DNA from: Candidatus Altimarinota bacterium
Lineage (GTDB): Bacteria > Patescibacteriota > Gracilibacteria > JBDHUY01
Length of the DNA: 64,000 nucleotides
Direction: 5' to 3'
Assembly (NCBI GenBank): GCA_039809385.1
Contig: JBDHUY010000010.1
Span: 1 to 64,000, forward strand
Below, in pieces: positions 1-64,000 of the stretch. The notes below the pieces were generated by a model. It was not told the DNA's origin and searched no databases. It saw only the letters and a list, made by a program, of their open reading frames with translations. Both the position numbers and the translations under genes were made by a program. How positions within the stretch are numbered: position 1 is the stretch's first letter; the number at the start of each line of letters is the position of its first letter.

Positions 1-1043
1 GAGAAGCCGTCAATCAGCGGCTTGGCCACTACCATTAAAATTCCGATAATGATCAATACCGTAGCCAAGCCGAAACTGAAGGCGGTTACAATCACAATCC
101 CGAATACAATACGTCCCAGCGCAATCGCGATCAGAAGCACGACCAGCGCGTCGGGGCAGGGGACAATTCCGCCCGAAACTCCCAGATAGACCAGATCGCG
201 CAGCTTTACACGCTCGCCTTTGTCTTTTTTGGCTATGACAGGAATGTTTTTCTGATCGGACTCGTGAGAATGAGAATGTCCATCATGCGCGTGGCTATGT
301 GCAACTTCTCCATGTTCATGAGTATCTCCGTCTCCGCTATGAGAATGGGAATGCAGATGGGCGTGATCTTCTCCGTGCGCGTGGTTATGGCTGTGGTCTG
401 CTCCGTGAGGATGAGAATGCGGTTCGACGCGCTTTAAGATACGCCGTTTCAGCAGCCATAGTCCTACGCCCAGTACCATCAAGCCTGAAATCAGGCTTAG
501 CCACGGAAACAGTGTTTGAGGGAGAATGTATTGCGAAGCGAACAAAGCGACTAGCCCGAGTAAAAAGACGCTGGAGGTATGTGTCGCCGTGACGATGATT
601 CCCAGGATTACGGCATCGATCACTCGTCCTTTGCTGCCGACTAAATAAGCAGCTACCATCGTTTTTCCATGCCCTGGCGTGAGCGCGTGCAATGCTCCGA
701 GCACGAATGATACCAGTAAGGCGGTAATTACGAAGCCTATCCCCAGGTCGGGCTGGCGGATTAAGTCTTTGAGGTATTTGCTAAAAATGTCTCCCTCTGC
801 CAGCGCATAACGTGATCCTCCTGCATTGATTGCTTTGATCAGTTCTTCTTTGCTGCTGAATTTTTGAGCATATTCGGGAGCATTTTTTTCCACGAAGTCT
901 AAAATCTCCTCGGACGTTGCGTTCGGATTCTTTTCGATAAATTCCAAAACCGGCTGGGGAATCAGATCATGAGCCAGTGTGGGATAGACGGGAATAGAAC
1001 TTACCGTCACGAGTGTTAGAAGCAATAGGAGGAAACGGCGCAT
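1..1043 (-). CDS. RcnA/NicO-family nickel/cobalt transporter with His-rich loop (3' end runs off the window)
   Basis: Missing from the ORF track; my translation from ATG 1043 gives a signal-like N-terminus, [14 protein letters not shown], a His-rich loop ([28 protein letters not shown]) and GGIVPCPDA, all RcnA-family motifs. Confidence 0.88.
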
Positions 1044-1139
1044 AATCAATATAACTAAATGGAAATAATCATACACAATTGGGATACGATTCCCATCGGC
1101 GCGGGAATGGCAGGTGCGGAGGCTGTTGCTCTTCCGTAT

Positions 1140-2483
1140 TTACAAATCCGCCAGTGTTTTTTCTACGAACTCCTTGGGATATTTTATCGAGAAATGGGGA
1201 TTTATTTTCAAGACCTCTTCCAGGTACGATTTGGCTTTTTCTTTATTCCCAAGAGCCTTTTCTATCAGGCCGGCATGGAAGTAAAGCAGACTATCCGGCG
1301 TCTTCAATCTCAGGGATTCTTCAATATACTTTTGTCCTTGAGCGGCTCGGTTATTTTTGAAGAATGCAAAGCCTAAAATCGACGCGCTATAAATATTCGG
1401 CCGGTCGGTATACGCTCTTTGTGCTTTTTCCAGCGCCTTTTCCAATTCCAGATCGTGGTCGAGTAAAAACAGGGCGTATTCCTGATCCACGTCGACTCCG
1501 TTTTTTTCCTGATCCTGGTACGTTAGTTTCACGATCGTATACTGCTGCTCGGCTTTCGCTGATTCTCCCATGGCTTCATAGATATCTGCCAAATCGGTAG
1601 CGTACTCGGCTATTGGCAAACTCTTAAAAGCCCGTTCGATATAGGAAAGTGCTTCTTCCTTGTTCCCCTCGGCATAGGCAATACGGCCTAACCATTTAAG
1701 TGCAGGCGCATACTCGGGAACTGAGGAGAGAGCTTGTTCGAATTCTTGCCTGGCTTTTTTTAGGTCGGTCCGATAGGTTAATTTGCCTAGTTCGGTATAG
1801 CCCCAGGCCACGTTTTCGGGGAAAAAGGATCCGGCCGTAATGGCCTCTTGCATAATCTCCATCGCACCCGGAATATCGTTATGGAGTTCCCGGGCGTGAG
1901 CAATGCGGCTATACGAGCTAAAATCCGGACGTAGATCTACCATGGTTTGTAGCGTCTTGAGTGCATTTTCGTATTCCCCCAGTTCTATTTCGGCATCGGC
2001 CAGGATCGCGTAGTTCTGACCGGTTTTTGGCTGGATCGAAACCGCTTTCTCTGCTAATTCTATGGCTTCTTTGAAATGGTGTCTGCCTGCAGTAACGGCT
2101 GCCTGCAAAGTGATCGTGGCGGCATTTTTGGGATCTTGTTGATCGAGCTTCTCCAAGATCTGATCTATTCTCGTATAATAGCCGGTATCGGCAGTTTCCC
2201 GTACTGCCTGGAGATAATAGGCCGCCAGTGTTTGCTGATCGGAGATGCTGTCCGGTTTTTCTTGTACCTTTTCTTCCAGACGCTGGATCAGATCCCAGGT
2301 TTTCTGCGACAAGTTTTGGGGTTTAACCAAGAGTGCAGCATTTTTATTCTGATTGCCGGAGAAAGAAAAGTATTCTTTTGGAACGACTATATATACGAGT
2401 CCGAGTAAAATAACGAGCAATCCGATAAGTCCGAATCCGATCAATAAAGGCCTCTGAACATTACTGTTGGCGGCTTTTTTCAT
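1140..2483 (-). CDS. Membrane-anchored tetratricopeptide repeat protein
   Basis: N-terminal TM helix followed by TPR-like helices (YAILADAEIELGEYENA, LYFHAGLIEKALGNKEKA). Confidence 0.85.
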   Translation of the reverse strand: MKKAANSNVQRPLLIGFGLIGLLVILLGLVYIVVPKEYFSFSGNQNKNAALLVKPQNLSQKTWDLIQRLEEKVQEKPDSISDQQTLAAYYLQAVRETADTGYYTRIDQILEKLDQQDPKNAATITLQAAVTAGRHHFKEAIELAEKAVSIQPKTGQNYAILADAEIELGEYENALKTLQTMVDLRPDFSSYSRIAHARELHNDIPGAMEIMQEAITAGSFFPENVAWGYTELGKLTYRTDLKKARQEFEQALSSVPEYAPALKWLGRIAYAEGNKEEALSYIERAFKSLPIAEYATDLADIYEAMGESAKAEQQYTIVKLTYQDQEKNGVDVDQEYALFLLDHDLELEKALEKAQRAYTDRPNIYSASILGFAFFKNNRAAQGQKYIEESLRLKTPDSLLYFHAGLIEKALGNKEKAKSYLEEVLKINPHFSIKYPKEFVEKTLADL

Positions 2484-2549
2484 AACGCATATGAATTACA
2501 AAGTATGCCTGGTTATTTTACTCAAGAGTATGAGGTATTGCAATTTAAT

Positions 2550-2567
2550 TGTAAAGCAGCTTTTACA
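2550..2567. promoter_or_regulatory. Palindromic operator TGTAAA-N6-TTTACA upstream of the TPR gene
   Basis: TGTAAA gcagct TTTACA, 67-84 nt upstream of ATG 2483; a second copy lies at an equivalent distance before the DUF4331 gene. Confidence 0.6.
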
Positions 2568-2769
2568 GTCAGTTCTTGCACATTAATACCAATTTCATTT
2601 CAGACTGATATCTCGAATATTGTGTAATCTTGTCTGGCTTGCCCGCCTGTTCGTAGTAAGGACTCAGTGTGTCGAGTTTCATTGCGCGCAATAAAAATGT
2701 CCCGAACGTTTACGGACCCCGGGCGAGCCGGGATGACCATTTATCATTGATATCTGCTTTTCAGCATAA

Positions 2770-2799
2770 AAAAAGAGTCCGCCGCGGCGGACTCTTTTT
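2770..2799 (-). terminator. Intrinsic terminator after the DUF4331 gene
   Basis: Perfect inverted repeat AAAAAGAGTCCGCCGCGGCGGACTCTTTTT with A/T tracts on both sides. Confidence 0.8.
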
Positions 2800-2834
2800 G
2801 AGAGTTTATTTCCATTAATGGAAATAAATTTTTC

Positions 2835-4805
2835 TTACATTCCTTTTAGAATCTTGGTCAACATCGTGGCCATATTCTCGCGGCTGATGAAGTTACCTAC
2901 TTTAATACCGAGAATGTTGTAGCCTTTGCTGACAGCCAAGTCTACATATTTCTTATACCAGGGGTCGGTATTGCCGGAAGCAGGAGTGAAGAACATCGTA
3001 CCAAGGATCTTGTAGGCTTCCTCGATCGTAATGTTGTTGTTTCCTCGGAAGGTTCCGTCGCTATACCCGCCAATTATGCCTTTAGCTTTAGCAAAAAAGA
3101 CAAAGCGAGAATACCACTGATCGACTGGTACGTCTTTGAAAGGAGAAGTCGATCCGGTGATGTCGGTATTCTGATATTTCGCCAGTAAAGCAAGCTTGAT
3201 GAACTCATAGCGAGTGATCTGGTTGTCAGGTCCGAATGTTCCGTCGGGATAGCCGGCAGCCCAGCCTTTGTCTTTGATAAACTGAATGGACGCATAGTCG
3301 TCTGTAGCAGTTACGTCAGGGAAAGGAAAAGATACCGAGGTATTGGCATTCGGATTGGAAGCGTTGACGTTGGTTTGAGGCGTCGAAGCTTTACCGTGCG
3401 GTACGCTGCTGGTTCCATCCCATGGCGAAGCCATATAGGGGAAGCTGCCAGTAAATTCCTTGTCGTTCCTATCCACGCCGTCCCCAACTTTGGTCGCGAG
3501 AGGATCGGGCTGGAAATCTTTATGGAACAACGGATATACCGCGCCGGCAACTGCCTGCAACGAAATATCGGTTACGTCATCGGCCAGACGGCGGCCGTTC
3601 GGATAGCCGGCAGTGTCTCCTCCCAGAACACCCATACGATTAGGAGTGCTTGTTGGGGCGATTCCAACGTTCAAACGAAGCTGTTCTGAAGGTACCACAT
3701 TGGTTGGTTTGGTCAGACCGTCGATACCCGTCAGGAAGATGGCTACGAGATCGTCACGAGCGTCTTTTTGACCAAAGTCTGCCTGTGGCGGAACTTTGAT
3801 ATTGTAGAGAGCCTTGAACAGGATTCCCAATTCGGGATTGGTAACATAGTTGGCAAACTTTGTATCATTCTCAGGTTTAGTAGCATTCCAGCTGTCTTTA
3901 TCTTTCAACGGAATGACTACTTCATTAACCAACGGAGCTCCAAGGCGCGATACTTGCACCCAGTCGCCCGTGTTTTCCATGTATGGATCGCTGGTCTTTA
4001 ATACCCGAGTGGCATGGCGGTATGCCGTGCTCCAGACACCGATAACGGCTCCATCGGCTTTGGGGTCCGTGATCTTTGTCTTGGTTTTGGTCAACTGATT
4101 GATCGGAATCTGCAGGGCAATGGCGTGAATATTATAACCACCCAGTCCGTCTACGCCCGGATTGCGCAGCGTTAGGAGATCGAATACGTTCAGATCGACA
4201 AAGAACGGATCGTCGCGCTGTCCGGCGAACGCCGTGACTCCGTTATCGAGAGTTTTGATAGCGGCTTTGGCTAAATTCTCATAGTTCGGGGTCGATTTCG
4301 CTCCGACATTATTGGGCGGAACAGGCAGATCGGCACCTAAAACGTCGCTTTTGCCATCCTCTACACGGGTCACGGTGTAAGTCTGGCGAACATTCCAGTT
4401 GGGATCGGTCAGCGAAGTGATCGGGCCGACATTATACAGGAACGTGTTGCCGTTCTGTACTGTTGTCTTGAATGCGAAGTCGTAGGAAATGTCTTCCTTC
4501 GCATCGCCATCGTTATCGATTTTGATCGAATACAGAGCTGTGGGATCGAAATTAAAGTAGTTTGGGCCACCGACTGGTTCTTCAAACGGAATATATCCGG
4601 CGATCAACGTTACCGTATCCGGTTTGTCTGGAGAGACAAACGCGTAGACGTCTGTTGTGTCGACCAGCGGATCATTGCTGATCAGAGGTGCTTCCCGGTG
4701 GGAAGAAGCCTCGGTTTTTGGAGCAGGGATGCTTAACAGGCTTGCCAAAAGGGCCAGCATGGTCAGCATCGATACTCCGGCAAGGTTTGCACGCTTGTGA
4801 AGCAT
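2835..4805 (-). CDS. Secreted DUF4331-domain protein with C-terminal S-layer homology (SLH) domains
   Basis: Signal peptide, ASSHREAP, FAGQRDDPFF and YPNGRRLADDV (DUF4331 motifs); GYPDGTFGPDNQITRYE and GYSDGTFRGNNNIT (SLH). Confidence 0.88.
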   Translation of the reverse strand: MLHKRANLAGVSMLTMLALLASLLSIPAPKTEASSHREAPLISNDPLVDTTDVYAFVSPDKPDTVTLIAGYIPFEEPVGGPNYFNFDPTALYSIKIDNDGDAKEDISYDFAFKTTVQNGNTFLYNVGPITSLTDPNWNVRQTYTVTRVEDGKSDVLGADLPVPPNNVGAKSTPNYENLAKAAIKTLDNGVTAFAGQRDDPFFVDLNVFDLLTLRNPGVDGLGGYNIHAIALQIPINQLTKTKTKITDPKADGAVIGVWSTAYRHATRVLKTSDPYMENTGDWVQVSRLGAPLVNEVVIPLKDKDSWNATKPENDTKFANYVTNPELGILFKALYNIKVPPQADFGQKDARDDLVAIFLTGIDGLTKPTNVVPSEQLRLNVGIAPTSTPNRMGVLGGDTAGYPNGRRLADDVTDISLQAVAGAVYPLFHKDFQPDPLATKVGDGVDRNDKEFTGSFPYMASPWDGTSSVPHGKASTPQTNVNASNPNANTSVSFPFPDVTATDDYASIQFIKDKGWAAGYPDGTFGPDNQITRYEFIKLALLAKYQNTDITGSTSPFKDVPVDQWYSRFVFFAKAKGIIGGYSDGTFRGNNNITIEEAYKILGTMFFTPASGNTDPWYKKYVDLAVSKGYNILGIKVGNFISRENMATMLTKILKGM

Positions 4806-4869
4806 ACTGAAAAATAAGGGGGTAAAATAAACACACCCATTTTATATAAAAAGAATCATAACCGCAATA

Positions 4870-4895
4870 AATTTGTAAACTAGGGTTTACAAATT
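4870..4895. promoter_or_regulatory. Palindromic operator with core TGTAAA-N6-TTTACA (4874-4891) upstream of the DUF4331 gene
   Basis: AATTTGTAAAC-TAGG-GTTTACAAATT has perfect 11-bp arms; the core lies 69-86 nt upstream of ATG 4805. Confidence 0.65.
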
Positions 4896-5121
4896 ATGGA
4901 AAGAAGTTTTCGTTCCGGCCCGATATGCTCGTTTTTCTTATGAGAATAAGCTTTTTTTGCCTTTTTTCTTGCGGTAAATAATAAATATTAATGCAATTAC
5001 TTGCATTTACATTGTATTGCTTCTACGAACCAGAAGCAAGTAAATCTTTTTTTCAAAACAACCTGAGTAGGTTATAGTAGCTTCGGAGTTTTTCATTCAT
5101 ACTATTTTATCCGCCTGCCGT

Positions 5122-5655
5122 ATGTACAAACCTTCCATCTATTATCGCCGCTTCGTCGAGGTTTCCGATATCTGGGAAAAGGCCTTGGAACGTTATAGCG
5201 ACCAACAGCTTGCCGCGGTCGCTCCTTCCCAAACCTGGTCGATGGGACAAGTCTATATGCACTTGTTTGAGGGGACTCAGCAGTTTCAGCTGAAAAAAAT
5301 GGAAGAGGCACTTGATCCGGAAGCGCCAGTTGCCGGGAAAAAGAAGCTGGTTGGGAGCATTATGTTTTTCTTCGATTCGTTTCCGCCCATGCGCATAAAA
5401 GTTCCTGCTTCATCCGAATACACGCCCCGCGCTCCGGGCAATAAGGAAGAGATTTTCCGTACAATAGAAAGATTAAAGCAGCTGGTCTATCAGAGTGCCG
5501 AGAAACTCCATCAGATAGAATCCTTTACCGGCAAAGCTTTTCACCCGGCCTTCGGTTGGCTCACTGCACTGGAGTGGTTTGCACTTATTCCCATGCATAT
5601 CCGTCACCATTTACGTCAAAAGCGGCGTATCGATCGGGAGCTGGGGGGAAAGTAG
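5122..5655 (+). CDS. DinB-family protein
   Basis: WSMGQVYMHL and HPAFGWLTALEWFALIPMHIRHHLRQ give the His triad pattern. Confidence 0.85.
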   Translation: MYKPSIYYRRFVEVSDIWEKALERYSDQQLAAVAPSQTWSMGQVYMHLFEGTQQFQLKKMEEALDPEAPVAGKKKLVGSIMFFFDSFPPMRIKVPASSEYTPRAPGNKEEIFRTIERLKQLVYQSAEKLHQIESFTGKAFHPAFGWLTALEWFALIPMHIRHHLRQKRRIDRELGGK

Positions 5656-5829
5656 CGGTCATCAAAATACAGGGCTGACAGCGAACAGCCGACAGCCCAG
5701 AAGGGGTCGCGTTGGGGCTTACGGCAGGCAGGGGAAAAGTCCTTAGTACAAAGTACTTAGTCCATAGTCTGAAATCAAAGATCGAGTGAGTTGTTTATTT
5801 ACCTAAGCTTCATTCTTGTTTCCAGATTC

Positions 5830-6546
5830 TTACTTCTGGTTTTCTGCCAAGAAATGCACGCTCACGCGAGGGTGCTTTTTTAAAATAATAGCGGGAAAGG
5901 TATCTATGTCCATGTCGGGAGCTTCCTGTAGTTTTTCGACGATGCTTCTTTTCGTTTCGCCGGAAAGTAGAACCAGGATTTCTTTGCTCTTCTCGATCTC
6001 CGGCAGAGTGATGGTGAGTCGTTCCCGTACGACAAATGCGGGCGGTGCTTCCGAAATGGCTGTCAGTTTTGCGCGTTCCTTAAGTGCCGGGCTGTGCGGA
6101 AAGAGTGAAGCGATGTGGCCGTCGGGGCCTATGCCCAGGATCAGCAGGTCGAAGGTGTACTCTCTTTCCTGTATGGCTGTAGTCAGGTCTTTCTCGTATT
6201 CTTGCGCCGCCGTTATTCTGTCGAGATTTGTGTTAAAAGAGATAACTCTGGGGGCAATGCCGGTACGCCTTTCCAGCGGCTCCAGTAATGCTTCTCGAAT
6301 AGCTCGCAGGTTTGAATCGGGATGATCTTCCGGTACGAAGCGTTCGTCGGTGATGGCAAAAATTAGGGAAGAAAAATCGATTTCAGCCGCCTCGCTTAGA
6401 GCTTTATAGATCGGAAACGGCGTACTTCCCCCGCTGAGACCCATCAGAAATGTCGCTTGCTTCGAACTTTTGATAGAGTCATTTATCACTCTCAAGCTGG
6501 CTTTCTCGAAGGCAATTTTATGTTCAAACAGTTGTATCTGGATCAT
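5830..6546 (-). CDS. pgl: 6-phosphogluconolactonase
   Basis: GLSGGSTP, DERFVPEDHPDSN and LGIGPDGHIASLFP; adjacent to zwf. Confidence 0.93.
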   Translation of the reverse strand: MIQIQLFEHKIAFEKASLRVINDSIKSSKQATFLMGLSGGSTPFPIYKALSEAAEIDFSSLIFAITDERFVPEDHPDSNLRAIREALLEPLERRTGIAPRVISFNTNLDRITAAQEYEKDLTTAIQEREYTFDLLILGIGPDGHIASLFPHSPALKERAKLTAISEAPPAFVVRERLTITLPEIEKSKEILVLLSGETKRSIVEKLQEAPDMDIDTFPAIILKKHPRVSVHFLAENQK

Positions 6547-6592
6547 TACTTTGCGGAGATAAGGTTTTCAGGAGAATAAAAGACGATCTGAT

Positions 6593-8005
6593 TTATGCCT
6601 CATACCAGCGGAAGCCGTCGTTATTCGGAATGCTATCTTGTTCTATCGGTCCGCGCGATTCGTCGGGATAGCTATACAATAGATCTTGATGAGCGGTTTT
6701 TTTGTGCAAAATCCGATCTACCAGCTCCCAGGCGGAAATAATTTGCTGAAAGGTCAGAAAATAGGTCTTATCCGCACGTATGATATCTAATAGCAGTAGT
6801 GCATGATCCGGAAGGCAATCATCGCCGACACAGGCCAATGATTCACTGACAGTTAGACTGCTGGGGTGAATGGTAGCACCCAAACGATTCAAGAGTGACA
6901 TTTGCATGGTTTCTTCCGGCGCCAGCTTAATCACCAGGCGGTTCGGCTCGTCGTCTTTTTGATATTCGAATTTTTTGAACTCGACGACAATCGAGGTTTT
7001 CTTCTCTGCCAGTTTTTTCCCGGTGCGAATATAAATCGGCACGTTATGCCAGGTTTCCAGGTCGATAAACAGTTTAGCAGCCGCAAACGTTTCAGTTCGC
7101 GAGTCCGGCGGAACGTTTTTTTCGGTTCGATAGCTCTCGTATTGTCCCAATACCAGATTATGGTCGCATTCGGGAAATGTCAGCGAAGACAGGATGTGGT
7201 ATTTCTCCCGGTGAATGCTGCTGCTCTGGTTACTAGCCGGTATAGCCATGGTCAGCAGCGAGAGAATTTGCAGCAGGTGCGACTGGATCATATCGCGAAT
7301 CGTGCCGACCTGGTCGAAGTATCCGACCCGTTCGCCTACGCCGAGATGTTCGAAAGCGGTGATCTGGATATTGGCGATCGAGTGTCCGTTGAGGAGCAAA
7401 TGGAAAATAGGGTTCAGGCGTCGCAAAAAATAGATACTTCGTACCGGCCCCTTGCCGAGGTAGTGATCGAGCAGGTAAAAGTTTTCTTCGCTAAAATGCT
7501 GCATGGTGAAATGGTATAGCTCTTGTGCACTTCTCAAATCTTGTCCGAACGGTTTTTCCAGTACCAGCCGGATATCTTCGTCACGGCTTTTGCGACTCTC
7601 TGCCAGATTTTGAATGATATCGCGAAAGACGGTTGGGGGTACGGAAAAGTAGGCAATATGTGACATAGTTTTGTTGCCGCTCAATTCGTCTAAAAATCCT
7701 CGATATCGACGGTAATCTTCGATATTATTGTAGAGCCCTGAGAAGTAATGAACGTGCTTGAGTAAGTCTGAGAGTACTGTTTCGTCCAAGTCTGGCCGTG
7801 CTTTTCTCACACTCTCGGCAAATTCGTCTCGAAACTGCTGTTGTTCTTTGCTGCTGCGAGCATAACCAACGATATAGAATTCTTCGGGGAAACGTTTCTG
7901 TTCCTGAAGCGCGTAGAGCGAGGGGAACAGTTTCAGTTTGGCCAGGTCTCCGGAGGCGCCGAAGATGGTAAAAATGAAGGGGTCGGTAATTTTGAAGAGC
8001 TGCAT
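6593..8005 (-). CDS. zwf: Glucose-6-phosphate 1-dehydrogenase
   Basis: IFGASGDLAKLKLFP, LEKPFG, DHYLGK, RDMIQSHLLQ and RTGK. Confidence 0.96.
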   Translation of the reverse strand: MQLFKITDPFIFTIFGASGDLAKLKLFPSLYALQEQKRFPEEFYIVGYARSSKEQQQFRDEFAESVRKARPDLDETVLSDLLKHVHYFSGLYNNIEDYRRYRGFLDELSGNKTMSHIAYFSVPPTVFRDIIQNLAESRKSRDEDIRLVLEKPFGQDLRSAQELYHFTMQHFSEENFYLLDHYLGKGPVRSIYFLRRLNPIFHLLLNGHSIANIQITAFEHLGVGERVGYFDQVGTIRDMIQSHLLQILSLLTMAIPASNQSSSIHREKYHILSSLTFPECDHNLVLGQYESYRTEKNVPPDSRTETFAAAKLFIDLETWHNVPIYIRTGKKLAEKKTSIVVEFKKFEYQKDDEPNRLVIKLAPEETMQMSLLNRLGATIHPSSLTVSESLACVGDDCLPDHALLLLDIIRADKTYFLTFQQIISAWELVDRILHKKTAHQDLLYSYPDESRGPIEQDSIPNNDGFRWYEA

Positions 8006-8096
8006 GGGGGGAAAGTTAGGAGTAGGGAGAAGGGAGTTCGGAGAGGGGGGATCAGGTAGCGCCAGACCCGCGTGTCTGCCTAGGACTTCCTGTATT

Positions 8097-8125
8097 GTGC
8101 CCCCTGATAAGGGGGCTAGGGGGTT
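8097..8125. repeat. G/C-rich palindromic repeat element (CCCCCTGATAAGGGGG-CTAGGGGG)
   Basis: Hairpin plus G-run; closely matches the reverse complement of 26976-27006 inside the UvrD gene. Confidence 0.55.
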
Positions 8126-8302
8126 CTAGAAACTACGAGTTATAGGATGAATACAAAATCTTCTAGGAAGTTCTTTTTCAGTGTCCCGTAAACAGGTCGA
8201 AATCACAAGTGATTTTATTCACAGGTGGTATATCGCCAGGTATGTCGAAGCCGGGGCGAGATTAAAAAATCCCGTCCCGAGCTTGAGGAGAATTGGTAGT
8301 GG

Positions 8303-9010
8303 TTAGTTTTTCAAGTAGTTTACCTCATAAAACCCTATGATAGATGCTCCAAGTTCATCTGTCACACGATAATGGACGATATATCGACCGAAACCAGGAA
8401 ATGTATGTGTGGGGGTCGATTCATCACTTACCGTCCCATCGCCAAAATCCCAGAAAAATCGCTTATCGCCATATCCACCATAAGGGAACAAAGAAAATTT
8501 TATGGTGAATTGCTCGTAGTTGACGTAATCGGCAGTTGGATAGACCTGAAAGTCGAATGATACTTTTCCTTTTGCTTTTGCCAAAAGCTGATTATCCTTG
8601 TCAACCACTTTACAAAGTATCTCTGGGCTTGTAATGACGAGGTCACTGATGGCTTGGGCAATTGATCCCAGATGAAATCGGATATTGTTAATTCCATATG
8701 CGAGTTTTAGAGGTCTCGAAAATTTAACACTGCCGACTTCAAACTTTACGATTACTTCTGAGCCGTTTTTCGGTATTCTTTCAGGATTGACCAAGAGCAA
8801 ATTGATTTCGTTGACAGGTGAGATCCCTTCTCCAATAATCCCTGATGGTGTCTTTCCAAAGAGCCTTAAAGGTCTTTGTTGAAACTCCATGTACCATTTA
8901 CTGTCTTTGAGCGCCTCTTCAGTCGGCGGGGTTTGAGTTTGCGCCAAAGTCTCCATTGAAACAAAGAAGACCAGCATGAATGCGAAAATACCAACGATAA
9001 ACCTTTTCAT
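8303..9010 (-). CDS. Secreted PKD-domain protein
   Basis: Signal peptide; C-terminal WDFGDGTVSDESTPTHTFPGFGRYIVHYRVTD PKD signature. Confidence 0.85.
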   Translation of the reverse strand: MKRFIVGIFAFMLVFFVSMETLAQTQTPPTEEALKDSKWYMEFQQRPLRLFGKTPSGIIGEGISPVNEINLLLVNPERIPKNGSEVIVKFEVGSVKFSRPLKLAYGINNIRFHLGSIAQAISDLVITSPEILCKVVDKDNQLLAKAKGKVSFDFQVYPTADYVNYEQFTIKFSLFPYGGYGDKRFFWDFGDGTVSDESTPTHTFPGFGRYIVHYRVTDELGASIIGFYEVNYLKN

Positions 9011-9402
9011 GAGATTTGTTCCTTTCGAATTGAATTGAACTATACTCTACCAATTTGTGAATGATCGTCCCTACCCACGCGATGCGGGAGGGATAGATAC
9101 GTGTTTCGGATTAAGCCTCAGATCGCTGTTAGAAGCGGACTCTTTCTTCGATTCATTTATGAATCAAGACTTCTGTTCTCTCTATTTAATATATTCTTTT
9201 CTTTGCAGAATGGATCTGTTTTTAAATGCGATTAAAGTATGTTGTCACTCAGAGGTTTCAAAGCTTTTATATTTCATTACATTATTGACACAATGACTAC
9301 CTGTTGTTGACAAAGTTAATTGACACTATTCGTGTTTGGAATACTCTGATCTTTGGAGGAAAAATTTTATTAGAATTTAATTTTTCACTATTCCCATTCA
9401 CT

Positions 9403-11241
9403 ATGGAGGCACAACCTGTTCAGATCCCACCCGTAGTTTTGGCCCGCCCCTTTGATTCTGGTAATCGGGAAATACTAACCGGTCAACCAGCAGTTCTCAA
9501 TCTGACAACCGCTACGCACGAACAAATCGCTCAAACGGCTCGTAGTCAGGTATCTGCCTACCGTACAACAGGCGTCATGCCCGTGATTCGGGTAGCGTAT
9601 TCTAAACAGGATAATGGCCGAACATATACGGCGCCCGTTTCGAATAAGACTCAATCTACTCCAGAAAATCTAAAATCTGAACTCACTATTTCCAGTATAA
9701 AAAAATATAGGGAGGCAGCCTCTCTCGCCGTCGAAAAATTGAGAAACGAAACCGGGGATGCTCTTACTGCCTATAATGCCTTGAAGGATTTTCGCGAAAA
9801 AGTTTTGAATCCTCTCTATCTCAAAGAACCCGTTGTTGGGATAGAATCCTTGACGGAAGAACAGAAGCAAGACGTGAGCTATCAAAAGCTTAAAGATCTT
9901 TATGATGGTTACGTGAAGACCTATACAGACAATAAAGATAAAAAGCCTATTGTAGTTTCCGCGACATCAAATAAAAATGCTCTTCCGGTCGAAGAACAAG
10001 AGCTCTACGATCTGGATAATTTTTTACCCAGGAATCTTGTTGAAACATCCGAGAAAATTCTGGTTACGGAAGATCAGTTTGCCAATCATCAGGCTATCCA
10101 CTGTGTAGGAAAATCTCCGCAATTTGCCCGAATATTCATTGCTATTCTTCCTGATGGTCGGTGGTTGCTGTTATTAAATCAGAAAAAAGATCCAAAAACA
10201 GGGGGGTATGAGTTTGGGTATGTAGGGGCGGTTTCTCTCAAACCCGTGTCCGGTATTCCGGTCAAGGATCGGAAAAAAGTTCTCAAAGCTATCACATCTC
10301 AACTGAAAACAGTGAAGGACTATTGTACTGTCTATTTGCAACACGAGGAGGGCGGACAGAAAAAAGTACTGGATGTTTTTCAGAATTCCTGCTTGCCGAA
10401 CCTGCTTTCTTTTGCTGATCGTCAAACCTCCGGACGGTATGTTCCCATACAAAAATCTCTGAGTGAGCAAGATACTACTCCCTCTTCTGAGGATGCAAAC
10501 AACAACCTCGGATCAAAGGTATCTCAGACAAGAAAGCCGGATGCGAATAATGGAGCTGGCGATGACTCACCGGCGGATCAGACAACAACTACGGTTGCTG
10601 ATTCTTCCAAACCTACCTCATCTTCAGAAAAATTGGGGAAGAATACGCCCGAGACACCTCCCGATCCTGCATCATTTATTAATCTGGACCAGTTGGAAAA
10701 CGGTGACTGGATGAAACTTACCGAGAACGAACTTGCCGAGCGTCTCGGACTTGCTGTCAATTACATTTATTTGAATAATCCAGATATTTTTAAAGGCATA
10801 CAAAAGTTTCTGGTACTGGGAAAGATAGATAATAGCAAGGTCGTGATCGCTTGTACTTCCCTGGGGGGTTTTGATACTGATACAACCGGTTACTATAAAA
10901 AAGACGCTCCATGGAAAATCGTGGTGATCAATATGAAATCTTCCAAGCCTGTTCAGGAAGCTGCCGTCTATACCGATGGGGTATTTGATGATGCTGTTTC
11001 CAAACGTACTCTCGCGAATGTGGTTACTGGAAAATCTGTCATCGAGAATTTACAAAAGGGCAAAACGATCGCTAAGAAAAGTTGGGAACTAGTCGTGGGG
11101 CCAAATACTCAAGAAAGAAAAACTTCGGTTTTTAAAAGCAGTACAGGAGGCGATAGCCGCTATGACGCTCCTCGTTTTAATGGTTCTCCTTTTCCCGACA
11201 CAAATAAGAATATTACAATTATTGTCGATTTTCCCCGATAA
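9403..11241 (+). CDS. Hypothetical protein with a low-complexity S/T/D linker
   Basis: Long ORF; ATG 9403 preferred over TTG 9304; no recognisable motif. Confidence 0.7.
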   Translation: MEAQPVQIPPVVLARPFDSGNREILTGQPAVLNLTTATHEQIAQTARSQVSAYRTTGVMPVIRVAYSKQDNGRTYTAPVSNKTQSTPENLKSELTISSIKKYREAASLAVEKLRNETGDALTAYNALKDFREKVLNPLYLKEPVVGIESLTEEQKQDVSYQKLKDLYDGYVKTYTDNKDKKPIVVSATSNKNALPVEEQELYDLDNFLPRNLVETSEKILVTEDQFANHQAIHCVGKSPQFARIFIAILPDGRWLLLLNQKKDPKTGGYEFGYVGAVSLKPVSGIPVKDRKKVLKAITSQLKTVKDYCTVYLQHEEGGQKKVLDVFQNSCLPNLLSFADRQTSGRYVPIQKSLSEQDTTPSSEDANNNLGSKVSQTRKPDANNGAGDDSPADQTTTTVADSSKPTSSSEKLGKNTPETPPDPASFINLDQLENGDWMKLTENELAERLGLAVNYIYLNNPDIFKGIQKFLVLGKIDNSKVVIACTSLGGFDTDTTGYYKKDAPWKIVVINMKSSKPVQEAAVYTDGVFDDAVSKRTLANVVTGKSVIENLQKGKTIAKKSWELVVGPNTQERKTSVFKSSTGGDSRYDAPRFNGSPFPDTNKNITIIVDFPR

Positions 11242-11264
11242 TATACCTTTTTGCAGATTCTTTC

Positions 11265-12221
11265 TTATCGAGTCGCGGGAGGTATTCGGTATTTCCCCAC
11301 CACCCCGTAATGATCCGAGGCCGTTTGTGCGATGATGTTAAAATCAAGAGATTCTATGTCGGGAGAATGAAAAATGTAGTCGATCGGGACCATCATGAGC
11401 GTATTCCAGGCCGGGAAGGTAGGCGAGAGATTGTGACGACTGTCCAAAAGTCCGGTATGTTCTTTAAAAGCCGTCACTTGAGCAGCCCAGGGTACAATAT
11501 TGAAATCGCCGATCACCAGCGTAGTAGCATTCTGTCCCTTTACAAAATCGGCAATGTTTTCCAAATGCCGATTTCTGCCCTCATAGCGTTTTTCCGAAAC
11601 CGGCGAAAACGTATGTGAGGTCACGACCAGTATATCGGCTTTCGGTGTGGCGAGAGTCGCCGTAATATTGGGCAAATCCTGCCAATACTCTATTTTTGAT
11701 TGTTTTATCGGGAACTTGCTGAGCAGGATTACCCCGTAAAATCCGCGATAGTCCGTATCCTCCTGATAGACGATATATGGGTACTCTTTCCCCATTACCT
11801 CGCTCAAAATATCAATCCATTCGGTCGTTACTTCCTGAAACGATAAAATATCGGCCCCGCTGGCCCACGCCGCTCGTAACGTTTTTTCGTAATCGGTATT
11901 GGTGGCCAGGACGTTAAAATGCGCTACCGTCAGGTCTGGTTGTGTATTTGGCAGCGGCGCGGTCTTATGAAAATACGGCCATAAAAACGCCAGCAGCATT
12001 ACTATTCCCAGAATCGTTATTGCAGCTGCCAGGATTTTTTTTCGTAAGATCCATACAACGAGTAACCCTATATCGAGCAGCAGTATCTGCACGGCATACG
12101 ATTGCAGTATCCCAAACCAGAAGTTGTCGGGTGGCAGAAGAATTGCTCCCTGAAGCAGCAGGAACAGTGGAGCGTAGATGCCTTCCGAAAGAGTAATCTT
12201 TGGTTTTATACGGTTTTTCAT
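11265..12221 (-). CDS. Endonuclease/exonuclease/phosphatase family membrane protein
   Basis: N-terminal TM helices; HFNV, FQEV, IGDFN, IDYIF and SDH motifs. Confidence 0.9.
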   Translation of the reverse strand: MKNRIKPKITLSEGIYAPLFLLLQGAILLPPDNFWFGILQSYAVQILLLDIGLLVVWILRKKILAAAITILGIVMLLAFLWPYFHKTAPLPNTQPDLTVAHFNVLATNTDYEKTLRAAWASGADILSFQEVTTEWIDILSEVMGKEYPYIVYQEDTDYRGFYGVILLSKFPIKQSKIEYWQDLPNITATLATPKADILVVTSHTFSPVSEKRYEGRNRHLENIADFVKGQNATTLVIGDFNIVPWAAQVTAFKEHTGLLDSRHNLSPTFPAWNTLMMVPIDYIFHSPDIESLDFNIIAQTASDHYGVVGKYRIPPATR

Positions 12222-12288
12222 GCAAATTCTAAAGTGTTTAAACCAGAATGCATTTGCTTTGCGTGTTACGGAAGTTTCACCCGGTAGC

Positions 12289-13704
12289 TTATGCCTGTCC
12301 GTTCTTCCAGTCGGTATGAAACGTCCCGGGTCGGTCGTTCCTCTGATAGGTGTGCGCTCCGAAATAATCTCGTAAGCCCTGAATGAAATTGGCCGGCAGT
12401 ATTTTTGCGGTCATGCTTTCTATATATCCTAAGCTGCTGGAGAAGCACAAAGCGGGGACGCCTCCCTCGGCCATACTGGCAACGACCAAACGCAGGTGAG
12501 AAAGTTTTTCCCGCACCGTAGTACCCATTGGTTCGGTAGCAAAAAGATGACTGTTTTTTTGATGTGAGCTGCGGTAACTGTCTTCGATATCCTCCAATAA
12601 TTTTGCGCGGATGATACAGCCGCCCTGCCAAATACGGACAATTTCGGACAGCTCGATCTCCCATTCTTCCTCGCGGGCGGCCTGTTCGATAAGATCGAAT
12701 CCCTGGGCGTAGCACGAGATAATGCTTAGCAAGAGGGCGTCTTCCAGAGCCGGAATGATATCATGCAGGTCTTTATGATGGAGACGATAGTCTTTGCGGA
12801 ATACATGGTTTAGCCCGATCCGGCGTTCTTTTTGCGCGGAGATAAAGCGCATATTGACGGCTTCGGTGATCGTCGGAATCGCCACGCCCCGGTTGAGCGC
12901 ATCCAGCGACGTCCATTTCCCCGTACCCTTTTGTGCCGCGGTATCGAGTATGTTATCTACCAAGTAGCCTGGTTCTTCGTCATCTTTTTTTTGCAATACC
13001 TCAACCGCGATATCGCAAAGATAAGAGTTTAAGCTGCGTTGGCCGAATTGTCGAAAAATATCCGCGATCTGCGGAGCATCCAACCCGCAACCTTGACGCA
13101 AAAAATCGTATGCTTCGGCCATGACGCCCATAATTCCGTATTCGATACCGTTGTGGACCATTTTCACATAATGACCAGCTCCGTTTCCGCCGATGTAGGA
13201 TACGCACGCGCCGTCGTGGAAATCCCGGGCTGCAATCGTTTCGAACATGGGGCGAACCAGCATCCAGGCTTTTTGGCTACCCCCGGGCATCATGCTCGGG
13301 CCCCTAAGCGCTCCCTCTGCTCCACCCGAGACGCCGCAGCCCAGGAATTGAATGTTGGCGGCTTTCAGCGCTAAAAATCGACGCTGGGTGTCGGCAAAAA
13401 ACGAATTCCCGCAGTCGATCAGTACATCTTCGGCAGTCAGAAAAGGAATCAGTTCCTCGATCACCGCATCTACCGGGTGCCCGGCCTCGACCATGATAAT
13501 AATTTTGCGCGGAAGCGAGAGCGAATCTACAAAATCTTTCAGTTCATAATAGGGATACAGCCGTTCATGCGCATAGCGTTCGATAAAATCGCTGGTTTTG
13601 GTTCCCGTACGATTATATACGGCTGTCGCATAACCATGATTTGCCAGATTACGAGCCAGATTGGCTCCCATGGTACCGAGTCCGATAAGGCCGATGTCGT
13701 GCAT
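12289..13704 (-). CDS. gnd: NADP-dependent 6-phosphogluconate dehydrogenase
   Basis: GLIGLGTMG, GVSGGAEGA, GHYVKMVHNGIEYG and QGLRDYFGAHTY. Confidence 0.97.
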   Translation of the reverse strand: MHDIGLIGLGTMGANLARNLANHGYATAVYNRTGTKTSDFIERYAHERLYPYYELKDFVDSLSLPRKIIIMVEAGHPVDAVIEELIPFLTAEDVLIDCGNSFFADTQRRFLALKAANIQFLGCGVSGGAEGALRGPSMMPGGSQKAWMLVRPMFETIAARDFHDGACVSYIGGNGAGHYVKMVHNGIEYGIMGVMAEAYDFLRQGCGLDAPQIADIFRQFGQRSLNSYLCDIAVEVLQKKDDEEPGYLVDNILDTAAQKGTGKWTSLDALNRGVAIPTITEAVNMRFISAQKERRIGLNHVFRKDYRLHHKDLHDIIPALEDALLLSIISCYAQGFDLIEQAAREEEWEIELSEIVRIWQGGCIIRAKLLEDIEDSYRSSHQKNSHLFATEPMGTTVREKLSHLRLVVASMAEGGVPALCFSSSLGYIESMTAKILPANFIQGLRDYFGAHTYQRNDRPGTFHTDWKNGQA

Positions 13705-13852
13705 GATGCTGGTTGGGTTAGGCTAATAAAGACCAGAACTGAATTTTGCTATGCTGAAAATGTACCCGAACTCTATGCCAAGATCAAGCGGCGTGCTCGA
13801 GGAATGCTGCTGGATGGAAAATGCCGGTATATTTTTTGAATAGATCTTTCTA

Positions 13853-14338
13853 TCAATCTATTGTTTCGACAAGTTTTATTCTGGCATCACTCTGTTTCAG
13901 CGATCCCAATTGTTCCAGCATATCCTGTTTATAATCGCGCCAATCTGCGCTATTGTCAAAGCTCTGGCGCAGTCTTTTTAAGTAGGCAGGGCTTCCCGAT
14001 TCGTAGAAAAACTTGACTAGCCAGCCGCGTATTTCTCGGGTAATGCCTCGTTTTATGGCCAGGGAAAGTGCCTGTTTTTCGAATTTCTTTTTGAGATTGT
14101 TATTTTGTTCTTTCTGCGAAAGAGCGATCCCGCGTGTCGTCAGACTTCCGGCTGCAACGTAGTTTTTGTGCCGAATGTAACTTCGCAATAGAGTATAGAT
14201 ATTTTCGGCGCTATTGAGATCCCGGACTGAGGATACTTCGCTTACCGTGAGGGTATCTTTCTTTAATTTCCCCGATGTTTGAAAGGTGGTTCTTTTGCTC
14301 GAAGCCTTTTGGGCAGGTTTCCTTCTAGTATAAGACAT
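13853..14338 (-). CDS. Hypothetical basic protein
   Basis: ORF overlaps the proB stop by 14 nt; no motif recognised. Confidence 0.5.
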   Translation of the reverse strand: MSYTRRKPAQKASSKRTTFQTSGKLKKDTLTVSEVSSVRDLNSAENIYTLLRSYIRHKNYVAAGSLTTRGIALSQKEQNNNLKKKFEKQALSLAIKRGITREIRGWLVKFFYESGSPAYLKRLRQSFDNSADWRDYKQDMLEQLGSLKQSDARIKLVETID

Positions 14339-15410
14339 ACAGGTAATCGTAATGGACCAATGGCTTTTTATTACGTTTCCCTTGATACTGTTTGGCTGTT
14401 TTATAGCCGTACTGGGCTAGTCCGAGGGCGATTTTTTTGTGTTCGGGGGTATAAATTCCGACCAGATCTCCCCGCTGGAAATTTCCCTCGATGGCGGTCA
14501 CTCCGACCGGGAGGAGGCTGCGGATCGAATCTGGTGATACCAGGAGCCTCACCGCTCCGGCGTCGACTGTGATTTTTCCTTTCTCTTGATCATTATTGTA
14601 AGCTAGCCATTTTTTCACATTACTGGCTTTCCGTTTAGGAACGAATCGGGTGCCGTCTTTTCTATTTTCCAACAAAGCAGGTAAGATACCGGATTTCTTG
14701 CCGTTGGCGATCACGACTTCGATACCGAGTCTGGCCAATTTTGAGGCCATGGTCGCTTTGGTCAGCATCCCGCCGCGTCCGAAGCTGGATCTCTCGGCGC
14801 TGATACCCTGGCGGTATTGCGGATTGTCGGTCTCGATAGTGTGGATCAGTGTGCTGTCTTTTTCCGTCGGCGGGCCGGTAAAAATGCCGTCGACGTTCGA
14901 GAGAATAATGAGTTTGGAAACGTTCAGCATGCCCGAGACGAGGGTGGCCAGTTCGTCGTTATCGGTAAACATGAGTTCGGTGATCGCCACTGCATCGTTT
15001 TCGTTGATAATGGGAATAATACCGTTCATCAGGAGGTTCTCGAGACACGAGCGCATATTGAGATAGTGGTTGCGGTCCCGGAAATCTTCTTTGGTGACGA
15101 GGATCTGGGCGATCTGTTTCTGGTGCTTTTTGAAAATAGTGCTGTACTCGTTCATCAGTCCGACCTGTCCGACCGAGGCCAGCACTTGCCGGCGTGCTAT
15201 TTCGTCGGTAAACGTAAGATGCGACAGGCTTTCCCGGCCGGCGGCGACGGCTCCGGAGGAAACTAACACGATCTGATATCCGTTTTTTGTTACATCTGAT
15301 ACCTGCTTGCACAGCGAGCGCATGGTGTCGGTATCCAGGGTTTTGTCCGGGTTCATCAGAACGTTGGAGCCGATTTTGATGACGAGGCGATTCTTCATTA
15401 TAGGTTCCAT
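14325..15410 (-). CDS. proB: Glutamate 5-kinase with PUA domain
   Basis: VIKIGSNV, VSSGAVAAG, INENDAV, DNDELA, GRGGMLTK and a PUA domain (SLLPVGV). Confidence 0.95.
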   Translation of the reverse strand: MEPIMKNRLVIKIGSNVLMNPDKTLDTDTMRSLCKQVSDVTKNGYQIVLVSSGAVAAGRESLSHLTFTDEIARRQVLASVGQVGLMNEYSTIFKKHQKQIAQILVTKEDFRDRNHYLNMRSCLENLLMNGIIPIINENDAVAITELMFTDNDELATLVSGMLNVSKLIILSNVDGIFTGPPTEKDSTLIHTIETDNPQYRQGISAERSSFGRGGMLTKATMASKLARLGIEVVIANGKKSGILPALLENRKDGTRFVPKRKASNVKKWLAYNNDQEKGKITVDAGAVRLLVSPDSIRSLLPVGVTAIEGNFQRGDLVGIYTPEHKKIALGLAQYGYKTAKQYQGKRNKKPLVHYDYLYVLY

Positions 15411-15453
15411 AGGGGATAGTACGTTGTTATTTCTTTGATTTCTCTCTCATTGA

Positions 15454-15852
15454 TTATTCGCGTTTTTTATCTTCATATAGTTCAATAGGCAGTCCGTCGG
15501 GATCGGCCAAAAATGTGAAACGTTGCCCTGTCAGTTCGTCGATTCGTATGGGTTCCACAGCTACGCCTTTTTCTTCTAAAAAACGTATCGTATCATCCAG
15601 ATTCTCTACGGCAAAAGCAAGATGGCGTAGTCCGCAGCTTTCCGGATAGGAGGGGCGTTGCGGAGGATTGGGAAAAGAGAAAAGTTCGATCTGGGTAGTT
15701 TCGTTCACTTTGAGATCAAGTTTATAGGAATCGCGTGCGCTACGGTATGTTTCGCGGATGATTTGAAATCCCAAAATTTCGGTATAAAACTTTTTCGAGA
15801 CCTCGTAGTTGGAAGCGATGATGGCGATGTGGTGGAGGCGGTTGAACTGCAT
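15454..15852 (-). CDS. VOC/glyoxalase family protein (YaeR/YwkD-like)
   Basis: LHHIAII, GLRHLAF and FLADPDGLPIELYE. Confidence 0.92.
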   Translation of the reverse strand: MQFNRLHHIAIIASNYEVSKKFYTEILGFQIIRETYRSARDSYKLDLKVNETTQIELFSFPNPPQRPSYPESCGLRHLAFAVENLDDTIRFLEEKGVAVEPIRIDELTGQRFTFLADPDGLPIELYEDKKRE

Positions 15853-15882
15853 GAATAGCGTTAATCTTTATCGGAATTTATC

Positions 15883-17511
15883 CTACTTATTCTCTCTCTT
15901 GCGATCAAGGGGAATACCCGCGGCTCGGAGAGCGGCTTCATGTTCTTTGGAAAGTCTTGCATATCCACGCATTGGTTTGCTTTGAGCAACTAATTGCTCA
16001 TTTCGGTAACCTGATCCCCAGCTCTCTATACTTCTGCCTAATCTTTTTTCTGCTTGATTGGGAGAATATCTACTGGGCCAATGACCGTTTTCCTGGAAAA
16101 AGTTTAGACAGGCATTAAAATCTCGCTGAAATTTCTCTTCCGCTTCTGCTTTTGTATCGAGGATAATGCCGATATCCAGAATAGCTTTTGCGTGTTCTTC
16201 GGAGAGTCTCTTCGTTCCAACCATCGGTTCCCCCCGATCAAGTAATTGTTTATTTCGCCAACCCGCTCTCCATTGACTTATTTGTATATATAACCTCATT
16301 TCTTCCTTCTCAGTAGAACGACCACTAGGCCAATGGCCCTTTCTCCGGAAAAATTCTAGACAAGCGAGTAAATTTTGCCAAAATCTCTGTTCGGCCTCTG
16401 CTTTGGTATCGAGGATAATGCCGATAGCCAGAATAGCGTTTTCATGCTCTTTGGAAAGTATTGCATATCTACGTATTGGCTTTTGTTGAGCAATTAATTG
16501 CTTATTTCGATAACCTTCTCTCCAGCCATTGATTTTTTTACCTAATCTGTATTCTTCTTCTTTATTAGAGTCCGAACTTGGCCAACGACCATGTAATTCT
16601 TTGAATTGAATGAGCGTATGGAGCCATTCTTCAAAAGTACGTCGATTCCTCTTGTTTGTTTGCTGTTGTTGACTGGGGTTATTCATCAGATGATACATCA
16701 GTCTGGCTCTCCAGCTGCTTTCGTCTTCTGTCATCGGAAACCACCCTATCCTGGGAATGCCAAGATTGTCTGGATTCTGTTTCGCCTGCTCGGCCATGGC
16801 TCGGAGGTCTTCTATTTTATGACTGGTAGCTTGCTGTTGCCAACCTTCCAGTGGAACGATATACGTGGCATTGCTATACGAGTTACAGACAAACACGCAT
16901 TTCCCGAAACTGGGAAAGAGCACGGCAAAATAGGGTTGTGTCTCGCTCCTGCTCTGCAGATTTGAAACAAAGAAATGCTCTTTGGGGTCAAACTGTTTGT
17001 CCAGTTTTCTGGCAATGTCGAGGGCCCATACCAGCCGCGGCCAGTCTTGCTTGATTGCTTCGTATGTTTCATGCTCGGTATCGTTTCCTGAAGTAACCGC
17101 TCGTTCCCCGGGCGGAAGTATTTCGCTTGAAAAGATTTGTGCATGAGGGAGAGGATAAGGACGACTGTTTTCGAGCGATCGCCAAGTCTCAAGAAGTCCA
17201 TGTCTATAGCGATCTATTGTCTCATCTATCGTAGTTTCTTTTCTATGAAGTATTGTTAATACTTCCTGTTGGATATGGCTACAGGCATATTCTAACTTTT
17301 CTCTCCCACGGTCCAGGTTCTCATCTCGTTGAGCGCCCTCAAAAAAAGGCAGCATTTCCAGAACAATATCTTCCCGAAGTATCGGATGTAGTGTATCTAT
17401 GTTCATCTTCGTGGCTTTCAGCAATCCTTGAAATTCGGTCAGATTACAAGTTGCCAGAAGACCATCTAGCGAGTCTTCTTCCGCAGGATTTCTTTGATTT
17501 ATATAACTCAT
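15883..17511 (-). CDS. Protein with three C-terminal helicase-associated (HA)-like repeats
   Basis: Three ~84-aa units F..xGxWPS...E.RLG..I..WR.GYRN; DNA-level similarity near 16144 and 16397; start could be 17553. Confidence 0.7.
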   Translation of the reverse strand: MSYINQRNPAEEDSLDGLLATCNLTEFQGLLKATKMNIDTLHPILREDIVLEMLPFFEGAQRDENLDRGREKLEYACSHIQQEVLTILHRKETTIDETIDRYRHGLLETWRSLENSRPYPLPHAQIFSSEILPPGERAVTSGNDTEHETYEAIKQDWPRLVWALDIARKLDKQFDPKEHFFVSNLQSRSETQPYFAVLFPSFGKCVFVCNSYSNATYIVPLEGWQQQATSHKIEDLRAMAEQAKQNPDNLGIPRIGWFPMTEDESSWRARLMYHLMNNPSQQQQTNKRNRRTFEEWLHTLIQFKELHGRWPSSDSNKEEEYRLGKKINGWREGYRNKQLIAQQKPIRRYAILSKEHENAILAIGIILDTKAEAEQRFWQNLLACLEFFRRKGHWPSGRSTEKEEMRLYIQISQWRAGWRNKQLLDRGEPMVGTKRLSEEHAKAILDIGIILDTKAEAEEKFQRDFNACLNFFQENGHWPSRYSPNQAEKRLGRSIESWGSGYRNEQLVAQSKPMRGYARLSKEHEAALRAAGIPLDRKRENK

Positions 17512-17626
17512 TTCTAAAAAACGATTAGCTAAGTAGTACCTGATTTTAGGCAACTAAAAATAGTTGTCAAATTGTTATTCCACGTTGCAGCATCGTTTTT
17601 TGCCAAGTCAATTTATTCTAAAACAC

Positions 17627-17659
17627 AAAAAAAGGCCGCACATAGTGCTGGCCTTTCTT
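17627..17659 (-). terminator. Intrinsic terminator after the racemase gene
   Basis: Minus strand AAAGGCC-AGCACTATGTGC-GGCCTTTTTTT. Confidence 0.65.
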
Positions 17660-17693
17660 GGTAGTTATGTGGTTGCATGCATATCTTTCGATT

Positions 17694-18404
17694 TCAGCTT
17701 TTCATATCAGATAATGCAAACTCCACCGCCTTATCCGCGTGAATTCTGGTCGTATCAAACACCGGAACACCGCTGTCTGTCTGGTTAACCAGCAGCATGA
17801 TTTCGGTACATCCCAGGATGATCCCTTCCGCACCCCGGTCAATCATATCTTGCATAATCCGCCGATACTCCTGGCGCGATTCTACTTTGATCTGATTGAG
17901 ACACAACTCGTCGTAAATAATCTCATGAACGATATTCCGATCTGCTTCATGTGGCGTCAATACCTCCAGTCCGTACTTCTGTTCCAAACGTCCTTTATAA
18001 AAATCCTCCTCCATCGTGAATTTAGTGCCGAGCAATCCGATCTTTTTAAATCCCAGCTTTTGTATCATTTCGGCAGTAGCGTCGGCGATGTGCAGCAATG
18101 GAATTGGCACAGCGGCTTGCACTTGATCCGCCATCTTGTGCATCGTATTCGTGCAGATTATCACGCAATCGGCTCCAGCTTTTTCGAGTCGTTGTGCGAG
18201 CTTGATCATGGTATCGGTCAACTCTTCCCAGCGCCCCTTGTGTTGCAGTTTCTCGACCACTTCAAAATCAACTGATACTAATACAAGTTCAGCTGAATGA
18301 TTACCGCCCAAGCGTTCATTTACTCCTGTGTTAATAATTTCGTGATATTGTTGAGACGATGGCCATGCCATACCGCCAATAAGTCCTATGGTTTTCATAA
18401 GCAT
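17694..18404 (-). CDS. Aspartate/glutamate racemase family protein (RacX/YgeA-like)
   Basis: IGLIGGM, ICTNTMH, GLLGTKFTM and ILGCTEI (two catalytic Cys). Confidence 0.93.
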   Translation of the reverse strand: MLMKTIGLIGGMAWPSSQQYHEIINTGVNERLGGNHSAELVLVSVDFEVVEKLQHKGRWEELTDTMIKLAQRLEKAGADCVIICTNTMHKMADQVQAAVPIPLLHIADATAEMIQKLGFKKIGLLGTKFTMEEDFYKGRLEQKYGLEVLTPHEADRNIVHEIIYDELCLNQIKVESRQEYRRIMQDMIDRGAEGIILGCTEIMLLVNQTDSGVPVFDTTRIHADKAVEFALSDMKS

Positions 18405-18455
18405 TTGTGCTAAAAAGGTAAAACTTCGATGCTGAAGAAGCAGATGTATAGTCCC

Positions 18456-19769
18456 CTAAGGGACGACATTTGTACCCTCAACCAGTAATTTTTTCGTAAT
18501 ATTTTTACTCAGTTCCACTCCCGGTTGGTCGAACGCGTCGATGTCATAGAGTTCGCCGAGAAAAGCGGTAGCTCCCTCAAACAGCATGAAGAGCTCTCCC
18601 AGCACAAACGGCGAAACTTCGGGGATTTTGATCGTGATGTTCGGGCGGTCGTTTTGGGTCAGGGCTCCTTCAGTACCGGCTTTTTCAATATTGAGGAGTT
18701 CATTAAACGAGGTGTTTTTCAGATATGCCACACTTTCGTCATCAGACAAATACGGGATTTTTAACGGTTCTCCCAGATTTGCTACTTCGATAAACAGAAA
18801 GAACTTGTCGTTGGGCCCCTCATTATAGAGTTGCAGCTGGGAGTGCTGGTCAGTGGCACCGAGTGCATTCACAGGAGTTAATCCGACGTGCACGACTTCG
18901 CTCTTGCGGTTCATCTTTTTGCCGATGCTCTCGGCCAATAACTGGCGGTACCAGTCGGCGAATCGGATCAGTTTTTGAGAATAGGGGATCAGTACATTGA
19001 TTGATTTTCCTTTTTTAGACAACAAATACTGCATGACAGCCAGCTGATAGGGGAGGTTTTCAGAAAAACTTTCCGACAAAAAACGGTCGCGCATACTACG
19101 TGCGCCTTCTAAAAGCTTTTCAATATCAATTCCAATCAGCGCAGCTGGGAGCAGTCCGACGCTGGTGAGTACCGAAAACCGTCCTCCCACAGTAGCAGGC
19201 ACGTCAAAGGCAGCGATTCCTTTTTCGCGCGAAATCTTGCGTAATAGTCCTTTTTCCGGATCGGTGACAAACACAAAGTAGTTTTTAGAATCCAGGCCTT
19301 TTTGTTTGTAACGATCTTCAAAATAGAAATACTGAGAAAGTGTTTCAGGCGTGCCGCCGGATTTTGTAACGACGAGAAAGAGCGTCTTTTCATAATCGAT
19401 TACATCCTCTATCTCGCGCATCAAGGCGGGATCGATATTATCCAGGACGTGGAGGCGGGGCCATTCGGTCTTTTTTAATTCATGTTCAAACAGATGCTTC
19501 AGGCTTTGCTGTAGACATATAGTGCCAAGAGAAGACCCGCCGATTCCGAGAACGATGATATCGTTAAATTTCCCCTTTGTCTGGAGATAAAATTCATGAA
19601 TTCTGTTTACAGCGGTAACGTCGTCGATGACCTTGTAAAAGTCTTGATCGAGCTGTAAAAAATTATCGAGATATACTTTTAGACCATTCGCATATTGTTC
19701 CATCTCGCTTGTGCTCAAACCGTGCTCTGGGATGACTTTTTCCAGATTTGTCGTGTCTAGTGTGATCAT
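18456..19769 (-). CDS. pgi: Glucose-6-phosphate isomerase
   Basis: LGIGGSSLG, TKSGGTPET, VGGRFSV, DQHSQLQLY and FDQPGVELSK. Confidence 0.96.
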   Translation of the reverse strand: MITLDTTNLEKVIPEHGLSTSEMEQYANGLKVYLDNFLQLDQDFYKVIDDVTAVNRIHEFYLQTKGKFNDIIVLGIGGSSLGTICLQQSLKHLFEHELKKTEWPRLHVLDNIDPALMREIEDVIDYEKTLFLVVTKSGGTPETLSQYFYFEDRYKQKGLDSKNYFVFVTDPEKGLLRKISREKGIAAFDVPATVGGRFSVLTSVGLLPAALIGIDIEKLLEGARSMRDRFLSESFSENLPYQLAVMQYLLSKKGKSINVLIPYSQKLIRFADWYRQLLAESIGKKMNRKSEVVHVGLTPVNALGATDQHSQLQLYNEGPNDKFFLFIEVANLGEPLKIPYLSDDESVAYLKNTSFNELLNIEKAGTEGALTQNDRPNITIKIPEVSPFVLGELFMLFEGATAFLGELYDIDAFDQPGVELSKNITKKLLVEGTNVVP

Positions 19770-19856
19770 GGTACTTCTGTTATTGCGAGTTATGGATAAC
19801 ATCAGCGTGTAGTATAAAAGATGCAGCCTCTCCAGAGCAATATGAAAAATTTATCC

Positions 19857-19945
19857 ACAAAAATAGCTCACCCAGCGGGCAAACCATTTTTGTTGACAGC
19901 GGGAGTGTTTGAACCGTCTGCTAACACTGAACACTCGTCTTTACA
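19857..19945 (-). ncRNA. Candidate ~90-nt structured small RNA (pseudoknot-like) with its own promoter and terminator
   Basis: TTTACT-N18-TATAAT at 19980-19951; interleaved stems 19891-19902/19914-19926 and 19903-19909/19930-19936; G-U-rich hairpin with U-tract at 19859-19890. Confidence 0.4.
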
Positions 19946-20020
19946 GGCAAATTATAGTAGACTCTTCTCATAAAAGTAAATTTTTAATCTAAGGTATGTT
20001 TCTATTAAATTAAAAACTCT

Positions 20021-20599
20021 CTATTGCATCTTTACTTGTGTCATTGTATCTCCTGCCCGGATCTTTTCTACCACATCCATGCCTTCCACTACATAGCCAA
20101 AAACGGCATATTCGCGGTCCAAAAACGGGGTTTCTTTTAGCGTAATATAAAATTGCGAGGAAGCGCTGTTGGGATCGGGGGTGCGGGCCATCGCTACGGC
20201 GCCTTTGGTATGTTTCAGCAGCGGCTCGCACGAACGGGGAGCCGTTTTTCCGACATATTTGCTGCCGTCGGTACAATAGATTTCCATCTGGATTTCGTCC
20301 TTGCTGCCGCCCGAACCGTCGCCGTTCGGATCGCCGCCCTGAATGACGAAACCGGGATCATAGCGGTGAAATGTTAGACGATCGTAGAATTGTTCTCCGA
20401 CGAGCTTTTTAAAATTTGCTACGGTCAGGGGTGCCTCTTTTTCACGAAGCTCGATTTTTATAGTTCCTTTGGAAGTTTCAATAACAGCGATGTTGGTCAT
20501 GGTTTTGGAAGGAGGAGTAAGAGTGGAATTAGAAGTAGTTGAAGGGGTGCAACTTGCCAGGACAAGAAGTATCCCCGGTAACAGTATCCATTTTTTCAT
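20021..20599 (-). CDS. Cyclophilin-type peptidyl-prolyl isomerase, lipoprotein
   Basis: Lipobox LASC; [28 protein letters not shown] and YAVFG. Confidence 0.93.
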
Positions 20600-20902
20600 G
20601 ATTTGCCAAGAGCCGTGAAGAATAAAGTATGATCTTTGTAGCAAATCGAGGTAAAAAACTCAACGTAAATATCCTTGGCAATATCTCAGAATTCTTTTTT
20701 TGAAAGAGGAATCCTTATTTTTATCAGGACAAGTTTGAGCAATGAGATTTAAACGTCTATGCGATATGACCAGACAGCTTCAATTTTGGCGTTGATGTGG
20801 TCTTTCCGTACCGTGACTATTATCACTTGGTACTCTTTCTCTTTTTTGCTAGTATACTCTACGTTCAGTAAAAAAATATTTTCTAAATATATCCAATACT
20901 CT

Positions 20903-21853
20903 ATGGTTTCCAAAGATCTGGTAATCATCGGTTCGGGCGGGGCCGGGATTTCGGCGTCCATTTACGCGCTGCGCTATCGAATGGATCATGTCATTATCGG
21001 CGAATTGCCGGGAGGAACCCTCACTACGGCCAATCTGGTCGAAAATTATCCCGGTTACAAATCCATTCTGGGACCGGATCTGGTGCAAAAATATATCGAA
21101 CACCACGAATATCTGGGTGGCAAGATTACGATTGACCGGGTTTCTACCATCGAACGAGAAGGGGATGATTTTTTAGTGACCACCGGCGCCGAGGTCTACA
21201 AAACCAAAACCGTTATCTATACCCTGGGAAGCAGCCACAAACATCTGGGAGCGCCCGGAGAAGAATTGTTTGAAGGCAAAGGTGTTTCGTATTGCGCCAC
21301 CTGCGACGGTTACTTTTTCCGCGACAAGACCATCGCTATTGTCGGGGGAGGGGACAGTGCTGCCACCGGAGCTTTGGTACTGGCAAATCTGGCTAAAAAA
21401 ACGTATATGATCGTGCGCAAGAATTATCTGAAAGCCGAACCGATCTGGGTCGAGCAGCTGACCGCCAATCCGAACGTCACGATCATCTACGAAACCAACG
21501 TCACCGAGATCAAGGGAACCAATAAAGTTGAAGAAATTATTCTGGATAAACCCTATGAGGGATCAAACAGTCTGAAACTTGATGGGGTATTTATCGAAAT
21601 CGGGTTGAACCCGAATTCTCAGTTGGCGCAAACGGTCGGAGTGCAAGTGGATGAAGGCGGTTATGTGAAAGTCGGTGAGGACATGACTACGAACATTCCC
21701 GGCTTCTACGCTGCCGGCGACGTGACTACCGGCTCAGCCAGGTTTATGCAATTGGTGACCGCTTCGTCGGAAGGGGTTATCGCAACCTATAGCGCGTATA
21801 AGTACCTTAATAGCAAAGGAGCCTTGAAGCATGAGACGAGTCCTATGAGCTAA
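20903..21853 (+). CDS. trxB: Thioredoxin reductase
   Basis: IIGSGGAG, GVSYCATCDG, GGGDSA and YAAGD. Confidence 0.93.
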   Translation: MVSKDLVIIGSGGAGISASIYALRYRMDHVIIGELPGGTLTTANLVENYPGYKSILGPDLVQKYIEHHEYLGGKITIDRVSTIEREGDDFLVTTGAEVYKTKTVIYTLGSSHKHLGAPGEELFEGKGVSYCATCDGYFFRDKTIAIVGGGDSAATGALVLANLAKKTYMIVRKNYLKAEPIWVEQLTANPNVTIIYETNVTEIKGTNKVEEIILDKPYEGSNSLKLDGVFIEIGLNPNSQLAQTVGVQVDEGGYVKVGEDMTTNIPGFYAAGDVTTGSARFMQLVTASSEGVIATYSAYKYLNSKGALKHETSPMS

Positions 21854-22062
21854 GTGTTCAATGCAATAGTATTGGCGAATAGGAGCAGGTCGCTGACTTT
21901 GCTCTTGTTCTATGTCGGGGAAGATTTAAGGGTTTATCAGCAGATAAAAGCTAGGGCACATGGGGACACCCATCTGCCTCCTTCCACAAAATGGATGACT
22001 TTTTCTGTCGATTTATATAAGATGGTTGGGAACGTTCTTTATCCCAATTGCACTTCTTCCTT

Positions 22063-22524
22063 ATGTTTGTCCGCGATTGCATGACTCGTAAATTCATTAC
22101 GATCCCTTTCCAGGCTACCATTCGGGAGGCCGCACTGATTTTGTTTAACAATCATATTTCTGGTGCGCCGGTAGTAGACAGCGCCGGGAAGTTGATCGGT
22201 CTGGTTTCCGAAAAAGGAATTTTTCGAAAGCTCTATCCCAGCTATAACGATTTTAGTGAAGATGAGCCGTCTTTCTGGACATTTGAACGGATCGAATCGC
22301 GCGCTCACGACGTAGCTGCCATGAAAGTAACCGAAGCGATGACTCCGCACGTGCTATGTGTCCATCCCGATTTTCCCTTGGCTAAAGCCGGGGGGCTTCT
22401 ATTGGCTCAGAGTGTACATCGCCTGATCGTCACGGACAATGGACGCGAGGACGGCCAAATCGTGGGGGTAATCACCCGTAAGGATGTGTACCGCAGCTTG
22501 TTTGAGAAAGAATTTGAAAAGTAA
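22063..22524 (+). CDS. CBS-domain pair protein
   Basis: ISGAPVVDSAGKLIGLVSE and IVGVITRKD. Confidence 0.9.
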   Translation: MFVRDCMTRKFITIPFQATIREAALILFNNHISGAPVVDSAGKLIGLVSEKGIFRKLYPSYNDFSEDEPSFWTFERIESRAHDVAAMKVTEAMTPHVLCVHPDFPLAKAGGLLLAQSVHRLIVTDNGREDGQIVGVITRKDVYRSLFEKEFEK

Positions 22525-22762
22525 TAGCTCTTTCTTGTAGCCAGTAATAAACTTCCAGGTTATCTATGGCGCAAATGGGAATATCTAACTGTTAAATCCA
22601 AAGTTCAATCCGTCGCGGCGGACCAATTGTCAAATCAAGTTCAAATGTAAAAAAATAACTACGAGTCTGGTTGAACTTTGATATTGGGATTTCTTTTGGT
22701 ATTTGGATTTTGATATTTGTCATTCTTGTACCCACTATTTTCTCTTTTTCAAAGTACTATCT

Positions 22763-24004
22763 ATGAACTCGGTTCTTGATTCCTATTTCGATGAAACTAC
22801 CATGAGTGTGCACTTCAAGCCCGGAGTGCCGGTATTTCAAAAAAAAGGCTTGCCGGGACAATGGGAAAAAGCCGTGGCCGCCAAAAAGAACCTGAGCGTT
22901 GCCGCAGCCGAAGAACTGGTGCAGAAACTTCTCACCGAAGCAGAACAGCTGCCAGACAGTTTTATCGAGATAGACAAACGTTTTAGCAAAGTGCTACAGG
23001 TCGGTCATTATCGGATCGTGATCGTACTCCCGCCCCTTTCCGATACGATTGAAATTACAGTCGCCCGTCCGCTCAAAAAACTGGGTATGTCCGATTACCG
23101 CATTTCGGAACGTCTAATTACGCGTCTCAAGCATTCTTCCGAAGGTGTCCTGATCGCGGGTCGTCCCGGTCAGGGAAAGAGCACCTTTGCCCAGGCCTTG
23201 ATCGAGCTTTATGCGGAGGAGCAGAAGATTATAAAAACGGTAGAAGCGCCGCGGGATTTACAGGTGCCGGACGACGTTACTCAGTATTCGCTGTTTCATT
23301 CCACGCTAACGGAGATTCACGATATTTTGCTACTGTCGCGTCCCGATTACACTTTTTTTGACGAGGTTAGAAACCGTGAAGATTTCGAACTATTCAAAGA
23401 TCTGCGTCTGACCGGTATCGGCATGGTCGGGGTAATTCACGGGGCTAAGCCGATCGATGCTATTCAGCGATTTGTCGGAAAAATAGAATTGGGTATGATT
23501 CCGGAGGTCGTGGATACGCTTATTTTTATCGAAGCCGGTAAGATTTATAAAGTCTACGAACTGGCTTTGACCGTAAAAGTTCCCCACGGCATGCAGGAAC
23601 AGGACCTGGCCCGGCCGGTAGTGGTGATCCGCGATTTCGAAACGCAGGAGACCGAGTACGAGATCTATACGTTTGGCAGTGAAACGGTGGTATTGCCTCT
23701 GCTTGGAAATTCGCAGAAAACGTTTCGATCGTCCGAGCCGCGGTCCTTCAAGCGAGCTTCCCGTTCGGTCGATGTATCTTCGTACGGTGCTGAAATTTTC
23801 CCACGTATGTTTCGGGATAAGAAAGGTGTACGGTTCCTGTTTGATACGGATGTCTCGGATGCAATTCTGTTGTTTGAGGATGGTCATACCTTTTCTCTGT
23901 CACCCAATCGGCGGGGATACGTCAAAATCGGCAAGCAGGGCAAGCTTCCCGACCTCTTGCGCAAACAATCATTTCGAGTTTTCCGAGCAGTAGAGGTCGA
24001 ATAG
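22763..24004 (+). CDS. PilT/VirB11-like ATPase resembling archaeal PINA but lacking the PIN domain
   Basis: Walker A GRPGQGKS, KTVEAPRDLQ, LLSRPDYTFFDEVR, LRLTGIGMVGVIHG and YEIYTFG. Confidence 0.8.
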   Translation: MNSVLDSYFDETTMSVHFKPGVPVFQKKGLPGQWEKAVAAKKNLSVAAAEELVQKLLTEAEQLPDSFIEIDKRFSKVLQVGHYRIVIVLPPLSDTIEITVARPLKKLGMSDYRISERLITRLKHSSEGVLIAGRPGQGKSTFAQALIELYAEEQKIIKTVEAPRDLQVPDDVTQYSLFHSTLTEIHDILLLSRPDYTFFDEVRNREDFELFKDLRLTGIGMVGVIHGAKPIDAIQRFVGKIELGMIPEVVDTLIFIEAGKIYKVYELALTVKVPHGMQEQDLARPVVVIRDFETQETEYEIYTFGSETVVLPLLGNSQKTFRSSEPRSFKRASRSVDVSSYGAEIFPRMFRDKKGVRFLFDTDVSDAILLFEDGHTFSLSPNRRGYVKIGKQGKLPDLLRKQSFRVFRAVEVE

Positions 24005-24811
24005 ATACAAGGCCCAGCGTTCCAGGCGTAGAACTTCCTGCTGGAGTTCCAGAATTTCATGGTTCCAGTCATAGTACTCTTTGAGAAATCCGGTCGGATC
24101 GTTATTGGCTGAATCCTTTTTAAACGTATGTCCGAAGAAGTCATAGTAGATGCTTCTGGCCATTTCGATACTGATTGCTGGAATTAATGGATTTTCGGGA
24201 TCTCGTCTTCGTATCATCCTATAGGCGTCCAGGAATTTATTAATTTTCAGATATTCGGTGTTCGAGGCACCCATATTATCCGGTTCATCCTGGGTTTTTG
24301 AAAAATCAAGTTCAGATATGCATCTCAATATATCTTTTTCTAAAGCATGAACCATGATCTGCATTTCTGCTCGCTGCGTCATTGCCTGCTCTTTCAGTTG
24401 CGTAAATTGTAAAAACGTCTGGCATCGGCTTGCTATCGCGGGGTGTTTCACCAACCTTGAAATATTAGTGTAAAATGAATCCACACAATGATCCAGCATG
24501 GAAAACTTCTCATCATAAAGCTTCCGTGCTTCTATCTGCATCTGTAACGTTTGATCCAGAATCTGTTTAATCATCTCAAATAGTGGAAAAATTTCCTCGA
24601 CGAACACAGCTTTACGAATAGCTCGTACTTTTGATCCTGATGTTTTCTCACTGGATCGATCCCACCGCTCTTTTATTCTGTCTATCTGGGAACGCAGATC
24701 CTGAATATGGTATTGAAATTTTAAAATCTCTTTTGGTGGAGTCCCGGGTTGTGATACAGGAACTACATTGGCATAGGTCGACTCTTCTTCTAGACGGTGG
24801 GTTTGCTCCAT
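23969..24811 (-). CDS. Hypothetical helical protein
   Basis: ORF directly downstream of the UvrD gene; ATG 24811 preferred; no motif. Confidence 0.6.
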   Translation of the reverse strand: MEQTHRLEEESTYANVVPVSQPGTPPKEILKFQYHIQDLRSQIDRIKERWDRSSEKTSGSKVRAIRKAVFVEEIFPLFEMIKQILDQTLQMQIEARKLYDEKFSMLDHCVDSFYTNISRLVKHPAIASRCQTFLQFTQLKEQAMTQRAEMQIMVHALEKDILRCISELDFSKTQDEPDNMGASNTEYLKINKFLDAYRMIRRRDPENPLIPAISIEMARSIYYDFFGHTFKKDSANNDPTGFLKEYYDWNHEILELQQEVLRLERWALYLFDLYCSENSK

Positions 24812-24818
24812 ATCAATT

Positions 24819-27800
24819 CTAAAATAAAGTATCTTTCCAGCAGATCTTGCGATAAGGGCACGTTTCGCAGTTGCGGATATCGGTGGTTTTGGGAAATTCA
24901 AGTTGTTGGATTTTGCCGTATACGTCTTTCAGGATTTTTTTAAATTCTTCGAACTCTTCACTCTTGTATTCGATCAGGGTTTGCCGGAAATTGGATCCGT
25001 CTTTTTCTGGAAAAACGAAATCCAGTACTCCTCCTACCGGATCGAGCTGTAAATCCCGGTCCAGTTCCACCAGCAGTTTATAGAATAAAAGCTGGTAAAA
25101 ATAACTTTTATCACCGCGGCTGGTTTCGGTCAAGCCTTTGATATCGTTTTCGGATCGTGGTCGTCCGGTTTTGTAATCGACAATATGTATCCGTAGGGGG
25201 GAATGGCCGTTCGCCTCTACGGGATCGGCTGGTTCAATCTTATCAATAACCCCGGTCAGCGGGATACCATCAAAATAGAGCGGGACGCGGTTATAATTGC
25301 GCTCCAGATACAAAGGTTTTGTAAATTTCCCGGCATAAAAATCATAATAGGCGCTCAAAACGCGCTTACCTTCTTTGGCCGATTCGCTAAAATCCGCTTC
25401 GGTCATCAATTCTTTTTGCAATGCTTCTGCGTAGAAGGACAATAGCATTTCTTTGCCCGGTGTAGAGACGGAATGCATTCCGTCTCTACGGGATGCATTT
25501 TCATAATTTTTTTTCAATTCTCCAAAGAACAGTTCCAGTGCCGCATGGACCGCCGTCCCGAATTGCTGCAATTTTTCTTTGCTGCGCGGGACTTTCAATA
25601 TGTGGTCGTACTGAAACTGGCGCGGACAGCGTAAATAGGCGTTTAATCCGACTGGATTCATCCGGTAATTCTTGACCAGTTCTTTCAGGAATTCTGCTTC
25701 TTTATGATCTTTATCGTGTCTTTCAGGTTCGAACAACAGCTTGATGGCTTCATCCGAACGACGCTCAAACATATCGACTTCTTCTTTTCGTAAAAATCTC
25801 TCATCGATCTCCCCGATAAACTGTGAGGGGATGGCGTTTTTCTTATCCAGCAGCGGATAGTTGTGAGCAAAACTGATCGAAATCTTGCGTTTGGCCCGCG
25901 TGAGAGCCACATAGAATAACCGTCGTTCGTCTTCGTTCACGGGGATCTCGTTCAGTTTTTGCTGGGTGAGCACATTGGGGGCGAGCGTTAACGGCTTACT
26001 TTTCTTCGGGTTGCCCCATTTCCCGTCGATACATTTGACCACAAATACATATTCGAATTCCAATCCTTTGGATTTATGCGCCGTCATCAGCCGGACGCCC
26101 TGTTCCAGGCCTTCCATAGCGGCTTCGGGGAGTCCGATGCCTTCGGAGGCCATCAACTCGATATCTTGTAGCAAAGCAGCGAGCGATAGTTTGTGATTTT
26201 TATAATTCTCGGATTTTAAAAAGTTAAACAAGGTGTTAAGGCGATGGATCGAGCGCAGGCTATTGGTATTGAGGAAGTGGTCGATGATACCGAACTCTCG
26301 CAGCATTTTCTCTACCAATTCGACCAGTATGACGTTGTGGCTTTCTTTCTGAAAAAAAAGAATTTTGCCGGCGATCTCTTCGATTTTTCTGGCCTCCTGA
26401 ATGCCGTTTTCCGCCAGTTTCTTCTGATCCATGAGAATATCGATCATCTTTTTCTCGCCGCTTTTATGGTTATAGGTCGAGCGCGATATTTTCATCAGAT
26501 CGAGCGGGATCAGACCGAACGCTGCGTGGTGTAGTACTCGAAAAAGCAAATCCTGCTGGTCCGGATCGACTATGACCTGAAGCAGTTCGATGACTCTCTG
26601 GATATCGTTATCGCGCAAAATATCAAACCCGCCCTCGATGTTCCAGGGAATATTTTTACGGGTAAAGGTATTGATAATATCGACGACATCCTGATTATTG
26701 CGATAAATAATGGCTATTTCGTTGGCCGCGATTCCCTCTTCAATCAATTCCTGAATACGCGTGGCCAGGTAATAGTTTTCGATCTCGCCGCTGGAGAATT
26801 CCAGGAGGGAGAGTTTTGCATCTTCGCTCGTTATTTCTTGTGTTCCATTGTCGTTCGTGGCTTTGGTGGACATACCCCGTCCCGCCACAGACGGGACACC
26901 CCTCTCAAGAGGGGATTTTTCTGTGCCTTCTGCTTTCTCCATACTTAATTCTTCGCCTATGCCTTTGACCATATTCCCCCCCTTACCCCCCTTTATCAAG
27001 GGGGACAAGGCAGTTTCTTCTCTTGATTCTTGATTCTTAATTCTTGATTCTGTCTGTCGACTGTCGGCTGTTAGTTGTAAACTGTCAGCTGCCCTGAACT
27101 GCTTGTCTATGGCAAACCCATAGATCGGGTTGGTAATTCGATCTTCGTTTTTTTCAATCACGCTGCCGGCGGCATCGAGGATCGTTTGGGTGCTGCGATA
27201 ATTGGTGCGTAATACCACGGTGCTGATGTTCTTGAACTTGTCATTTAAATACAACATATTTTCCAGAGAAGCACCTTGGAAACGGTAGATCGACTGGTCG
27301 TCGTCGCCCACGACGAACAGGTTTGGATTGTCGAAATAGTTGGCCAGCTGGTAGACGACGAAATTTTGGGCGCCGTTGGTATCCTGATACTCGTCGATCA
27401 GAAAATGGAAGTAGCGTTCTTGCAGATCCAGACGCAGCTCTTCGTCGGTTTTCAGTTTTTGCACCACGAACATGATCATATCTTCGTAGTCGTAGCGGCC
27501 CAAAGTTTCCAGGCGTTCCTGATAGCTATGGTAGATCAGCGCCAGTTCTTTGTTCTTTTCGAGCTTCTTGATCTCTTTGCGGTATCGTTCCCCTTGGGAT
27601 CCGTTTTTGTTTAACAGACAGGTATCGTTGCTAATAGCTTGCCCGTATTCTTCAACGATCCTATCGAAATCAGACGGCGCGATACCTTCTTTTTTCAGGT
27701 CTTTCAGGCAGTCGAGGATACTTCTGACATAGAAATAAGTTTCGCGAAACGAGCGCAATTCCGTTAACGGCAGTGTATCGATGATGTCGCGCATCATTTT

Positions 27801-28175
27801 GAACCGTTCGATATCGGTCAGGTTGGTGAAATCGCGGGTGCGGTAGGAGAATTTTTCGGGAAATTCGAGGATGATATCGTTACAGAACGAATGAAAGGTC
27901 TGAATATTGACGTAATAGCCGGTCGTGCCGATGAGTTCGATCAGCCGCTCCTTCATCGCCGCCACGCCGCTTTCGGTAAATGTCAGGGCTAGAATGTTCT
28001 GCGGCTTTATCTCTTCATTCAATAAAATATAGGCGATCCGCATGGCCAAGATCTGTGTCTTACCGGTACCCGGCCCGGCCACCACCAACACGGGGCCGTC
28101 AAATGTGGTCACGGCGGCTCTTTGTTCGGGGTTTAAACGCGCGAAGGCTTTGTCGAAAGCAGGGGAAGATTTCAT
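24819..28175 (-). CDS. UvrD/PcrA-like SF1 helicase fused to a PD-(D/E)xK nuclease with Fe-S Cys motif (AdnA/B-like)
   Basis: AGPGTGKT, IDEYQD, GDDDQSIY, NYRS, TAHKSKGLEF, RRLFYVALTRA; nuclease GVIDKI..IVDYKTG; YLRCP...CETCPYRKIC. Confidence 0.92.
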   Translation of the reverse strand: MKSSPAFDKAFARLNPEQRAAVTTFDGPVLVVAGPGTGKTQILAMRIAYILLNEEIKPQNILALTFTESGVAAMKERLIELIGTTGYYVNIQTFHSFCNDIILEFPEKFSYRTRDFTNLTDIERFKMMRDIIDTLPLTELRSFRETYFYVRSILDCLKDLKKEGIAPSDFDRIVEEYGQAISNDTCLLNKNGSQGERYRKEIKKLEKNKELALIYHSYQERLETLGRYDYEDMIMFVVQKLKTDEELRLDLQERYFHFLIDEYQDTNGAQNFVVYQLANYFDNPNLFVVGDDDQSIYRFQGASLENMLYLNDKFKNISTVVLRTNYRSTQTILDAAGSVIEKNEDRITNPIYGFAIDKQFRAADSLQLTADSRQTESRIKNQESREETALSPLIKGGKGGNMVKGIGEELSMEKAEGTEKSPLERGVPSVAGRGMSTKATNDNGTQEITSEDAKLSLLEFSSGEIENYYLATRIQELIEEGIAANEIAIIYRNNQDVVDIINTFTRKNIPWNIEGGFDILRDNDIQRVIELLQVIVDPDQQDLLFRVLHHAAFGLIPLDLMKISRSTYNHKSGEKKMIDILMDQKKLAENGIQEARKIEEIAGKILFFQKESHNVILVELVEKMLREFGIIDHFLNTNSLRSIHRLNTLFNFLKSENYKNHKLSLAALLQDIELMASEGIGLPEAAMEGLEQGVRLMTAHKSKGLEFEYVFVVKCIDGKWGNPKKSKPLTLAPNVLTQQKLNEIPVNEDERRLFYVALTRAKRKISISFAHNYPLLDKKNAIPSQFIGEIDERFLRKEEVDMFERRSDEAIKLLFEPERHDKDHKEAEFLKELVKNYRMNPVGLNAYLRCPRQFQYDHILKVPRSKEKLQQFGTAVHAALELFFGELKKNYENASRRDGMHSVSTPGKEMLLSFYAEALQKELMTEADFSESAKEGKRVLSAYYDFYAGKFTKPLYLERNYNRVPLYFDGIPLTGVIDKIEPADPVEANGHSPLRIHIVDYKTGRPRSENDIKGLTETSRGDKSYFYQLLFYKLLVELDRDLQLDPVGGVLDFVFPEKDGSNFRQTLIEYKSEEFEEFKKILKDVYGKIQQLEFPKTTDIRNCETCPYRKICWKDTLF
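25462..25489. repeat. GTAG-type REP-like palindrome inside the UvrD CDS
   Basis: Perfect 28-bp palindrome GTAGAGACGGAATGCATTCCGTCTCTAC. Confidence 0.8.
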
Positions 28176-28447
28176 GAATTTCTAAAATGTTGTTAAGCTC
28201 CAGCAACAGGGCCGTGCTGTTTGATATTTACGTAAAAGTTTATTATCATGATGTCGGACTTGTGGGCGGTAGCCCTCGACCGACCTCATTCGAGAGTTGG
28301 TCAACAAGTTCATTAAAAAGCCAAATAGTATATATCTGGCCTTTTTTGGAATAAACCATTATATTGATTGGGATGTAAATTTACCATGTTGAGAATAGGG
28401 TAAAAATCAGAATTTGCATCAGAAAAAATTATGGGTATACTATAAAT

Positions 28448-28520
28448 GTAGCGCAAGTTACCCTGTCCGCCGGAGGCGGATCCGATATCCAGACCTCGCT
28501 TTTAGGAGCGGGGTTTTTTT
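28448..28520 (+). ncRNA. Candidate three-hairpin small RNA convergent on the NYN gene
   Basis: TTGCAT-N16-TATACT at 28414-28441; GTAGC-GCAA-GTTAC; TCCGCC-GGA-GGCGGA; terminator ACCTCGCTT-TTAG-GAGCGGGGT-T6. Confidence 0.5.
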
Positions 28521-29152
28521 ATGCGGGTAATGTGGCTTTTGATCTTCTGTGCATTGATATAGACATCGGCTGTTTCTTTGAGCGTATGAAATACCTGCCC
28601 TGAGGCTACAATCATGATCTTTTTATGTTTGCGCTTTAAAAATCTCGTCAGATGGGCAAAATCACTGTCTCCCGACAGGAGACAGAAGGTATCATATTTA
28701 TCCATCAAACGAATGGCGTCGACGCTGATTTCGACATCGAAGTTACTTTTGGGTATTTCAATATATTGTCCGAGAGCGTCTTCTTTTCTGGTTCTGGTTG
28801 TGTTTCCTGTAAGCTCGATTTCGTTTAAATGATGTCTTATGAACTGGATGGGCTTGGTAATTTTGATAAATCCTGATTTTTGGGCCAGGATATTGATGTG
28901 TTGTGAAGATGGCATTCTGGTATGCCAGCCGTAATAGAATCGTTTTTGAATTGAAAAAAGATCCAGAAAGGTGCCTAATTTTACAATATCAACGATAATC
29001 CTGGAACCATCTTCCAGTGTATTGCCCTGAGCATCACGCTGATCGCGGCCAAACCAATAATTTACATTTCCAAAGTCTACAAAGGTGTAGATTTTTCCCA
29101 GTTTTGACCGGTCAATTCCCAAGCTACTTTGTTTGAAGTCCTGCAGATTCAT
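28502..29152 (-). CDS. NYN-domain (LabA/DUF88, PIN-like) protein
   Basis: FVDFGN, KSNFDVEISVD and LLSGDSDF acidic motifs. Confidence 0.9.
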   Translation of the reverse strand: MNLQDFKQSSLGIDRSKLGKIYTFVDFGNVNYWFGRDQRDAQGNTLEDGSRIIVDIVKLGTFLDLFSIQKRFYYGWHTRMPSSQHINILAQKSGFIKITKPIQFIRHHLNEIELTGNTTRTRKEDALGQYIEIPKSNFDVEISVDAIRLMDKYDTFCLLSGDSDFAHLTRFLKRKHKKIMIVASGQVFHTLKETADVYINAQKIKSHITRIKKPRS

Positions 29153-29452
29153 AAGATCAGATTGTCATGATGGTACAACGTCTTGTATCCTACTCTTTTT
29201 TACGCTGCTTGAAAAGCGGAACAGTGGTTCGTTTCCTTATGGCAAAATGCTAAATAACGATATCGACAACCATTTTATATTGACATATTGTATGTGCGCG
29301 GATAGAATCTTCATCTTTATTTCCCATATGTTCAGTGTTGTATGGCAATCGGTCTTGATATGCCGGTAAGGTACGGGATGAAAGTATCTTCTGCAAAGAC
29401 AGGGAATCCTTTGGACAGTTCCAAGCGAGATCTGGTATTTGAGAAGACCCAG

Positions 29453-32400
29453 ATGGATCCGGAAAAAAATGTACAAACAACGGTCCGTTTATTTGTGCAA
29501 AACGTTTTCACGCCTGGGGAATCTCACCATACGCAGCATCAACGGATTGATTGGAAAAATGTTCCTGATGAAGAACTGAAAGCGATGATCAATCAGTATA
29601 TTGCTGATCATGGTCTTACTTCGGAGCAATGGCAAAGATCAAGTTGGCTTTTGGAGAATGGCCATCGTTCATTTTACAGGGCTATGTCCAAGTGGTTTGA
29701 AAAATGGGAGAAGTTTCTGGAGTTCATGGAAGTAGCACAATTTGACTGGCAAAAAATTCCCGAAGCTGAACTCAAAGCTGAGGTCGAGCAGTATATCAAG
29801 AATCATAATCTCTCGTATGAGCAATGGCAAAGTACAAAATGGCTTAGTAGAAAGGGCCATAATTCGTTCTATGAAGCTATGCGTCAACGTTTTCAGGGGT
29901 GGGAGAACTTTCTGGTATTCATGAGAGTGGTACAAAAGACTATTGATTGGAAGGGAGTCCCCGAAGCTGAACTCAAAGGTGAGATCGAGCGGTATATTAA
30001 GAATAATGATCTCTCGAATGAGCAGTGGCAAAATTCAAGGTGGCTTAGTAGAAAGGGCCATAATTCGTTCTATGAAGCTATGCGTCAACGTTTTCAGGGG
30101 TGGGAGAACTTTCTGGTATTCATGAGAGTGGTACAAAAGACTATTGATTGGAAGGGAGTCCCCGAAGCTGAGCTCAAAGCTGAGGTCGCGCAGTATATCA
30201 AGAATAATGATCTCTCGAACGAGCAGTGGCAAAATTCAAAGTGGCTTCATGAAAACGGCCATCAGTTATTCTATAAAGCTATGCGTATCCGCTTTCAGGG
30301 CTGGGAAAACTTTCTGGTCTTCATGGACATTACAAAATTTGACTGGCAAGAAGTTCCCGAAGCCGAACTCAAAGCTGAGATCAAGCGGTATATCAAGAAT
30401 CATGATCTCTCGAATGAGCAATGGCAAAATTCATATTGGCTTGGTAGAAACAGCCATAGCCCATTTTACCTAGCCATGCGTACCCGCTTTCAGGGCTGGG
30501 AAAACTTTCTGGTCTTCATGGACATTACAAAATTTGACTGGCAAGAAGTTCCCGAAGCCGAACTCAAAGCTGAGATCAAGCGGTATATCAAGAATCATGA
30601 TCTCTCGAATGAGCAATGGCAAAATTCATATTGGCTTGGTAGAAACAACCATCAGTTATTTTATAAAGCCATGTTTAAACGCTTTAAAGCATGGGAAACC
30701 TTTCTCAGGTTCATGGGGATTGTAATAAAAGAACAGATTCATTGGCAGATCATTCCTGAAAATCAACTGAAAGCAACTATCCAACAATATATTCATAACC
30801 ATAAACTGACACCGGAGCAATGGCAAAATTCATATTGGCTTCGGGGAAACAGTCATAACCCATTTTACATAGCCATGCGTACCCGCTTTCAGGGGTGGGA
30901 AAACTTTCTGACGTTCATGGCAGTCACTAGCAATCCTTTGCAGAAGCTCACACGGTCTTTGACTGAAGATCCGTCTTTGCCCGAAGACAAGCAGAGAATT
31001 GAAGAATACAAAAATATCGTATCCAGCCTGGGCGAGAATACTTTGTTGCAATTTGTTTTGGCTACGAACCCCGAGCTACAAGCAAAGGCAAAAGAGGTTC
31101 GGCTGACACTCAAAAAGTGGATTGGTACAACACAAACTGCAGTCTCTTCCGTTCCTCCTATTCCCAGTTTGCCCGAAGCCCTCTTTCTACTCCTTCCCGA
31201 AGCCCGAGAGCTCGCTTTCGTCCTGCTAAGAGAATCATACTTTTCCCATTTTGAAAAGAAAGGTGAAGATGGCCTGCTGGAACTTGAACAACGTGTCTCC
31301 GAGCAACCGACTCCAACGCATCGCAGCATCTATCAACGGGTATGGGACTACTATGTTGACATCCTCGGTACAGAACCGCCACCAAACATTCGGTTGTCTC
31401 CCAGCCTCCATCAAAAAATGGGTGCTCACGAAATCCAGACCAAAAAGCGGTTTCTCATCGCCGATGATGTGGGAACCGGAAAAACTTTGATCGCTATCAT
31501 GGCGAAAGAGCAAATCGAAGCACAACGCCGGAAAAAGTCTGTAGAGAAAAATGAACTCTATCGTCGCAAAAAAACACTGGTTTTATGTCCCAGCGAAATG
31601 GTCGAAACGTGGCACAAACGCTTGGGAGCCGGACAAGAAGGATACTTTCTACCCGACTCTAGCGATCTTCCCCATGTAGTCTGCGTCAACGGTTCAAAAG
31701 ATCCCGCAGTATTGGAAAAGGCCGATTATATTGTTATGAACTATGACAAACTCGACCCTCACACTCTGGAGACTCTCATGCGATTACAGGATCTCGACTA
31801 CCTGGTTTTGGACGAAGCGCATAATGTCAAAAACATCGACGGCAAATGGAGCCGGTACGTACGCCAACTCTCGCTCGAACACGCGAGCATCAAAGACGGC
31901 TATACCGTGATCCTCTCGGCCACACCGTTGCCCAACAAGATCCACGAAGACCTGCCGGTCATGCTGCAGATGCTCCAACCGGAAAAATATCCCGATCTCG
32001 CGTTCCTCAAAAAACAGATCAACAACAGTAACGGGATGCTCATCCGTTCGATCCTGATGCACTCGATGCTCAGACATACCCAAACAGAAGTGTTGCATAG
32101 TTTGCCGAATCTCATTGATCCTCTGGTGCAAGGAAACGGCGGTCTGATTCGCTATGACCTGACTCCGGCCGAAAAAGCCTTGTACCAGTCAGTTCAGGAG
32201 GACGAGCACCTGAGCGGACTACAAAAACTATCAAAGCTCAATCAAATCTGTCTGGATCCCTGCTTTGTCGATTCCTCTATCGCCGAATCTTCCAAATATC
32301 GGGAATTGTCTCAAGTATTGAGCCACGATCTTACTTACACCGATAACGTGGTGGTGTTTGTCTCTCATTTCCGGGACGGAATAACCCGCGATTTCAAAGA

Positions 32401-34042
32401 AGAAGAAAAAGAAGATATGCACCTCTTAGCGAAGTTGAAACGCGACCCCGATTTTGCCGGAGTAAATTTTTACCGCATCGACGGCAAAGCCGGGAAAAAC
32501 GGCGAGGGCAAAGAACTGTCCCGGGAAAATATTTTAAAAACGGTCAGAAATACTCCCCAGGGTACCAAAAACGTTATCCTGGCTACCATTGATACCGCGA
32601 GTGAAGGGATCGATATGACATTTGCCTCGCGGGTCATTTTCCCCAATTTGCCCTATACCAAAGCCGCGTATCATCAAGCCTTGGGGCGCTTGTATCGTCC
32701 CGGACAGACCGAGGATGTACATGCTTCGGTATTAGTAGCGAATAGTACCACCGAAGAAGGCAACTTCGTATATATCAAGACCAAAGATCTGCTGATCCAA
32801 GAGATACTGGACGGCAAGATCATTACGGATGAGGAATGGGAAGAAATTTCACGCGATTTCAAAACGAGCACCAATAGTTTGCTTTCGTTCATGACCAAGA
32901 CTGATCACCAGAAACTCCTGTGGCTGTGGGGGAACATGGCCGGACGCGGGGCCGAGAGTTTAAAAAACTTCTTTGAACGCTACGGCGGTCAGTATGCCAA
33001 AGAGTTTGTGCGGTTATATATGGAAACTTTTGAGACTTCCTATGGCGGCAGCAACTTTCGCTTTTTATGCCGCAATATTTTGGAACCACTCTTTCAGGAA
33101 CGAGCTGATCTTCAAAAAATCGCTGATCTGGGATCCGGCCCCTTGGCACTAGCTGCCTATCTTGGCCAGGCTCATCCGGATAAAGAGATCCATGCGCTTG
33201 ACTTGAACCGCTTTGCCATTGAGGCGGGCCAGAAAAATCTTGTCGACAAACAAATTCCGTTCAACGGCACCGCCGAAGTCGGCAGTTTTACCAAAACCAA
33301 TTTTGAGAATGGTAGCCAAGATATGGCGATCTGTTCCTTAGCCTTTCACGCCACCCATCATCCCAACCAAGCCAAAAAAAGTGAGGAATCGGAACGAGCT
33401 CAGGCACTGTTTGAGTTCCATCGTATCTTACGCCAAGGCGGCGTGCTCGTACTTCTCGAAAAAAAGAGCATCCTGCAGGATGAAGAGCTGATCCGCTTTG
33501 GCAATGAACTCAAAAACTTTGGATTCCGGATTATTCCGAACCTTACCGGACGGGGATACTGTGCGGATGCCGCCGAGAACGGCAGTACCAAGGAGTTTGA
33601 AAATATTTCGATCGTGTGCGAAAAAATAAGCGAGCCGGTTTTTGATAAGATTAATTTGACGCATCTGGCATTTACGAAAAAGACCAAGAAAGTTCCATCT
33701 GGCACAACTACCCAAGAGCTTCCAGTTGATCAGACGCCGAAAGAATACAAGCACCATCGATTTGAGATCAAACCGCTATTTGAGCAAGAACCAGCTGCTT
33801 CCGACAAAGAGCAACAGGAAAAAGAAAAACAACGAGCCGAACGAGAGCGTATTCACCAACTGCTTCTGACTAAAATTCAGATTCTCATTGTCAAGCAGAG
33901 TAGCTTGGAAAAAACGATTCACGAAATTCGCGAACTCGGCGGCAAAATCGTTAAAACCCGCAATAAATCGGGAAGTAAAGATTACCAGATCTGGTTTGAA
34001 CATACATATCTGGGCAATCTGGAAGTGCTGATAAAAAATTAG
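29453..34042 (+). CDS. Tandem-repeat + SNF2-family helicase + class I SAM methyltransferase fusion
   Basis: 7 N-terminal repeats; DDVGTGKT, LVLCP, DEAH, LSATP, SEGIDM, QALGRLYRPGQ; IADLGSGP..ALDLN..DMAICSLAFH; start could be 29342 or 29378. Confidence 0.88.
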   Translation: MDPEKNVQTTVRLFVQNVFTPGESHHTQHQRIDWKNVPDEELKAMINQYIADHGLTSEQWQRSSWLLENGHRSFYRAMSKWFEKWEKFLEFMEVAQFDWQKIPEAELKAEVEQYIKNHNLSYEQWQSTKWLSRKGHNSFYEAMRQRFQGWENFLVFMRVVQKTIDWKGVPEAELKGEIERYIKNNDLSNEQWQNSRWLSRKGHNSFYEAMRQRFQGWENFLVFMRVVQKTIDWKGVPEAELKAEVAQYIKNNDLSNEQWQNSKWLHENGHQLFYKAMRIRFQGWENFLVFMDITKFDWQEVPEAELKAEIKRYIKNHDLSNEQWQNSYWLGRNSHSPFYLAMRTRFQGWENFLVFMDITKFDWQEVPEAELKAEIKRYIKNHDLSNEQWQNSYWLGRNNHQLFYKAMFKRFKAWETFLRFMGIVIKEQIHWQIIPENQLKATIQQYIHNHKLTPEQWQNSYWLRGNSHNPFYIAMRTRFQGWENFLTFMAVTSNPLQKLTRSLTEDPSLPEDKQRIEEYKNIVSSLGENTLLQFVLATNPELQAKAKEVRLTLKKWIGTTQTAVSSVPPIPSLPEALFLLLPEARELAFVLLRESYFSHFEKKGEDGLLELEQRVSEQPTPTHRSIYQRVWDYYVDILGTEPPPNIRLSPSLHQKMGAHEIQTKKRFLIADDVGTGKTLIAIMAKEQIEAQRRKKSVEKNELYRRKKTLVLCPSEMVETWHKRLGAGQEGYFLPDSSDLPHVVCVNGSKDPAVLEKADYIVMNYDKLDPHTLETLMRLQDLDYLVLDEAHNVKNIDGKWSRYVRQLSLEHASIKDGYTVILSATPLPNKIHEDLPVMLQMLQPEKYPDLAFLKKQINNSNGMLIRSILMHSMLRHTQTEVLHSLPNLIDPLVQGNGGLIRYDLTPAEKALYQSVQEDEHLSGLQKLSKLNQICLDPCFVDSSIAESSKYRELSQVLSHDLTYTDNVVVFVSHFRDGITRDFKEEEKEDMHLLAKLKRDPDFAGVNFYRIDGKAGKNGEGKELSRENILKTVRNTPQGTKNVILATIDTASEGIDMTFASRVIFPNLPYTKAAYHQALGRLYRPGQTEDVHASVLVANSTTEEGNFVYIKTKDLLIQEILDGKIITDEEWEEISRDFKTSTNSLLSFMTKTDHQKLLWLWGNMAGRGAESLKNFFERYGGQYAKEFVRLYMETFETSYGGSNFRFLCRNILEPLFQERADLQKIADLGSGPLALAAYLGQAHPDKEIHALDLNRFAIEAGQKNLVDKQIPFNGTAEVGSFTKTNFENGSQDMAICSLAFHATHHPNQAKKSEESERAQALFEFHRILRQGGVLVLLEKKSILQDEELIRFGNELKNFGFRIIPNLTGRGYCADAAENGSTKEFENISIVCEKISEPVFDKINLTHLAFTKKTKKVPSGTTTQELPVDQTPKEYKHHRFEIKPLFEQEPAASDKEQQEKEKQRAERERIHQLLLTKIQILIVKQSSLEKTIHEIRELGGKIVKTRNKSGSKDYQIWFEHTYLGNLEVLIKN
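29546..30925 (+). repeat. Seven tandem coding repeats of 195-204 bp (65-68 aa)
   Basis: Consensus DWxxVPEAELKAEIxxYIKNxDLSNEQWQNSxWLxxxxHxxFYxAMRxRFQGWENFLxFM; near-identical DNA copies 201 and 195 bp apart. Confidence 0.92.
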
Positions 34043-34073
34043 CTGCCAATCTTATTTCATAAGCTATTTTGAT

Positions 34074-34595
34074 ATGGCAAAAAGAAAAGATGTCAATACT
34101 CCTTCATTTTCCTCTGGAGTGACCAATCATATTATTCCTAGGCAGTCAGATACAAAGGAGATTGGTTCATTACAAGAAAAGGTTCACAACGAAGTCTTGG
34201 CTGCGGTGGATTTTACCAAACCTGCCGAGGAAGTCGCCCGGCAACTAATTGGTAAGAAAATAAAAAGAGTGCTCCAAGACGGCACCACCATCGAAGCCCT
34301 TATTACCAAAGTCGTTGCTTACACCAAAGAAGATAACGAAAAAGGAAAATACAAAGCCATTCTCACAGGAGAGCCGGGAGATCTGATCGTTACTAACACG
34401 ATGGGACATCTGATTATGAATATCATTACCCAGGACAGCAGCTGCATAACCCTGCAGTCAATTCAACACAATGGCAAAGCGATCGAGGGTAAAGGGAAGG
34501 TGAGTAAAGCCTTAGAGATCAAAGGGATTGGGAAGGGGCAAAAAGTGACTGGCGTGAATGTAACGCATCCGGGTGCTGTATTGACCATTGAATAG
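34074..34595 (+). CDS. Divergent AAG/MPG 3-methyladenine DNA glycosylase-like protein, catalytic Glu apparently lost
   Basis: FTKPAEEVARQLIGKKIKR, ITKVVAY (canonical IVETEAY), GEPGDLIV..GHLIMNIIT, GKGKVSKALEI (canonical GPGKLCQALGI). Confidence 0.7.
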   Translation: MAKRKDVNTPSFSSGVTNHIIPRQSDTKEIGSLQEKVHNEVLAAVDFTKPAEEVARQLIGKKIKRVLQDGTTIEALITKVVAYTKEDNEKGKYKAILTGEPGDLIVTNTMGHLIMNIITQDSSCITLQSIQHNGKAIEGKGKVSKALEIKGIGKGQKVTGVNVTHPGAVLTIE

Positions 34596-34803
34596 TTGTT
34601 CCTCGAGGTGCTGTAAAATCAAAATTCCACGGCCATTGAGTCAGGAGTGAGAATTTTCCAGACAGGTTATTGCATTTGTTCTGGATTTTTCGAAGAGGTC
34701 TCTGATATGGTACGCATTTCCGTATCCATCCGAAGGTACCGGCAAATACCGCGGTACATATTTTCAGCAGTACCTCACGAGGTTTCCTGAAAAAGCTGAT
34801 TCA

Positions 34804-34812
34804 TGGTATAAT
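34804..34812 (+). promoter_or_regulatory. Extended -10 promoter element of the vWA gene
   Basis: TGGTATAAT ending 52 nt before ATG 34865. Confidence 0.5.
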
Positions 34813-34864
34813 ATAAAGATTTACAGAAATTGTCTGGACTTTTGCTCCTTCTATTAGCGTTACC

Positions 34865-37225
34865 ATGCCTCTTTCTTCCACGAATAATAGCCCACCGGAA
34901 CAATCCGAAAGCGGACCACTCAAAAAAAAAGTTTCCCTGAAGGATTTGATGGATCGCTACAAAGAAACACCGCTCGGAAATGTTTCACGCCGTTTCCAGG
35001 AGGAGTTTTTCACCCCCGCCGCCGCCGCGCTTTTTACTACCTTTGCCGGAGATACGTCGCTCCGTTTTGCAGTAGTGGCAGATGAACAGATCTCAACCGC
35101 CGCCATCAACCCCAAAACCGGCCAGGTAATGATCGGAAAATCGCTGGCACAGGCCTGCCTGGAGGGTGAAAGAAAGAATGACGTCACTTTTAATCATACC
35201 CTACTCAGATTTATCTTTGCCCATGAGATCGGCCATTATAAGGATCTGTGCCATGGAGGAGACAAGCCGATCGGATTCAGCCAGAAGCTCAAGCGGTTTC
35301 AGGAATGGAACGACCGGTTAAATCAAAAGATCTGGGATACCTGGGAAAACGACTTCGGCGCTTTTCACAAAGGCAAAGTCGAACGGGGCGAGAACCGTGC
35401 TTGTCCGCTCCATTTTCTCTATCATGAATTTTTCAACAAACTCGACGATACCCTGGTAAACCGCAGGGCTCAAAAAGGCTTTAAAAGTCTCCGGCCGGGA
35501 AGTTTCCAATTACCCGACTTTTATGAATATACGCTGTTTCAAAGCACCTCCTACAATCGGATGAATACCCCTCTGTGCGGCCAGCTGGGCAACTACCTGC
35601 TCCAAAAGATCGAGACCCCCCATCTGCAGATCGAAGTCGATCCGGAAGTACAGGCTGAACTGGAAGTACAGTACGACTTTAATGGCAAAAAACAGACACT
35701 CTTGCAGATACTGGCCTATCTATCCGATAAGTTTGACTCCCAATACGCCGCGATCCGCTATCCCGACAAGTATGAAAAATATTTTCTGCCCGCGTTTGAG
35801 CGGCTCCTAAAAAAAGACCGTGAATTTAATGAACGGCTGCAGGACTTTATGGAACAACTGGAGAAACAGCAAGATCAGAATGGAGAGCAACCTCAATCGG
35901 GCCAGGGTCCCGCAGGATCCCCTAATCCCTTTTCGCGCCGCTCACAGGAGATTGCGGATAAAGCGCGCGAGGCCGAGAAAAACGATCAGGGCAGAATCAA
36001 AGACCGGCAGGCAAAAAATAAAGAAGAAAGTAAAAGCGATCAGCAAAAAGCCGAGGATCAGATGAGAAAGCAGGCCGCTTCGTTTGCCGGAGAACGAAGT
36101 CTGCCCCTGGAAAAGACACAGCGGTATTTTGAACTCAGAGCCGAGTTTGAACCCGAGATCGAAGAATTGTCCGATTTTATCGTGCATATTCTGCTGCGAA
36201 ATAAAACTACTGCCGTCTCAATTCTGGAAAAACGACAGAAGTCAGGCAACCTGCTAGTGAAAAACCTGATCAAAAAATACGCCGGCATTATCAGTGGGGA
36301 CAAAGAAGCCACCCGGGTATTTGAACGCAAGATCACGACCGATACCTATCGACCGCGTAACATCGGCATGATGTTTCGGATGGTGATCGACAACTCCGGC
36401 AGTATGCGTACGCTAATGCCCGAGCTGGAAGGAGTTTTTGTCATCATCACGCACGCCATCCGGCGCGCCCAGCAGATGCTGATCCAGACATACCACTTAC
36501 CGGAAGTACGTTTGCAATCCCAGATGATCTTATTTGGAAACGCCCGGCAGGAAGGGGATCCCCATTCCGGAGCCCGTCTGATCAAGCCCGGGAGCTCTCC
36601 CGATCAGGAGGAGGGAGATTTTGACGCAGAGCTGATCCAAGCGCTCGGACATATTACCTGCAATGAAGGTACCGAGGACAGCGATGCCTGGAAACTGATC
36701 GGTGAAGAATTATTTGATCCGGGGGAAGTAGAGGTCGAAGGGGACAATGAATCGATTTCGGCTAGTCTGGAAGTGACCGACGGCTTTACTGAGCATCCGG
36801 AAAGAACTCGGCTGTATTTGGAAACCATTCAAGAGTTGGGAATTCATCCCCGCTGTGCCTATATCGAAAACAACCAGCCGCTGGATCAATCTTTATCCGA
36901 CCGCACCCGGAGTATTCGTGAGGAGATGGCCTCTGCCTATCAGAATCCCGCGCGCATGCAAGAACTCCAGGAGCAGCTTCGCAGCGTCGAGCAACAATGG
37001 TATCTGCAAAACGAGCAATTGCTTGAAAACAATCCGTCTACAGAAGTGTGGGGTGATAGAATGTCGATCATGAAAGATACCCGCGATATTCTTCCCCTGG
37101 TGGAAATCATGCTGATGGAGGCAGTAAACCAGGTCGACGAGCAACTTGAACAAAATCAGCATTTTTCGCTAACCGGGCATTTCACAGAGAAGGCTCTACA
37201 AAGAGGAAAGGATGCTGCGAATTAA
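34865..37225 (+). CDS. HEXXH metallopeptidase-like + vWA (MIDAS) domain protein
   Basis: FAHEIGH, FNKLDDTLVN, Q/E-rich linker, VIDNSGSM (DxSxS), EGTED and VTDG. Confidence 0.85.
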   Translation: MPLSSTNNSPPEQSESGPLKKKVSLKDLMDRYKETPLGNVSRRFQEEFFTPAAAALFTTFAGDTSLRFAVVADEQISTAAINPKTGQVMIGKSLAQACLEGERKNDVTFNHTLLRFIFAHEIGHYKDLCHGGDKPIGFSQKLKRFQEWNDRLNQKIWDTWENDFGAFHKGKVERGENRACPLHFLYHEFFNKLDDTLVNRRAQKGFKSLRPGSFQLPDFYEYTLFQSTSYNRMNTPLCGQLGNYLLQKIETPHLQIEVDPEVQAELEVQYDFNGKKQTLLQILAYLSDKFDSQYAAIRYPDKYEKYFLPAFERLLKKDREFNERLQDFMEQLEKQQDQNGEQPQSGQGPAGSPNPFSRRSQEIADKAREAEKNDQGRIKDRQAKNKEESKSDQQKAEDQMRKQAASFAGERSLPLEKTQRYFELRAEFEPEIEELSDFIVHILLRNKTTAVSILEKRQKSGNLLVKNLIKKYAGIISGDKEATRVFERKITTDTYRPRNIGMMFRMVIDNSGSMRTLMPELEGVFVIITHAIRRAQQMLIQTYHLPEVRLQSQMILFGNARQEGDPHSGARLIKPGSSPDQEEGDFDAELIQALGHITCNEGTEDSDAWKLIGEELFDPGEVEVEGDNESISASLEVTDGFTEHPERTRLYLETIQELGIHPRCAYIENNQPLDQSLSDRTRSIREEMASAYQNPARMQELQEQLRSVEQQWYLQNEQLLENNPSTEVWGDRMSIMKDTRDILPLVEIMLMEAVNQVDEQLEQNQHFSLTGHFTEKALQRGKDAAN

Positions 37226-37384
37226 GATACGAGCCTCACATAGAATGAACAACAAATATAGCGGCTATATTAGCAAGATATAAAACTATGGAAGGACTTA
37301 TAAAAAAGCCGAAAATACGGTATAATAGGAAGAATTATTAAAAACCAACTTTCGATCATTTATCTTTCCCTAACCTTTCTCAGT

Positions 37385-40084
37385 ATGCAAACAAACACAA
37401 ACAGCAACCAGGGCGCCGAACTGATACGTGAAAATACCAGCCGTCTCCTGTCGGGACGCAAACGCGTACTGGAGCTGGCCCGGCAACTGATCGCCGGACT
37501 CACCCGCAGTGAACTGTCGGACATAATGCCGGAGATTATTAAATCCCAGACGGCAAAAGACTTCTATGAGGAATTTGGTCTGGAAAGAGCCGCGGGAACG
37601 GAAGAAGAAATGATATTCGGCGACCTCAAGGAAGAATTGGAAGTGCTCGAAACGATGGGATTTGCCGACGGAAGCCTGTTTGATCTGCAGGAAGCGGAGG
37701 AACCGGTGGATGTCGCCGCAGAAGGTGCAGTGAAAGGGCTAAATTTTAAACACTCCCAGCAATTGGACTCCCGGCTTCATCAGAGTCTGATCAAGATGGC
37801 CCGTCTGGAACGAAAAAAGAAAAAAAGCGGGTCCGAACAGAACTACCTGAATCAGCAACAAATCCCTGAACCGAGCGATATACTAAAAAGTACTGAGCCG
37901 GGGTCAGAAACCCCCGAAATATCTGTCAAACGGGCCAGTATCCGGGACAAAATGAAGACAGCGTTACAACAAAGAAAATATGACTCACCTCAGCGTTCCA
38001 GCATTTCGCCTGCCAGTCAGCGCGCCGTACGGGGAATAGACGAATATCGCGAAACAGACAGAAAGATCCGCGAAGCGGTCGATGAGAACTATTTCGACTG
38101 GATGGCCCATTATATGTTGAAACTAAACGGCCTGAGAAAAAGTCTCGCCAAGAGCGGAAAACTGGTCCTCACTCCCTATGTGGAACGGATCATCGAGGAA
38201 GTACGGGACAGTGAGACCGCCACGGGCAAGATCGCCTGCCTGAAAGGCGATCTGGGAGCCGGAAAAACCGAGATCGCTCTCCATGTCGGACGGGAACAGA
38301 ACCGGAAAAATCTCCCTGCGATCAAGGAGAAGCTCGAACAAAACGGCTATACGATTCTCTCATCTTCGGATCTGAAAAAAGAGCTCGGCCAGCTGGAAGG
38401 TTCAAGGCGGGAAGAGATGGTCCGCGAGTTTGTACAAAAAGAAGGGAGCCGTATTTCCTCAATCCGAAATCTGAAGCAAAGTGAAGCCGAAAGTTATGTT
38501 CTGAACGATCCTGAACTTTTATTTCAGGCTTTTCAAAAACATACATTCAAAAATGAAAAGGTCATTGACGAGCAAACCGCCATCGAGCCAATTTTGCTCT
38601 CGGGACACAAAGAGTTTGATCCGGCCGAAATGATCGGCGGCTTCGAAATTCAGCACGAAGAACTGGATCTGAGAAAAGTTACCGAAGTCTACCGGGAAGG
38701 ACTCAGAACAATCGAAGCGATACCAGGATTGGATGAGCATACGAAAAAAGAATTACAGGATCTGGCCAAAAGCAAGATTGCGAATCTGGGAGGAGTAGAG
38801 ACTCACGCCTATCTGGGCAAACTATTTCAGGCCATGCAGATGGGAAAAACACTGATCATCGACGAGTTCAATGCCATTCCGCACGAAATACTGATCATTC
38901 TCAACTTTTACATGACCCGCCGGCCCGGCGACGTGATCCAGCCACCCATTAATAATCTCCCTCCCTTCAAAGTGCAGGAAGGATTCAAGATCATTTTCAC
39001 CGGCAATATTCCCAAAGAAGGCCAGACCGGCTATGTCGGACGCCAGGCCTTGGATGCGGCCTTCCGCAATCGCTTGAACGAGATCGAAGTAGATTATCTG
39101 CCCAATTCCCGCGATGACGATATATTTGTGAACGCGAAAGGAGAATTCGATCTTCCCAGAGAATTTCTGCCGGGTACCGACACCGGAACAAAAACTATTG
39201 AAGAAGCAAAAAGCGAATATCTTTCGTCACTGAACAACGAATATCGAGCCACGATCCGTCACGGTGGAAAGCTGGAACTGGCCGAAGGAGGTGAGAAAAA
39301 AGTGGAAGGAAAGGAAAACGACGAATTGTTTCAGGTTCTGGTGACCTTCGGACTGCCCAAAAGTCTGGTCGGACGACTGCCAGAGAATTATTTTGCCAAA
39401 GTCTACCAGCTGGCCCGCATTGCCCGGATCATCCAGGATGCCTATTCGGGACAACTCGTCGATGAAAAGTATTACAAGGCTGTGGGGAAAAAACCGCAGA
39501 GTTTTTTGAAACGCGGGATTGCCTCGATGCGCGATCTGACAACGATTATTCGAGCCTGGAAAGTGGACGGGTACTCACGGGAGCTCGACTATTATGTATG
39601 GAAATACTTTATCCAAAATCTGGAAGGGACAGAACAGGCCTGGATCTACGGTTTGTTCAAAGAATTCGGCGGTTTTTTTGACGACAACAATGTCTTTCCA
39701 CAGCAGGAAAAAGATATTCACCAGCTCCGGCTGGTCGGACGCATCATTACCGACCAACAAGTTCCGGATCAGAAACCAAAGCTAAAAACGTTCAGCCAAC
39801 AGGAGGTTTTAGAAAATTTGTTTGGTCTGGCGCCGCTGCCAAAAGAGGATGAGCAGCAGATAATTCAAAGCGTGGAAGTGAGGGGTGAAGACCTGGAAAC
39901 ACAGAAACAGGAGTTGCTGGACAAGATCGATACCCTCGCAGTGTCGCTTCAGATTTTCATCGACAGGTTTGTGGTAAACGTCATGATGTCCAACTGCAAG
40001 GATCATTGCGATATAGGAGCGCTGAAAGGTATGCTGAGCGAAACGGCACTATCGAATCTGCGCAACCGTGAATCAACAATGTGA
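37385..40084 (+). CDS. MoxR/dynein-like AAA+ ATPase with long helical inserts
   Basis: Walker A GDLGAGKT, Walker B LIIDEFN, IIFTGN (sensor 1), RQALDAAFRNR (Arg finger) and SMRDL (sensor 2). Confidence 0.88.
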   Translation: MQTNTNSNQGAELIRENTSRLLSGRKRVLELARQLIAGLTRSELSDIMPEIIKSQTAKDFYEEFGLERAAGTEEEMIFGDLKEELEVLETMGFADGSLFDLQEAEEPVDVAAEGAVKGLNFKHSQQLDSRLHQSLIKMARLERKKKKSGSEQNYLNQQQIPEPSDILKSTEPGSETPEISVKRASIRDKMKTALQQRKYDSPQRSSISPASQRAVRGIDEYRETDRKIREAVDENYFDWMAHYMLKLNGLRKSLAKSGKLVLTPYVERIIEEVRDSETATGKIACLKGDLGAGKTEIALHVGREQNRKNLPAIKEKLEQNGYTILSSSDLKKELGQLEGSRREEMVREFVQKEGSRISSIRNLKQSEAESYVLNDPELLFQAFQKHTFKNEKVIDEQTAIEPILLSGHKEFDPAEMIGGFEIQHEELDLRKVTEVYREGLRTIEAIPGLDEHTKKELQDLAKSKIANLGGVETHAYLGKLFQAMQMGKTLIIDEFNAIPHEILIILNFYMTRRPGDVIQPPINNLPPFKVQEGFKIIFTGNIPKEGQTGYVGRQALDAAFRNRLNEIEVDYLPNSRDDDIFVNAKGEFDLPREFLPGTDTGTKTIEEAKSEYLSSLNNEYRATIRHGGKLELAEGGEKKVEGKENDELFQVLVTFGLPKSLVGRLPENYFAKVYQLARIARIIQDAYSGQLVDEKYYKAVGKKPQSFLKRGIASMRDLTTIIRAWKVDGYSRELDYYVWKYFIQNLEGTEQAWIYGLFKEFGGFFDDNNVFPQQEKDIHQLRLVGRIITDQQVPDQKPKLKTFSQQEVLENLFGLAPLPKEDEQQIIQSVEVRGEDLETQKQELLDKIDTLAVSLQIFIDRFVVNVMMSNCKDHCDIGALKGMLSETALSNLRNRESTM

Positions 40085-40125
40085 CACAAAAAAATGTCAG
40101 ATTTTAATTGGTATGTATCACTCCC

Positions 40126-41544
40126 ATGCACCTGTGCGAAAAACTTCAACAAGGCTTGCTTGAGATCAAACAGATCAGCGAAAAACTGAATAGACTTCAA
40201 GATGAACTGGGAAGTATTCAAACGGTTCAAGAGTTGCAAGCAAAAGAGTCACAACTAAACGAGGCTATCTCTCAATGTGAATCGAAACAGAAGGAGTTGG
40301 AAGGGTTAAAGTACAACTTTCCAGCCGAAGTGTTACAAATGTTTGGAATTGAACTGCATGAAGAGAACCTGAATAAAGTTCAACAGGATGAAGATGGGTA
40401 CTGTGTCAGTATTGAATTTCCTCTTAAAAATATACAAAGTATTCCAGCAGAGATTCAGTACCTACGGAAGCTTACCAGTCTTAATCTAAATGACAACAAA
40501 CTAACAGTCCTCCCCCCTGAGATTGGGAAATTGTTGGAGCTGAGGGAACTGAATCTAAGGTACAACAAACTAACAGTCCTTCCCCCTGAGATTGGGAAAT
40601 TGTTGGAACTGAGGGAACTGAATCTCTTTAGCAACCAACTAACAATTCTCCCCCCTGAGATTGGGCAATGGGAGAAGCTGGAGAAACTTAATCTCTCTAG
40701 CAACCAACTAACAATTCTCCCCCCTGAGATTGGGAAATTGTTGGAACTGAGGGAACTGAATCTCTTTAGCAACCAACTAACAACCCTCCCCGTTGAGATT
40801 GGGAAATGGGAGAATTTGGAGGAACTTGTTCTCTCTGGTAACCAACTAACAGATCTCCCCACTCAGATTGAGAAATGGTTGAAACTGAAAAAACTTCATC
40901 TTGCTCGCAACCGGATACACCTCCCCCTTGAGATTAGGAAGTTGTTGGAACTGAGGGAACTTAATCTTGCTAACAACCAACTAACAACCCTCCCCCCTGA
41001 GATTGGGCAATGGGGGAAGCTGGAGATAATCAATCTCGCTTACAACAGACTAACAGATCTCCCTGCTGAGATTGGGAAATTGTTGGAACTGAGGGAACTT
41101 AATCTCGCTAGCAATCAACTAAAAACCCTTCCCCTTGAGGTTGGGGAATTGGAGAATTTGGAGAAACTTAATCTTTCTAACAACCAACTAACAGTCCTCC
41201 CCTCTGAGATTGGGAAATTGTTGAAACTGAGGGAACTTAATCTCTCTAGCAACAAACTAACAATTCTCCCCCCTGAGATTGGGGAATTGTTGGAGCTGAG
41301 GGAACTGAATCTCTCTAGCAACCAATTAACAGATCTCCCCATTCAGATTGGAGAATTGGAGAATTTGGAGAAACTTAATCTTTCTAACAACCAACTAACA
41401 GATCTCCCCACTCAGATTTGGGACTTGCCGAAACTGCAACCTTTTAGTTTCAGTAACAATCGCTTTTCTGAAGATGAATGGATTAAAAATAAAGCAGCCC
41501 TATCGGCGGCGTTTGCCCGACGTTCTGCGGGCAGATATCCATAG
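40126..41544 (+). CDS. LRR protein 1 (MHLC coiled-coil leader + ~15 LRRs)
   Basis: 23-aa repeats LPPEIGKLLELRELNLxxNQLT; leader shared with the paralogs. Confidence 0.92.
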   Translation: MHLCEKLQQGLLEIKQISEKLNRLQDELGSIQTVQELQAKESQLNEAISQCESKQKELEGLKYNFPAEVLQMFGIELHEENLNKVQQDEDGYCVSIEFPLKNIQSIPAEIQYLRKLTSLNLNDNKLTVLPPEIGKLLELRELNLRYNKLTVLPPEIGKLLELRELNLFSNQLTILPPEIGQWEKLEKLNLSSNQLTILPPEIGKLLELRELNLFSNQLTTLPVEIGKWENLEELVLSGNQLTDLPTQIEKWLKLKKLHLARNRIHLPLEIRKLLELRELNLANNQLTTLPPEIGQWGKLEIINLAYNRLTDLPAEIGKLLELRELNLASNQLKTLPLEVGELENLEKLNLSNNQLTVLPSEIGKLLKLRELNLSSNKLTILPPEIGELLELRELNLSSNQLTDLPIQIGELENLEKLNLSNNQLTDLPTQIWDLPKLQPFSFSNNRFSEDEWIKNKAALSAAFARRSAGRYP

Positions 41545-41546
41545 AT

Positions 41547-41681
41547 TTAAAACAACACTCCCCTGAGATTAGGAATCTTAAGGAACTGATTCGACTTTAT
41601 CTTGAGGAGAATGATTTTATTGCGGTGAAAAAAAAGCAAAATAGAAAACTATTTAGTCCGACGTTCAAGATATCTTTTTGA
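41547..41681 (+). pseudogene. Orphan last LRR plus C-terminal cap of an LRR gene
   Basis: Translates SPEIRNLKELIRLYLEENDFIAVKKKQNRKLFSPTFKISF*, matching the caps of LRR2 and LRR4; no start codon. Confidence 0.7.
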
Positions 41682-41689
41682 CTACCCTC

Positions 41690-42544
41690 ATGCACCTGTG
41701 CCAAGAACTACAACAAGGCTTGCTTGAGATCAAACAGATCAGCGAAAAACTGAATAAACTTCGAAATGAACTGAGAAATATTCAGATGGTTCAAGAGTTG
41801 AAAGAAAAAGAGTCGCAACTGGACCAATCGATCTCTCAATGTGAATCGAAACAAAAGGAGTTGGAAGAGGAAAAATACAACTTTCCAGCCGAAGTATTAC
41901 GCATGTTTGGACTTGAGGTAAATGAAGAGAATCTGAAGAAGGTTCAACTGGATGAAGGAGGGTACTGTGTCGGTCTTGACCTATCTGGACAAAAAATACA
42001 AACGATTCCGGCAGAGATTCAGTACTTACGGAGACTGACTTCTCTTGATCTTTCTTACAATCAACTGACAGAGCTGCCCCCCGAGATTGGGAATTTGTCG
42101 AAACTGGAGAATCTTAATCTCTATCATAACCAACTGAACCTTCTCCCATCAGAGATTGGGTACCTCAGGGAATTGACCTTACTTAGTCTCGGAATTAACC
42201 AACTGAAAGTTCTGCCACCTGAGATTGGGAACTTACCGAATCTGGAAGGGCTTGATCTTAATGATAATCAACTAAAGGCTCTGCCACCTGAGATTGGGAA
42301 CTTACTGAATCTGAAAGAGCTTTTTCTTGATAACAACCAACTGAAAGTTCTGCCACCTGAGATTGGGAACTTACCGAATCTGGAAAAACTTTTACTTAAT
42401 GGCAATCAACTGAAGGATCTACCATCAGAGATTGGGAAACTCGAGAAACTATTTGAACTGAATCTCTATGGGAATTCTCTAATTGAAGTAGAGAAAGAGA
42501 AAATTAAAAAACTATTTGACACTCCCGTCAATATATACGTTTGA
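41690..42544 (+). CDS. LRR protein 2 (MHLC leader + ~7 LRRs)
   Basis: MHLCQELQQGLLEIKQISEKLN; LPPEIGNLxNL repeats. Confidence 0.92.
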   Translation: MHLCQELQQGLLEIKQISEKLNKLRNELRNIQMVQELKEKESQLDQSISQCESKQKELEEEKYNFPAEVLRMFGLEVNEENLKKVQLDEGGYCVGLDLSGQKIQTIPAEIQYLRRLTSLDLSYNQLTELPPEIGNLSKLENLNLYHNQLNLLPSEIGYLRELTLLSLGINQLKVLPPEIGNLPNLEGLDLNDNQLKALPPEIGNLLNLKELFLDNNQLKVLPPEIGNLPNLEKLLLNGNQLKDLPSEIGKLEKLFELNLYGNSLIEVEKEKIKKLFDTPVNIYV

Positions 42545-42554
42545 TTATCCCCCC

Positions 42555-43649
42555 ATGCACCTGTGCGAACAATTACAACAAGAGTTTGTTCAAATCAAAC
42601 AACTGGCCTTGTGGCTGGACGATTTGAGGAAGCAGATTGAATTGGCCCAAAGCATCAAAGATCTTGATCCCATCTATCCAAGGCTTCCGGAAAAACTGGC
42701 CGTGTTCGAGAAACAAAAAATTGAAATGGAGCAGAAAAGCTGGAATTTTCCCCGGAATATATTAAAAATGTTTGGACTCGAAGTTACAGAAGAAAACCTG
42801 AAAAAAATCACACTCGATGAACATGGCTATTGTGTGGAAATCAATTTTTCTTCCCAAGGCCTAAAAAGCATCCCCGCAGAGATCGTACACCTTACAAAAC
42901 TAAAGAAACTTAGCCTTTCAGAAAACCCGCTCCAGACGCTCCCTCCTGAAATTGGACAACTTACCGGATTGACTGAACTCTATCTCAATTATAACGCAAT
43001 AACAACTCTCCCGTCGCTCCCCAATTTAACCATACTCCAGCTTGCTTTTAACAAACTCAGAGCTTTTCCAGGTGAGATTGAGGATTTTTCCAGCTTGAGG
43101 GAACTTACCCTGGGTTTTAACCAGTTCCAAACTTTTCCGCCTGCAATCGGAAAGCTTACCGGACTAACGAAGCTCGACTTCGATAATAACGAACTCACCA
43201 CTCTCCCGCCCGAAATCGGCAATCTCTTCCAATTAGAAGAGCTCTCCCTTACCAAAAATAAACTTAGCACTCTCCCGCCCGAAATCGGAAAGCTTGCCGG
43301 ACTAAGGGAGCTCTACTTCATTGATAACGAACTCACCACTCTCCCGCCCGAAATCGGCAATCTCTTTCAATTAGAAGAGTTCTACATTAGCAACAATAAA
43401 CTCAAAGATCTGCCAATCGAGATGGAGAAACTTTTGAACCTACAGAAATTTCATTTCATGAATAACCAGATTAAGACTATCCCGGAACAGATCAGAAAAC
43501 TCCCCAATCTGACTGAATTCTATCCCTATGGAAATCCACTTGAGAAAAACGTAGACATAAGCTGGTCCGATAAATTGTATAATCTCTTCCCGGACAAAGT
43601 AAAGCGACACATTAAAAACATACTTCAAAAAGTTAAGAATCGTCCTTAA
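42555..43649 (+). CDS. LRR protein 3 (divergent MHLC leader + ~10 LRRs)
   Basis: MHLCEQLQQEFVQIKQ..WNFPRNILKMFGLE; LPPEIG repeats. Confidence 0.92.
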   Translation: MHLCEQLQQEFVQIKQLALWLDDLRKQIELAQSIKDLDPIYPRLPEKLAVFEKQKIEMEQKSWNFPRNILKMFGLEVTEENLKKITLDEHGYCVEINFSSQGLKSIPAEIVHLTKLKKLSLSENPLQTLPPEIGQLTGLTELYLNYNAITTLPSLPNLTILQLAFNKLRAFPGEIEDFSSLRELTLGFNQFQTFPPAIGKLTGLTKLDFDNNELTTLPPEIGNLFQLEELSLTKNKLSTLPPEIGKLAGLRELYFIDNELTTLPPEIGNLFQLEEFYISNNKLKDLPIEMEKLLNLQKFHFMNNQIKTIPEQIRKLPNLTEFYPYGNPLEKNVDISWSDKLYNLFPDKVKRHIKNILQKVKNRP

Positions 43650-43660
43650 CCAGATATCCC

Positions 43661-44788
43661 ATGCACCTGTGCGAAGAACTGCAACAAGGCTTGCTTGAGA
43701 TCAAACAGATCAGCGAAAAACTGAATAAACTTCGAAGTGAGTTGGGAAATATTCAGACGGTTCAAGAGTTGCAAGAAAAAGAGTCGCAACTGGACGAGTT
43801 GATCTCTGAGTGTGAATCGCGACAAAAGGAGTTGGAAGGGTTAAAATACAACTTTCCAGCCGAAGTGTTGAACATATTTGGATTGGGGAGGGATAGTGTG
43901 TTGGGAGTTAATCAGGATGAAGATGGGTATTGTGTCGATCTTCATTTTAATCATAGGAATATACAAAGTATTCCAACAGAGATTCAGTATCTGCAAAAAC
44001 TCACTAGGCTTAATCTCGAGTACAACCAACTGACAACCCTTCCCTCTGAGATTGGGAACTTGCTGAATCTGAAAGAACTTTGTCTCGGATATAACCAACT
44101 AACAATTCTCCCCCCCGAGATTGGGGACTTGAAAAATCTGGAAACTCTTAATCTCATTCAAAACAGACTAACACTTCTCTCCCCTGAGATTGGGAACTTG
44201 AAGAATCTGAAAGAACTCCGTCTCGATGACATCGGACTAACAATTCTCCCCCCCGAGATTGGGGACTTGAGAAATCTGGAAACTCTTAATCTCTATAAGA
44301 ACAAACTAACAATCCTCCCCCCTGAGATTGTAAACTTGACGAATCTGGGAAGGTTGAATCTCTCTAGCAACCAACTAACAACCCTTCTCCCTGAGATTGG
44401 GGACTTGACGAATCTGAAAGAACTTTGTCTCAAATACAACCAACTAATAACCCTCCCCCTTGAGATTGGGAAATTGTCTAATCTGGTAAAACTTGATCTC
44501 TCTTGCAACAGACTGACAGCTTTCCCCTCTGAGATTGGGGACTTGACGAATCTGAAAGAACTTTGTCTCAAATACAACCAACTAATAACCCTCCCCCTTG
44601 AGATTGGGAAATTGTCTAATCTGGTAAAACTTGATCTCTCTTACAACAAACTGACAGCTTTTCCCTCTGAGATTGGGAACTTGCTGAATCTGAAAAAGCT
44701 TCTTCTTAAAGATAATAATTTTTTTTCTGAACAAGAGAAGGATAAAATTAAAAGACTATTTGATTCGAAGGTCCTAATATATTTTTGA
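43661..44788 (+). CDS. LRR protein 4 (MHLC leader + ~11 LRRs)
   Basis: MHLCEELQQGLLEIKQ; internal 138-bp duplication starting at 44391 and 44529. Confidence 0.92.
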   Translation: MHLCEELQQGLLEIKQISEKLNKLRSELGNIQTVQELQEKESQLDELISECESRQKELEGLKYNFPAEVLNIFGLGRDSVLGVNQDEDGYCVDLHFNHRNIQSIPTEIQYLQKLTRLNLEYNQLTTLPSEIGNLLNLKELCLGYNQLTILPPEIGDLKNLETLNLIQNRLTLLSPEIGNLKNLKELRLDDIGLTILPPEIGDLRNLETLNLYKNKLTILPPEIVNLTNLGRLNLSSNQLTTLLPEIGDLTNLKELCLKYNQLITLPLEIGKLSNLVKLDLSCNRLTAFPSEIGDLTNLKELCLKYNQLITLPLEIGKLSNLVKLDLSYNKLTAFPSEIGNLLNLKKLLLKDNNFFSEQEKDKIKRLFDSKVLIYF

Positions 44789-44796
44789 CTACCCCC

Positions 44797-44906
44797 ATGC
44801 ATCTGTGCGAAAAACTCCAACAATGACTGCTTGAACTCAAAGCGCTCATGCAGGATTTGAATAATCTTCGAAACAGATTACGAAATATTCAAACAGGTAA
44901 AGAGAC
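44797..44906 (+). pseudogene. Truncated fifth LRR-family leader with a nonsense codon
   Basis: MHLCEKLQQ*LLELKALMQDLNNLRNRLRNIQTGKE; TGA at 44824; similarity ends after about 36 codons. Confidence 0.8.
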
Positions 44907-45005
44907 TCGAAATACAACTGGTACGCGCTATGCCACATCCCCTTGTCCTTTCTCTGTAAAGTTGTATAGTCAAGGGAGATTATCTGATTTTTCGCGAAAA
45001 CCAGT

Positions 45006-45773
45006 ATGGCCAATCACGCCGAAACGGTTTCCTGCGCGCTCTGTCATAAAAAGCGGCTTTCCACGCATGGTTTGCATGCGGAAATGATCCATGCCCCGGT
45101 TCTGGAATTAATGCAGAAAAAATATCCGGATATCCAAATGACTGATTTTATTTGTCAGTCCTGTGTCAACAAGTATCGTTCGGGGTATGTGCAGGAAGTT
45201 CTGGAAGAAGAACGGGGCGAACTTTCCACACTGGAACAGCAGGTGATCGACAGCCTCAAAGAACAGGATGTGCTGACAAAAAATATCAACGATGAATTCG
45301 ATCAGCAACGTACCTGGGGGGAAAAAGTCGCTGACGGCATTGCCAACTTTGCCGGCAGCTGGGCTTTTATCATTATCTTTATTGCGATATTGATCGCCTG
45401 GATCATACTCAATGGAACGGAGTATCTTTTTCGGGCTTTTGATCCGTTTCCGTTTATTTTGCTGAATCTGTTGTTGTCCTGTATCGCCGCGCTTCAAGCT
45501 CCTGTTATCCTGATGAGCCAAAACCGCCAGGCCAAACGCGACCGTCTGCAAGCTGACAACGACTACGGGGTAAATCTGAAAGCCGAACTGGAAGTGCGGC
45601 ATTTGAACTGGAAAATGGATAAATTGCTTTCCCATCAATGGCAACGTCTTCTGGATATTCAAAGGATTCAGACCGAATTGATGGAAGAGGTCTTGAAAAA
45701 AACAAAAAGCGGGAATGTTAAGATCTCCAGAAAGCCTAAAAGTGTGACATTGCAAGCAAATAAGCTTTCATAA
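45006..45773 (+). CDS. DUF1003-domain membrane protein
   Basis: ADGIANFAGSWAFI, FDPFPFILLNLLLSCIAALQAPVILMSQNRQ and NLKAELEV. Confidence 0.92.
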   Translation: MANHAETVSCALCHKKRLSTHGLHAEMIHAPVLELMQKKYPDIQMTDFICQSCVNKYRSGYVQEVLEEERGELSTLEQQVIDSLKEQDVLTKNINDEFDQQRTWGEKVADGIANFAGSWAFIIIFIAILIAWIILNGTEYLFRAFDPFPFILLNLLLSCIAALQAPVILMSQNRQAKRDRLQADNDYGVNLKAELEVRHLNWKMDKLLSHQWQRLLDIQRIQTELMEEVLKKTKSGNVKISRKPKSVTLQANKLS

Positions 45774-46003
45774 ATGGCTTCCTTGAATAGATACGGGCAT
45801 GCATATTCGTCTTCAACGAAAGCGCGCAGTATGAAGGTCGAGATTTGTCATCTGATAGCGGGGCCAGTATTCCCATGCCCAAATAGCGGATTTTTCATAT
45901 ATCGCGATTTTCCCCTAGTATCAAAAATCACAGAGTTTCTTCTTGAGTATCCTGCGGATTTGGTTAGTATACAAGTGGTATACTTTTCTTTACATTTGTC
46001 GGT

Positions 46004-46744
46004 ATGAATTCCCCGTCGCAGGAAAAAGAGGTTATTTTAATTCTAGCCGACATCAGCGGCTATACCAATTATATGGTTTCCAATGCCAAAGCTCGTGTTC
46101 ATGCCCAAGTGGTGATCTCGGAGTTAATGGAATCTATTATTCGTCATATCGAAATTCCGCTTGAAATATCCAAGCTGGAGGGCGATGCCGTATTTTTGTA
46201 CGCCTGCAAAAACGAACATTCTTCCGACTGGGGGAAAACCAAGATGCTGATTGGGCAAAAACTGCTTACCTTTTTTGAAGCGTTTTCCTCGAAATTGGAA
46301 AATTTGATGCAGAGCAATATCTGCAGCGATTGCATGGCTTGTAAGAATATGCATCTGTTGCGATTGAAAGTTCTGGTACATAGCGGGACCGCCTTATTTT
46401 ATCGTCTGGGAAAGTTTGAAGAACTCTCCGGAGTGGACGTTATTTTGGCTCATCGTCTACTCAAAAATACGGTCGAGGGCCACGAATATATTCTCATGAC
46501 CGAGGCCGCCAAACGCGATATCCATTTTGAAAAAGATATCGCGTTGGAACCGCATACCGAAGACTACGATCATATCGGAAAAGTACATGCGTTCGTCTAC
46601 TATCCGCACGGAAAAAAACAGGCAGCTCCTACGATTCCCCCGGCGACGTATTGGCAAAAAATCGAAGACCTTTTTCGCAAAGTCGGAAAACCTTTTTTGA
46701 TCAAGCGCGGCCTGTTGAAGATGAAAGAGTTCAAAAATATGTAA
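46004..46744 (+). CDS. DUF2652 / nucleotide-cyclase-like protein
   Basis: LADISGYT, KLEGDAV, LKVLVHSG and GVDVILAHRLLKN. Confidence 0.85.
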   Translation: MNSPSQEKEVILILADISGYTNYMVSNAKARVHAQVVISELMESIIRHIEIPLEISKLEGDAVFLYACKNEHSSDWGKTKMLIGQKLLTFFEAFSSKLENLMQSNICSDCMACKNMHLLRLKVLVHSGTALFYRLGKFEELSGVDVILAHRLLKNTVEGHEYILMTEAAKRDIHFEKDIALEPHTEDYDHIGKVHAFVYYPHGKKQAAPTIPPATYWQKIEDLFRKVGKPFLIKRGLLKMKEFKNM

Positions 46745-46751
46745 AAACTAT

Positions 46752-46783
46752 AAAAAAGCCGGTCAACAAAGACCGGCTTTTTT
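46752..46783. terminator. Bidirectional intrinsic terminator
   Basis: AAAAAAGCCGGTC-AACAAA-GACCGGCTTTTTT between convergent genes. Confidence 0.88.
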
Positions 46784-46810
46784 ACTAATCTTTCTCAGTT
46801 TTGTCTGCGC

Positions 46811-49471
46811 TTATTCGGACAGCGTCGCCGACTTTTTTTCACTCAGATCGGCAATCGAAAGAGCTTTGATCACGGAGAGCGAGATAGTATACAGATTGTC
46901 GCCGATATACAGAATCCGTTGAATGCTCTTGTTATAATCCGGATACCAATATTCTCCTCCTGCTTTGATGTCCTCGGCGGTGAAATTGGTCGTTTTGCCC
47001 TTCAGCGTAAAACCCTTAGCCAGATCAATCGTATATACATAGGCTCCCTGGAAGACGGCTTTTTCGGTTCCATATTGGGCTACACAGCTGTTTGCTCCGT
47101 CGCAGTCGGTTGTACAAACCTGAATTCCGTTGCTGGTCGTACAATTGGTCGGAACGCAAATCTTCTGACAGGAGGCGGGGCAGGTCGAATATTTGAAATC
47201 CGAACAAACGTTGCCCGTCGTAGAATCGTAGACCGTTACCGGAAACGACAGGAGATTTTTCTCCTTGTCGAACAAGAGAGCTTTGTGGTTGTACAGGACG
47301 TCGCTGGTAGTTCCCCCCCGTCCGATCCGTTCGGTAAACATCTCTTTCGGATTTTTGATGTTCGTAACGTCGAACAAGCTCATTTTCAGTCCCGTAAAAG
47401 CTCCGTTGGCCGGATCGACCTCGTTGCCGAATCCGATAATATGATTCTCGTCGTACGGATGGAGATAGCTGCTGTATCCTTCTATTTTCAGGCTGCCTCC
47501 CACCACAGGTTTGGTCGGATCGCTCAGATCGAGCGCAAACAACGGATCGACCTGGCGGAAAGTAACTACATACCCCCGATCACCCATAAAGCGAGTCGAA
47601 TAGATCGTTTCTCCGGGAGCCAGATCTTCGATCTTGCCGCTAATGTTCATATCTTTATCGAGAATATAGACATGATTCAGCGTTTTGGTCACAGGGTAGT
47701 AAGAGGTACTGGTCGTAGCGATTCTAAAATTTCCAGCGTGTTCGTCCATACTGAATTGATCGAGCACTCTTCCCATGACGTTTCCCCTGGCGATAAATTG
47801 CACATTCCCGTTGCTCAGTCCGAATTTATAGACAGCGGTCTTTTCCGGGGCCGGATAGTATAAGTAGGGTACCCGTTCGGTGTCAGCCGGCTGAAACCCT
47901 CCCGTCCAGTCGACATCCGTGACAAACATATTCCGGTCGGAAACAAACAGGTTATCGCTGTTGCCTACCAGTACCTGACGCGAAACTTCTTTATTTGTAT
48001 CGTTTAAAGGGATGCCGGCCACGATCAGAAAGTTGGATCGGTCGCCTTTCGGGAATACCAGCACATCGCCGCACTGGGCAATATCTTTTTCCTGAGCATC
48101 TTTGGAATCCTTCATGCGTGGCATCAGTTCTTCCGGATCAAATGTCGGTACCGGATAAGGATAGGGATAGGGCGCCGTGATGCCTGGGGCGGCTTTTTCA
48201 TAATAATACGGACCCGGATAGGGATATGGATAGGGACGGTTAACATACTGACTCATCGTGAGATACAGATTGTTATCGATGCGTCGGCTGTTCATCGCAT
48301 AGGCTTCAAAGTCGATCGTGCGGCTGATCGTCGGTGCTTTCGGATCCGATACGTCGATCATATAGACGCGGGTTTTGCTATTACGGTCGTATAGCGTATA
48401 GGCAGGATATCCGGCAGCAACCTTTTCGTCGGTATAAACCGGCGATATATACGCATTTCCGATCAAAATGAGTTGTTTGGCGTTCAGGTACATTTCTGTC
48501 GGATAAAATGTTTCGTTTTCGTTTCCCAGTTTCATACGTACCAGCTCTTTTAATCCTTCGACAGGTACCGCCTGTATGACGCGTACGGTATCGTTTTTCA
48601 GCATGTAGATCTTGTCTCCATCGGTTTTTACCATATCGGCTTCATCGACCCCGGGCACTTGGATATTGGTCGTCGAATATCCGCCGCCGCCACCTCCTCC
48701 TGATTCGGCTGCCACGGGTGTAGCTACTCCATTGCTTGAACCGTCTTTTGCCCCTTGTCTGTTGAAGTAATTGATCTTGTCGTTCGGATAAAAAAGTCTG
48801 TCTTGCAATTCCTGGCAACTGCTGGGTTTTACGAATCCTTTCCCGTCGATTTCGTCATAAGTTCGGCTGGCTTCGTTAGTGACGTTGGCTTTTAAGCGGT
48901 AGGTCATCATGGCCATATCCGAACGGGTGAGTTTCTGGTCGAAATACTCGACCGAGAGAGGAAGCGCTTTTTTCTGTGCCAATGCTGTAAAATAGCCTTT
49001 ATACCAAATGGAGGGGTCCGTCTGTGTGCCAATCTTATAGGCATTTACCAAAATCTTGCTGGCTTCGGAGGCGGTGATCGTCTCGTTTAAGCGGAATGTT
49101 CCGTCGCTGTATCCGCTGACCCAGCCGGCTTTTTTTGCCGCACAGATATATTGGGCTGCCCAGTGTTTTTCGTCCACATCGCTGAATCCGCATTTGGTCT
49201 CTTTTAAAGGTAATCCTTGCGCTGCGGCGATGATCTTGACGAACTCGGAGCGCGCGATCGGGTTTTGCGGATAAAAGTACCCGCCGGCGTAGCCTTGCAC
49301 CACATTATTCTCTTTGAGGTACTTAATGGCCGCATAGTCGTAGACAGTCGGATCGGTTACATCCACAAACGGTCCGCTCGTCGTTGCCGGGCTTGTACTC
49401 TGCTGTGCTTGCGTTACGGGCACGAGTTGAAACAGGATTGCCAGCATCAGGGCGATGGCGCCTTTTTTCAT
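46811..49471 (-). CDS. Secreted SLH + beta-propeller domain protein
   Basis: Signal peptide; SLH (GYSDGTFR); YSTTNIQVPGVDEADMVKTDG, DQFSMDE, YVVTFRQVDPLF and LKIEGYSSYLHP. Confidence 0.9.
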   Translation of the reverse strand: MKKGAIALMLAILFQLVPVTQAQQSTSPATTSGPFVDVTDPTVYDYAAIKYLKENNVVQGYAGGYFYPQNPIARSEFVKIIAAAQGLPLKETKCGFSDVDEKHWAAQYICAAKKAGWVSGYSDGTFRLNETITASEASKILVNAYKIGTQTDPSIWYKGYFTALAQKKALPLSVEYFDQKLTRSDMAMMTYRLKANVTNEASRTYDEIDGKGFVKPSSCQELQDRLFYPNDKINYFNRQGAKDGSSNGVATPVAAESGGGGGGGYSTTNIQVPGVDEADMVKTDGDKIYMLKNDTVRVIQAVPVEGLKELVRMKLGNENETFYPTEMYLNAKQLILIGNAYISPVYTDEKVAAGYPAYTLYDRNSKTRVYMIDVSDPKAPTISRTIDFEAYAMNSRRIDNNLYLTMSQYVNRPYPYPYPGPYYYEKAAPGITAPYPYPYPVPTFDPEELMPRMKDSKDAQEKDIAQCGDVLVFPKGDRSNFLIVAGIPLNDTNKEVSRQVLVGNSDNLFVSDRNMFVTDVDWTGGFQPADTERVPYLYYPAPEKTAVYKFGLSNGNVQFIARGNVMGRVLDQFSMDEHAGNFRIATTSTSYYPVTKTLNHVYILDKDMNISGKIEDLAPGETIYSTRFMGDRGYVVTFRQVDPLFALDLSDPTKPVVGGSLKIEGYSSYLHPYDENHIIGFGNEVDPANGAFTGLKMSLFDVTNIKNPKEMFTERIGRGGTTSDVLYNHKALLFDKEKNLLSFPVTVYDSTTGNVCSDFKYSTCPASCQKICVPTNCTTSNGIQVCTTDCDGANSCVAQYGTEKAVFQGAYVYTIDLAKGFTLKGKTTNFTAEDIKAGGEYWYPDYNKSIQRILYIGDNLYTISLSVIKALSIADLSEKKSATLSE

Positions 49472-49767
49472 AGAAAAAATAAAAGTAAGGAAATAAAGTA
49501 TGCCTTTTCACCTAGTATAACGTTGCCTGATAAAAAGGGTTACAAAAAAAGCCTAAATGACAAAGTTCAAATTTCAAATTTCAAATCCCAAAAGAATATC
49601 AAAACCCAAATATCAAAACATAGTATTGTTGAAAAGCTAAATTGTAGATTAATTTCAGATTTGGCATTGGAGTTTTGAACTTTCCAGGTTCCACTTTGTC
49701 ATTTCAGGTTGTCTTTTACGACGCTTTTTCGCATACTAATACTCGTACTTTGACCGATACCTGTCTT

Positions 49768-50433
49768 ATGATCATTCTGGAACATATCGAAAAGAAATAT
49801 CCGGGACACCGGGTTTTCGAGGATTTTAATCTCTCGATCCAGCCGGGCGAGTTCGTCTGTGTGACAGGGCCTTCGGGGTGCGGCAAAACGACGCTCATTA
49901 AACTGCTGGTCGGCGACGAGAAGCCGTCGTCTGGTCGTATTCTGGTGGATACGATCAATATTGCCGATATGTCCGACCGGACGTTACAATTGTATCGACG
50001 CAAAATCGGTGTCGTATTTCAGGATTACAAGTTACTGCCGAAGAAAAACGTGTACGAGAACGTGGCGTTTGCTATGGAAGTCTGCGGGGAAACCGACCAG
50101 GCGATTCACGCCCGCGTTCCGCAGGTGCTGGATCTGGTCGGGATATTGAGTAAACAAGAGAACTTTCCCGACGAACTGTCGGGAGGCGAGCAACAGCGTG
50201 TGGCGATCGCCCGGGCGCTGGTACACCAGCCGCGTCTGCTGATTGCGGACGAGCCGACCGGCAATTTGGATCAGGATAATTCGTATGCGATTATGAACCT
50301 CTTGCTAAAGATCAACGGACTTGGTACTACTGTTTTACTCACGAGTCATGCTCTTGATATGGTAAAGTTTGTTCAGAAACGAGTTATTACCATCGATCAG
50401 GGGAAAATAACGAGTGACAGATTGGGAGGATAA
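49768..50433 (+). CDS. ftsE: Cell division ATP-binding protein FtsE
   Basis: [36 protein letters not shown] and ADEPTGNLD. Confidence 0.85.
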
Positions 50434-50440
50434 AGCTTAT

Positions 50441-50516
50441 GCGCCCGTAGTTCAGTGGATAGAACGCCAGCCTTCTAAGCTGGATGTCGCAGGTTCGATT
50501 CCTGCCGGGCGTACCA
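50441..50516 (+). tRNA. tRNA-Arg (anticodon TCT)
   Basis: Acceptor GCGCCCG/CGGGCGT, anticodon arm CCAGC-CTTCTAA-GCTGG, T arm GGTTCGATTCC and encoded CCA. Confidence 0.96.
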
Positions 50517-50523
50517 GGGAGAG

Positions 50524-50583
50524 AGTCCAAAGTCCAAAGTCCAAAGTCCAAAGTCCAAAGTCCAAAGTCCAAAGTCCAAAGTC
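50524..50583. repeat. Heptanucleotide tandem repeat (AGTCCAA)x8 plus a partial copy
   Basis: Eight perfect copies counted directly. Confidence 0.95.
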
Positions 50584-50627
50584 AATACTCCTTAGTGCTT
50601 GTCTCTCACTAACTTTCTCTTACTCCT

Positions 50628-51209
50628 ATGTCATATCCGCGTGTTGTTATCGTGCATGGTTGGGATGGTTCGCCTGGAGAGGGGTGGTTTTCCTGGTTGA
50701 AAAGTGCATTGGAGAAACAGGATATCCGTGTAGATGTTCCCTTGATGCCGGACGCCTCTTCTCCCCGTATCGAAGCCTGGGTCTCTCATCTGAGCGAGAT
50801 TATCGGGGCTCTGGATGAACATACGTTTCTGGTTGGACACAGTATCGGCTGCCAGACGATCATGCGCTATCTTGAAAAACTTCCTTCTTCTGTCAACGTC
50901 GGTGGAGTGATTTTCGTGGCCGGCTGGTTTACGTTGATGAATTTGCAGACCGACGAGGAACGCGAGATCGCCCGGCCCTGGCTGGAGACGCCGATCGATG
51001 GTCAAAAAGTGAGGACGCACACCGACCGGATACTCGCCGTTTTTTCGGATAATGACGACGTCGTTCCTTTGGAAAATCAGGGTTTCTTCGAAAAGCGGTT
51101 GGGTGCTTCTACTATCCTGGAGCATCACAAAGGCCATTTTAGCGGGGGAGAGGGGATCACCGAAATTCCGATCGTTTTGAAAACTTTGATGTCGTGGATC
51201 TCAGGGTGA
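50628..51209 (+). CDS. RBBP9/YdeN-family alpha/beta hydrolase
   Basis: IVHGW, GHSIG nucleophile elbow, SDNDDVVP and GHF. Confidence 0.92.
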   Translation: MSYPRVVIVHGWDGSPGEGWFSWLKSALEKQDIRVDVPLMPDASSPRIEAWVSHLSEIIGALDEHTFLVGHSIGCQTIMRYLEKLPSSVNVGGVIFVAGWFTLMNLQTDEEREIARPWLETPIDGQKVRTHTDRILAVFSDNDDVVPLENQGFFEKRLGASTILEHHKGHFSGGEGITEIPIVLKTLMSWISG

Positions 51210-51257
51210 TTTTTGACACCCAGATGCTTTTATTCCTTTGAGATGTAACGAAAAAGT

Positions 51258-51625
51258 ATGAGAGACAAAAATTTTTTGTTATCTTTGTTTTATTTATATG
51301 TTCAACTTTGATTCATTTCGCTATGGCGAGCCTGCAATCTCCTCCCAGTGAGCCTAGTTCTTGTCCTTGTGGTTTCGAGGAGTATCGCGGATACCCGTTT
51401 CCTTTTTTGAAAAGGGATCCGGTTATTGATCCCCACGCTCCACCTTCTCTTATTATATCTTGCGACTGCCCTCTCGGAATTTCTTATCAAAAGCCTGATA
51501 TCTTGCTGTATTCTTTTGTAGAAAACGAGATATCATATTTCTTCTTCGGACTCATTTTTTATGGTGTGTTTTGGATTGGAGTTATAATACGTAAGGAATC
51601 CCGCACACCTTCCATAAAAGCATAA
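51258..51625 (+). pseudogene. Small exported/membrane protein, possibly frameshifted just after the ATG
   Basis: ATG 51258 is out of frame with ORF 51308-51625; deleting one GA from ATGAGAGAC gives the signal peptide MRQKFFVIFVLFICSTLIHFAMA. Confidence 0.4.
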
Positions 51626-51634
51626 TAAAAAAAC

Positions 51635-52522
51635 ATGAACTGGATCTTTATCGCGCTGCTTACGCCGCTGTTGCACGGTTTTGCCAATATCTTGGATAAT
51701 TATCTGACTGGGAGTCTTTTTAAAAGTCTGATGGCTATTATTTTTTTTACTACACTCTCGAACGTACTATTTCTCCCATTAGTTTTTTTTGTTGAGATTC
51801 CGGGACCAGTACCCCCGGGTTTGCTACCATTTTTTTTGCTGATCAGTTTAATCGATGTACTGTATTTGTACCCGTATTATAAAGCTTTGCAGACAGAGGA
51901 TACCTCCATTGTATCTTCGCTTTTCGCGCTTGGGAAGATATTTGTGCCGCTTTTGGCTTTTTTCCTGGTAGGAGAAGTGTTAACTTTTACGCAATATGCC
52001 GGTTTTTTTATTATTATTTTGGGAAGCGCACTGCTCACACTCAAAGGATTAAAAAAGTTTTCCTTTCGTGCCTCCTTTTTCTTGATGCTGCTGTGTTCTC
52101 TGCTTTTATCGGCGGAGGCGGTTATGTATAAATACTTGTTCGACCAGGTCAGCTGGAGTACCGGATTTGTATGGACGAGTTTATTTTCGTTTAGTATCGC
52201 TTTTTTCTTTCTGCTTTTTCCCAAATACCGGCATGTCATTCAGATGGAATCGATACACCTGCGAAAAGTTTTGCCTGTTTTTCTGCTGGAAGAGTTTCTG
52301 ACGTTTGGCGGAGCGGCGGCTTTTACTTATGCCGTATCTCTTACATCCGTCACGCTGGTGAAAAGCGTGGGAGCGCTGCAGCCACTCTTCGTACTGAGCT
52401 ATGCTGTGCTTTTTAACCGTATATTTCCGGCTTTGTTTCGGGAAAAACTCGATTTTCGTAGCATAATAAAGAAAGGAATTCTTTTTGCTGTCATAGCGTT
52501 CGGTATTGTTCTGGTTGTCTAG
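51635..52522 (+). CDS. EamA/DMT-family transporter
   Basis: About 10 TM helices in two repeats; YYKALQ..SIVSSLF and FLVGEVLT. Confidence 0.88.
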   Translation: MNWIFIALLTPLLHGFANILDNYLTGSLFKSLMAIIFFTTLSNVLFLPLVFFVEIPGPVPPGLLPFFLLISLIDVLYLYPYYKALQTEDTSIVSSLFALGKIFVPLLAFFLVGEVLTFTQYAGFFIIILGSALLTLKGLKKFSFRASFFLMLLCSLLLSAEAVMYKYLFDQVSWSTGFVWTSLFSFSIAFFFLLFPKYRHVIQMESIHLRKVLPVFLLEEFLTFGGAAAFTYAVSLTSVTLVKSVGALQPLFVLSYAVLFNRIFPALFREKLDFRSIIKKGILFAVIAFGIVLVV

Positions 52523-52822
52523 CAGAAGAGAATATGGTTTTCATGTAACTCTGATCGTAGTGGCTAATCCGGTTATTTTTTCTCAAGACGGAAAACGTTG
52601 CCAATCTTCAAAAAGGTTAGACCAGTTATCTTATTTCTAAGAGACAAGAAGATTGTATATGGCTTCCATATAAGATTTGTACGACATGATGGCTTTTAAA
52701 GCTCTTTTTTTCGATATCCGTCATTTGACTAAAAACGATTTGTGGAGGTATAATTTTATGATAAAATAGTATCTCGGGAATAAAAAAGTCCTTTTCCGAG
52801 TTGGTCTTCTAAACAAAAACAC

Positions 52823-54034
52823 ATGGCAACCGTTGCGACAATCGACATATTCGGCGTTGAAACCCACCCCGATGTACGGGTAGTGGTTATCGACGGTACG
52901 CTGGACGAATCGAATCTTGACGATTTCAAGGCAAAGCTTGATCCGCTTGTAGCCGATCAAGAGGTGCGTTGCGTCATCTTAAACTGCAAACAGCTTCGCT
53001 ATATCAATAGTAAGATTGTCGGTTTTCTGGCGAGTACGTATTCGCAGATATCCGAACGCGGCGGAAAACTTATCATGGCCGAATCGAATGAAACCATCGC
53101 CGATATTATCAGCATGGTCGGATTGAACATGATTATCGAACAGGCTGCCAGTACCGAAGAAGCATTGACGATGGTATCTGCTGGAGGTCCAACCGTAATG
53201 ACTCCTCCGACTTCGACCCAAACAACTCAAAACGATGCCGCAGTGGCGGAAACGATCTCGATTCCAGTGTCCCAGGCTCCTGCCGCTCCTGTCGAAAATC
53301 AGGTAGCACAAGTGCCGGTTACTCCCGCGGTTCCCCAAACCGAAACTTCTCTCCCTGCCGCCGTAGAGACCGAAGTTCCGGAAGTCCAAACGTTTCAGCG
53401 ACCGGTCGAGCCGGTATCTCACGAACCCGAGCCGCCGGCTGTAACAGTTACTGCCGGAGGTTTACGTTTAACAAAATCTGGCGAGATGACGTTGTCCGGC
53501 GAGTCCCCGCTCTCGATTAAACCAGATCCAGCGGTGGTCGTTGCTCCTCCCGAGCCGGCAATTTCTCATCCGACTCCGGTTGGAATGGCTGTGCCTGCTG
53601 TTACATCTGAGAATACTGCTCCTCTTAGCGCTGTGCCCGTAGCAGCTCCCGATCCGGTGGTGGCATCTGTCAATTCTGCTGTCCAACAACCTACACCTGT
53701 TGTCGAACAGCCGGTTTCATCGATGTCAAATGATTCTTCCTCCTCGCGTATTGATGTGCAATCCCAAAATCAACAAGAGGTTGTATTGATGTTAGGACTT
53801 CCCAGGGAATCTCCCGGTCAGGGCGCTGATGTGTTCATGACCGAAGACGAGAGTATTAAGGTCCAGATGGTCAACGATTCGTTCGGGCGACGGATCGAGA
53901 TCCGTTTTAAACCCGGACAGTATTTCTTTGACGGAAAAACCGAGGCTGCTGCTCCTCCTCCTTCGCATAATATGATCTTGCCGGACGAACGTCCGAAAAA
54001 ATCATTTCTGGGATCACTCTTTGGGAAAAAGTAA
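52823..54034 (+). CDS. STAS-domain protein with a long Pro/Ala/Val-rich linker
   Basis: IDGTLDESN, LRYINSKIVG and IISMVGL; C-terminal KKSFLGSLFGKK. Confidence 0.82.
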   Translation: MATVATIDIFGVETHPDVRVVVIDGTLDESNLDDFKAKLDPLVADQEVRCVILNCKQLRYINSKIVGFLASTYSQISERGGKLIMAESNETIADIISMVGLNMIIEQAASTEEALTMVSAGGPTVMTPPTSTQTTQNDAAVAETISIPVSQAPAAPVENQVAQVPVTPAVPQTETSLPAAVETEVPEVQTFQRPVEPVSHEPEPPAVTVTAGGLRLTKSGEMTLSGESPLSIKPDPAVVVAPPEPAISHPTPVGMAVPAVTSENTAPLSAVPVAAPDPVVASVNSAVQQPTPVVEQPVSSMSNDSSSSRIDVQSQNQQEVVLMLGLPRESPGQGADVFMTEDESIKVQMVNDSFGRRIEIRFKPGQYFFDGKTEAAAPPPSHNMILPDERPKKSFLGSLFGKK

Positions 54035-54265
54035 TACAGGCTTTTCTTCCTGACCGTATTGTTCCCTACAATTGATCCTTCGTGTGTTGAGCTTGTTTAA
54101 AGTACTTGGGCACAGAAGAATTTCCTCATACAGAATGATTGTCTCTTTTTACCATCTCCAACTTTCTCCGTTTGAATAGAACGAGTAGATATGGTTCGAG
54201 TGGCGTTTTCTCAGGCAGTTTTTGTTGCTTTCAGACCGAAAGCAAGATGTGGATATTTTTTACGA

Positions 54266-56068
54266 TTACAGAGAAGATAGAGACGTTACAATCCGTTTCA
54301 ACGCAGTAAGTCCTTTCGTAAGCGTATCTATTTTTGATTTGATTTCGGCTATGTCTGTCACACTTCGGCGTTCCAACGGGATATTCGAAAGCTGGTCTTT
54401 GAGCATGGCAATCTGGTTTTCCATCGAGCCTATTTGATTTTTCAGCGATTCCAGACAACGGTTTTTGGTATTTTGAACGGCTGTCACGATTTGGCTGATC
54501 TGATCCTGAGCCAGCTTGCTTTTTTGGCCCAGAATATTTTTTAAAATCAATCCCGCATCGCTTTGTTCGCATCCGATGCTCGCGGCTCTTTTGAGCAAAT
54601 CGGCAAAGAGTTGCTCGGTATTCTCGGATACCGGTTGTGGGAGTGAGCGATTTGTATTGTCGTTCCCGCTCAGAAGTTCGCGGCATTTTTCCTGGAAATC
54701 GGTTATCAGAAAAGAGTCGCCTCCGGAACGCAATAACAGACATTGAGCAGACGTTATGCCTTCCTTTTTCACATCGTCTATCAGCGTTTGATATTCTTTT
54801 AAGATCTCGTTTTTATGGTTTTGATCCGCTTGACGTAGTGCATCGGACAGATGCAGTAGGTCGCGGGTTTTCAGTATATTTGAAAAACGGGATCGAGTTG
54901 TTTCATCGGAAATACTTTGCAAACTGGTCTTTTTCAGTTGTTCGATTACTTCTTCCTCTTGAGGAAATAGCAGCGGAGCGTATTTTAACCATAATTTCCC
55001 CTGCACGGCCAGTTTTTCACGCAGTTCGGCCTGGACGTTCGAATCGCTAATCGATTGGATAGTCGTTTCTATGTTTGATATCAAGGCACTTCGTTCATGT
55101 AACAGCTCCTTTGCTTGTGTCGAGTCGTTTTGACTAAGAGCATACATGGCTTTGTTTAAAAGCTCCCGACTTTGCTCCAGTAATCCGAGAGCTCTTGCTT
55201 TCGGGTCGGCAGGCAGCGCGATTCCTTCCGCGGCCGCGGCGCCTGTTCCGGATTTGGCGTTGAGAACGAGCGACGCAAACATACGGTTTTTGATCCGGTC
55301 GCCTACCAGTCGGTCTGCGGCGACATTTTGAGCGAACCAGTTGCTTTTGAGATATTCCGCAGCGATTTTGCGGACTCCTATACGCGATCTTTGCCCGTCG
55401 CTGATCGACGAAGGTATAAGATATGCTTCTTCCCCTTCGTTGATAGTAGTATGGGCTTCGTCATTCAGGTAGATCGCGTGTTCAACGGCTTTGAACGAAA
55501 CCTCGTCATTTTGGACCCTGACATTAACCGTTGTCCCGCGTACGCCGGCTACCACGTCGCCGCCTTTCATCGAGAAATTGGCTTTGTCGTTGACGATATC
55601 TATCGCCTTGTTCCAGGTTTCGCCGTTTATCACGCTATACAGGATGTTGGTTTCAGTCGGATCTTCCGGCTGAAACGTCAATTGTTCGATATGGAGTTCG
55701 GTGTTTTCGGATAAACGGGTTACCGAATCGTCCAGCCAGGTGATCGTGGCGGCGCTGTCAGTACCTATTTTCACCCAGTCTCCTTGTTCCAGCGCGATAC
55801 TTTTTTCAACCGGGCTATATTCCGTTTCGGTTGCTTTTTTGTGGGATACTTCCTGTCCTTTGGTTATTTCCAGCGTCGTTTCGGGCAGGTACCCGGCGTC
55901 TGCTTGGTCGATACCCGGCAGGTTGTTCCCCTCGTTGTGGTTCTGATTGTCATTTACTACAGTGCTCGCATTACTGGACGGGTTGATCGGCGGCGTAGTC
56001 GGTTGAGAAACGCCGCAGCTGGTGAGAAACATCAAACTGCAAGCCAGAGCCAATGCCGTTTTTTTCAT
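54266..56068 (-). CDS. FecR-domain lipoprotein
   Basis: Lipobox LTSC; LEQGDWVK..DDSVTRLSENTEL..VAGVRGT. Confidence 0.8.
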   Translation of the reverse strand: MKKTALALACSLMFLTSCGVSQPTTPPINPSSNASTVVNDNQNHNEGNNLPGIDQADAGYLPETTLEITKGQEVSHKKATETEYSPVEKSIALEQGDWVKIGTDSAATITWLDDSVTRLSENTELHIEQLTFQPEDPTETNILYSVINGETWNKAIDIVNDKANFSMKGGDVVAGVRGTTVNVRVQNDEVSFKAVEHAIYLNDEAHTTINEGEEAYLIPSSISDGQRSRIGVRKIAAEYLKSNWFAQNVAADRLVGDRIKNRMFASLVLNAKSGTGAAAAEGIALPADPKARALGLLEQSRELLNKAMYALSQNDSTQAKELLHERSALISNIETTIQSISDSNVQAELREKLAVQGKLWLKYAPLLFPQEEEVIEQLKKTSLQSISDETTRSRFSNILKTRDLLHLSDALRQADQNHKNEILKEYQTLIDDVKKEGITSAQCLLLRSGGDSFLITDFQEKCRELLSGNDNTNRSLPQPVSENTEQLFADLLKRAASIGCEQSDAGLILKNILGQKSKLAQDQISQIVTAVQNTKNRCLESLKNQIGSMENQIAMLKDQLSNIPLERRSVTDIAEIKSKIDTLTKGLTALKRIVTSLSSL

Positions 56069-56261
56069 AGAGAGTAGTCGGGTAAAGTATGAGAAAAGCT
56101 GATCTTATTCTACTGTGGTTTTTGAAAAATTGAAGCTGGAATTAAAGAAGAAGAAAATTCGCGAAACGGGTGTTTCGGTTCTTAGAACATAAACTATAGC
56201 TCTCGTCGTGCTACGGTTGTATAATCGCTCTGCGAGATATTTGCTCTTTTTTCTTTTTTCT

Positions 56262-56765
56262 ATGGAAACTCCGGTATTCTCTCGGATTGCGAGCTTGCTT
56301 ACCGCGGCAAACGTTCCTTTTTTTACCCTGGATCACGAGCCAACCCGTACGTCCGAAGAATCGGCGCGGGCGCGGGGCGTCGATATTCGTCTGGGCGTCA
56401 AGGCTATTTTGCTCAAAGCCGGAGAAGAGTTTGTCCTGATGTGCTTTTCGGCAGCGCGCAAGCTTTCCACGCCGAAACTGCGGACCGTTTTACAAACCCG
56501 TGATATCCGTTTTGCCACCAAAGAGGAATTGCTCGAAAAAACCGGCTTGGTGCCGGGATCAGTTCCGCCGCTTACCGGAAAGCTATTTTCGCTTCAAACC
56601 TTTTTTGACGACAGTGTAACACAACTCGACGATGCCTGGTTTAACTGCGGTATGCTCACCCGTTCCATGCGCCTAAAAGCTGCCGATCTGGTACGGGTAT
56701 CGGAGGCAACTGTAGCGGATTTTACCGAAGAGACAAGCGATCAGCGGCCAGTAAATGCAAAATGA
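56262..56765 (+). CDS. YbaK/aminoacyl-tRNA editing domain protein
   Basis: HEPTRTSEESA, KAILLK, RFAT and GLVPGSVPP. Confidence 0.9.
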   Translation: METPVFSRIASLLTAANVPFFTLDHEPTRTSEESARARGVDIRLGVKAILLKAGEEFVLMCFSAARKLSTPKLRTVLQTRDIRFATKEELLEKTGLVPGSVPPLTGKLFSLQTFFDDSVTQLDDAWFNCGMLTRSMRLKAADLVRVSEATVADFTEETSDQRPVNAK

Positions 56766-56976
56766 AAAGTGTAAAATGCAAAGTTTGGGCAAGTGCTTAA
56801 AGACGATTTTTCAGCTGAATCAAAATCCATATAAACCTTAGTACGAAGTATTGAATACATAGGTAGGGAAAACAAATTCTTAATTCTCTATTCTCCCTAT
56901 ATTTCCTTAATTCGTTCTTCGTGATTCTTGCTTCGTGTCTCCTGACTCCCTTCTCCGATCTCATTTCTTCCCCTCT

Positions 56977-57684
56977 ATGTCCTCTGACCAGCCGATTATT
57001 GACGAACTCCGGCAACTGGCCAACCCTGACAAAGCTCTTGTGTTGCAGCGTTTTTTCAAGACGGGTACGGGCGAGTATGGAGAAGGTGACCGCTTCCTGG
57101 GTATTCCCGTTCCCGCGCAGCGTATCGTAGCCAAGACATACAGGTCTGCCGACTTGTCGGCTATCGAGTCTTTACTGCATAGCCCGATACACGAACATCG
57201 TCTGACGGCGCTGTTGATTCTAACATATCAATTTCCCAAAGCTTCCCCGGCACAACAGAAAGTTTTGTACGAATTTTATCTCAATAACACCGGCTCGATC
57301 AATAACTGGGATCTGGTCGACAGTTCTGCCGAATATATCGTCGGAGCATACTTAGCAAATAAGGACAAAAAACCTTTGTACCGGCTCGCGCATTCTCTCT
57401 TGCTGTGGGAACGACGTATTGCCATGATCGCTTGTTTTCATTTTATTAAGCATAGATCGTTCGACGATGCGCTTAATATAGCCGAACTACTGTTGCACGA
57501 TTCTCACGATCTGATGCATAAAGCGGTTGGGTGGATGCTACGCGAAATCGGGAAGCGCGACATCAATGTTCTGTATGACTTTTTACAACAACACTACCGC
57601 GTGATGCCTCGAACTATGCTGCGTTATGCGATCGAAAAGCTGTCTCCGCGCGAACGCCAGGCATATCTTCGAGGAACATTTTGA
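56977..57684 (+). CDS. AlkD-family DNA alkylation repair protein
   Basis: FFKTGTGEYGEGDRFLG, INNWDLVD, KAVGWMLREIGK and MPRTMLRYAIE. Confidence 0.92.
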   Translation: MSSDQPIIDELRQLANPDKALVLQRFFKTGTGEYGEGDRFLGIPVPAQRIVAKTYRSADLSAIESLLHSPIHEHRLTALLILTYQFPKASPAQQKVLYEFYLNNTGSINNWDLVDSSAEYIVGAYLANKDKKPLYRLAHSLLLWERRIAMIACFHFIKHRSFDDALNIAELLLHDSHDLMHKAVGWMLREIGKRDINVLYDFLQQHYRVMPRTMLRYAIEKLSPRERQAYLRGTF

Positions 57685-57740
57685 CATGGGGCATTTTATC
57701 TTTATCATGGCGATAACGTCTTGTTTCTTTGTAGTATTGT

Positions 57741-58433
57741 ATGAAAATATTGGCATTCGGAGCCCATCCGGACGATGTGGAGTTTGGCTGCGGCGGAGTT
57801 TTGCTCGAACAAATTGCCTATGGTCATGAAGTGGCGGTCGTTTGCCTGACGTTAGGTGAGGCCGGGAGTTCCGGTACGCCCGTGCAACGTAAACAAGAGA
57901 CCGAACTGGCCGTAAAAATGCTGGGCGCCCGGGTTGATTTTTGGGATATCGGTGGGGATTGCCATATCGAATATACGAACCAGAATCGTCTGCGGATTGC
58001 CCGCAAAATCCGGGAAGAATGCCCCGACATTATCTTAATACCCACACTGGATCAAAATCAGCATCCCGACCACCGGATCGTGGCTGAACTGGTCCGCGAC
58101 GCTTCGCGGCTAGCCCGGTATAAAGGTTTGCAAGAATTGCTCGATCTTCCCGCCCATGCCGTGGGATCGATCTGGCATTTTCCGGTACTGGCTTTTCCGG
58201 AGCACCATCCCGACGTTATCGTTGACGTGAGTAACGTTATCGATCAGTGGCGCGAAGCGATGATGTGTCACGAAAGTCAGATGAAGCACAAAAATTATCT
58301 GGAACTCATCTTGGGGCGTTCGCGTACCTGGGGATTGAGCGCCGGTGTCGAATACGGGATTGCTTTATGGAAAAGCGCACCACTGGTCATGAATAATCTT
58401 GCGCCCGTGCAAAATACCGCCCGCAGTTTCTAA
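57741..58433 (+). CDS. PIG-L family deacetylase (BshB1-like)
   Basis: AHPDDVE, TLGEAGS, HPDH and CHESQ. Confidence 0.9.
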   Translation: MKILAFGAHPDDVEFGCGGVLLEQIAYGHEVAVVCLTLGEAGSSGTPVQRKQETELAVKMLGARVDFWDIGGDCHIEYTNQNRLRIARKIREECPDIILIPTLDQNQHPDHRIVAELVRDASRLARYKGLQELLDLPAHAVGSIWHFPVLAFPEHHPDVIVDVSNVIDQWREAMMCHESQMKHKNYLELILGRSRTWGLSAGVEYGIALWKSAPLVMNNLAPVQNTARSF

Positions 58434-60340
58434 CGTCGGCGTCGAAAGTCGCGTGACTGGTGAGTTGTTGCCGCCTTCTCTTTCGGTTCCGGATTGGCAG
58501 CTTTTTCTCCTGCAGCCTGATCTTTTTTGTCGATTTCGATGATGATCGGGATGATCAAAGGTTCTCGTCCGATTTTTTTCAGCACGAATTTTCCCAACCC
58601 CCGCCGCACTTCTTCTCGTATATCCCGGTGGGATTTTTGATTCTGTTGAACGGTGTTTCCGGTACTGCCGGTAGTTTGGGTAAAAATTTTACGTCCTTCT
58701 TGCGCAATTGAATCGGTCAGCTTTTCCAGCTCTTCCAGATAAATAAATCCGCGCGAAATGACTTTAGGCTGCCCGATAAGTGCTTGTTGCTGCTTGGTTA
58801 CTTTAAATACCAGGATCAGTACTCCGTCCTGTGACATTTTTTTGCGTTCTTCCAGTACCCTGGCACCTTCTTTTTCGGTTCCACCCAGTCCGTCTATATA
58901 GACATTTACCAGATCGAGGCCCTTGGCGTGAATTGCGGGCGGTTTGGGGCTGTGAATATCGATCACGTCCCCGTTCGATGGCAAGTAGATATCCTGCTCG
59001 GCCATGCCGGTTTTTATCGCCAGATCTTTGTGCGCAACCCGCATAAAGTATTCGCCATGTACCGGCATGAAGTATTTCGGCTGGGTGAGTTGCAGCATAA
59101 GCTTGAGGTCTTCTCGATTACCGTGACCGGTCGTGTGCAAATCCAAATCATCGTTTGTAATCACCAGAGCGCCTTTTTTGAGAAACTTGTTAATATTCTT
59201 TATAATCGCTCTTTCGTTACCAGTGCCCGGAATCGGATGAGAGGAGAACAGAATCGTGTCGCCTTTTTGAATTTCAACCTGGGCATGCTCGTCGTTGGCC
59301 ATACGGGTCAGCGCCGAAAATTCCTCGCCCTGACTTCCGGTACTGAGGATCATGACCTGGTGATCGGGGATGTCGTGAATGGCTTTGCTGATCTTGGAAA
59401 TGGCTTTTTCGGGATATTTCACATAGCCGAGACGTTTGGCTATGGCTAGATTCTCGACCATGCTGCGGCCGCTCAAAAATATTTTGCGCTCATACCGCAC
59501 TGCCGAATTGATGATCTGCTGCAACCGGGCCAAGTTGGAAGAAAACGAAGCAATAATAACTCGTCCTTTGGCATCTCTGATAACAGTATCCAGATTTTTT
59601 CCGACCTCAATCTCGGGCTTGGCATAGCCTTCTTTTGTGGCGTTTGTACTGTCGGACATTAGGAATAACACGCCCTTGTTCCCGGTCTCGATCAACTTTT
59701 CGAAATCAGGAATGTCGTTGGGCTGAGGGGCGGTGAAGTCGAATTTGAAATCGCCGGTATGGACGATCGTACCAATATTCGTATGCAGGATGACTGCGTA
59801 TGACCCTGGTACGTTATGGGTAATCCGGGCAAATTCGGCGCTAAAGGAGCCAAGCGTCAATTTTTCATTCCATTCTACGCTAGTAAGCCGGGTGGCATTT
59901 GTCAGTCCGACTTCTTCGAGTTGTTTCTGGATCAATCCGATGCTGATACGCGAGCCGAATACCGGTGGAAAGCCGATCTTGGGCAGTACATGCTTGAGCG
60001 CGCCGATATGATCCAGATGGCCGTGGGTAATGATGATGCCGCGGATTTTCTGTTTCTTTTTTTCCAAATAGGAAACATCCGGAATCACATAGTCTACTCC
60101 CAGCATAACGTCGTCGGGAAATTGCAGACCGCAGTCGATAATTACGATATCCTGACGGTTTTCAAAAACCATCATGTTTCGGCCTACCTGATCCAGTCCG
60201 CCCAACGGAATGATACGCAATAAGTTGTCTTTGGTTTGAAAGAACGATTTTTTAGGCATCTCTGCCGGCGGTTGCTGCGAGGAAGGTTTGTTTTTTTGTG
60301 GCAGAATTTTATCTTTCAGCCATTGTTCGAGATTTTTCAT
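58430..60340 (-). CDS. rnj: Ribonuclease J
   Basis: PLGGLDQVGRNM, THGHLDHIG, HTGDFKFD, TGSQGE and PVHGE. Confidence 0.95.
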   Translation of the reverse strand: MKNLEQWLKDKILPQKNKPSSQQPPAEMPKKSFFQTKDNLLRIIPLGGLDQVGRNMMVFENRQDIVIIDCGLQFPDDVMLGVDYVIPDVSYLEKKKQKIRGIIITHGHLDHIGALKHVLPKIGFPPVFGSRISIGLIQKQLEEVGLTNATRLTSVEWNEKLTLGSFSAEFARITHNVPGSYAVILHTNIGTIVHTGDFKFDFTAPQPNDIPDFEKLIETGNKGVLFLMSDSTNATKEGYAKPEIEVGKNLDTVIRDAKGRVIIASFSSNLARLQQIINSAVRYERKIFLSGRSMVENLAIAKRLGYVKYPEKAISKISKAIHDIPDHQVMILSTGSQGEEFSALTRMANDEHAQVEIQKGDTILFSSHPIPGTGNERAIIKNINKFLKKGALVITNDDLDLHTTGHGNREDLKLMLQLTQPKYFMPVHGEYFMRVAHKDLAIKTGMAEQDIYLPSNGDVIDIHSPKPPAIHAKGLDLVNVYIDGLGGTEKEGARVLEERKKMSQDGVLILVFKVTKQQQALIGQPKVISRGFIYLEELEKLTDSIAQEGRKIFTQTTGSTGNTVQQNQKSHRDIREEVRRGLGKFVLKKIGREPLIIPIIIEIDKKDQAAGEKAANPEPKEKAATTHQSRDFRRRR

Positions 60341-60584
60341 ATGTTTGTAAAGAATTAGTAAGAGCAGACCCATGTGTCTGCCCGTTAGTGATCAGCAAGT
60401 GCAAAGTGAAAAGTACAAAATGCAAAGTGCAAAGTTGAAGACAATGAGTTCAGCAGTTTTCGATGGATCGTTACCCTATATCTCCCCGCCAGTTCTCTCT
60501 ACATTCTCCCGACTCTGTTCTCCAACTGCTAGCTGTAAGCTCTTGACAGTATATCCCCAGTATACTGCTCCTCTCTCTGGTTGT

Positions 60585-60974
60585 CTAAGCTTTCCCGCGT
60601 AAAAAGAATTCGAGCCGGATGCCGTCGGGATCGTCCAGCCATATCTTTTCTTGGCTGCTGTGTTGATCTATGTGTATGCCGCTATGCTGAATTTTTTCAC
60701 GATTGAGGTGTTTTTCGATCTCCTGAAGTTCTTTCAGGGAAGATACGCCGAAAGCGACATGATTGAGGCCTACCCGGTCGGGATCAAAACGATCCGGTAG
60801 GGAAAGAGGGTGATACGCAGCCGAGATGAACAATCTGGTCTCTCCCATCTCGTACATAGAGGATTCCGTATCTTCGAAGTCAGGGGGACCAAAGACACGG
60901 ACGTAAAACTGTTTGCTTCTTTGTACGTCTAGGATGGTGAGTACGATGTGATCTATCGTCGGTCTTTTTCTCAT
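60585..60974 (-). CDS. VOC family protein
   Basis: IDHIVL, GLNHVAF and DPDGIRLE. Confidence 0.9.
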   Translation of the reverse strand: MRKRPTIDHIVLTILDVQRSKQFYVRVFGPPDFEDTESSMYEMGETRLFISAAYHPLSLPDRFDPDRVGLNHVAFGVSSLKELQEIEKHLNREKIQHSGIHIDQHSSQEKIWLDDPDGIRLEFFLRGKA

Positions 60975-60988
60975 ATGAGAAATATTCT

Positions 60989-61579
60989 TTATACGAGTGG
61001 TTTATCGTTGGTCGTGACCGATGAGGAAAATTGAGAAAACGCTTGTTTTTCACGAAGTGAGGATCGTTTCTCGCTGGCAATCTCGAGAATCCGCTTACTC
61101 ATATCGAACGAGCGCGGTACTAAATCCATCATGAATTCGCTTTTTTTGCCAGCGGTTTGTACCGAAACGTCGCCGTAATTGAGAATGGTTGGCAGAAATC
61201 CTTTCTGTTCAGCCGTAGCATCCTGAATATTTTCCAGAGGCGTGTCCGCCACACGACGGTGAAACAAATTTTCCTGGGTAATATCGACCAGCCGTTGATC
61301 GGTCACGACGAACAGATCCAGTTCGTCCAGCAGCAGGGTGATATAGCAATAGAGTATCACGAGCAATTCATACATTAACCCAAAGCATAGTAGTAATGCC
61401 CTGGCAAAATCATTGTCAGTGAAGGCCATGGTTGCCACGAAAAAAATAGCGATACCCGGAATAGCTCCCAAAAATAGAAATAGGGATAAGACTTTTACAA
61501 AACGAATCCAGTGTTTCTCAATCCATAACACGATAGTCTCGTCGGGGCGCTGTTCGGTAAAATGATGATGAAAAGCCAT
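60989..61579 (-). CDS. Bacterial PH-domain membrane protein
   Basis: Two TM helices; VVTDQRLVD..LENIQD..LNYGDVSVQTAG. Confidence 0.82.
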   Translation of the reverse strand: MAFHHHFTEQRPDETIVLWIEKHWIRFVKVLSLFLFLGAIPGIAIFFVATMAFTDNDFARALLLCFGLMYELLVILYCYITLLLDELDLFVVTDQRLVDITQENLFHRRVADTPLENIQDATAEQKGFLPTILNYGDVSVQTAGKKSEFMMDLVPRSFDMSKRILEIASEKRSSLREKQAFSQFSSSVTTNDKPLV

Positions 61580-61611
61580 GGGGACAAGTATCTAGTAGTA
61601 AGTATCTGGTA

Positions 61612-63048
61612 TTAGGTATGAGGTAGTTCACCATTGCTCTTCTTTTTCCGAGGAGCTTTGGTTGCTTTTCGGAGGGGGGCGGAGGCTTTTTTGGAAGGAG
61701 ATGAGGTGGTTCTTTTTTTAATAGTACTTTTTTGTGGTAGTTTTTCAACTACTTCGCTATTCATGGCCTTTTCCGGCTGGATTGATAATTCCAGCCCCAA
61801 GAGCGCCCATAGGGTTAACGCTACCGCCGATTCTTCCCAGGCATGTAAGACTATTCCCATGATCGATATTCCCAATAGAGCCAGAAATAGACCCAGCGTG
61901 GTATTCGAATGCTGTTTTCTATAGCGAGCCAATAGCTCTTTCAGTGTATATATTAAAATAAACAGAAAGAGCAGAATTCCCGGGATTCCCAACTCCAGCG
62001 ATATTTGCAGGTACCAGCTTTCGGGCAGCCAGCCAATGTTGTCGGCATTAAAGCGTGCCGATGCCGGGCCAGCGTTTCCAATCCCGTGTCCGAACGGATT
62101 TTGCAATGTATACAGAATTCCGTCGGTGCTTCTCTCCAGATGACCCTGATTGGAAGAAGCACGCAAAAATAGCTGTGAAACCGCTTCAAACTTAATTGCT
62201 GCAATTCCGATTCCGAGCAAGACGATAATTCCCAGGATTCCGGCTATTCGTTTGCGACTGACACGTTTTTGCCGCAAAAAAAATATTCCGCCCAATAAGA
62301 GCATGAAAGCGGCGGCGGCGTAACTACTTCTCGAATAGGTGAACCAGAGGCAAATAAGACTTGCGGCAAACAGTAAACCCCAGGCAAGTCTCTCTTTATT
62401 CGGTTGTAAAAAGCTATACGCGCCGGTAACCCCGATCAAAATGAGCAAATACGCTGCAAATTGATTGGGGCCCGACAAGGTACTCATGATACGCGGAATA
62501 TCGGCGTTTTGATCTACCGCATGATACATCGGCAATGCTTCGCCGGGAACCCAGGAACTGATATTGGGCGAGTAGCCGAACAGGAGCAGGATATCTTTGG
62601 GAAGGATCAATATCTGCAGCAATGCGAACAGTACTGCTAAAGTACCAGCACCCAGTGCGATCCGTACGAGTCTTTCAACGTCTGTCTTGCCAAACAAACG
62701 AGCTTGTCTCAAAACGAAAAACAGCCATAAAAATTCCAGATCGTATTTGAACCCGAAGAGACTTCTTCCCAATTCTTTGGTCTGAAAGAAGGCTGAGATG
62801 AGACTTAGAACAAAAAAAGCGATTATTACCAAGTCGAGAGTTTTCACTCGTGGTTTTTTCCGATACAAGAGCATGTCTACGAAACATCCCATCGTGATAA
62901 GTACCACTAATACTTCTTTCCAAGCATTCACGGGCAGATGTATATCCAGTCCAAACTGAATATAGGTTGTCAGGAGGGCGTTAAAAGGGAGCAATGCTAG
63001 CAGGATGGCGAGCAAAATGAAAGCTATTCTTTTTGTCATTGAGGGCAT
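61612..63048 (-). CDS. O-antigen ligase-family membrane protein
   Basis: Many TM helices; RIMSTLSGPNQFAAYL, TYSRS, PFGHGIG and ESWYLQISLELG; ATG 63048 or 63039 preferred over 63174. Confidence 0.85.
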   Translation of the reverse strand: MPSMTKRIAFILLAILLALLPFNALLTTYIQFGLDIHLPVNAWKEVLVVLITMGCFVDMLLYRKKPRVKTLDLVIIAFFVLSLISAFFQTKELGRSLFGFKYDLEFLWLFFVLRQARLFGKTDVERLVRIALGAGTLAVLFALLQILILPKDILLLFGYSPNISSWVPGEALPMYHAVDQNADIPRIMSTLSGPNQFAAYLLILIGVTGAYSFLQPNKERLAWGLLFAASLICLWFTYSRSSYAAAAFMLLLGGIFFLRQKRVSRKRIAGILGIIVLLGIGIAAIKFEAVSQLFLRASSNQGHLERSTDGILYTLQNPFGHGIGNAGPASARFNADNIGWLPESWYLQISLELGIPGILLFLFILIYTLKELLARYRKQHSNTTLGLFLALLGISIMGIVLHAWEESAVALTLWALLGLELSIQPEKAMNSEVVEKLPQKSTIKKRTTSSPSKKASAPLRKATKAPRKKKSNGELPHT

Positions 63049-63055
63049 GAAAATA

Positions 63056-64000
63056 TTAATATACTTCTTTACGGTAACAGAATTCGCAAAAAACGATTTC
63101 GGGACGGTCCGGGGCATAGGTGGTTTGAAAGGTGGCGGGACACTTTGTTGCCACGTTCGGTAGAGACGCAACACGTTGCGTCTCTACCGTGTGATGATTA
63201 TGACTGGTATTGTTACAATCACACTGTCTTTCCCAGAGCCTTCTGGGATTACGTAAAGCCAGACGGTCTTTATGCCTCTGATCGGGGTGTCGTCGTGGAA
63301 CGGGAATATTATGTTCACGATAGAACTGTAATTCTTGCTTGATGATGCGGTAGGGTTTTCCGGAGATTTCGCAAGTGAGAGCCCAGTTTACAATTTCGTC
63401 GGGGATGTCTTTGATGTTGTCGGGTAAACGTGTCATCTGGTCTTTGGTGATAATCTTTTCTACCTGAGGCGGAGGAGATTCGTAATCAGACCAATGAAAT
63501 ATTTGACCCTGTTGTAGAGACGTATTGCTATGCGTCTTTACAGAAATATCTTGCAAGACCTGTTCCCGTGTAAGAGGAAAATATTCCTGGGCGACGGTTT
63601 CGTTGTATCCGAAGGGGGAGAGGGCAGGCGGAAAGAATTCCCCCCATTCGTTGTTTTTTTGCATATGTTCGATGATCTGGGGAACGAGTTTTTCATATTC
63701 TGCTTTGGTGTACTGTTTGTTCAGAATGCAGTATTCTTTCCCTTGCAGTCCGATACAGCCGAAACAGTTCTTAATACGTAACGAATTATCGCAATACAGA
63801 ACGTTTTGGCAGTTATGCCAAACATCGTTACAGAAAGCCATGCTATAGATAGATCCGCCACAATTTTGGCTCTCATAGACAAGTTCGCACACCCGTCCCC
63901 AGACCGTAAAGTCGTAACAATCTTTGATTGGTCCTTCCTGAGATAAAACGTGGCAATATTTACAATCTTCCAAATACAAACAGTCGTAACATTCGAACGA
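63056..64000 (-). CDS. Conserved Cys-rich CPR-type hypothetical protein (5' end outside the window)
   Basis: NCFGCIGL..YCILNKQYTK, EWGEFFP..SPFGYNET, RRHPDQRH and VFCEFCY; frame is open to 64000. Confidence 0.85.
   Translation of the reverse strand, partial: SFECYDCLYLEDCKYCHVLSQEGPIKDCYDFTVWGRVCELVYESQNCGGSIYSMAFCNDVWHNCQNVLYCDNSLRIKNCFGCIGLQGKEYCILNKQYTKAEYEKLVPQIIEHMQKNNEWGEFFPPALSPFGYNETVAQEYFPLTREQVLQDISVKTHSNTSLQQGQIFHWSDYESPPPQVEKIITKDQMTRLPDNIKDIPDEIVNWALTCEISGKPYRIIKQELQFYREHNIPVPRRHPDQRHKDRLALRNPRRLWERQCDCNNTSHNHHTVETQRVASLPNVATKCPATFQTTYAPDRPEIVFCEFCYRKEVY
63160..63187. repeat. GTAG-type REP-like palindrome inside a CDS
   Basis: GTAGAGACGCAACACGTTGCGTCTCTAC. Confidence 0.8.
63514..63541. 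repeat. Degenerate GTAG-type REP-like palindrome inside a CDS
   Basis: GTAGAGACGTATTGCTATGCGTCTTTAC. Confidence 0.7.

Follow-up and report, generated by a model that had tools for sequence, protein, structure and literature searches.

The window (the whole stretch of 64,000 nucleotides that was analysed) carries an ORF, P0001, whose product comprises a leader, seven tandem repeats, a linker, an SNF2 ATPase, a methyltransferase and a tail (Table 1). In this architecture and in the family assignments, taken by themselves, our confidence is very high. The originally predicted span, 29453..34042, was correct at its end; its start is the internal Met38 and the true ORF start lies at 29342. Genes for an AddA-like helicase–nuclease and an NYN protein were found upstream of P0001, and a functional link of the downstream glycosylase-like ORF with P0001 is conjectural. 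The host is a small-genome bacterium.

Table 1. Features of the P0001 locus
Feature	Residues	Position	Strand	Basis and remarks
Promoter-like candidate TTGACA-17-TAGAAT		29280..29308	+	Consensus scan, 11/12 matches; sequence match only; ATG 34 nt downstream
P0001 ORF	1566 aa	29342..34042	+	ORF calling, Pfam
N-terminal leader	1–68	29342..29545	+	No Pfam match
Repeat R1	69–133	29546..29740	+	Repeat alignment; most divergent copy
Repeat R2	134–200	29741..29941	+	Repeat alignment; 3' half identical to that of R3
Repeat R3	201–267	29942..30142	+	Repeat alignment
Repeat R4	268–332	30143..30337	+	Repeat alignment; resembles R3 in its 5' part and shares its 3' end exactly with R5
Repeat R5	333–397	30338..30532	+	Repeat alignment; first 115 nt identical to R6
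Repeat R6	398–465	30533..30736	+	Repeat alignment
Repeat R7	466–531	30737..30934	+	Repeat alignment; divergent copy
Linker	532–700	30935..31441	+	Alignment with the SNF2–methyltransferase family from about residue 550
SNF2 N-lobe	701–950	31442..32191	+	Pfam, motifs; GTGKT at residue 711, DEAH at residue 824
Helicase C-terminal lobe	985–1121	32294..32704	+	Pfam
Class I SAM methyltransferase fold, Methyltransf_11/25 type	1252–1376	33095..33469	+	Pfam
C-terminal tail	1377–1566	33470..34039	+	Alignment; family conservation up to about residues 1480–1520; no named domain
Methylpurine-DNA-glycosylase-like ORF	173 aa	34074..34595	+	Family-model searches; 32 nt past the P0001 stop

The repeat array and its kinship

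The array (residues 69–531) consists of seven units of 65, 67, 67, 65, 65, 68 and 66 residues (R1–R7) with linkers of unequal length, their number and order being those of one assembled contig; a public contig threads a five-repeat path. Tandem Repeats Finder gave a period of 201, 5.1 copies, 85% matches and a score of 1164. R1 and R7 are outliers in nucleotide identity (65–76%), while R2–R6 share 78–89% among themselves. Identity is distributed in mosaic blocks (R2/R3, R5/R6 and R4/R5), which points to recent duplication or conversion. The string HQLFYKAM does recur in non-adjacent repeats, R4 and R6, but these blocks fit staggered duplication or gene conversion better than the shuffling that had been proposed.

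The P0001 repeats gave no direct match to Pfam, the HNH_repeat model (PF18780) included. Searched against 1.84 billion proteins, a profile of the seven repeats retrieved 30 further representatives, 11 of which reached the Pfam HNH_repeat cut-off. Comparison of the P0001 repeats with 25 repeats of five cut-off-reaching proteins using hhalign yielded a probability of 96.3% and an E value of 1.5e-9 over 53 columns. Because of this profile comparison and the intermediate sequences, the P0001 repeats are assigned to HNH_repeat as a rare divergent branch. The likeness to homing-endonuclease-associated helical repeats recognized in the original prediction was thus borne out, both by hhalign and by transitive HMMER/Pfam links. 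Both types form tandem helical units of about 54–66 residues with the pattern ...W..NG....Y.....RFGSW..F....G; those of P0001 have an additional helix at the N-terminus, bearing a DW..VPE.ELK motif, and are joined to an SNF2–methyltransferase instead of an HNH nuclease. A literature search led to one paper (PMC8078820), whose accessible portion held no experimental or structural account of PF18780.

Among 400 other genomes of the class, three contain the repeat family. At least 13 proteins combine it with an SNF2 or SF2 helicase (P0002, P0012, P0014, P0015, P0019, P0020, P0028, P0035, P0037, P0038, P0039, G341 and G389). Elsewhere, arrays neighbour ParB together with a methyltransferase (G651) or, in G735, genes of type IV secretion. 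In P0002, P0014, P0015, P0019/P0038, P0037, P0039, G341 and G389, an N-terminal array of 3–5 copies is followed by an SNF2 ATPase as in P0001, but the middle region is different and the methyltransferase is missing. The SNF2 domains of repeat-joined proteins are 21–25% identical to that of P0001, no closer than those of repeat-less SNF2 proteins, which suggests independent fusions. One repeat–SNF2 protein without a methyltransferase bears the name Candidatus Peribacteraceae.

AlphaFold2 was run on R2–R4 with a 34-row alignment and predicted five short helices per repeat (pLDDT 91); two linker-containing blocks of ten residues averaged 75 and 78, and the pTM was 0.57. No known fold, DNA-binding folds included, matched the repeats.

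The SNF2–methyltransferase core

Pfam scores on P0001 were 73.9 bits for SNF2, 41.4 for Helicase_C, 35.2 for Methyltransf_11 and 35.1 for Methyltransf_25. The best solved relatives of the SNF2 part are DNA-translocating cores, headed by the Sulfolobus SNF2 core 1z63 (E value 7.6e-15). Judged from their sequences, motor and methyltransferase both look intact. A scan of the whole protein found neither [DNS]PP[YFWH] nor PC[QH], in agreement with the reported lack of NPPY/DPPY and PCQ, and none of the amino- and C5-type DNA-methyltransferase signatures tested was present in the methyltransferase. No nuclease domain was found. Of the two likenesses suggested for the methyltransferase, that to Methyltransf_11 was retained and that to Rrp8/Methyltransf_8 scored under the threshold (18 bits, cut-off 27).

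Type ISP restriction–modification enzymes combine an SF2/SNF2 motor and a methyltransferase in a single polypeptide. The same pairing on one polypeptide is found in Dnmt5, described in a preprint as a fungal SNF2-coupled cytosine-5 DNA methyltransferase (bioRxiv 10.1101/2020.01.05.895227). P0001 differs from both in having no C5 motifs (PCQ, ENV), NPPY, nuclease or known target-recognition domain.

Residues ~550–1523 of P0001 are colinear with ten large ORFs of 1199–1905 residues from other genomes of the class (G207, G161, G081, G306, G103, G047, G015, G278, G131 and G232), with 23–28% identity and E values down to 7e-73. The colinearity covers linker, SNF2, bridge, Methyltransf_11-type domain and tail, and the methyltransferase motifs are common to both. 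Pfam detected SNF2/helicase together with Methyltransf_11 in seven of the ten; in the remaining three it detected the helicase part only, and the methyltransferase region was matched by search. Matches to the P0001 methyltransferase region were found in 14 genomes when 400 others of the class were searched; a search of 400 genomes sampled from the phylum gave a single one, again in a genome of the same class. Judged by these matches, the fusion family is confined, among the genomes sampled, to the bacterial class of the host. In-frame TGA codons were observed in some genomes of this class; together with the one named homologue, they suggest that it is probably a class of Patescibacteria to which Peribacteria belong.

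An HNH_repeat-like array was found in none of the ten ORFs. Their N-termini consist instead of a common domain of ~200 residues or of arrays of another repeat of 85–100 residues (seven copies in G131, six in G278); P0006 carries both repeat types on one protein. In the alignment, the seven-repeat array of P0001 stands in place of the usual N-terminal region. That the core forms a family with varied N-termini was absent from the original prediction.

Variable columns of the repeats

All seven variant strings that had been listed are present exactly, one in each repeat. The description of a nearly constant scaffold with one variable stretch was upheld for the variable stretch in R2–R6; the constancy was overstated, with 25 invariant columns and a mean column identity of 74%. 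Among R2–R6, at least three residues occur at 7 of the 19 columns in codons 31–49 and at 2 of the 42 other columns (Fisher p = 0.0027), compared with 10 of 19 and 11 of 42 when all seven repeats are taken (p = 0.079); only in the inner repeats does the concentration reach significance. Variable columns also occur outside this segment, at 5, 16, 23, 26 and 59 and in the linkers.

The fast-changing columns of helix 3–turn–helix 4 (33, 36, 37, 41, 42, 45, 48 and 49) alternate with the invariant hydrophobics W34, L35, F43, Y44, A46, M47 and F51 of helices 3 and 4. From predicted secondary structure, helix periodicity and the conservation pattern, we infer that the variable residues occupy exposed positions in helix 3, in the turn and in helix 4. 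The variable columns hold 26% K/R, 28% S/T/N/Q and 10% D/E. The net charge of helix 3–turn–helix 4 is +2 to +4 in every P0001 repeat (family mean +2.5), and that of the whole repeat is roughly neutral (−2 to +2).

Nonsynonymous to synonymous changes numbered 20:4 in codons 31–49 and 17:12 elsewhere, a trend only (p = 0.07), and the pN/pS of the segment was ~0.6 overall and ~1 within R2–R6, values that do not clearly exceed 1. The variable columns of P0001 follow the family entropy (Spearman 0.46), and the most variable columns of other homogenised arrays are the same (Spearman 0.20–0.39, ten proteins), which supports the pattern independently. The fast columns coincide with those of lowest conservation across the family, and part of the pattern could therefore reflect relaxed constraint on a surface patch. 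Taken further, the repeats would be a spacer or protein-binding scaffold whose least constrained patch drifts after duplication and partial conversion, without a recognition code; the mosaic blocks, the pN/pS values and the lack of a matching DNA-binding fold are consistent with this account, which we nevertheless consider unlikely. Against it stands helix 1, whose exposed positions vary across the family but hardly among the inner repeats, so that the contrast within the array is position-specific. P0019 and P0038, 90% identical over 1053 residues, differ by exactly two repeat units, and across three aligned pairs of repeats the same eight columns differ in 17 of their 24 cells, compared with 23 of 174 cells elsewhere (p = 8e-9). 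The consistent positive charge and the repeated joining of the family to helicases, ParB or conjugation genes likewise argue against such a scaffold. Arrays are not invariant among homologues: they comprise 1 to 8 repeat stretches, and near-identical homologues differ by whole repeats.

Proposed mechanism and alternatives

P0001 is tentatively read as an evolvable targeting array guiding an SNF2–methyltransferase, a functional reading that we prefer while holding it with slightly less than even confidence. By analogy, a multi-module, zinc-finger-like array is plausible. The array would be the targeting part, each module presenting its positively charged helix 3–turn–helix 4 surface, which would most likely contact several base pairs of DNA, like tandem zinc fingers or Myb/HTH modules. 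Powered by ATP, the SNF2 motor would travel along double-stranded DNA or distort it, at the bound site or outward from it, and the fused methyltransferase would then act there; its substrate might be RNA, a protein bound to DNA or a DNA base modified at some non-canonical position. The array may be remodelled when its repeats recombine unequally or undergo gene conversion. PRDM9 carries a tandem C2H2 zinc-finger array with an attached methyltransferase. The likeness of PRDM9-type arrays to P0001 is one of logic only: a homogenised scaffold, few fast-evolving recognition-helix positions, gain and loss of repeats by unequal recombination and an attached methyltransferase. The fold of P0001 is unrelated, zinc ligands are absent, and the methyltransferase class and substrate are different.

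Alternatively, P0001 might belong to a conflict system (anti-phage, mobile-element defence or counter-defence) in which the array senses foreign DNA or proteins and the SNF2–methyltransferase marks self or disables the invader, in the manner of defence systems that pair a helicase with a methylase. Rapid turnover of recognition-surface residues and repeat number, the patchy distribution of repeat (3/400) and methyltransferase core (14/400) and the neighbouring helicase–nuclease, NYN and glycosylase-like genes would suit this role, which we hold to be improbable. PADLOC and NCBIfam detected only generic SNF2 similarity in P0001, with all scores from both lying far under family level; the best PADLOC rows were the helicases HmaA, DrmD and DpdE (DrmD 50 bits, cut-off 610). 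The neighbouring ORFs matched no defence model in PADLOC, no conserved gene neighbour was found across homologue loci, phage and plasmid collections yielded no match, and homologue loci such as G061 lie among housekeeping genes. The absence of a nuclease domain from P0001 also speaks against it.

An RNA- or RNA-polymerase-coupled enzyme, with a RapA-like SNF2 ATPase, an RNA-methylating domain and repeats binding RNA or polymerase, is quite improbable. In its favour, the Methyltransf_11 type is common to many RNA and small-molecule methyltransferases, DNA-methyltransferase motifs are absent, and NCBIfam gave weak rows, RapA at 42.5 bits and a Snf2 helicase regulating pilus expression at 80.9 bits. 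These two scores, however, miss their cut-offs of 576 and 1100 bits by a wide margin, the best solved SNF2 relatives are DNA-translocating, and the repeat has relatives found alongside HNH-repeat proteins, ParB and genes for conjugation.

TALE repeats are solenoid units of 33–35 residues with a two-residue code. The TALE-like array of the original prediction, if taken to mean that one repeat reads one base by a short variable di- or tri-residue, shares the constant scaffold and clustered variable positions but is very improbable, as the 65–68-residue units fold as five-helix domains of their own with less confident linkers of differing length (pTM 0.57) and at least eight variable columns extend over two helices.

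Gene architecture and genomic setting

The open reading frame proposed in the original prediction was recovered, with its first ATG at 29342; the start given there (29453) corresponds to the internal Met38. A strong promoter-like element (TTGACA-17-TAGAAT, 29280–29308) lies 34 nt 5′ of this ATG. The encoded protein, P0001, consists of a leader, seven tandem repeats (R1–R7), an SNF2 ATPase, a methyltransferase and a tail. All seven variant strings quoted in the original prediction were found exactly in P0001, and the array DNA was detected by Tandem Repeats Finder with a period of 201, 85% matches and a score of 1164. The SNF2 N-lobe and the helicase C-lobe both scored above their Pfam cut-offs, which assigns the motor to the SNF2 family of ATPases; Walker A (GTGKT) lies at residue 711 and DEAH at residue 824, and the best PDB relative of the domain was the SNF2 core 1z63 (E = 7.6e-15). 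No nuclease domain was found in P0001 with Pfam, and an HNH or homing-endonuclease association is absent. A precomputed Pfam accession for P0001 (PF26291.1), not mentioned in the literature searched, may already describe part of the protein.

Coordinates of the features of P0001, its surroundings and related proteins (residue ranges of helices refer to one aligned repeat)
Feature	Position	Strand	Details
P0001 ORF	29342–34042	+	1566 aa
Repeat array R1–R7	aa 69–531 of P0001		Head-to-tail units of 65, 67, 67, 65, 65, 68 and 66 aa
SNF2-related domain	aa 701–950 of P0001		Pfam SNF2-rel_dom, 73.9 bits (cut-off 24.9)
Helicase_C	aa 985–1121 of P0001		Pfam, 41.4 bits (cut-off 23.5)
Methyltransf_11/25	aa 1260–1371 of P0001		Pfam, 35.2 bits (cut-off 21.2)/35.1 bits (cut-off 27)
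Repeat, helix 1	Residues 8–21		AlphaFold2 model
Repeat, helix 2	Residues 26–30		AlphaFold2 model
Repeat, helix 3	Residues 32–37		AlphaFold2 model
Repeat, turn between helices 3 and 4			Three residues including a conserved G/H; AlphaFold2 model
Repeat, helix 4	Residues 41–50		AlphaFold2 model
Repeat, helix 5	Residues 54–60		AlphaFold2 model
Oxidative pentose phosphate genes, close together	5830–19802	-	
ORF with three tandem repeats of ~85 aa	15883–17553	-	556 aa; Pfam Helicase associated (HA), 30.6 bits (cut-off 28.4)
Upstream cluster of DNA/RNA-acting genes	22703–29152		Members in text
Methylpurine-DNA-glycosylase-like ORF	34074–34655	+	173 aa; starts 32 nt past the P0001 stop
Four consecutive leucine-rich-repeat proteins	40108–44788	+	478, 288, 377 and 375 aa; downstream of the 786 and 899 aa ORFs
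Second repeat array, G131	aa 124–822		Locus L046
Second repeat array, G278	aa 85–587		Locus L045
Second repeat array, P0006	aa 115–670		
Repeat–helicase proteins			P0002, P0012, P0014, P0015, P0019, P0020, P0028, P0035, P0037, P0038, P0039, G341, G389

The source genome (1.87 Mb, 26 contigs) is 95% complete. The P0001 gene was carried by public runs from activated-sludge and wastewater metagenomes, with no RNA run among those listed. The R2–R3 and R4–R5 junctions were confirmed without differences by contigs of a second study; coverage of the array by public contigs is interrupted in places, and none among those listed spans the whole gene. In one contig of run X1 (29459–31432), position 30046 is joined to 30472 via 29 other letters, giving the order R1-R2-R4-R6-R7, which is exactly the path that the blocks common to the repeats would permit in a k-mer graph. 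Either the graph has collapsed in this contig or an allele with five repeats exists, which makes the count of seven provisional.

The cluster upstream of P0001 comprises a homolog of the PINA-like Holliday-junction ATPase (NF010335, 490 bits), a 310 aa ORF that matched nothing in Pfam, NCBIfam or PADLOC, an AddA/PcrA-like helicase with a PD-(D/E)XK nuclease (1118 aa) and an NYN-domain protein. The other neighbours include two large ORFs, one of 786 aa with no Pfam match and one of 899 aa with a weak match to AAA_5 only. The match of the glycosylase-like ORF to its family runs on through two stop codons to 34655, and the gene, which is the sole copy in the genome, may be C-terminally truncated; the position of a putative methylated-purine glycosylase beside an unclassified methyltransferase is suggestive of a possible link between the two. 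PADLOC was run on eight neighbouring ORFs, four of which gave no match and four generic rows only; no defence model fits. When seven neighbour proteins (the leucine-rich-repeat proteins left out) were compared by tblastn with 13 homolog loci, a few kb beyond each gene, none recurred. Farther away in the window, the 556 aa HA ORF encodes another helical repeat protein with a helicase link, unrelated to P0001, and the oxidative pentose phosphate genes encode 6-phosphogluconolactonase, glucose-6-phosphate dehydrogenase and 6-phosphogluconate dehydrogenase, with a phosphoglucose isomerase gene among them.

Identity, fold and variability of the repeat

The repeat is rare. A profile of the P0001 repeats, searched against 1.84 billion representative proteins, matched only 30 others at E ≤ 0.001, with one to seven matched stretches each. 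The repeat was present in three of 400 other genomes of the class and in three of 400 genomes of a phylum sample; among 60 relatives there was no convincing occurrence and one weak match, and tblastn of the array against phage and plasmid collections gave no match. Word-index homolog searches were insensitive: the P0001 query returned only four distant SNF2 proteins, alignment A2 only P0025 and the C-terminal 407 residues only P0043, and as these searches missed the SNF2–methyltransferase family they give no basis for inferring uniqueness.

Eleven of the 30 profile-matched proteins reached the Pfam cut-off for HNH_repeat (PF18780, homing endonuclease associated repeat; gathering score 26 bits), among the matches being P0017 (profile E = 1.7e-14, 51.7 bits with PF18780) and P0020 (E = 1.3e-11, 61.8 bits). 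P0001 itself gave no PF18780 row as a whole protein at E ≤ 1, and six single repeats (R1, R2 and R4–R7) gave none at E ≤ 10 and matched no other Pfam repeat family; a six-frame search of the genome with PF18780 found nothing above the cut-off and nothing at the P0001 locus. Alignment of the seven P0001 repeats with 25 repeats of five PF18780-positive proteins using hhalign nevertheless established remote homology (96.3%, E = 1.5e-9, 53 columns). The likeness to RFGSW-type repeats noted in the original prediction is thus real, although P0001 fails the Pfam model. HNH_repeat is listed in a table row of PMC8078820. No functional or structural description of the PF18780 repeat was found in full-text literature searches, and PDB sequence searches with the repeat queries A1, P0017 and A3 gave nothing below E = 0.09.

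R2–R4 were modelled with AlphaFold2 using alignment A4 (34 rows of full-length homologs), giving a mean pLDDT of 91 and a pTM of 0.57; a single-sequence run on R3–R5 was unusable (pLDDT 42.6). The five-helix module is predicted with confidence. Two ten-residue blocks bearing the linkers had mean pLDDT values of 75 and 78, and in the model the array looks like a string of beads, not like a solenoid. The modelled repeat had no convincing match among solved or viral predicted structures. From helix periodicity, the invariant residues W34, L35, F43, Y44, A46, M47 and F51 would form a buried stripe on helices 3 and 4, with columns 33, 36, 37, 41, 42, 45, 48 and 49 on the opposite, exposed stripe. 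The helix 3-turn-helix 4 segment has a net charge of +2 to +4 in every repeat (family mean +2.5), and helix 1 is acidic or neutral. In the 136 repeats aligned with the family model, the eight variable columns hold 26% K/R, 28% S/T/N/Q and 10% D/E.

Among R1–R7, 25 columns are invariant, and columns are on average 74% identical. The outer repeats R1 and R7 are the old, divergent copies (65–76% nucleotide identity); R2–R6 are mutually 78–89% identical and share identical blocks of DNA: the 3′ halves of R2 and R3, the first 115 nt of R5 and R6, the 5′ parts of R3 and R4 and the 3′ ends of R4 and R5. Judged from the nucleotide sequence, such a mosaic is what gene conversion or staggered duplication of repeats leaves behind, and it accounts for the recurrence of HQLFYKAM in R4 and R6. 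Many residues occur in columns 33, 36, 37, 39, 41, 42, 45, 48 and 49. The single variable stretch of the original prediction holds for R2–R6, where variable columns are in excess in codons 31–49 (7 of 19, against 2 of 42 outside; p = 0.0027), but not when R1 and R7 are included (10 of 19 columns inside, 11 of 42 outside; p = 0.079, not significant). Columns 5, 16, 23, 26 and 59 and the linkers vary too. The minimum numbers of nonsynonymous and synonymous changes in R2–R6 were 20:4 in codons 31–49 and 17:12 elsewhere (p = 0.07). An origin from a diversity-generating retroelement was considered but is not favoured: the differences lie between repeats, not between reads, and at the protein level the array has no second genomic copy.

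Several other proteins have internally homogenized arrays, with mean within-array identities of 0.82 (P0038), 0.73 (P0030) and 0.71 (P0017) compared with 0.64 in P0001. The differences left in other arrays fall on the same columns, with Spearman coefficients of 0.20–0.39 against P0001 for ten proteins; the coefficient against family-wide entropy was 0.46. The strongest comparison is that of P0019 with P0038, which belong to one 90% cluster (90% identity over 1053 aa) and have three and five repeats, exactly two units apart. In their three aligned repeat pairs, 17 of the 24 cells belonging to the eight P0001-defined columns are different, as opposed to 23 of 174 in the remaining columns (p = 8e-9); strict orthology of paired repeats cannot be assumed in arrays of this kind, and conservation across the family is also lowest in the eight columns. 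Invariant arrays in homologs, which the original prediction had named as contrary evidence, were clearly not what was found. By these sequence comparisons, one segment of the repeat and the number of repeats turn over fast, the former in a position-specific manner.

The SNF2–methyltransferase family

A six-frame search with the C-terminal 402 residues of P0001 matched 14 of 400 other genomes of the class, and in ten of these the match sits in an ORF of 1199–1905 aa. The stretch from about residue 550 to 1523 of P0001 is colinear with all ten large ORFs (23–28% identity, E down to 7e-73); nine align over 817–1049 columns (E = 2e-35 to 7e-73) and the tenth over 458 columns covering only the helicase end and the methyltransferase (E = 8e-21). 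Pfam identified a helicase and Methyltransf_11 in seven of the ten and the helicase part only in three. A sample of 400 genomes of the whole phylum gave one match, from the same class. These alignments place the core of P0001 in an SNF2–methyltransferase family confined, among the sampled genomes, to one class of bacteria with small genomes. The fusion family is unnamed, and no description of it was found in literature searches.

As the original prediction had stated, the motifs of classical DNA methyltransferases are lacking: regular-expression searches of the entire P0001 found neither motif IV of the N6-adenine/N4-cytosine enzymes, (D/N/S)PP(Y/F/W), searched as [DNS]PP[YFWH], nor the PC(Q/H) and ENV motifs of cytosine-5 enzymes, including Dnmt5. 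The place of motif IV is occupied in the family by NC(A/S)LA(F/L). The glycine-rich SAM motif DLGSGP is conserved across 12 family sequences, in keeping with a class I methyltransferase, and the conserved motifs D(L/I)(G/A)(S/C)GP, xD(L/I)N, NC(A/S)LA(F/L) and E.NR.L..GG argue for an active enzyme. Taken together, they match none of the DNA-methyltransferase classes. The proposed resemblance to Rrp8 (Methyltransf_8) was not borne out, P0001 scoring 18.0 bits (E = 0.0028) against a threshold of 27 bits; the family member G278 scored 26.9 bits. The best solved relative of the domain was a generic SAM methyltransferase (E = 0.27).

None of the ten large ORFs carries an HNH_repeat-like array. Their N-termini are of two kinds: a domain of about 200 aa common to some, and arrays of an unrelated repeat of 85–100 aa (seven copies in G131 and six in G278), which ends in an RYLxLIRDGxSxxEA-like motif and has no Pfam match. 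Six repeats of this second type adjoin six HNH_repeat-like repeats in P0006. By these alignments, the N-terminal array varies within the family.

The methyltransferase part had its closest relative in P0043 (617 aa, 37% identity over 380 aligned residues), encoded on a 2 kb contig; in P0043 the beginning of the SNF2 N-lobe runs straight into the final part of the C-lobe, and most of the motor is absent. The methyltransferase-region matches in G113, G284 and G259 contain three to six in-frame TGA codons, suggesting that TGA is translated as an amino acid in some of the class; the P0001 ORF does not require this.

Proposed role and other partners of the repeat

We infer a targeting role for the array, with DNA the most likely target. 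Reading would take place through the charged helix 3-turn-helix 4 face, with several base pairs per module, and the array would position the motor and the fused methyltransferase at the bound sites. The original prediction called the array TALE-like; a TALE-type code of one base per repeat is unsupported. TALE repeats are units of 33–35 residues with a two-residue variable site and form a continuous superhelix; the P0001 units differ in being 65–68 residues long with five helices each, in their lower-confidence linkers (pTM 0.57) and in varying at eight or more columns.

A more far-reaching joint reading, which we consider improbable, is that P0001 is an evolvable multi-module DNA reader steering an SNF2 motor and a non-canonical methyltransferase, that is, a targeted writer of DNA or nucleoid marks. 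Each 65-residue domain would then read a few base pairs via about eight fast-evolving residues, repeats would recombine to remodel the arrays, and the second, unrelated repeat type would likewise steer the SNF2–methyltransferase in the class. Such a system would be a bacterial counterpart, in logic, of zinc-finger-guided or SNF2-coupled eukaryotic methyltransferases and might offer a new programmable DNA-binding scaffold. Should DNA be read through the fast-evolving face of the array, the array would constitute a fourth kind of modular DNA-binding repeat open to re-targeting, alongside zinc fingers, TALEs and the PPR/PUF repeats, which bind RNA, and would give a function to the uncharacterized HNH_repeat family. 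If the array were merely a spacer, P0001 would be an unusual domain fusion of modest interest. As the methyltransferase lies outside the DNA-methyltransferase classes, its substrate could reveal a new ATP-coupled modification.

The system may serve either chromosome biology or genetic conflict. P0001 was not assigned at family level by PADLOC, NCBIfam or PHROGs. Its best PADLOC row was HmaA (43 bits, part of the C-lobe only), and with NCBIfam it scored 50.2 bits against a cut-off of 610 for DISARM DrmD and 42.5 bits against the 576 required for the RapA equivalog. P0001 does not reach family level for DISARM DrmD, Dpd DpdE, Hma HmaA or BREX BrxHII, nor were their partner genes found among the eight neighbouring ORFs.

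The repeat is joined to SNF2/SF2 helicases, without a methyltransferase, in at least 13 proteins. Their SNF2 domains are 21–25% identical to that of P0001, no closer than those of repeat-less SNF2 proteins, so more than one origin of the repeat–motor fusion is probable. One homolog bears the name Candidatus Peribacteraceae; along with the in-frame TGA codons of some class members, this suggests that the class belongs to the Patescibacteria. The repeat–SNF2 gene of G389 (locus L017, 1639–5545, minus strand) consists of two overlapping ORFs, one of 363 aa with three repeats and one of 1014 aa with two repeats and the SNF2 domain, and may reflect a frameshift or a real split. Two stand-alone arrays were also observed. 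That of G651 (L028, 1312–5657; HNH_repeat 125 bits) overlaps a ParB gene and has a SAM methyltransferase after it, and that of G735 (L027, 8380–14678) adjoins type IV secretion pilin, PrgI and TraG-like genes; both settings resemble those of mobile elements.

Follow-up and report, generated by a model that had tools for sequence, protein, structure and literature searches.

A zincin-vWA protein, an AAA_5 ATPase and an array of leader-tagged LRR proteins in a Candidatus Altimarinota genome: a candidate three-part system of the MoxR-vWA kind

Gene content and conserved motifs of the locus

The window analysed here is a 64,000-nucleotide stretch of DNA (positions 1 to 64,000, forward strand, of contig JBDHUY010000010.1) from the Candidatus Altimarinota bacterium assembly GCA_039809385.1, a 1.87-Mb genome that is 95% complete. 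The locus at 34865-44910 contains, on the + strand, a vWA-zincin gene, an AAA_5 ATPase gene, four LRR genes, and the relic of a fifth leader, so that the main elements named by a first-pass annotation of this DNA are all present where it had placed them. All genes within 37385-44910 are co-oriented and separated by gaps of 9-146 bp.

34865..37225, + strand: N-terminal zincin-like domain (HExxH), linker rich in K/E, and C-terminal vWA domain with MIDAS (786 aa)
37385..40084, + strand: AAA_5 (dynein/midasin/MoxR-related) ATPase with conserved N- and C-terminal extensions (899 aa)
40126..41544, + strand: LRR1, leader (residues 1-96) and about 15 LRRs, from an MHLC start codon
41690..42544, + strand: LRR2, leader and 7 LRRs, from an MHLC start codon
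42555..43649, + strand: LRR3, divergent leader (36% identity with the LRR4 leader) and about 9-10 LRRs, from an MHLC start codon
43661..44788, + strand: LRR4, leader and 11 LRRs, from an MHLC start codon
44797..44910, + strand: relic of a fifth leader, LRR part absent (MHLCEKLQQ, an in-frame TGA, and 28 more leader-like codons)

The 786-aa protein, for which we propose an adaptor-protease role, has HEIGH as residues 120-124 and DNSGS as residues 509-513. In a 25-member family alignment H120, E121, H124, D509, S511, S513, T638, D639, and G640 are invariant (HExxH, DxSxS, and TDG are kept in 25/25 aligned relatives), and among 33 family proteins HExxH is found in 28/33 and DxSxS in 33/33. The MIDAS motif (DxSxS...T...D) of this gene, which adjoins the AAA gene, is complete, with DNSGS, T638, and D639 all present and invariant, as the annotation of a HEXXH/vWA gene with an intact MIDAS had it. 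Pfam gives no match on the protein itself; with the family profile, solved vWA/I-domains come up (TRAP, E 3.9e-11). The vWA fold comes nearest to the MIDAS domains of MDN1 (Z 21.4, rmsd 3.0, 221 aligned) and Rea1 (Z 20.9), ahead of generic vWA domains (Z at most 17.9) and NorD (Z 17.1), and the top Foldseek matches of this domain are NorQ-NorD complexes (E 6.9e-6). In the model of the N-terminal domain, strands 46-70 precede a helix (86-108) bearing HExxH. Its top 50 fold matches are mostly zinc metallopeptidases (M1, M13, minigluzincins, Ste24, BepA), of which the best zincin match reaches Z 7.4 (rmsd 5.3, 191 aligned), under the caution line of Z 8; Foldseek returned nothing for this domain at E ≤0.001, and Pfam peptidase families have no match in the protein or in 25 relatives. 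DUF2201-type zincin+vWA proteins of Pfam, which we had presumed to be possible relatives, are likewise absent from these scans, and this candidate was rejected. Besides the vWA domain, the protein carries only the zincin-like domain and the linker, with no fused effector or hypervariable FGS/CLec domain.

The 899-aa protein matches Pfam AAA_5 with E 4.6e-5 (23.9 bits against a curated cut-off of 22), as do 27/27 members of its family (best E 1.1e-15). Both Walker motifs are intact (Walker A GDLGAGKTE, Walker B LIIDEFN, about 190 residues between them), and GxxGxGKT, hhhhDE, the sensor, and the Arg positions are invariant across the family, which bears out the earlier assignment to the AAA+ ATPases. 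The best solved sequence match of the ATPase profile is midasin (E 0.0011).

The four LRR proteins have only LRR families among their Pfam domains, and their repeats, counted by pattern and spacing, come close to the 15, 7, 10, and 11 first reported; in LRR1, TRF detects a 69-bp period in 13.7 copies. Kyte-Doolittle means over 19 residues peak at no more than 0.95 in the LRR proteins, at 1.16 in the vWA protein, and at 1.48 in the ATPase, and no signal peptide, lipobox, or membrane segment was found in any part of the system. The description of the LRR proteins as having neither a signal peptide nor an enzymatic domain is in line with this. Their common leader, put at about 100 aa by the first-pass annotation, extends over 96-98 residues with 30 invariant columns. 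Among LRR1, LRR2, and LRR4, the leaders are 73-75% identical compared with 55-57% for the LRR bodies; the LRR3 leader, however, with 35-45% identity, is no better kept than the LRR3 body (42-44%), so on these identities the pattern of a constant leader and a variable body is partly one of recent tandem duplication. The junction ahead of each ATG in the array is also repeated. The relic aligns with leader residues 1-38 (E 1.2e-7, 58% identity) with one TGA inside. While the count of four co-oriented LRR genes stands, only one of the two relics reported with them was found; the earlier figure probably came from taking both pieces of this single relic separately.

In its own genome, the MHLC-type leader is confined to this locus (5/5 matches), and all LRR_8 matches (21/21) fall inside 40465-44722. 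An RVT_1 search of the same genome, at its 95% completeness, found no RT. The VMAP family is absent from the Pfam matches of 10 window proteins, and PF20028 VMAP-C has no match in the genome, in a search that was also silent in every control genome. Promoter and terminator scans of the locus gave results at or under shuffle expectation. PADLOC matched neither the vWA protein nor the AAA protein; its LmuB coiled-coil matches in LRR2 (E 1.5e-3) and LRR4 (E 7e-5) are weak and were regarded as compositional. Five studies contribute DNA runs, of activated sludge and wastewater, that contain the locus sequence; none of the runs listed is RNA. The contigs recovered there are short and of low depth; they are identical in sequence to the window and show neither joints nor variants.

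Recurrence of the pair and of leader-tagged genes in related genomes

The AAA/vWA pair is a conserved family of small-genome, apparently CPR, bacteria (genome sizes of relatives 0.7-2.0 Mb). In 47 related loci, a count that leaves out the window and one duplicate locus, we found a vWA-zincin gene in 27, leader-type neighbour genes in 22, and a DGR RT in 10. In a count of 47 loci other than the window, the vWA-zincin gene adjoins the AAA gene in 25. It is also present in 6/6 regions from genomes of the phylum and in the single match from a viral collection. A phage-borne origin was considered and rejected, since this was the only relative in 2.9 million viral contigs and its layout is of the cellular type.

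Leader-tagged genes cluster around the pair. With the window and one duplicate locus included, 67/180 genes within four genes of AAA/vWA share a leader, as against 7/126 farther off, and at least 2 leader-sharing genes occur in 16/32 loci with at least 6 called genes. The largest arrays hold 11, 9, and 7 copies (loci L013, L070, and L073), and one cluster, c2, unites 40 members from 16 loci that share an N-terminus and have unrelated C-termini. The first-pass annotation had held that a leader independent of the pair, or a pair usually lacking paralog arrays, would speak against a functional link, and each is seen in part. In genome G123, leader copies lie apart from the pair, on contigs C7, C1, and C4. 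Of the related loci in which 5 or more genes were called, 12/28 have no leader-type gene in view, and locus L069 has the pair and no array. A further genome, G338, has the vWA gene and leader genes, with no AAA gene nearby or elsewhere in the genome at E 1e-10. These figures come from crude longest-ORF gene calls and from loci seeded on the AAA gene, so leaders that occur without the pair are poorly sampled.

The domains that Pfam recognises on leader-tagged proteins are diverse (WD40, LRR_4, LRR_6, WG_beta_rep, GXGXG, and a weak HEAT_2), and the VMAP family is absent from the Pfam matches of 65 + 27 neighbour proteins in related loci. LRR proteins are the third component at two other loci, L027 and L071, the latter with an N-terminal MPNSTSLC... 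leader, and the binders as a whole comprise three LRR types. In four loci, we identified seven TR/VR pairs, each with 16-22 mismatches, 89-100% of which are at TR adenines. In six cases the VR sits at the 3' end of a leader-tagged gene and in the seventh at a contig edge, so that each VR inside a called gene occupies this position. The accompanying DGR proteins are an RT (RVT_1, E 8e-25) and an Avd-like protein (bAvd, E 1e-10), and the hypermutated C-terminal regions are presumably C-type-lectin-like. This recurrence with arrays and with DGR-diversified targets strongly supports the proposal that the AAA/vWA pair is tied to interchangeable leader-tagged binders.

The type A and type B leaders of related loci match each other with 97.7% probability in hhalign, compared with 33% for MHLC-type versus type B (21 columns), 5% for MHLC-type versus type A, and 44% for MHLC-type versus a Cys-type set that was chosen for the Cys (23 columns); the 21 and 23 columns are the first residues, aligned in register, and the controls, the same leader profile against the AAA and vWA profiles, gave 0.2%. 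On these comparisons, the MHLC-type leader may share ancestry with types A and B. Leader HMMs of other loci have no match in the genome of the MHLC-type leader. At L034, the leaders start with MSNCKEIQQ, compared with MHLCEELQQ at the present locus, and the genome of L007, the sole AAA relative from a scan of genome contigs, encodes a 348-aa protein that starts with MNLCE... and has a C-terminus resembling DGR targets. The MHLC-type leader had 1 match among 1.84 billion representatives. A word-index search with it returned nothing and missed its own source proteins as well; on this result, close relatives of the leader are rare or outside the index. A homotypic adaptor arrangement, with an EAD-like copy of the leader in the AAA or vWA protein, was rejected at the sensitivity of hhalign (≤0.3%).

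Proposed mechanism and alternative readings

Gene content, conserved motifs, fold relations, and recurrent genomic association are documented above, and we consider it likely that these ten kilobases encode one three-part system, made up of a MoxR/midasin-like motor, a MIDAS-zincin adaptor, and interchangeable tagged binders, which we read as a MoxR-vWA ternary system in a variant form that apparently lacks VMAP. As a plausible mechanism, the AAA_5 ATPase, of the MoxR/midasin kind, would work with an adaptor that unites a zincin-type metallopeptidase and a midasin-like MIDAS vWA domain, and the clients or sensor arms of this pair would be soluble binders that carry a constant leader at the N-terminus. 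The binders would be four LRR proteins of differing repeat number at this locus and, in relatives, proteins with DGR-hypermutated C-termini or with WD40, WG-repeat, HEAT-like, or other LRR domains. Binding, signal direction, and biological target are matters of inference, and by analogy with Rea1/midasin and NorQ-NorD the leader may be gripped by the MIDAS domain, force from the ATPase may then remodel or release the tagged protein, and the HExxH domain could either cut the leader or act as the output protease after a binder meets its ligand.

The pair and the array could also be neighbours by coincidence, the LRR genes being an independent, recently duplicated family downstream of a housekeeping MoxR-vWA chaperone pair and the 'leader' a plain non-repeat N-terminus. 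Recent tandem duplication would predict both the high identity of three of the four leaders and the repeated junctions before the ATG, and the near uniqueness of the MHLC-type leader in both searches, together with its being missed by the leader HMMs of other loci, also speaks for this reading. However, many independent loci and families show this layout again with unrelated binder domains, the tagged neighbour is likewise an LRR protein at two other loci, the genes here are co-oriented with short gaps, and the LRR repeats of this genome occur only beside the pair. We regard such a coincidence as improbable.

A stronger competitor, although still an unlikely one, assigns the system to maturation and display: the leader would be a processing or export tag that the zincin removes, the ATPase would unfold or load the binders, and the LRR proteins, like the DGR targets in relatives, would be adhesins with which an episymbiont holds its host cell. 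The conserved HExxH, which predicts a real protease, the conserved motifs that follow the constant tag (NFP..FG..DExGYCV), which could mark a cleavage site, and the small genomes of the relatives, which fit a host-dependent life, are all consistent with display. Paul and colleagues are said to have proposed in 2017 that the DGR targets of CPR bacteria serve attachment. Against display, beyond the lack of any signal peptide, lipobox, or membrane segment at this locus, a 19-residue hydropathy above 1.6 is reached by 0/32 vWA, 1/52 AAA, and 0/37 c2 proteins, no secretion gene is consistently linked across 54 gene maps, and the solved MoxR/midasin machines act inside the cell, where they remodel complexes. 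Because signal peptides and membrane segments are absent and the distribution of the system across genomes is patchy, we lean slightly towards an intracellular role in recognition or conflict over the maturation and display of host-binding proteins.

A more far-reaching reading, offered tentatively, is modular recognition in small-genome CPR bacteria. A split midasin-like motor with a built-in protease would read a library of N-terminally tagged binders, diversified either by DGR, as point hypermutation on one scaffold, or, as at this locus, by an array of LRR paralogs that differ in repeat number. This would be a prokaryotic counterpart of split NLR/VLR-type receptors, in which a tag instead of a gene fusion couples the sensor to the machine. 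It would also account for the 'no recognisable domain' of CPR DGR targets, whose N-terminus would be the docking tag. If the three-part reading is right, a large group of uncultured host-dependent bacteria would be wired differently: a short N-terminal tag would link free-standing, exchangeable binders to the midasin-like ATPase and the MIDAS-zincin adaptor. DGR targets in CPR bacteria, which have lacked annotation so far, would be placed in a concrete functional setting. Two enzymes and any tagged binder would then offer a simple handle on tag-dependent binding or cleavage, and a way to ask whether hypervariable proteins serve defence or host finding.

Relation to known systems

Literature searches agree with the initial impression that the architecture does not belong to any named system. 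Earlier accounts of MoxR-vWA ternary systems and of DGR-diversified sensors concern mostly multicellular bacteria and binders that are fused to the vWA or NTPase component. The closest comparison, as far as the accessible text of the two sources goes, is with the vWA-MoxR-VMAP ternary conflict systems (Kaur, Burroughs, Iyer, Aravind 2020, eLife, PMC7159879) and their DGR-linked forms (Dore et al. 2024, PNAS, PMC10907252), which are read there as sensing an invader via a hypervariable binder. The likeness lies in a MoxR-like AAA+ ATPase, a MIDAS vWA protein, a variable third element, and the frequent linkage of DGR-diversified ligand-binding domains. In those systems, as described in these texts, a metallopeptidase is now and then fused to the vWA component, whereas here the zincin is a constant N-terminal part and not a rare effector; the binder here is a separate, N-terminally tagged protein unfused to the vWA, and the binder arrays hold as many as 11 paralogs. 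VMAP was not found here by Pfam or by the own-genome VMAP-C search, the latter run without a positive control, and the hosts here are small-genome bacteria; the multicellularity statistics of Kaur et al. 2020 left out CPR, according to the part of that paper available (PMC7159879). Unlike in homotypic EAD adaptors, a copy of the leader is undetectable in the AAA or vWA proteins.

With the DGR systems of CPR bacteria, relatives of the present locus share an RT and an Avd-like gene together with a TR and VRs that are mutated at adenines and lie at target 3' ends, whereas this window has no RT, none was found in its genome, and LRR paralogs are used instead. CPR DGR targets are described as lacking a recognisable N-terminal domain (Roux et al. 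2021, PMC8144416), and neither a leader on DGR targets nor their linkage to a zincin-vWA/AAA_5 pair is mentioned in the accessible portions of PMC8144416 and PMC10907252.

In NorQ-NorD, CbbQ-CbbO, and other MoxR-vWA pairs, the genes for an AAA_5 ATPase and a vWA adaptor adjoin as they do here; those pairs, however, are dedicated to a single enzyme client (NO reductase, Rubisco) and are not known to have a peptidase domain or arrays of tagged, paralogous binders.

Midasin/Rea1 (MDN1) combines an AAA_5 ring with a MIDAS domain, to which the UBL domain at the N-terminus of Rsa4/Ytm1 binds. It provides both the vWA domain's best structural matches and the best solved sequence match of the ATPase. 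In contrast to midasin, the ATPase and the MIDAS are two bacterial proteins here, each ATPase chain has a single AAA module where midasin has six, the adaptor bears a zincin domain, and the clients would be binder proteins instead of ribosome assembly factors; the leader, judged from its sequence, looks helical, unlike the UBL. What the two would have in common, as we propose by analogy, is a MIDAS domain that grips the N-terminal handle of a client while the ATPase pulls.

Gene layout and origin of the LRR array

Window positions 34865-44788 are filled by six open frames, all in the same orientation, which encode a vWA protein with a putative zincin domain, an AAA_5 ATPase and four LRR proteins (LRR1-LRR4).

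Features of the system and its leader junctions
34865-37225, + strand: vWA-zincin gene, 786 aa; HEIGH at 120-124, DNSGS at 509-513
37385-40084, + strand: ATPase gene, 899 aa; Pfam AAA_5 match, E 4.6e-5
40126, 41690, 42555, 43661, + strand: leader ATG (of MHLC) of the four LRR genes, with a common ~96-residue start
40101-40125, 41665-41689, 42530-42554, 43636-43660, 44772-44796: C-rich junctions before leader ATGs, each ...ACCCC/TC ATG
44797-44910, + strand: leader relic; MHLCEKLQQ, TGA, then 28 further leader-like codons

The first-pass annotation had described co-oriented LRR genes with a common N-terminal region, and our alignment of the four leaders bears this out with 30 invariant columns, among them MHLC, LQQ, NFP, FG and DE.GYCV. 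Among LRR1, LRR2 and LRR4, identity is 73-75% in the leaders versus 55-57% in the bodies; in LRR3, the leader is no more conserved than the body. LRR families are the only Pfam families detected in these four proteins. A fifth leader adjoins the 3' end of the last LRR gene, and what had been counted as two relics is a single one in two pieces, with a TGA inside the leader (44797-44910). The gene of a DUF1003 membrane protein (45006-45773, +), whose start lies within the ORF continuing from the relic leader, is the downstream boundary of the array. The leader is confined to this locus across the organism's genome (1.87 Mb in 26 contigs, 95% complete), and all 21 LRR_8 matches fall inside the four LRR genes.

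The ~20 nt upstream of each leader ATG are repeated and C-rich, a purine-rich Shine-Dalgarno sequence is absent from the five junctions, and the LRR bodies are tandem arrays with a 69-bp period. The repeated junctions and tandem bodies show that the array arose by head-to-tail duplication; in two cases the gene upstream of a junction ends ...IY(F/V)-stop, so that the duplication unit spans stop to stop. No hydrophobic stretch fit for a signal peptide or membrane helix occurs in any of the six proteins, in agreement with the earlier observation that the LRR proteins lack a signal peptide.

Directly upstream lies what may be a defence-type gene (29342-34042, +), encoding a 1566-aa protein that has an N-terminal set of about seven W-rich repeats of ~65 residues, along with an SNF2 helicase core and a C-terminal methyltransferase, and that is matched by the PADLOC helicase models HmaA, DrmD and DpdE (E 1e-9 to 1e-12); the adjacent 173-aa gene (34074-34595, +) has a weak methylpurine-DNA-glycosylase match. 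Two large SLH proteins, DUF4331+SLH (2835-4805, -) and Beta_propel+SLH (46811-49471, -), suggest that this bacterium with its small genome has an SLH-anchored cell surface. The window also carries oxidative pentose phosphate genes (6-phosphogluconolactonase, G6PD, 6PGD) and phosphoglucose isomerase (5830-8005, 12289-13704, 18456-19802).

The vWA-zincin protein and its ATPase

The 786-aa protein itself has no Pfam match. In a 25-member alignment, H120, E121, H124, D509, S511, S513, T638, D639 and G640 are invariant, residues that make up HExxH and a complete MIDAS motif, and the family profile finds vWA/I-domains of known structure (TRAP, E 3.9e-11). In the AlphaFold model (pLDDT 78), the C-terminal domain lies closest to human MDN1-MIDAS (Z 21.4, rmsd 3.0, 221 aligned), Rea1-MIDAS (Z 20.9) and NorD (Z 17.1), with generic vWA domains at Z 17.9 at most; Foldseek ranks the NorD vWA domains of NorQ-NorD complexes at the top (E 6.9e-6). 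The N-terminal domain, modelled separately (pLDDT 77, pTM 0.78), matches mostly zinc metallopeptidases (M1 aminopeptidases, LTA4 hydrolase, neprilysins, minigluzincins, Ste24, BepA), but with a best Z of only 7.4, and Foldseek returned nothing significant for it. Because of this metallopeptidase-rich list and the position of the invariant HExxH on a helix following a three-stranded sheet in the model, we call the domain zincin-like.

The AAA_5 match of the window ATPase barely exceeds the curated cut-off, and ~190 residues separate Walker A (GDLGAGKTE) from Walker B (LIIDEFN). AAA_5 is matched in 27/27 family members, for which midasin is the best solved sequence match (E 0.0011). Thus, the vWA fold match and the ATPase sequence match both point to the midasin/MoxR branch.

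Related loci and their tagged proteins

In word-index searches of 5.8 billion proteins, the vWA protein had a single relative (45% identity), the ATPase had three (about 40%) and the leader had none. When the leader profile was run exhaustively with HMMER against 1.84 billion representatives, one protein was recovered (P0007, E 2e-6), which starts MHIC and again carries LRRs. The vWA protein is absent from 40/40 same-class genomes. In a phylum-wide sample of 400 other genomes, 7 contained the ATPase family, and among 2.9 million viral contigs one did.

The ATPase alignment, used for pattern scans, yielded one genome contig (L007, from a Candidatus Peribacteria MAG, the only AAA relative from the genome-contig scan) and 46 metagenome loci, two of which are duplicates of one another. 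Genes were called crudely as the longest non-overlapping ORFs and labelled with HMMs of the window and its relatives. The vWA-zincin gene adjoins the ATPase in 25/47 loci; in many of the others the contig ends too soon for it to be seen. The largest cluster of neighbour proteins (c2; 40 proteins, 16 loci) has a common N-terminal region and unrelated C-termini. Two types of leader, A and B, are homologous to one another (hhalign 97.7%, E 2.4e-12). Regions from 6 of the 7 phylum genomes have a like layout with additional leader types.

Tagged genes around the ATPase/vWA pair in further regions
L070: nine tagged paralogs around the pair
L073: seven tagged paralogs
L072 and L074: four tagged paralogs each
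L071: a tagged LRR protein
L069: the pair alone
L079 (IMG/VR contig and sole hit in the viral collection, 2584-9662): DGR-type reverse transcriptase (RT), vWA-family gene, ATPase, two flanking paralogs with identical N-termini
L076 (1-3766) and L078, contig ends of G338, a complete single-contig genome: 892-aa vWA-family gene, then two type-B leader genes, the first complete and the other truncated

The viral label of L079 may be doubtful, since its layout is that of the cellular loci.

In an unbiased within-locus test comparing the first 100 residues of each neighbour gene, window and duplicate locus included, two or more leader-sharing genes were present in 16 of the 32 loci that had 6 genes or more. 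Such genes made up 67/180 of those no more than four genes away from the pair versus 7/126 farther off.

Gene content of related loci (window and duplicate removed)
All 47 loci: vWA gene 27, leader-type genes 22, RT 10
Loci with 5 genes or more (28): vWA gene 19, leader-type genes 16, arrays 11, RT 6

Co-location of leader and pair, which the first-pass annotation had put forward as a check, is therefore frequent in relatives (16/28 loci) but not universal, and orphan leaders are undersampled in these counts because every locus was seeded on the ATPase. As counter-evidence, leaders also occur away from the pair in one genome (G123), and G338, which has the vWA gene plus two leader genes, has no ATPase nearby, nor any of this family in its genome at E 1e-10.

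The comparisons suggest a likely homology between the window leader and those of the relatives. Type A and B HMMs have no match in the window's genome, and below E 1e-5 the window leader HMM has none among the metagenome loci. With hhalign, the first 21-23 residues of the window leader pair in register with leaders of type B (M-x-x-C-x-E-L/I...), the probabilities being 33% and, for a set picked for an N-terminal Cys, 44%; the Cys is invariant in that set as a result of the picking. Against the ATPase and vWA profiles, the window leader profile reaches 0.2%. As bridging cases, the L034 leaders begin MSNCKEIQQ, L071 has MPNSTSLC... followed by LRRs, and the Peribacteria genome holds a 348-aa protein that starts MNLCE and resembles DGR targets at its C-terminus. 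A Cys lies within the first 3-8 residues of many leaders (MSEC, MLEC, MNC, MSNC, MHLC; e.g., L017, L023, L034, L072 and the window) and is absent from those of type A, L070, L073 and L074. The functional analogy between window and relatives is independent of leader homology.

In the relatives, 56/65 tagged proteins have no Pfam match, which agrees with a statement in Roux et al. (2021, PMC8144416) that CPR targets of diversity-generating retroelements (DGRs) lack recognisable domains; the rest match repeat or binder folds only (WD40, LRR_4, LRR_6, WG_beta_rep, GXGXG, weak HEAT). Seven template/variable repeat pairs in four loci have 16-22 mismatches, 89-100% of them at template adenines, adjoined by genes for RVT_1 reverse transcriptases and bAvd-like proteins. 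Six of the seven variable repeats occupy the 3' ends of tagged genes, the other being at a contig edge, so the relatives' tagged proteins include DGR-hypermutated binders. The window's own genome (95% complete) has no RT, and here the LRR paralog array occupies the position held by the tagged binders of the relatives.

Possible role and comparison with known systems

In the midasin/MoxR branch, an AAA_5 ring works with a client-gripping MIDAS domain. In Rea1/midasin, the MIDAS ion grips the N-terminal UBL domain of Rsa4/Ytm1 and the ring pulls, and in NorQ-NorD and CbbQ-CbbO the client is remodelled via a vWA adaptor. By analogy, the MIDAS domain may bind the leader, the ATPase may remodel or release the tagged binder, and the conserved zincin might trim the leader or serve as an output protease. 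One idea is that the leader Cys acts as a zinc-ligand 'cysteine switch' on the zincin.

Two roles would fit such a machine. The tagged proteins might be host-binding proteins whose maturation or display it serves, against which stand the lack of an export signal in any of the six proteins and the patchy distribution (vWA protein in 0/40 same-class genomes; ATPase family in 7/400 across the phylum). On these two grounds we slightly favour a role as an intracellular sensor of invaders, as statements in Kaur et al. (2020, PMC7159879) and Dore et al. (2024, PMC10907252) propose for DGR-linked MoxR systems.

The first-pass annotation had not recognised the architecture as a named system, and our literature search, which did not extend to supplements or to the principal paper on CPR DGRs (Paul et al. 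2017), likewise found no account of this arrangement. The locus resembles the vWA-MoxR-VMAP ternary systems in its MoxR-vWA core and its link to hypervariable binders. Unlike those systems, it apparently has no VMAP, judged by Pfam matches on the window proteins and a genome search run without a positive control; its adaptor carries a constant zincin, its binder is separate from the vWA protein, and the binders form arrays of tagged, free-standing proteins.
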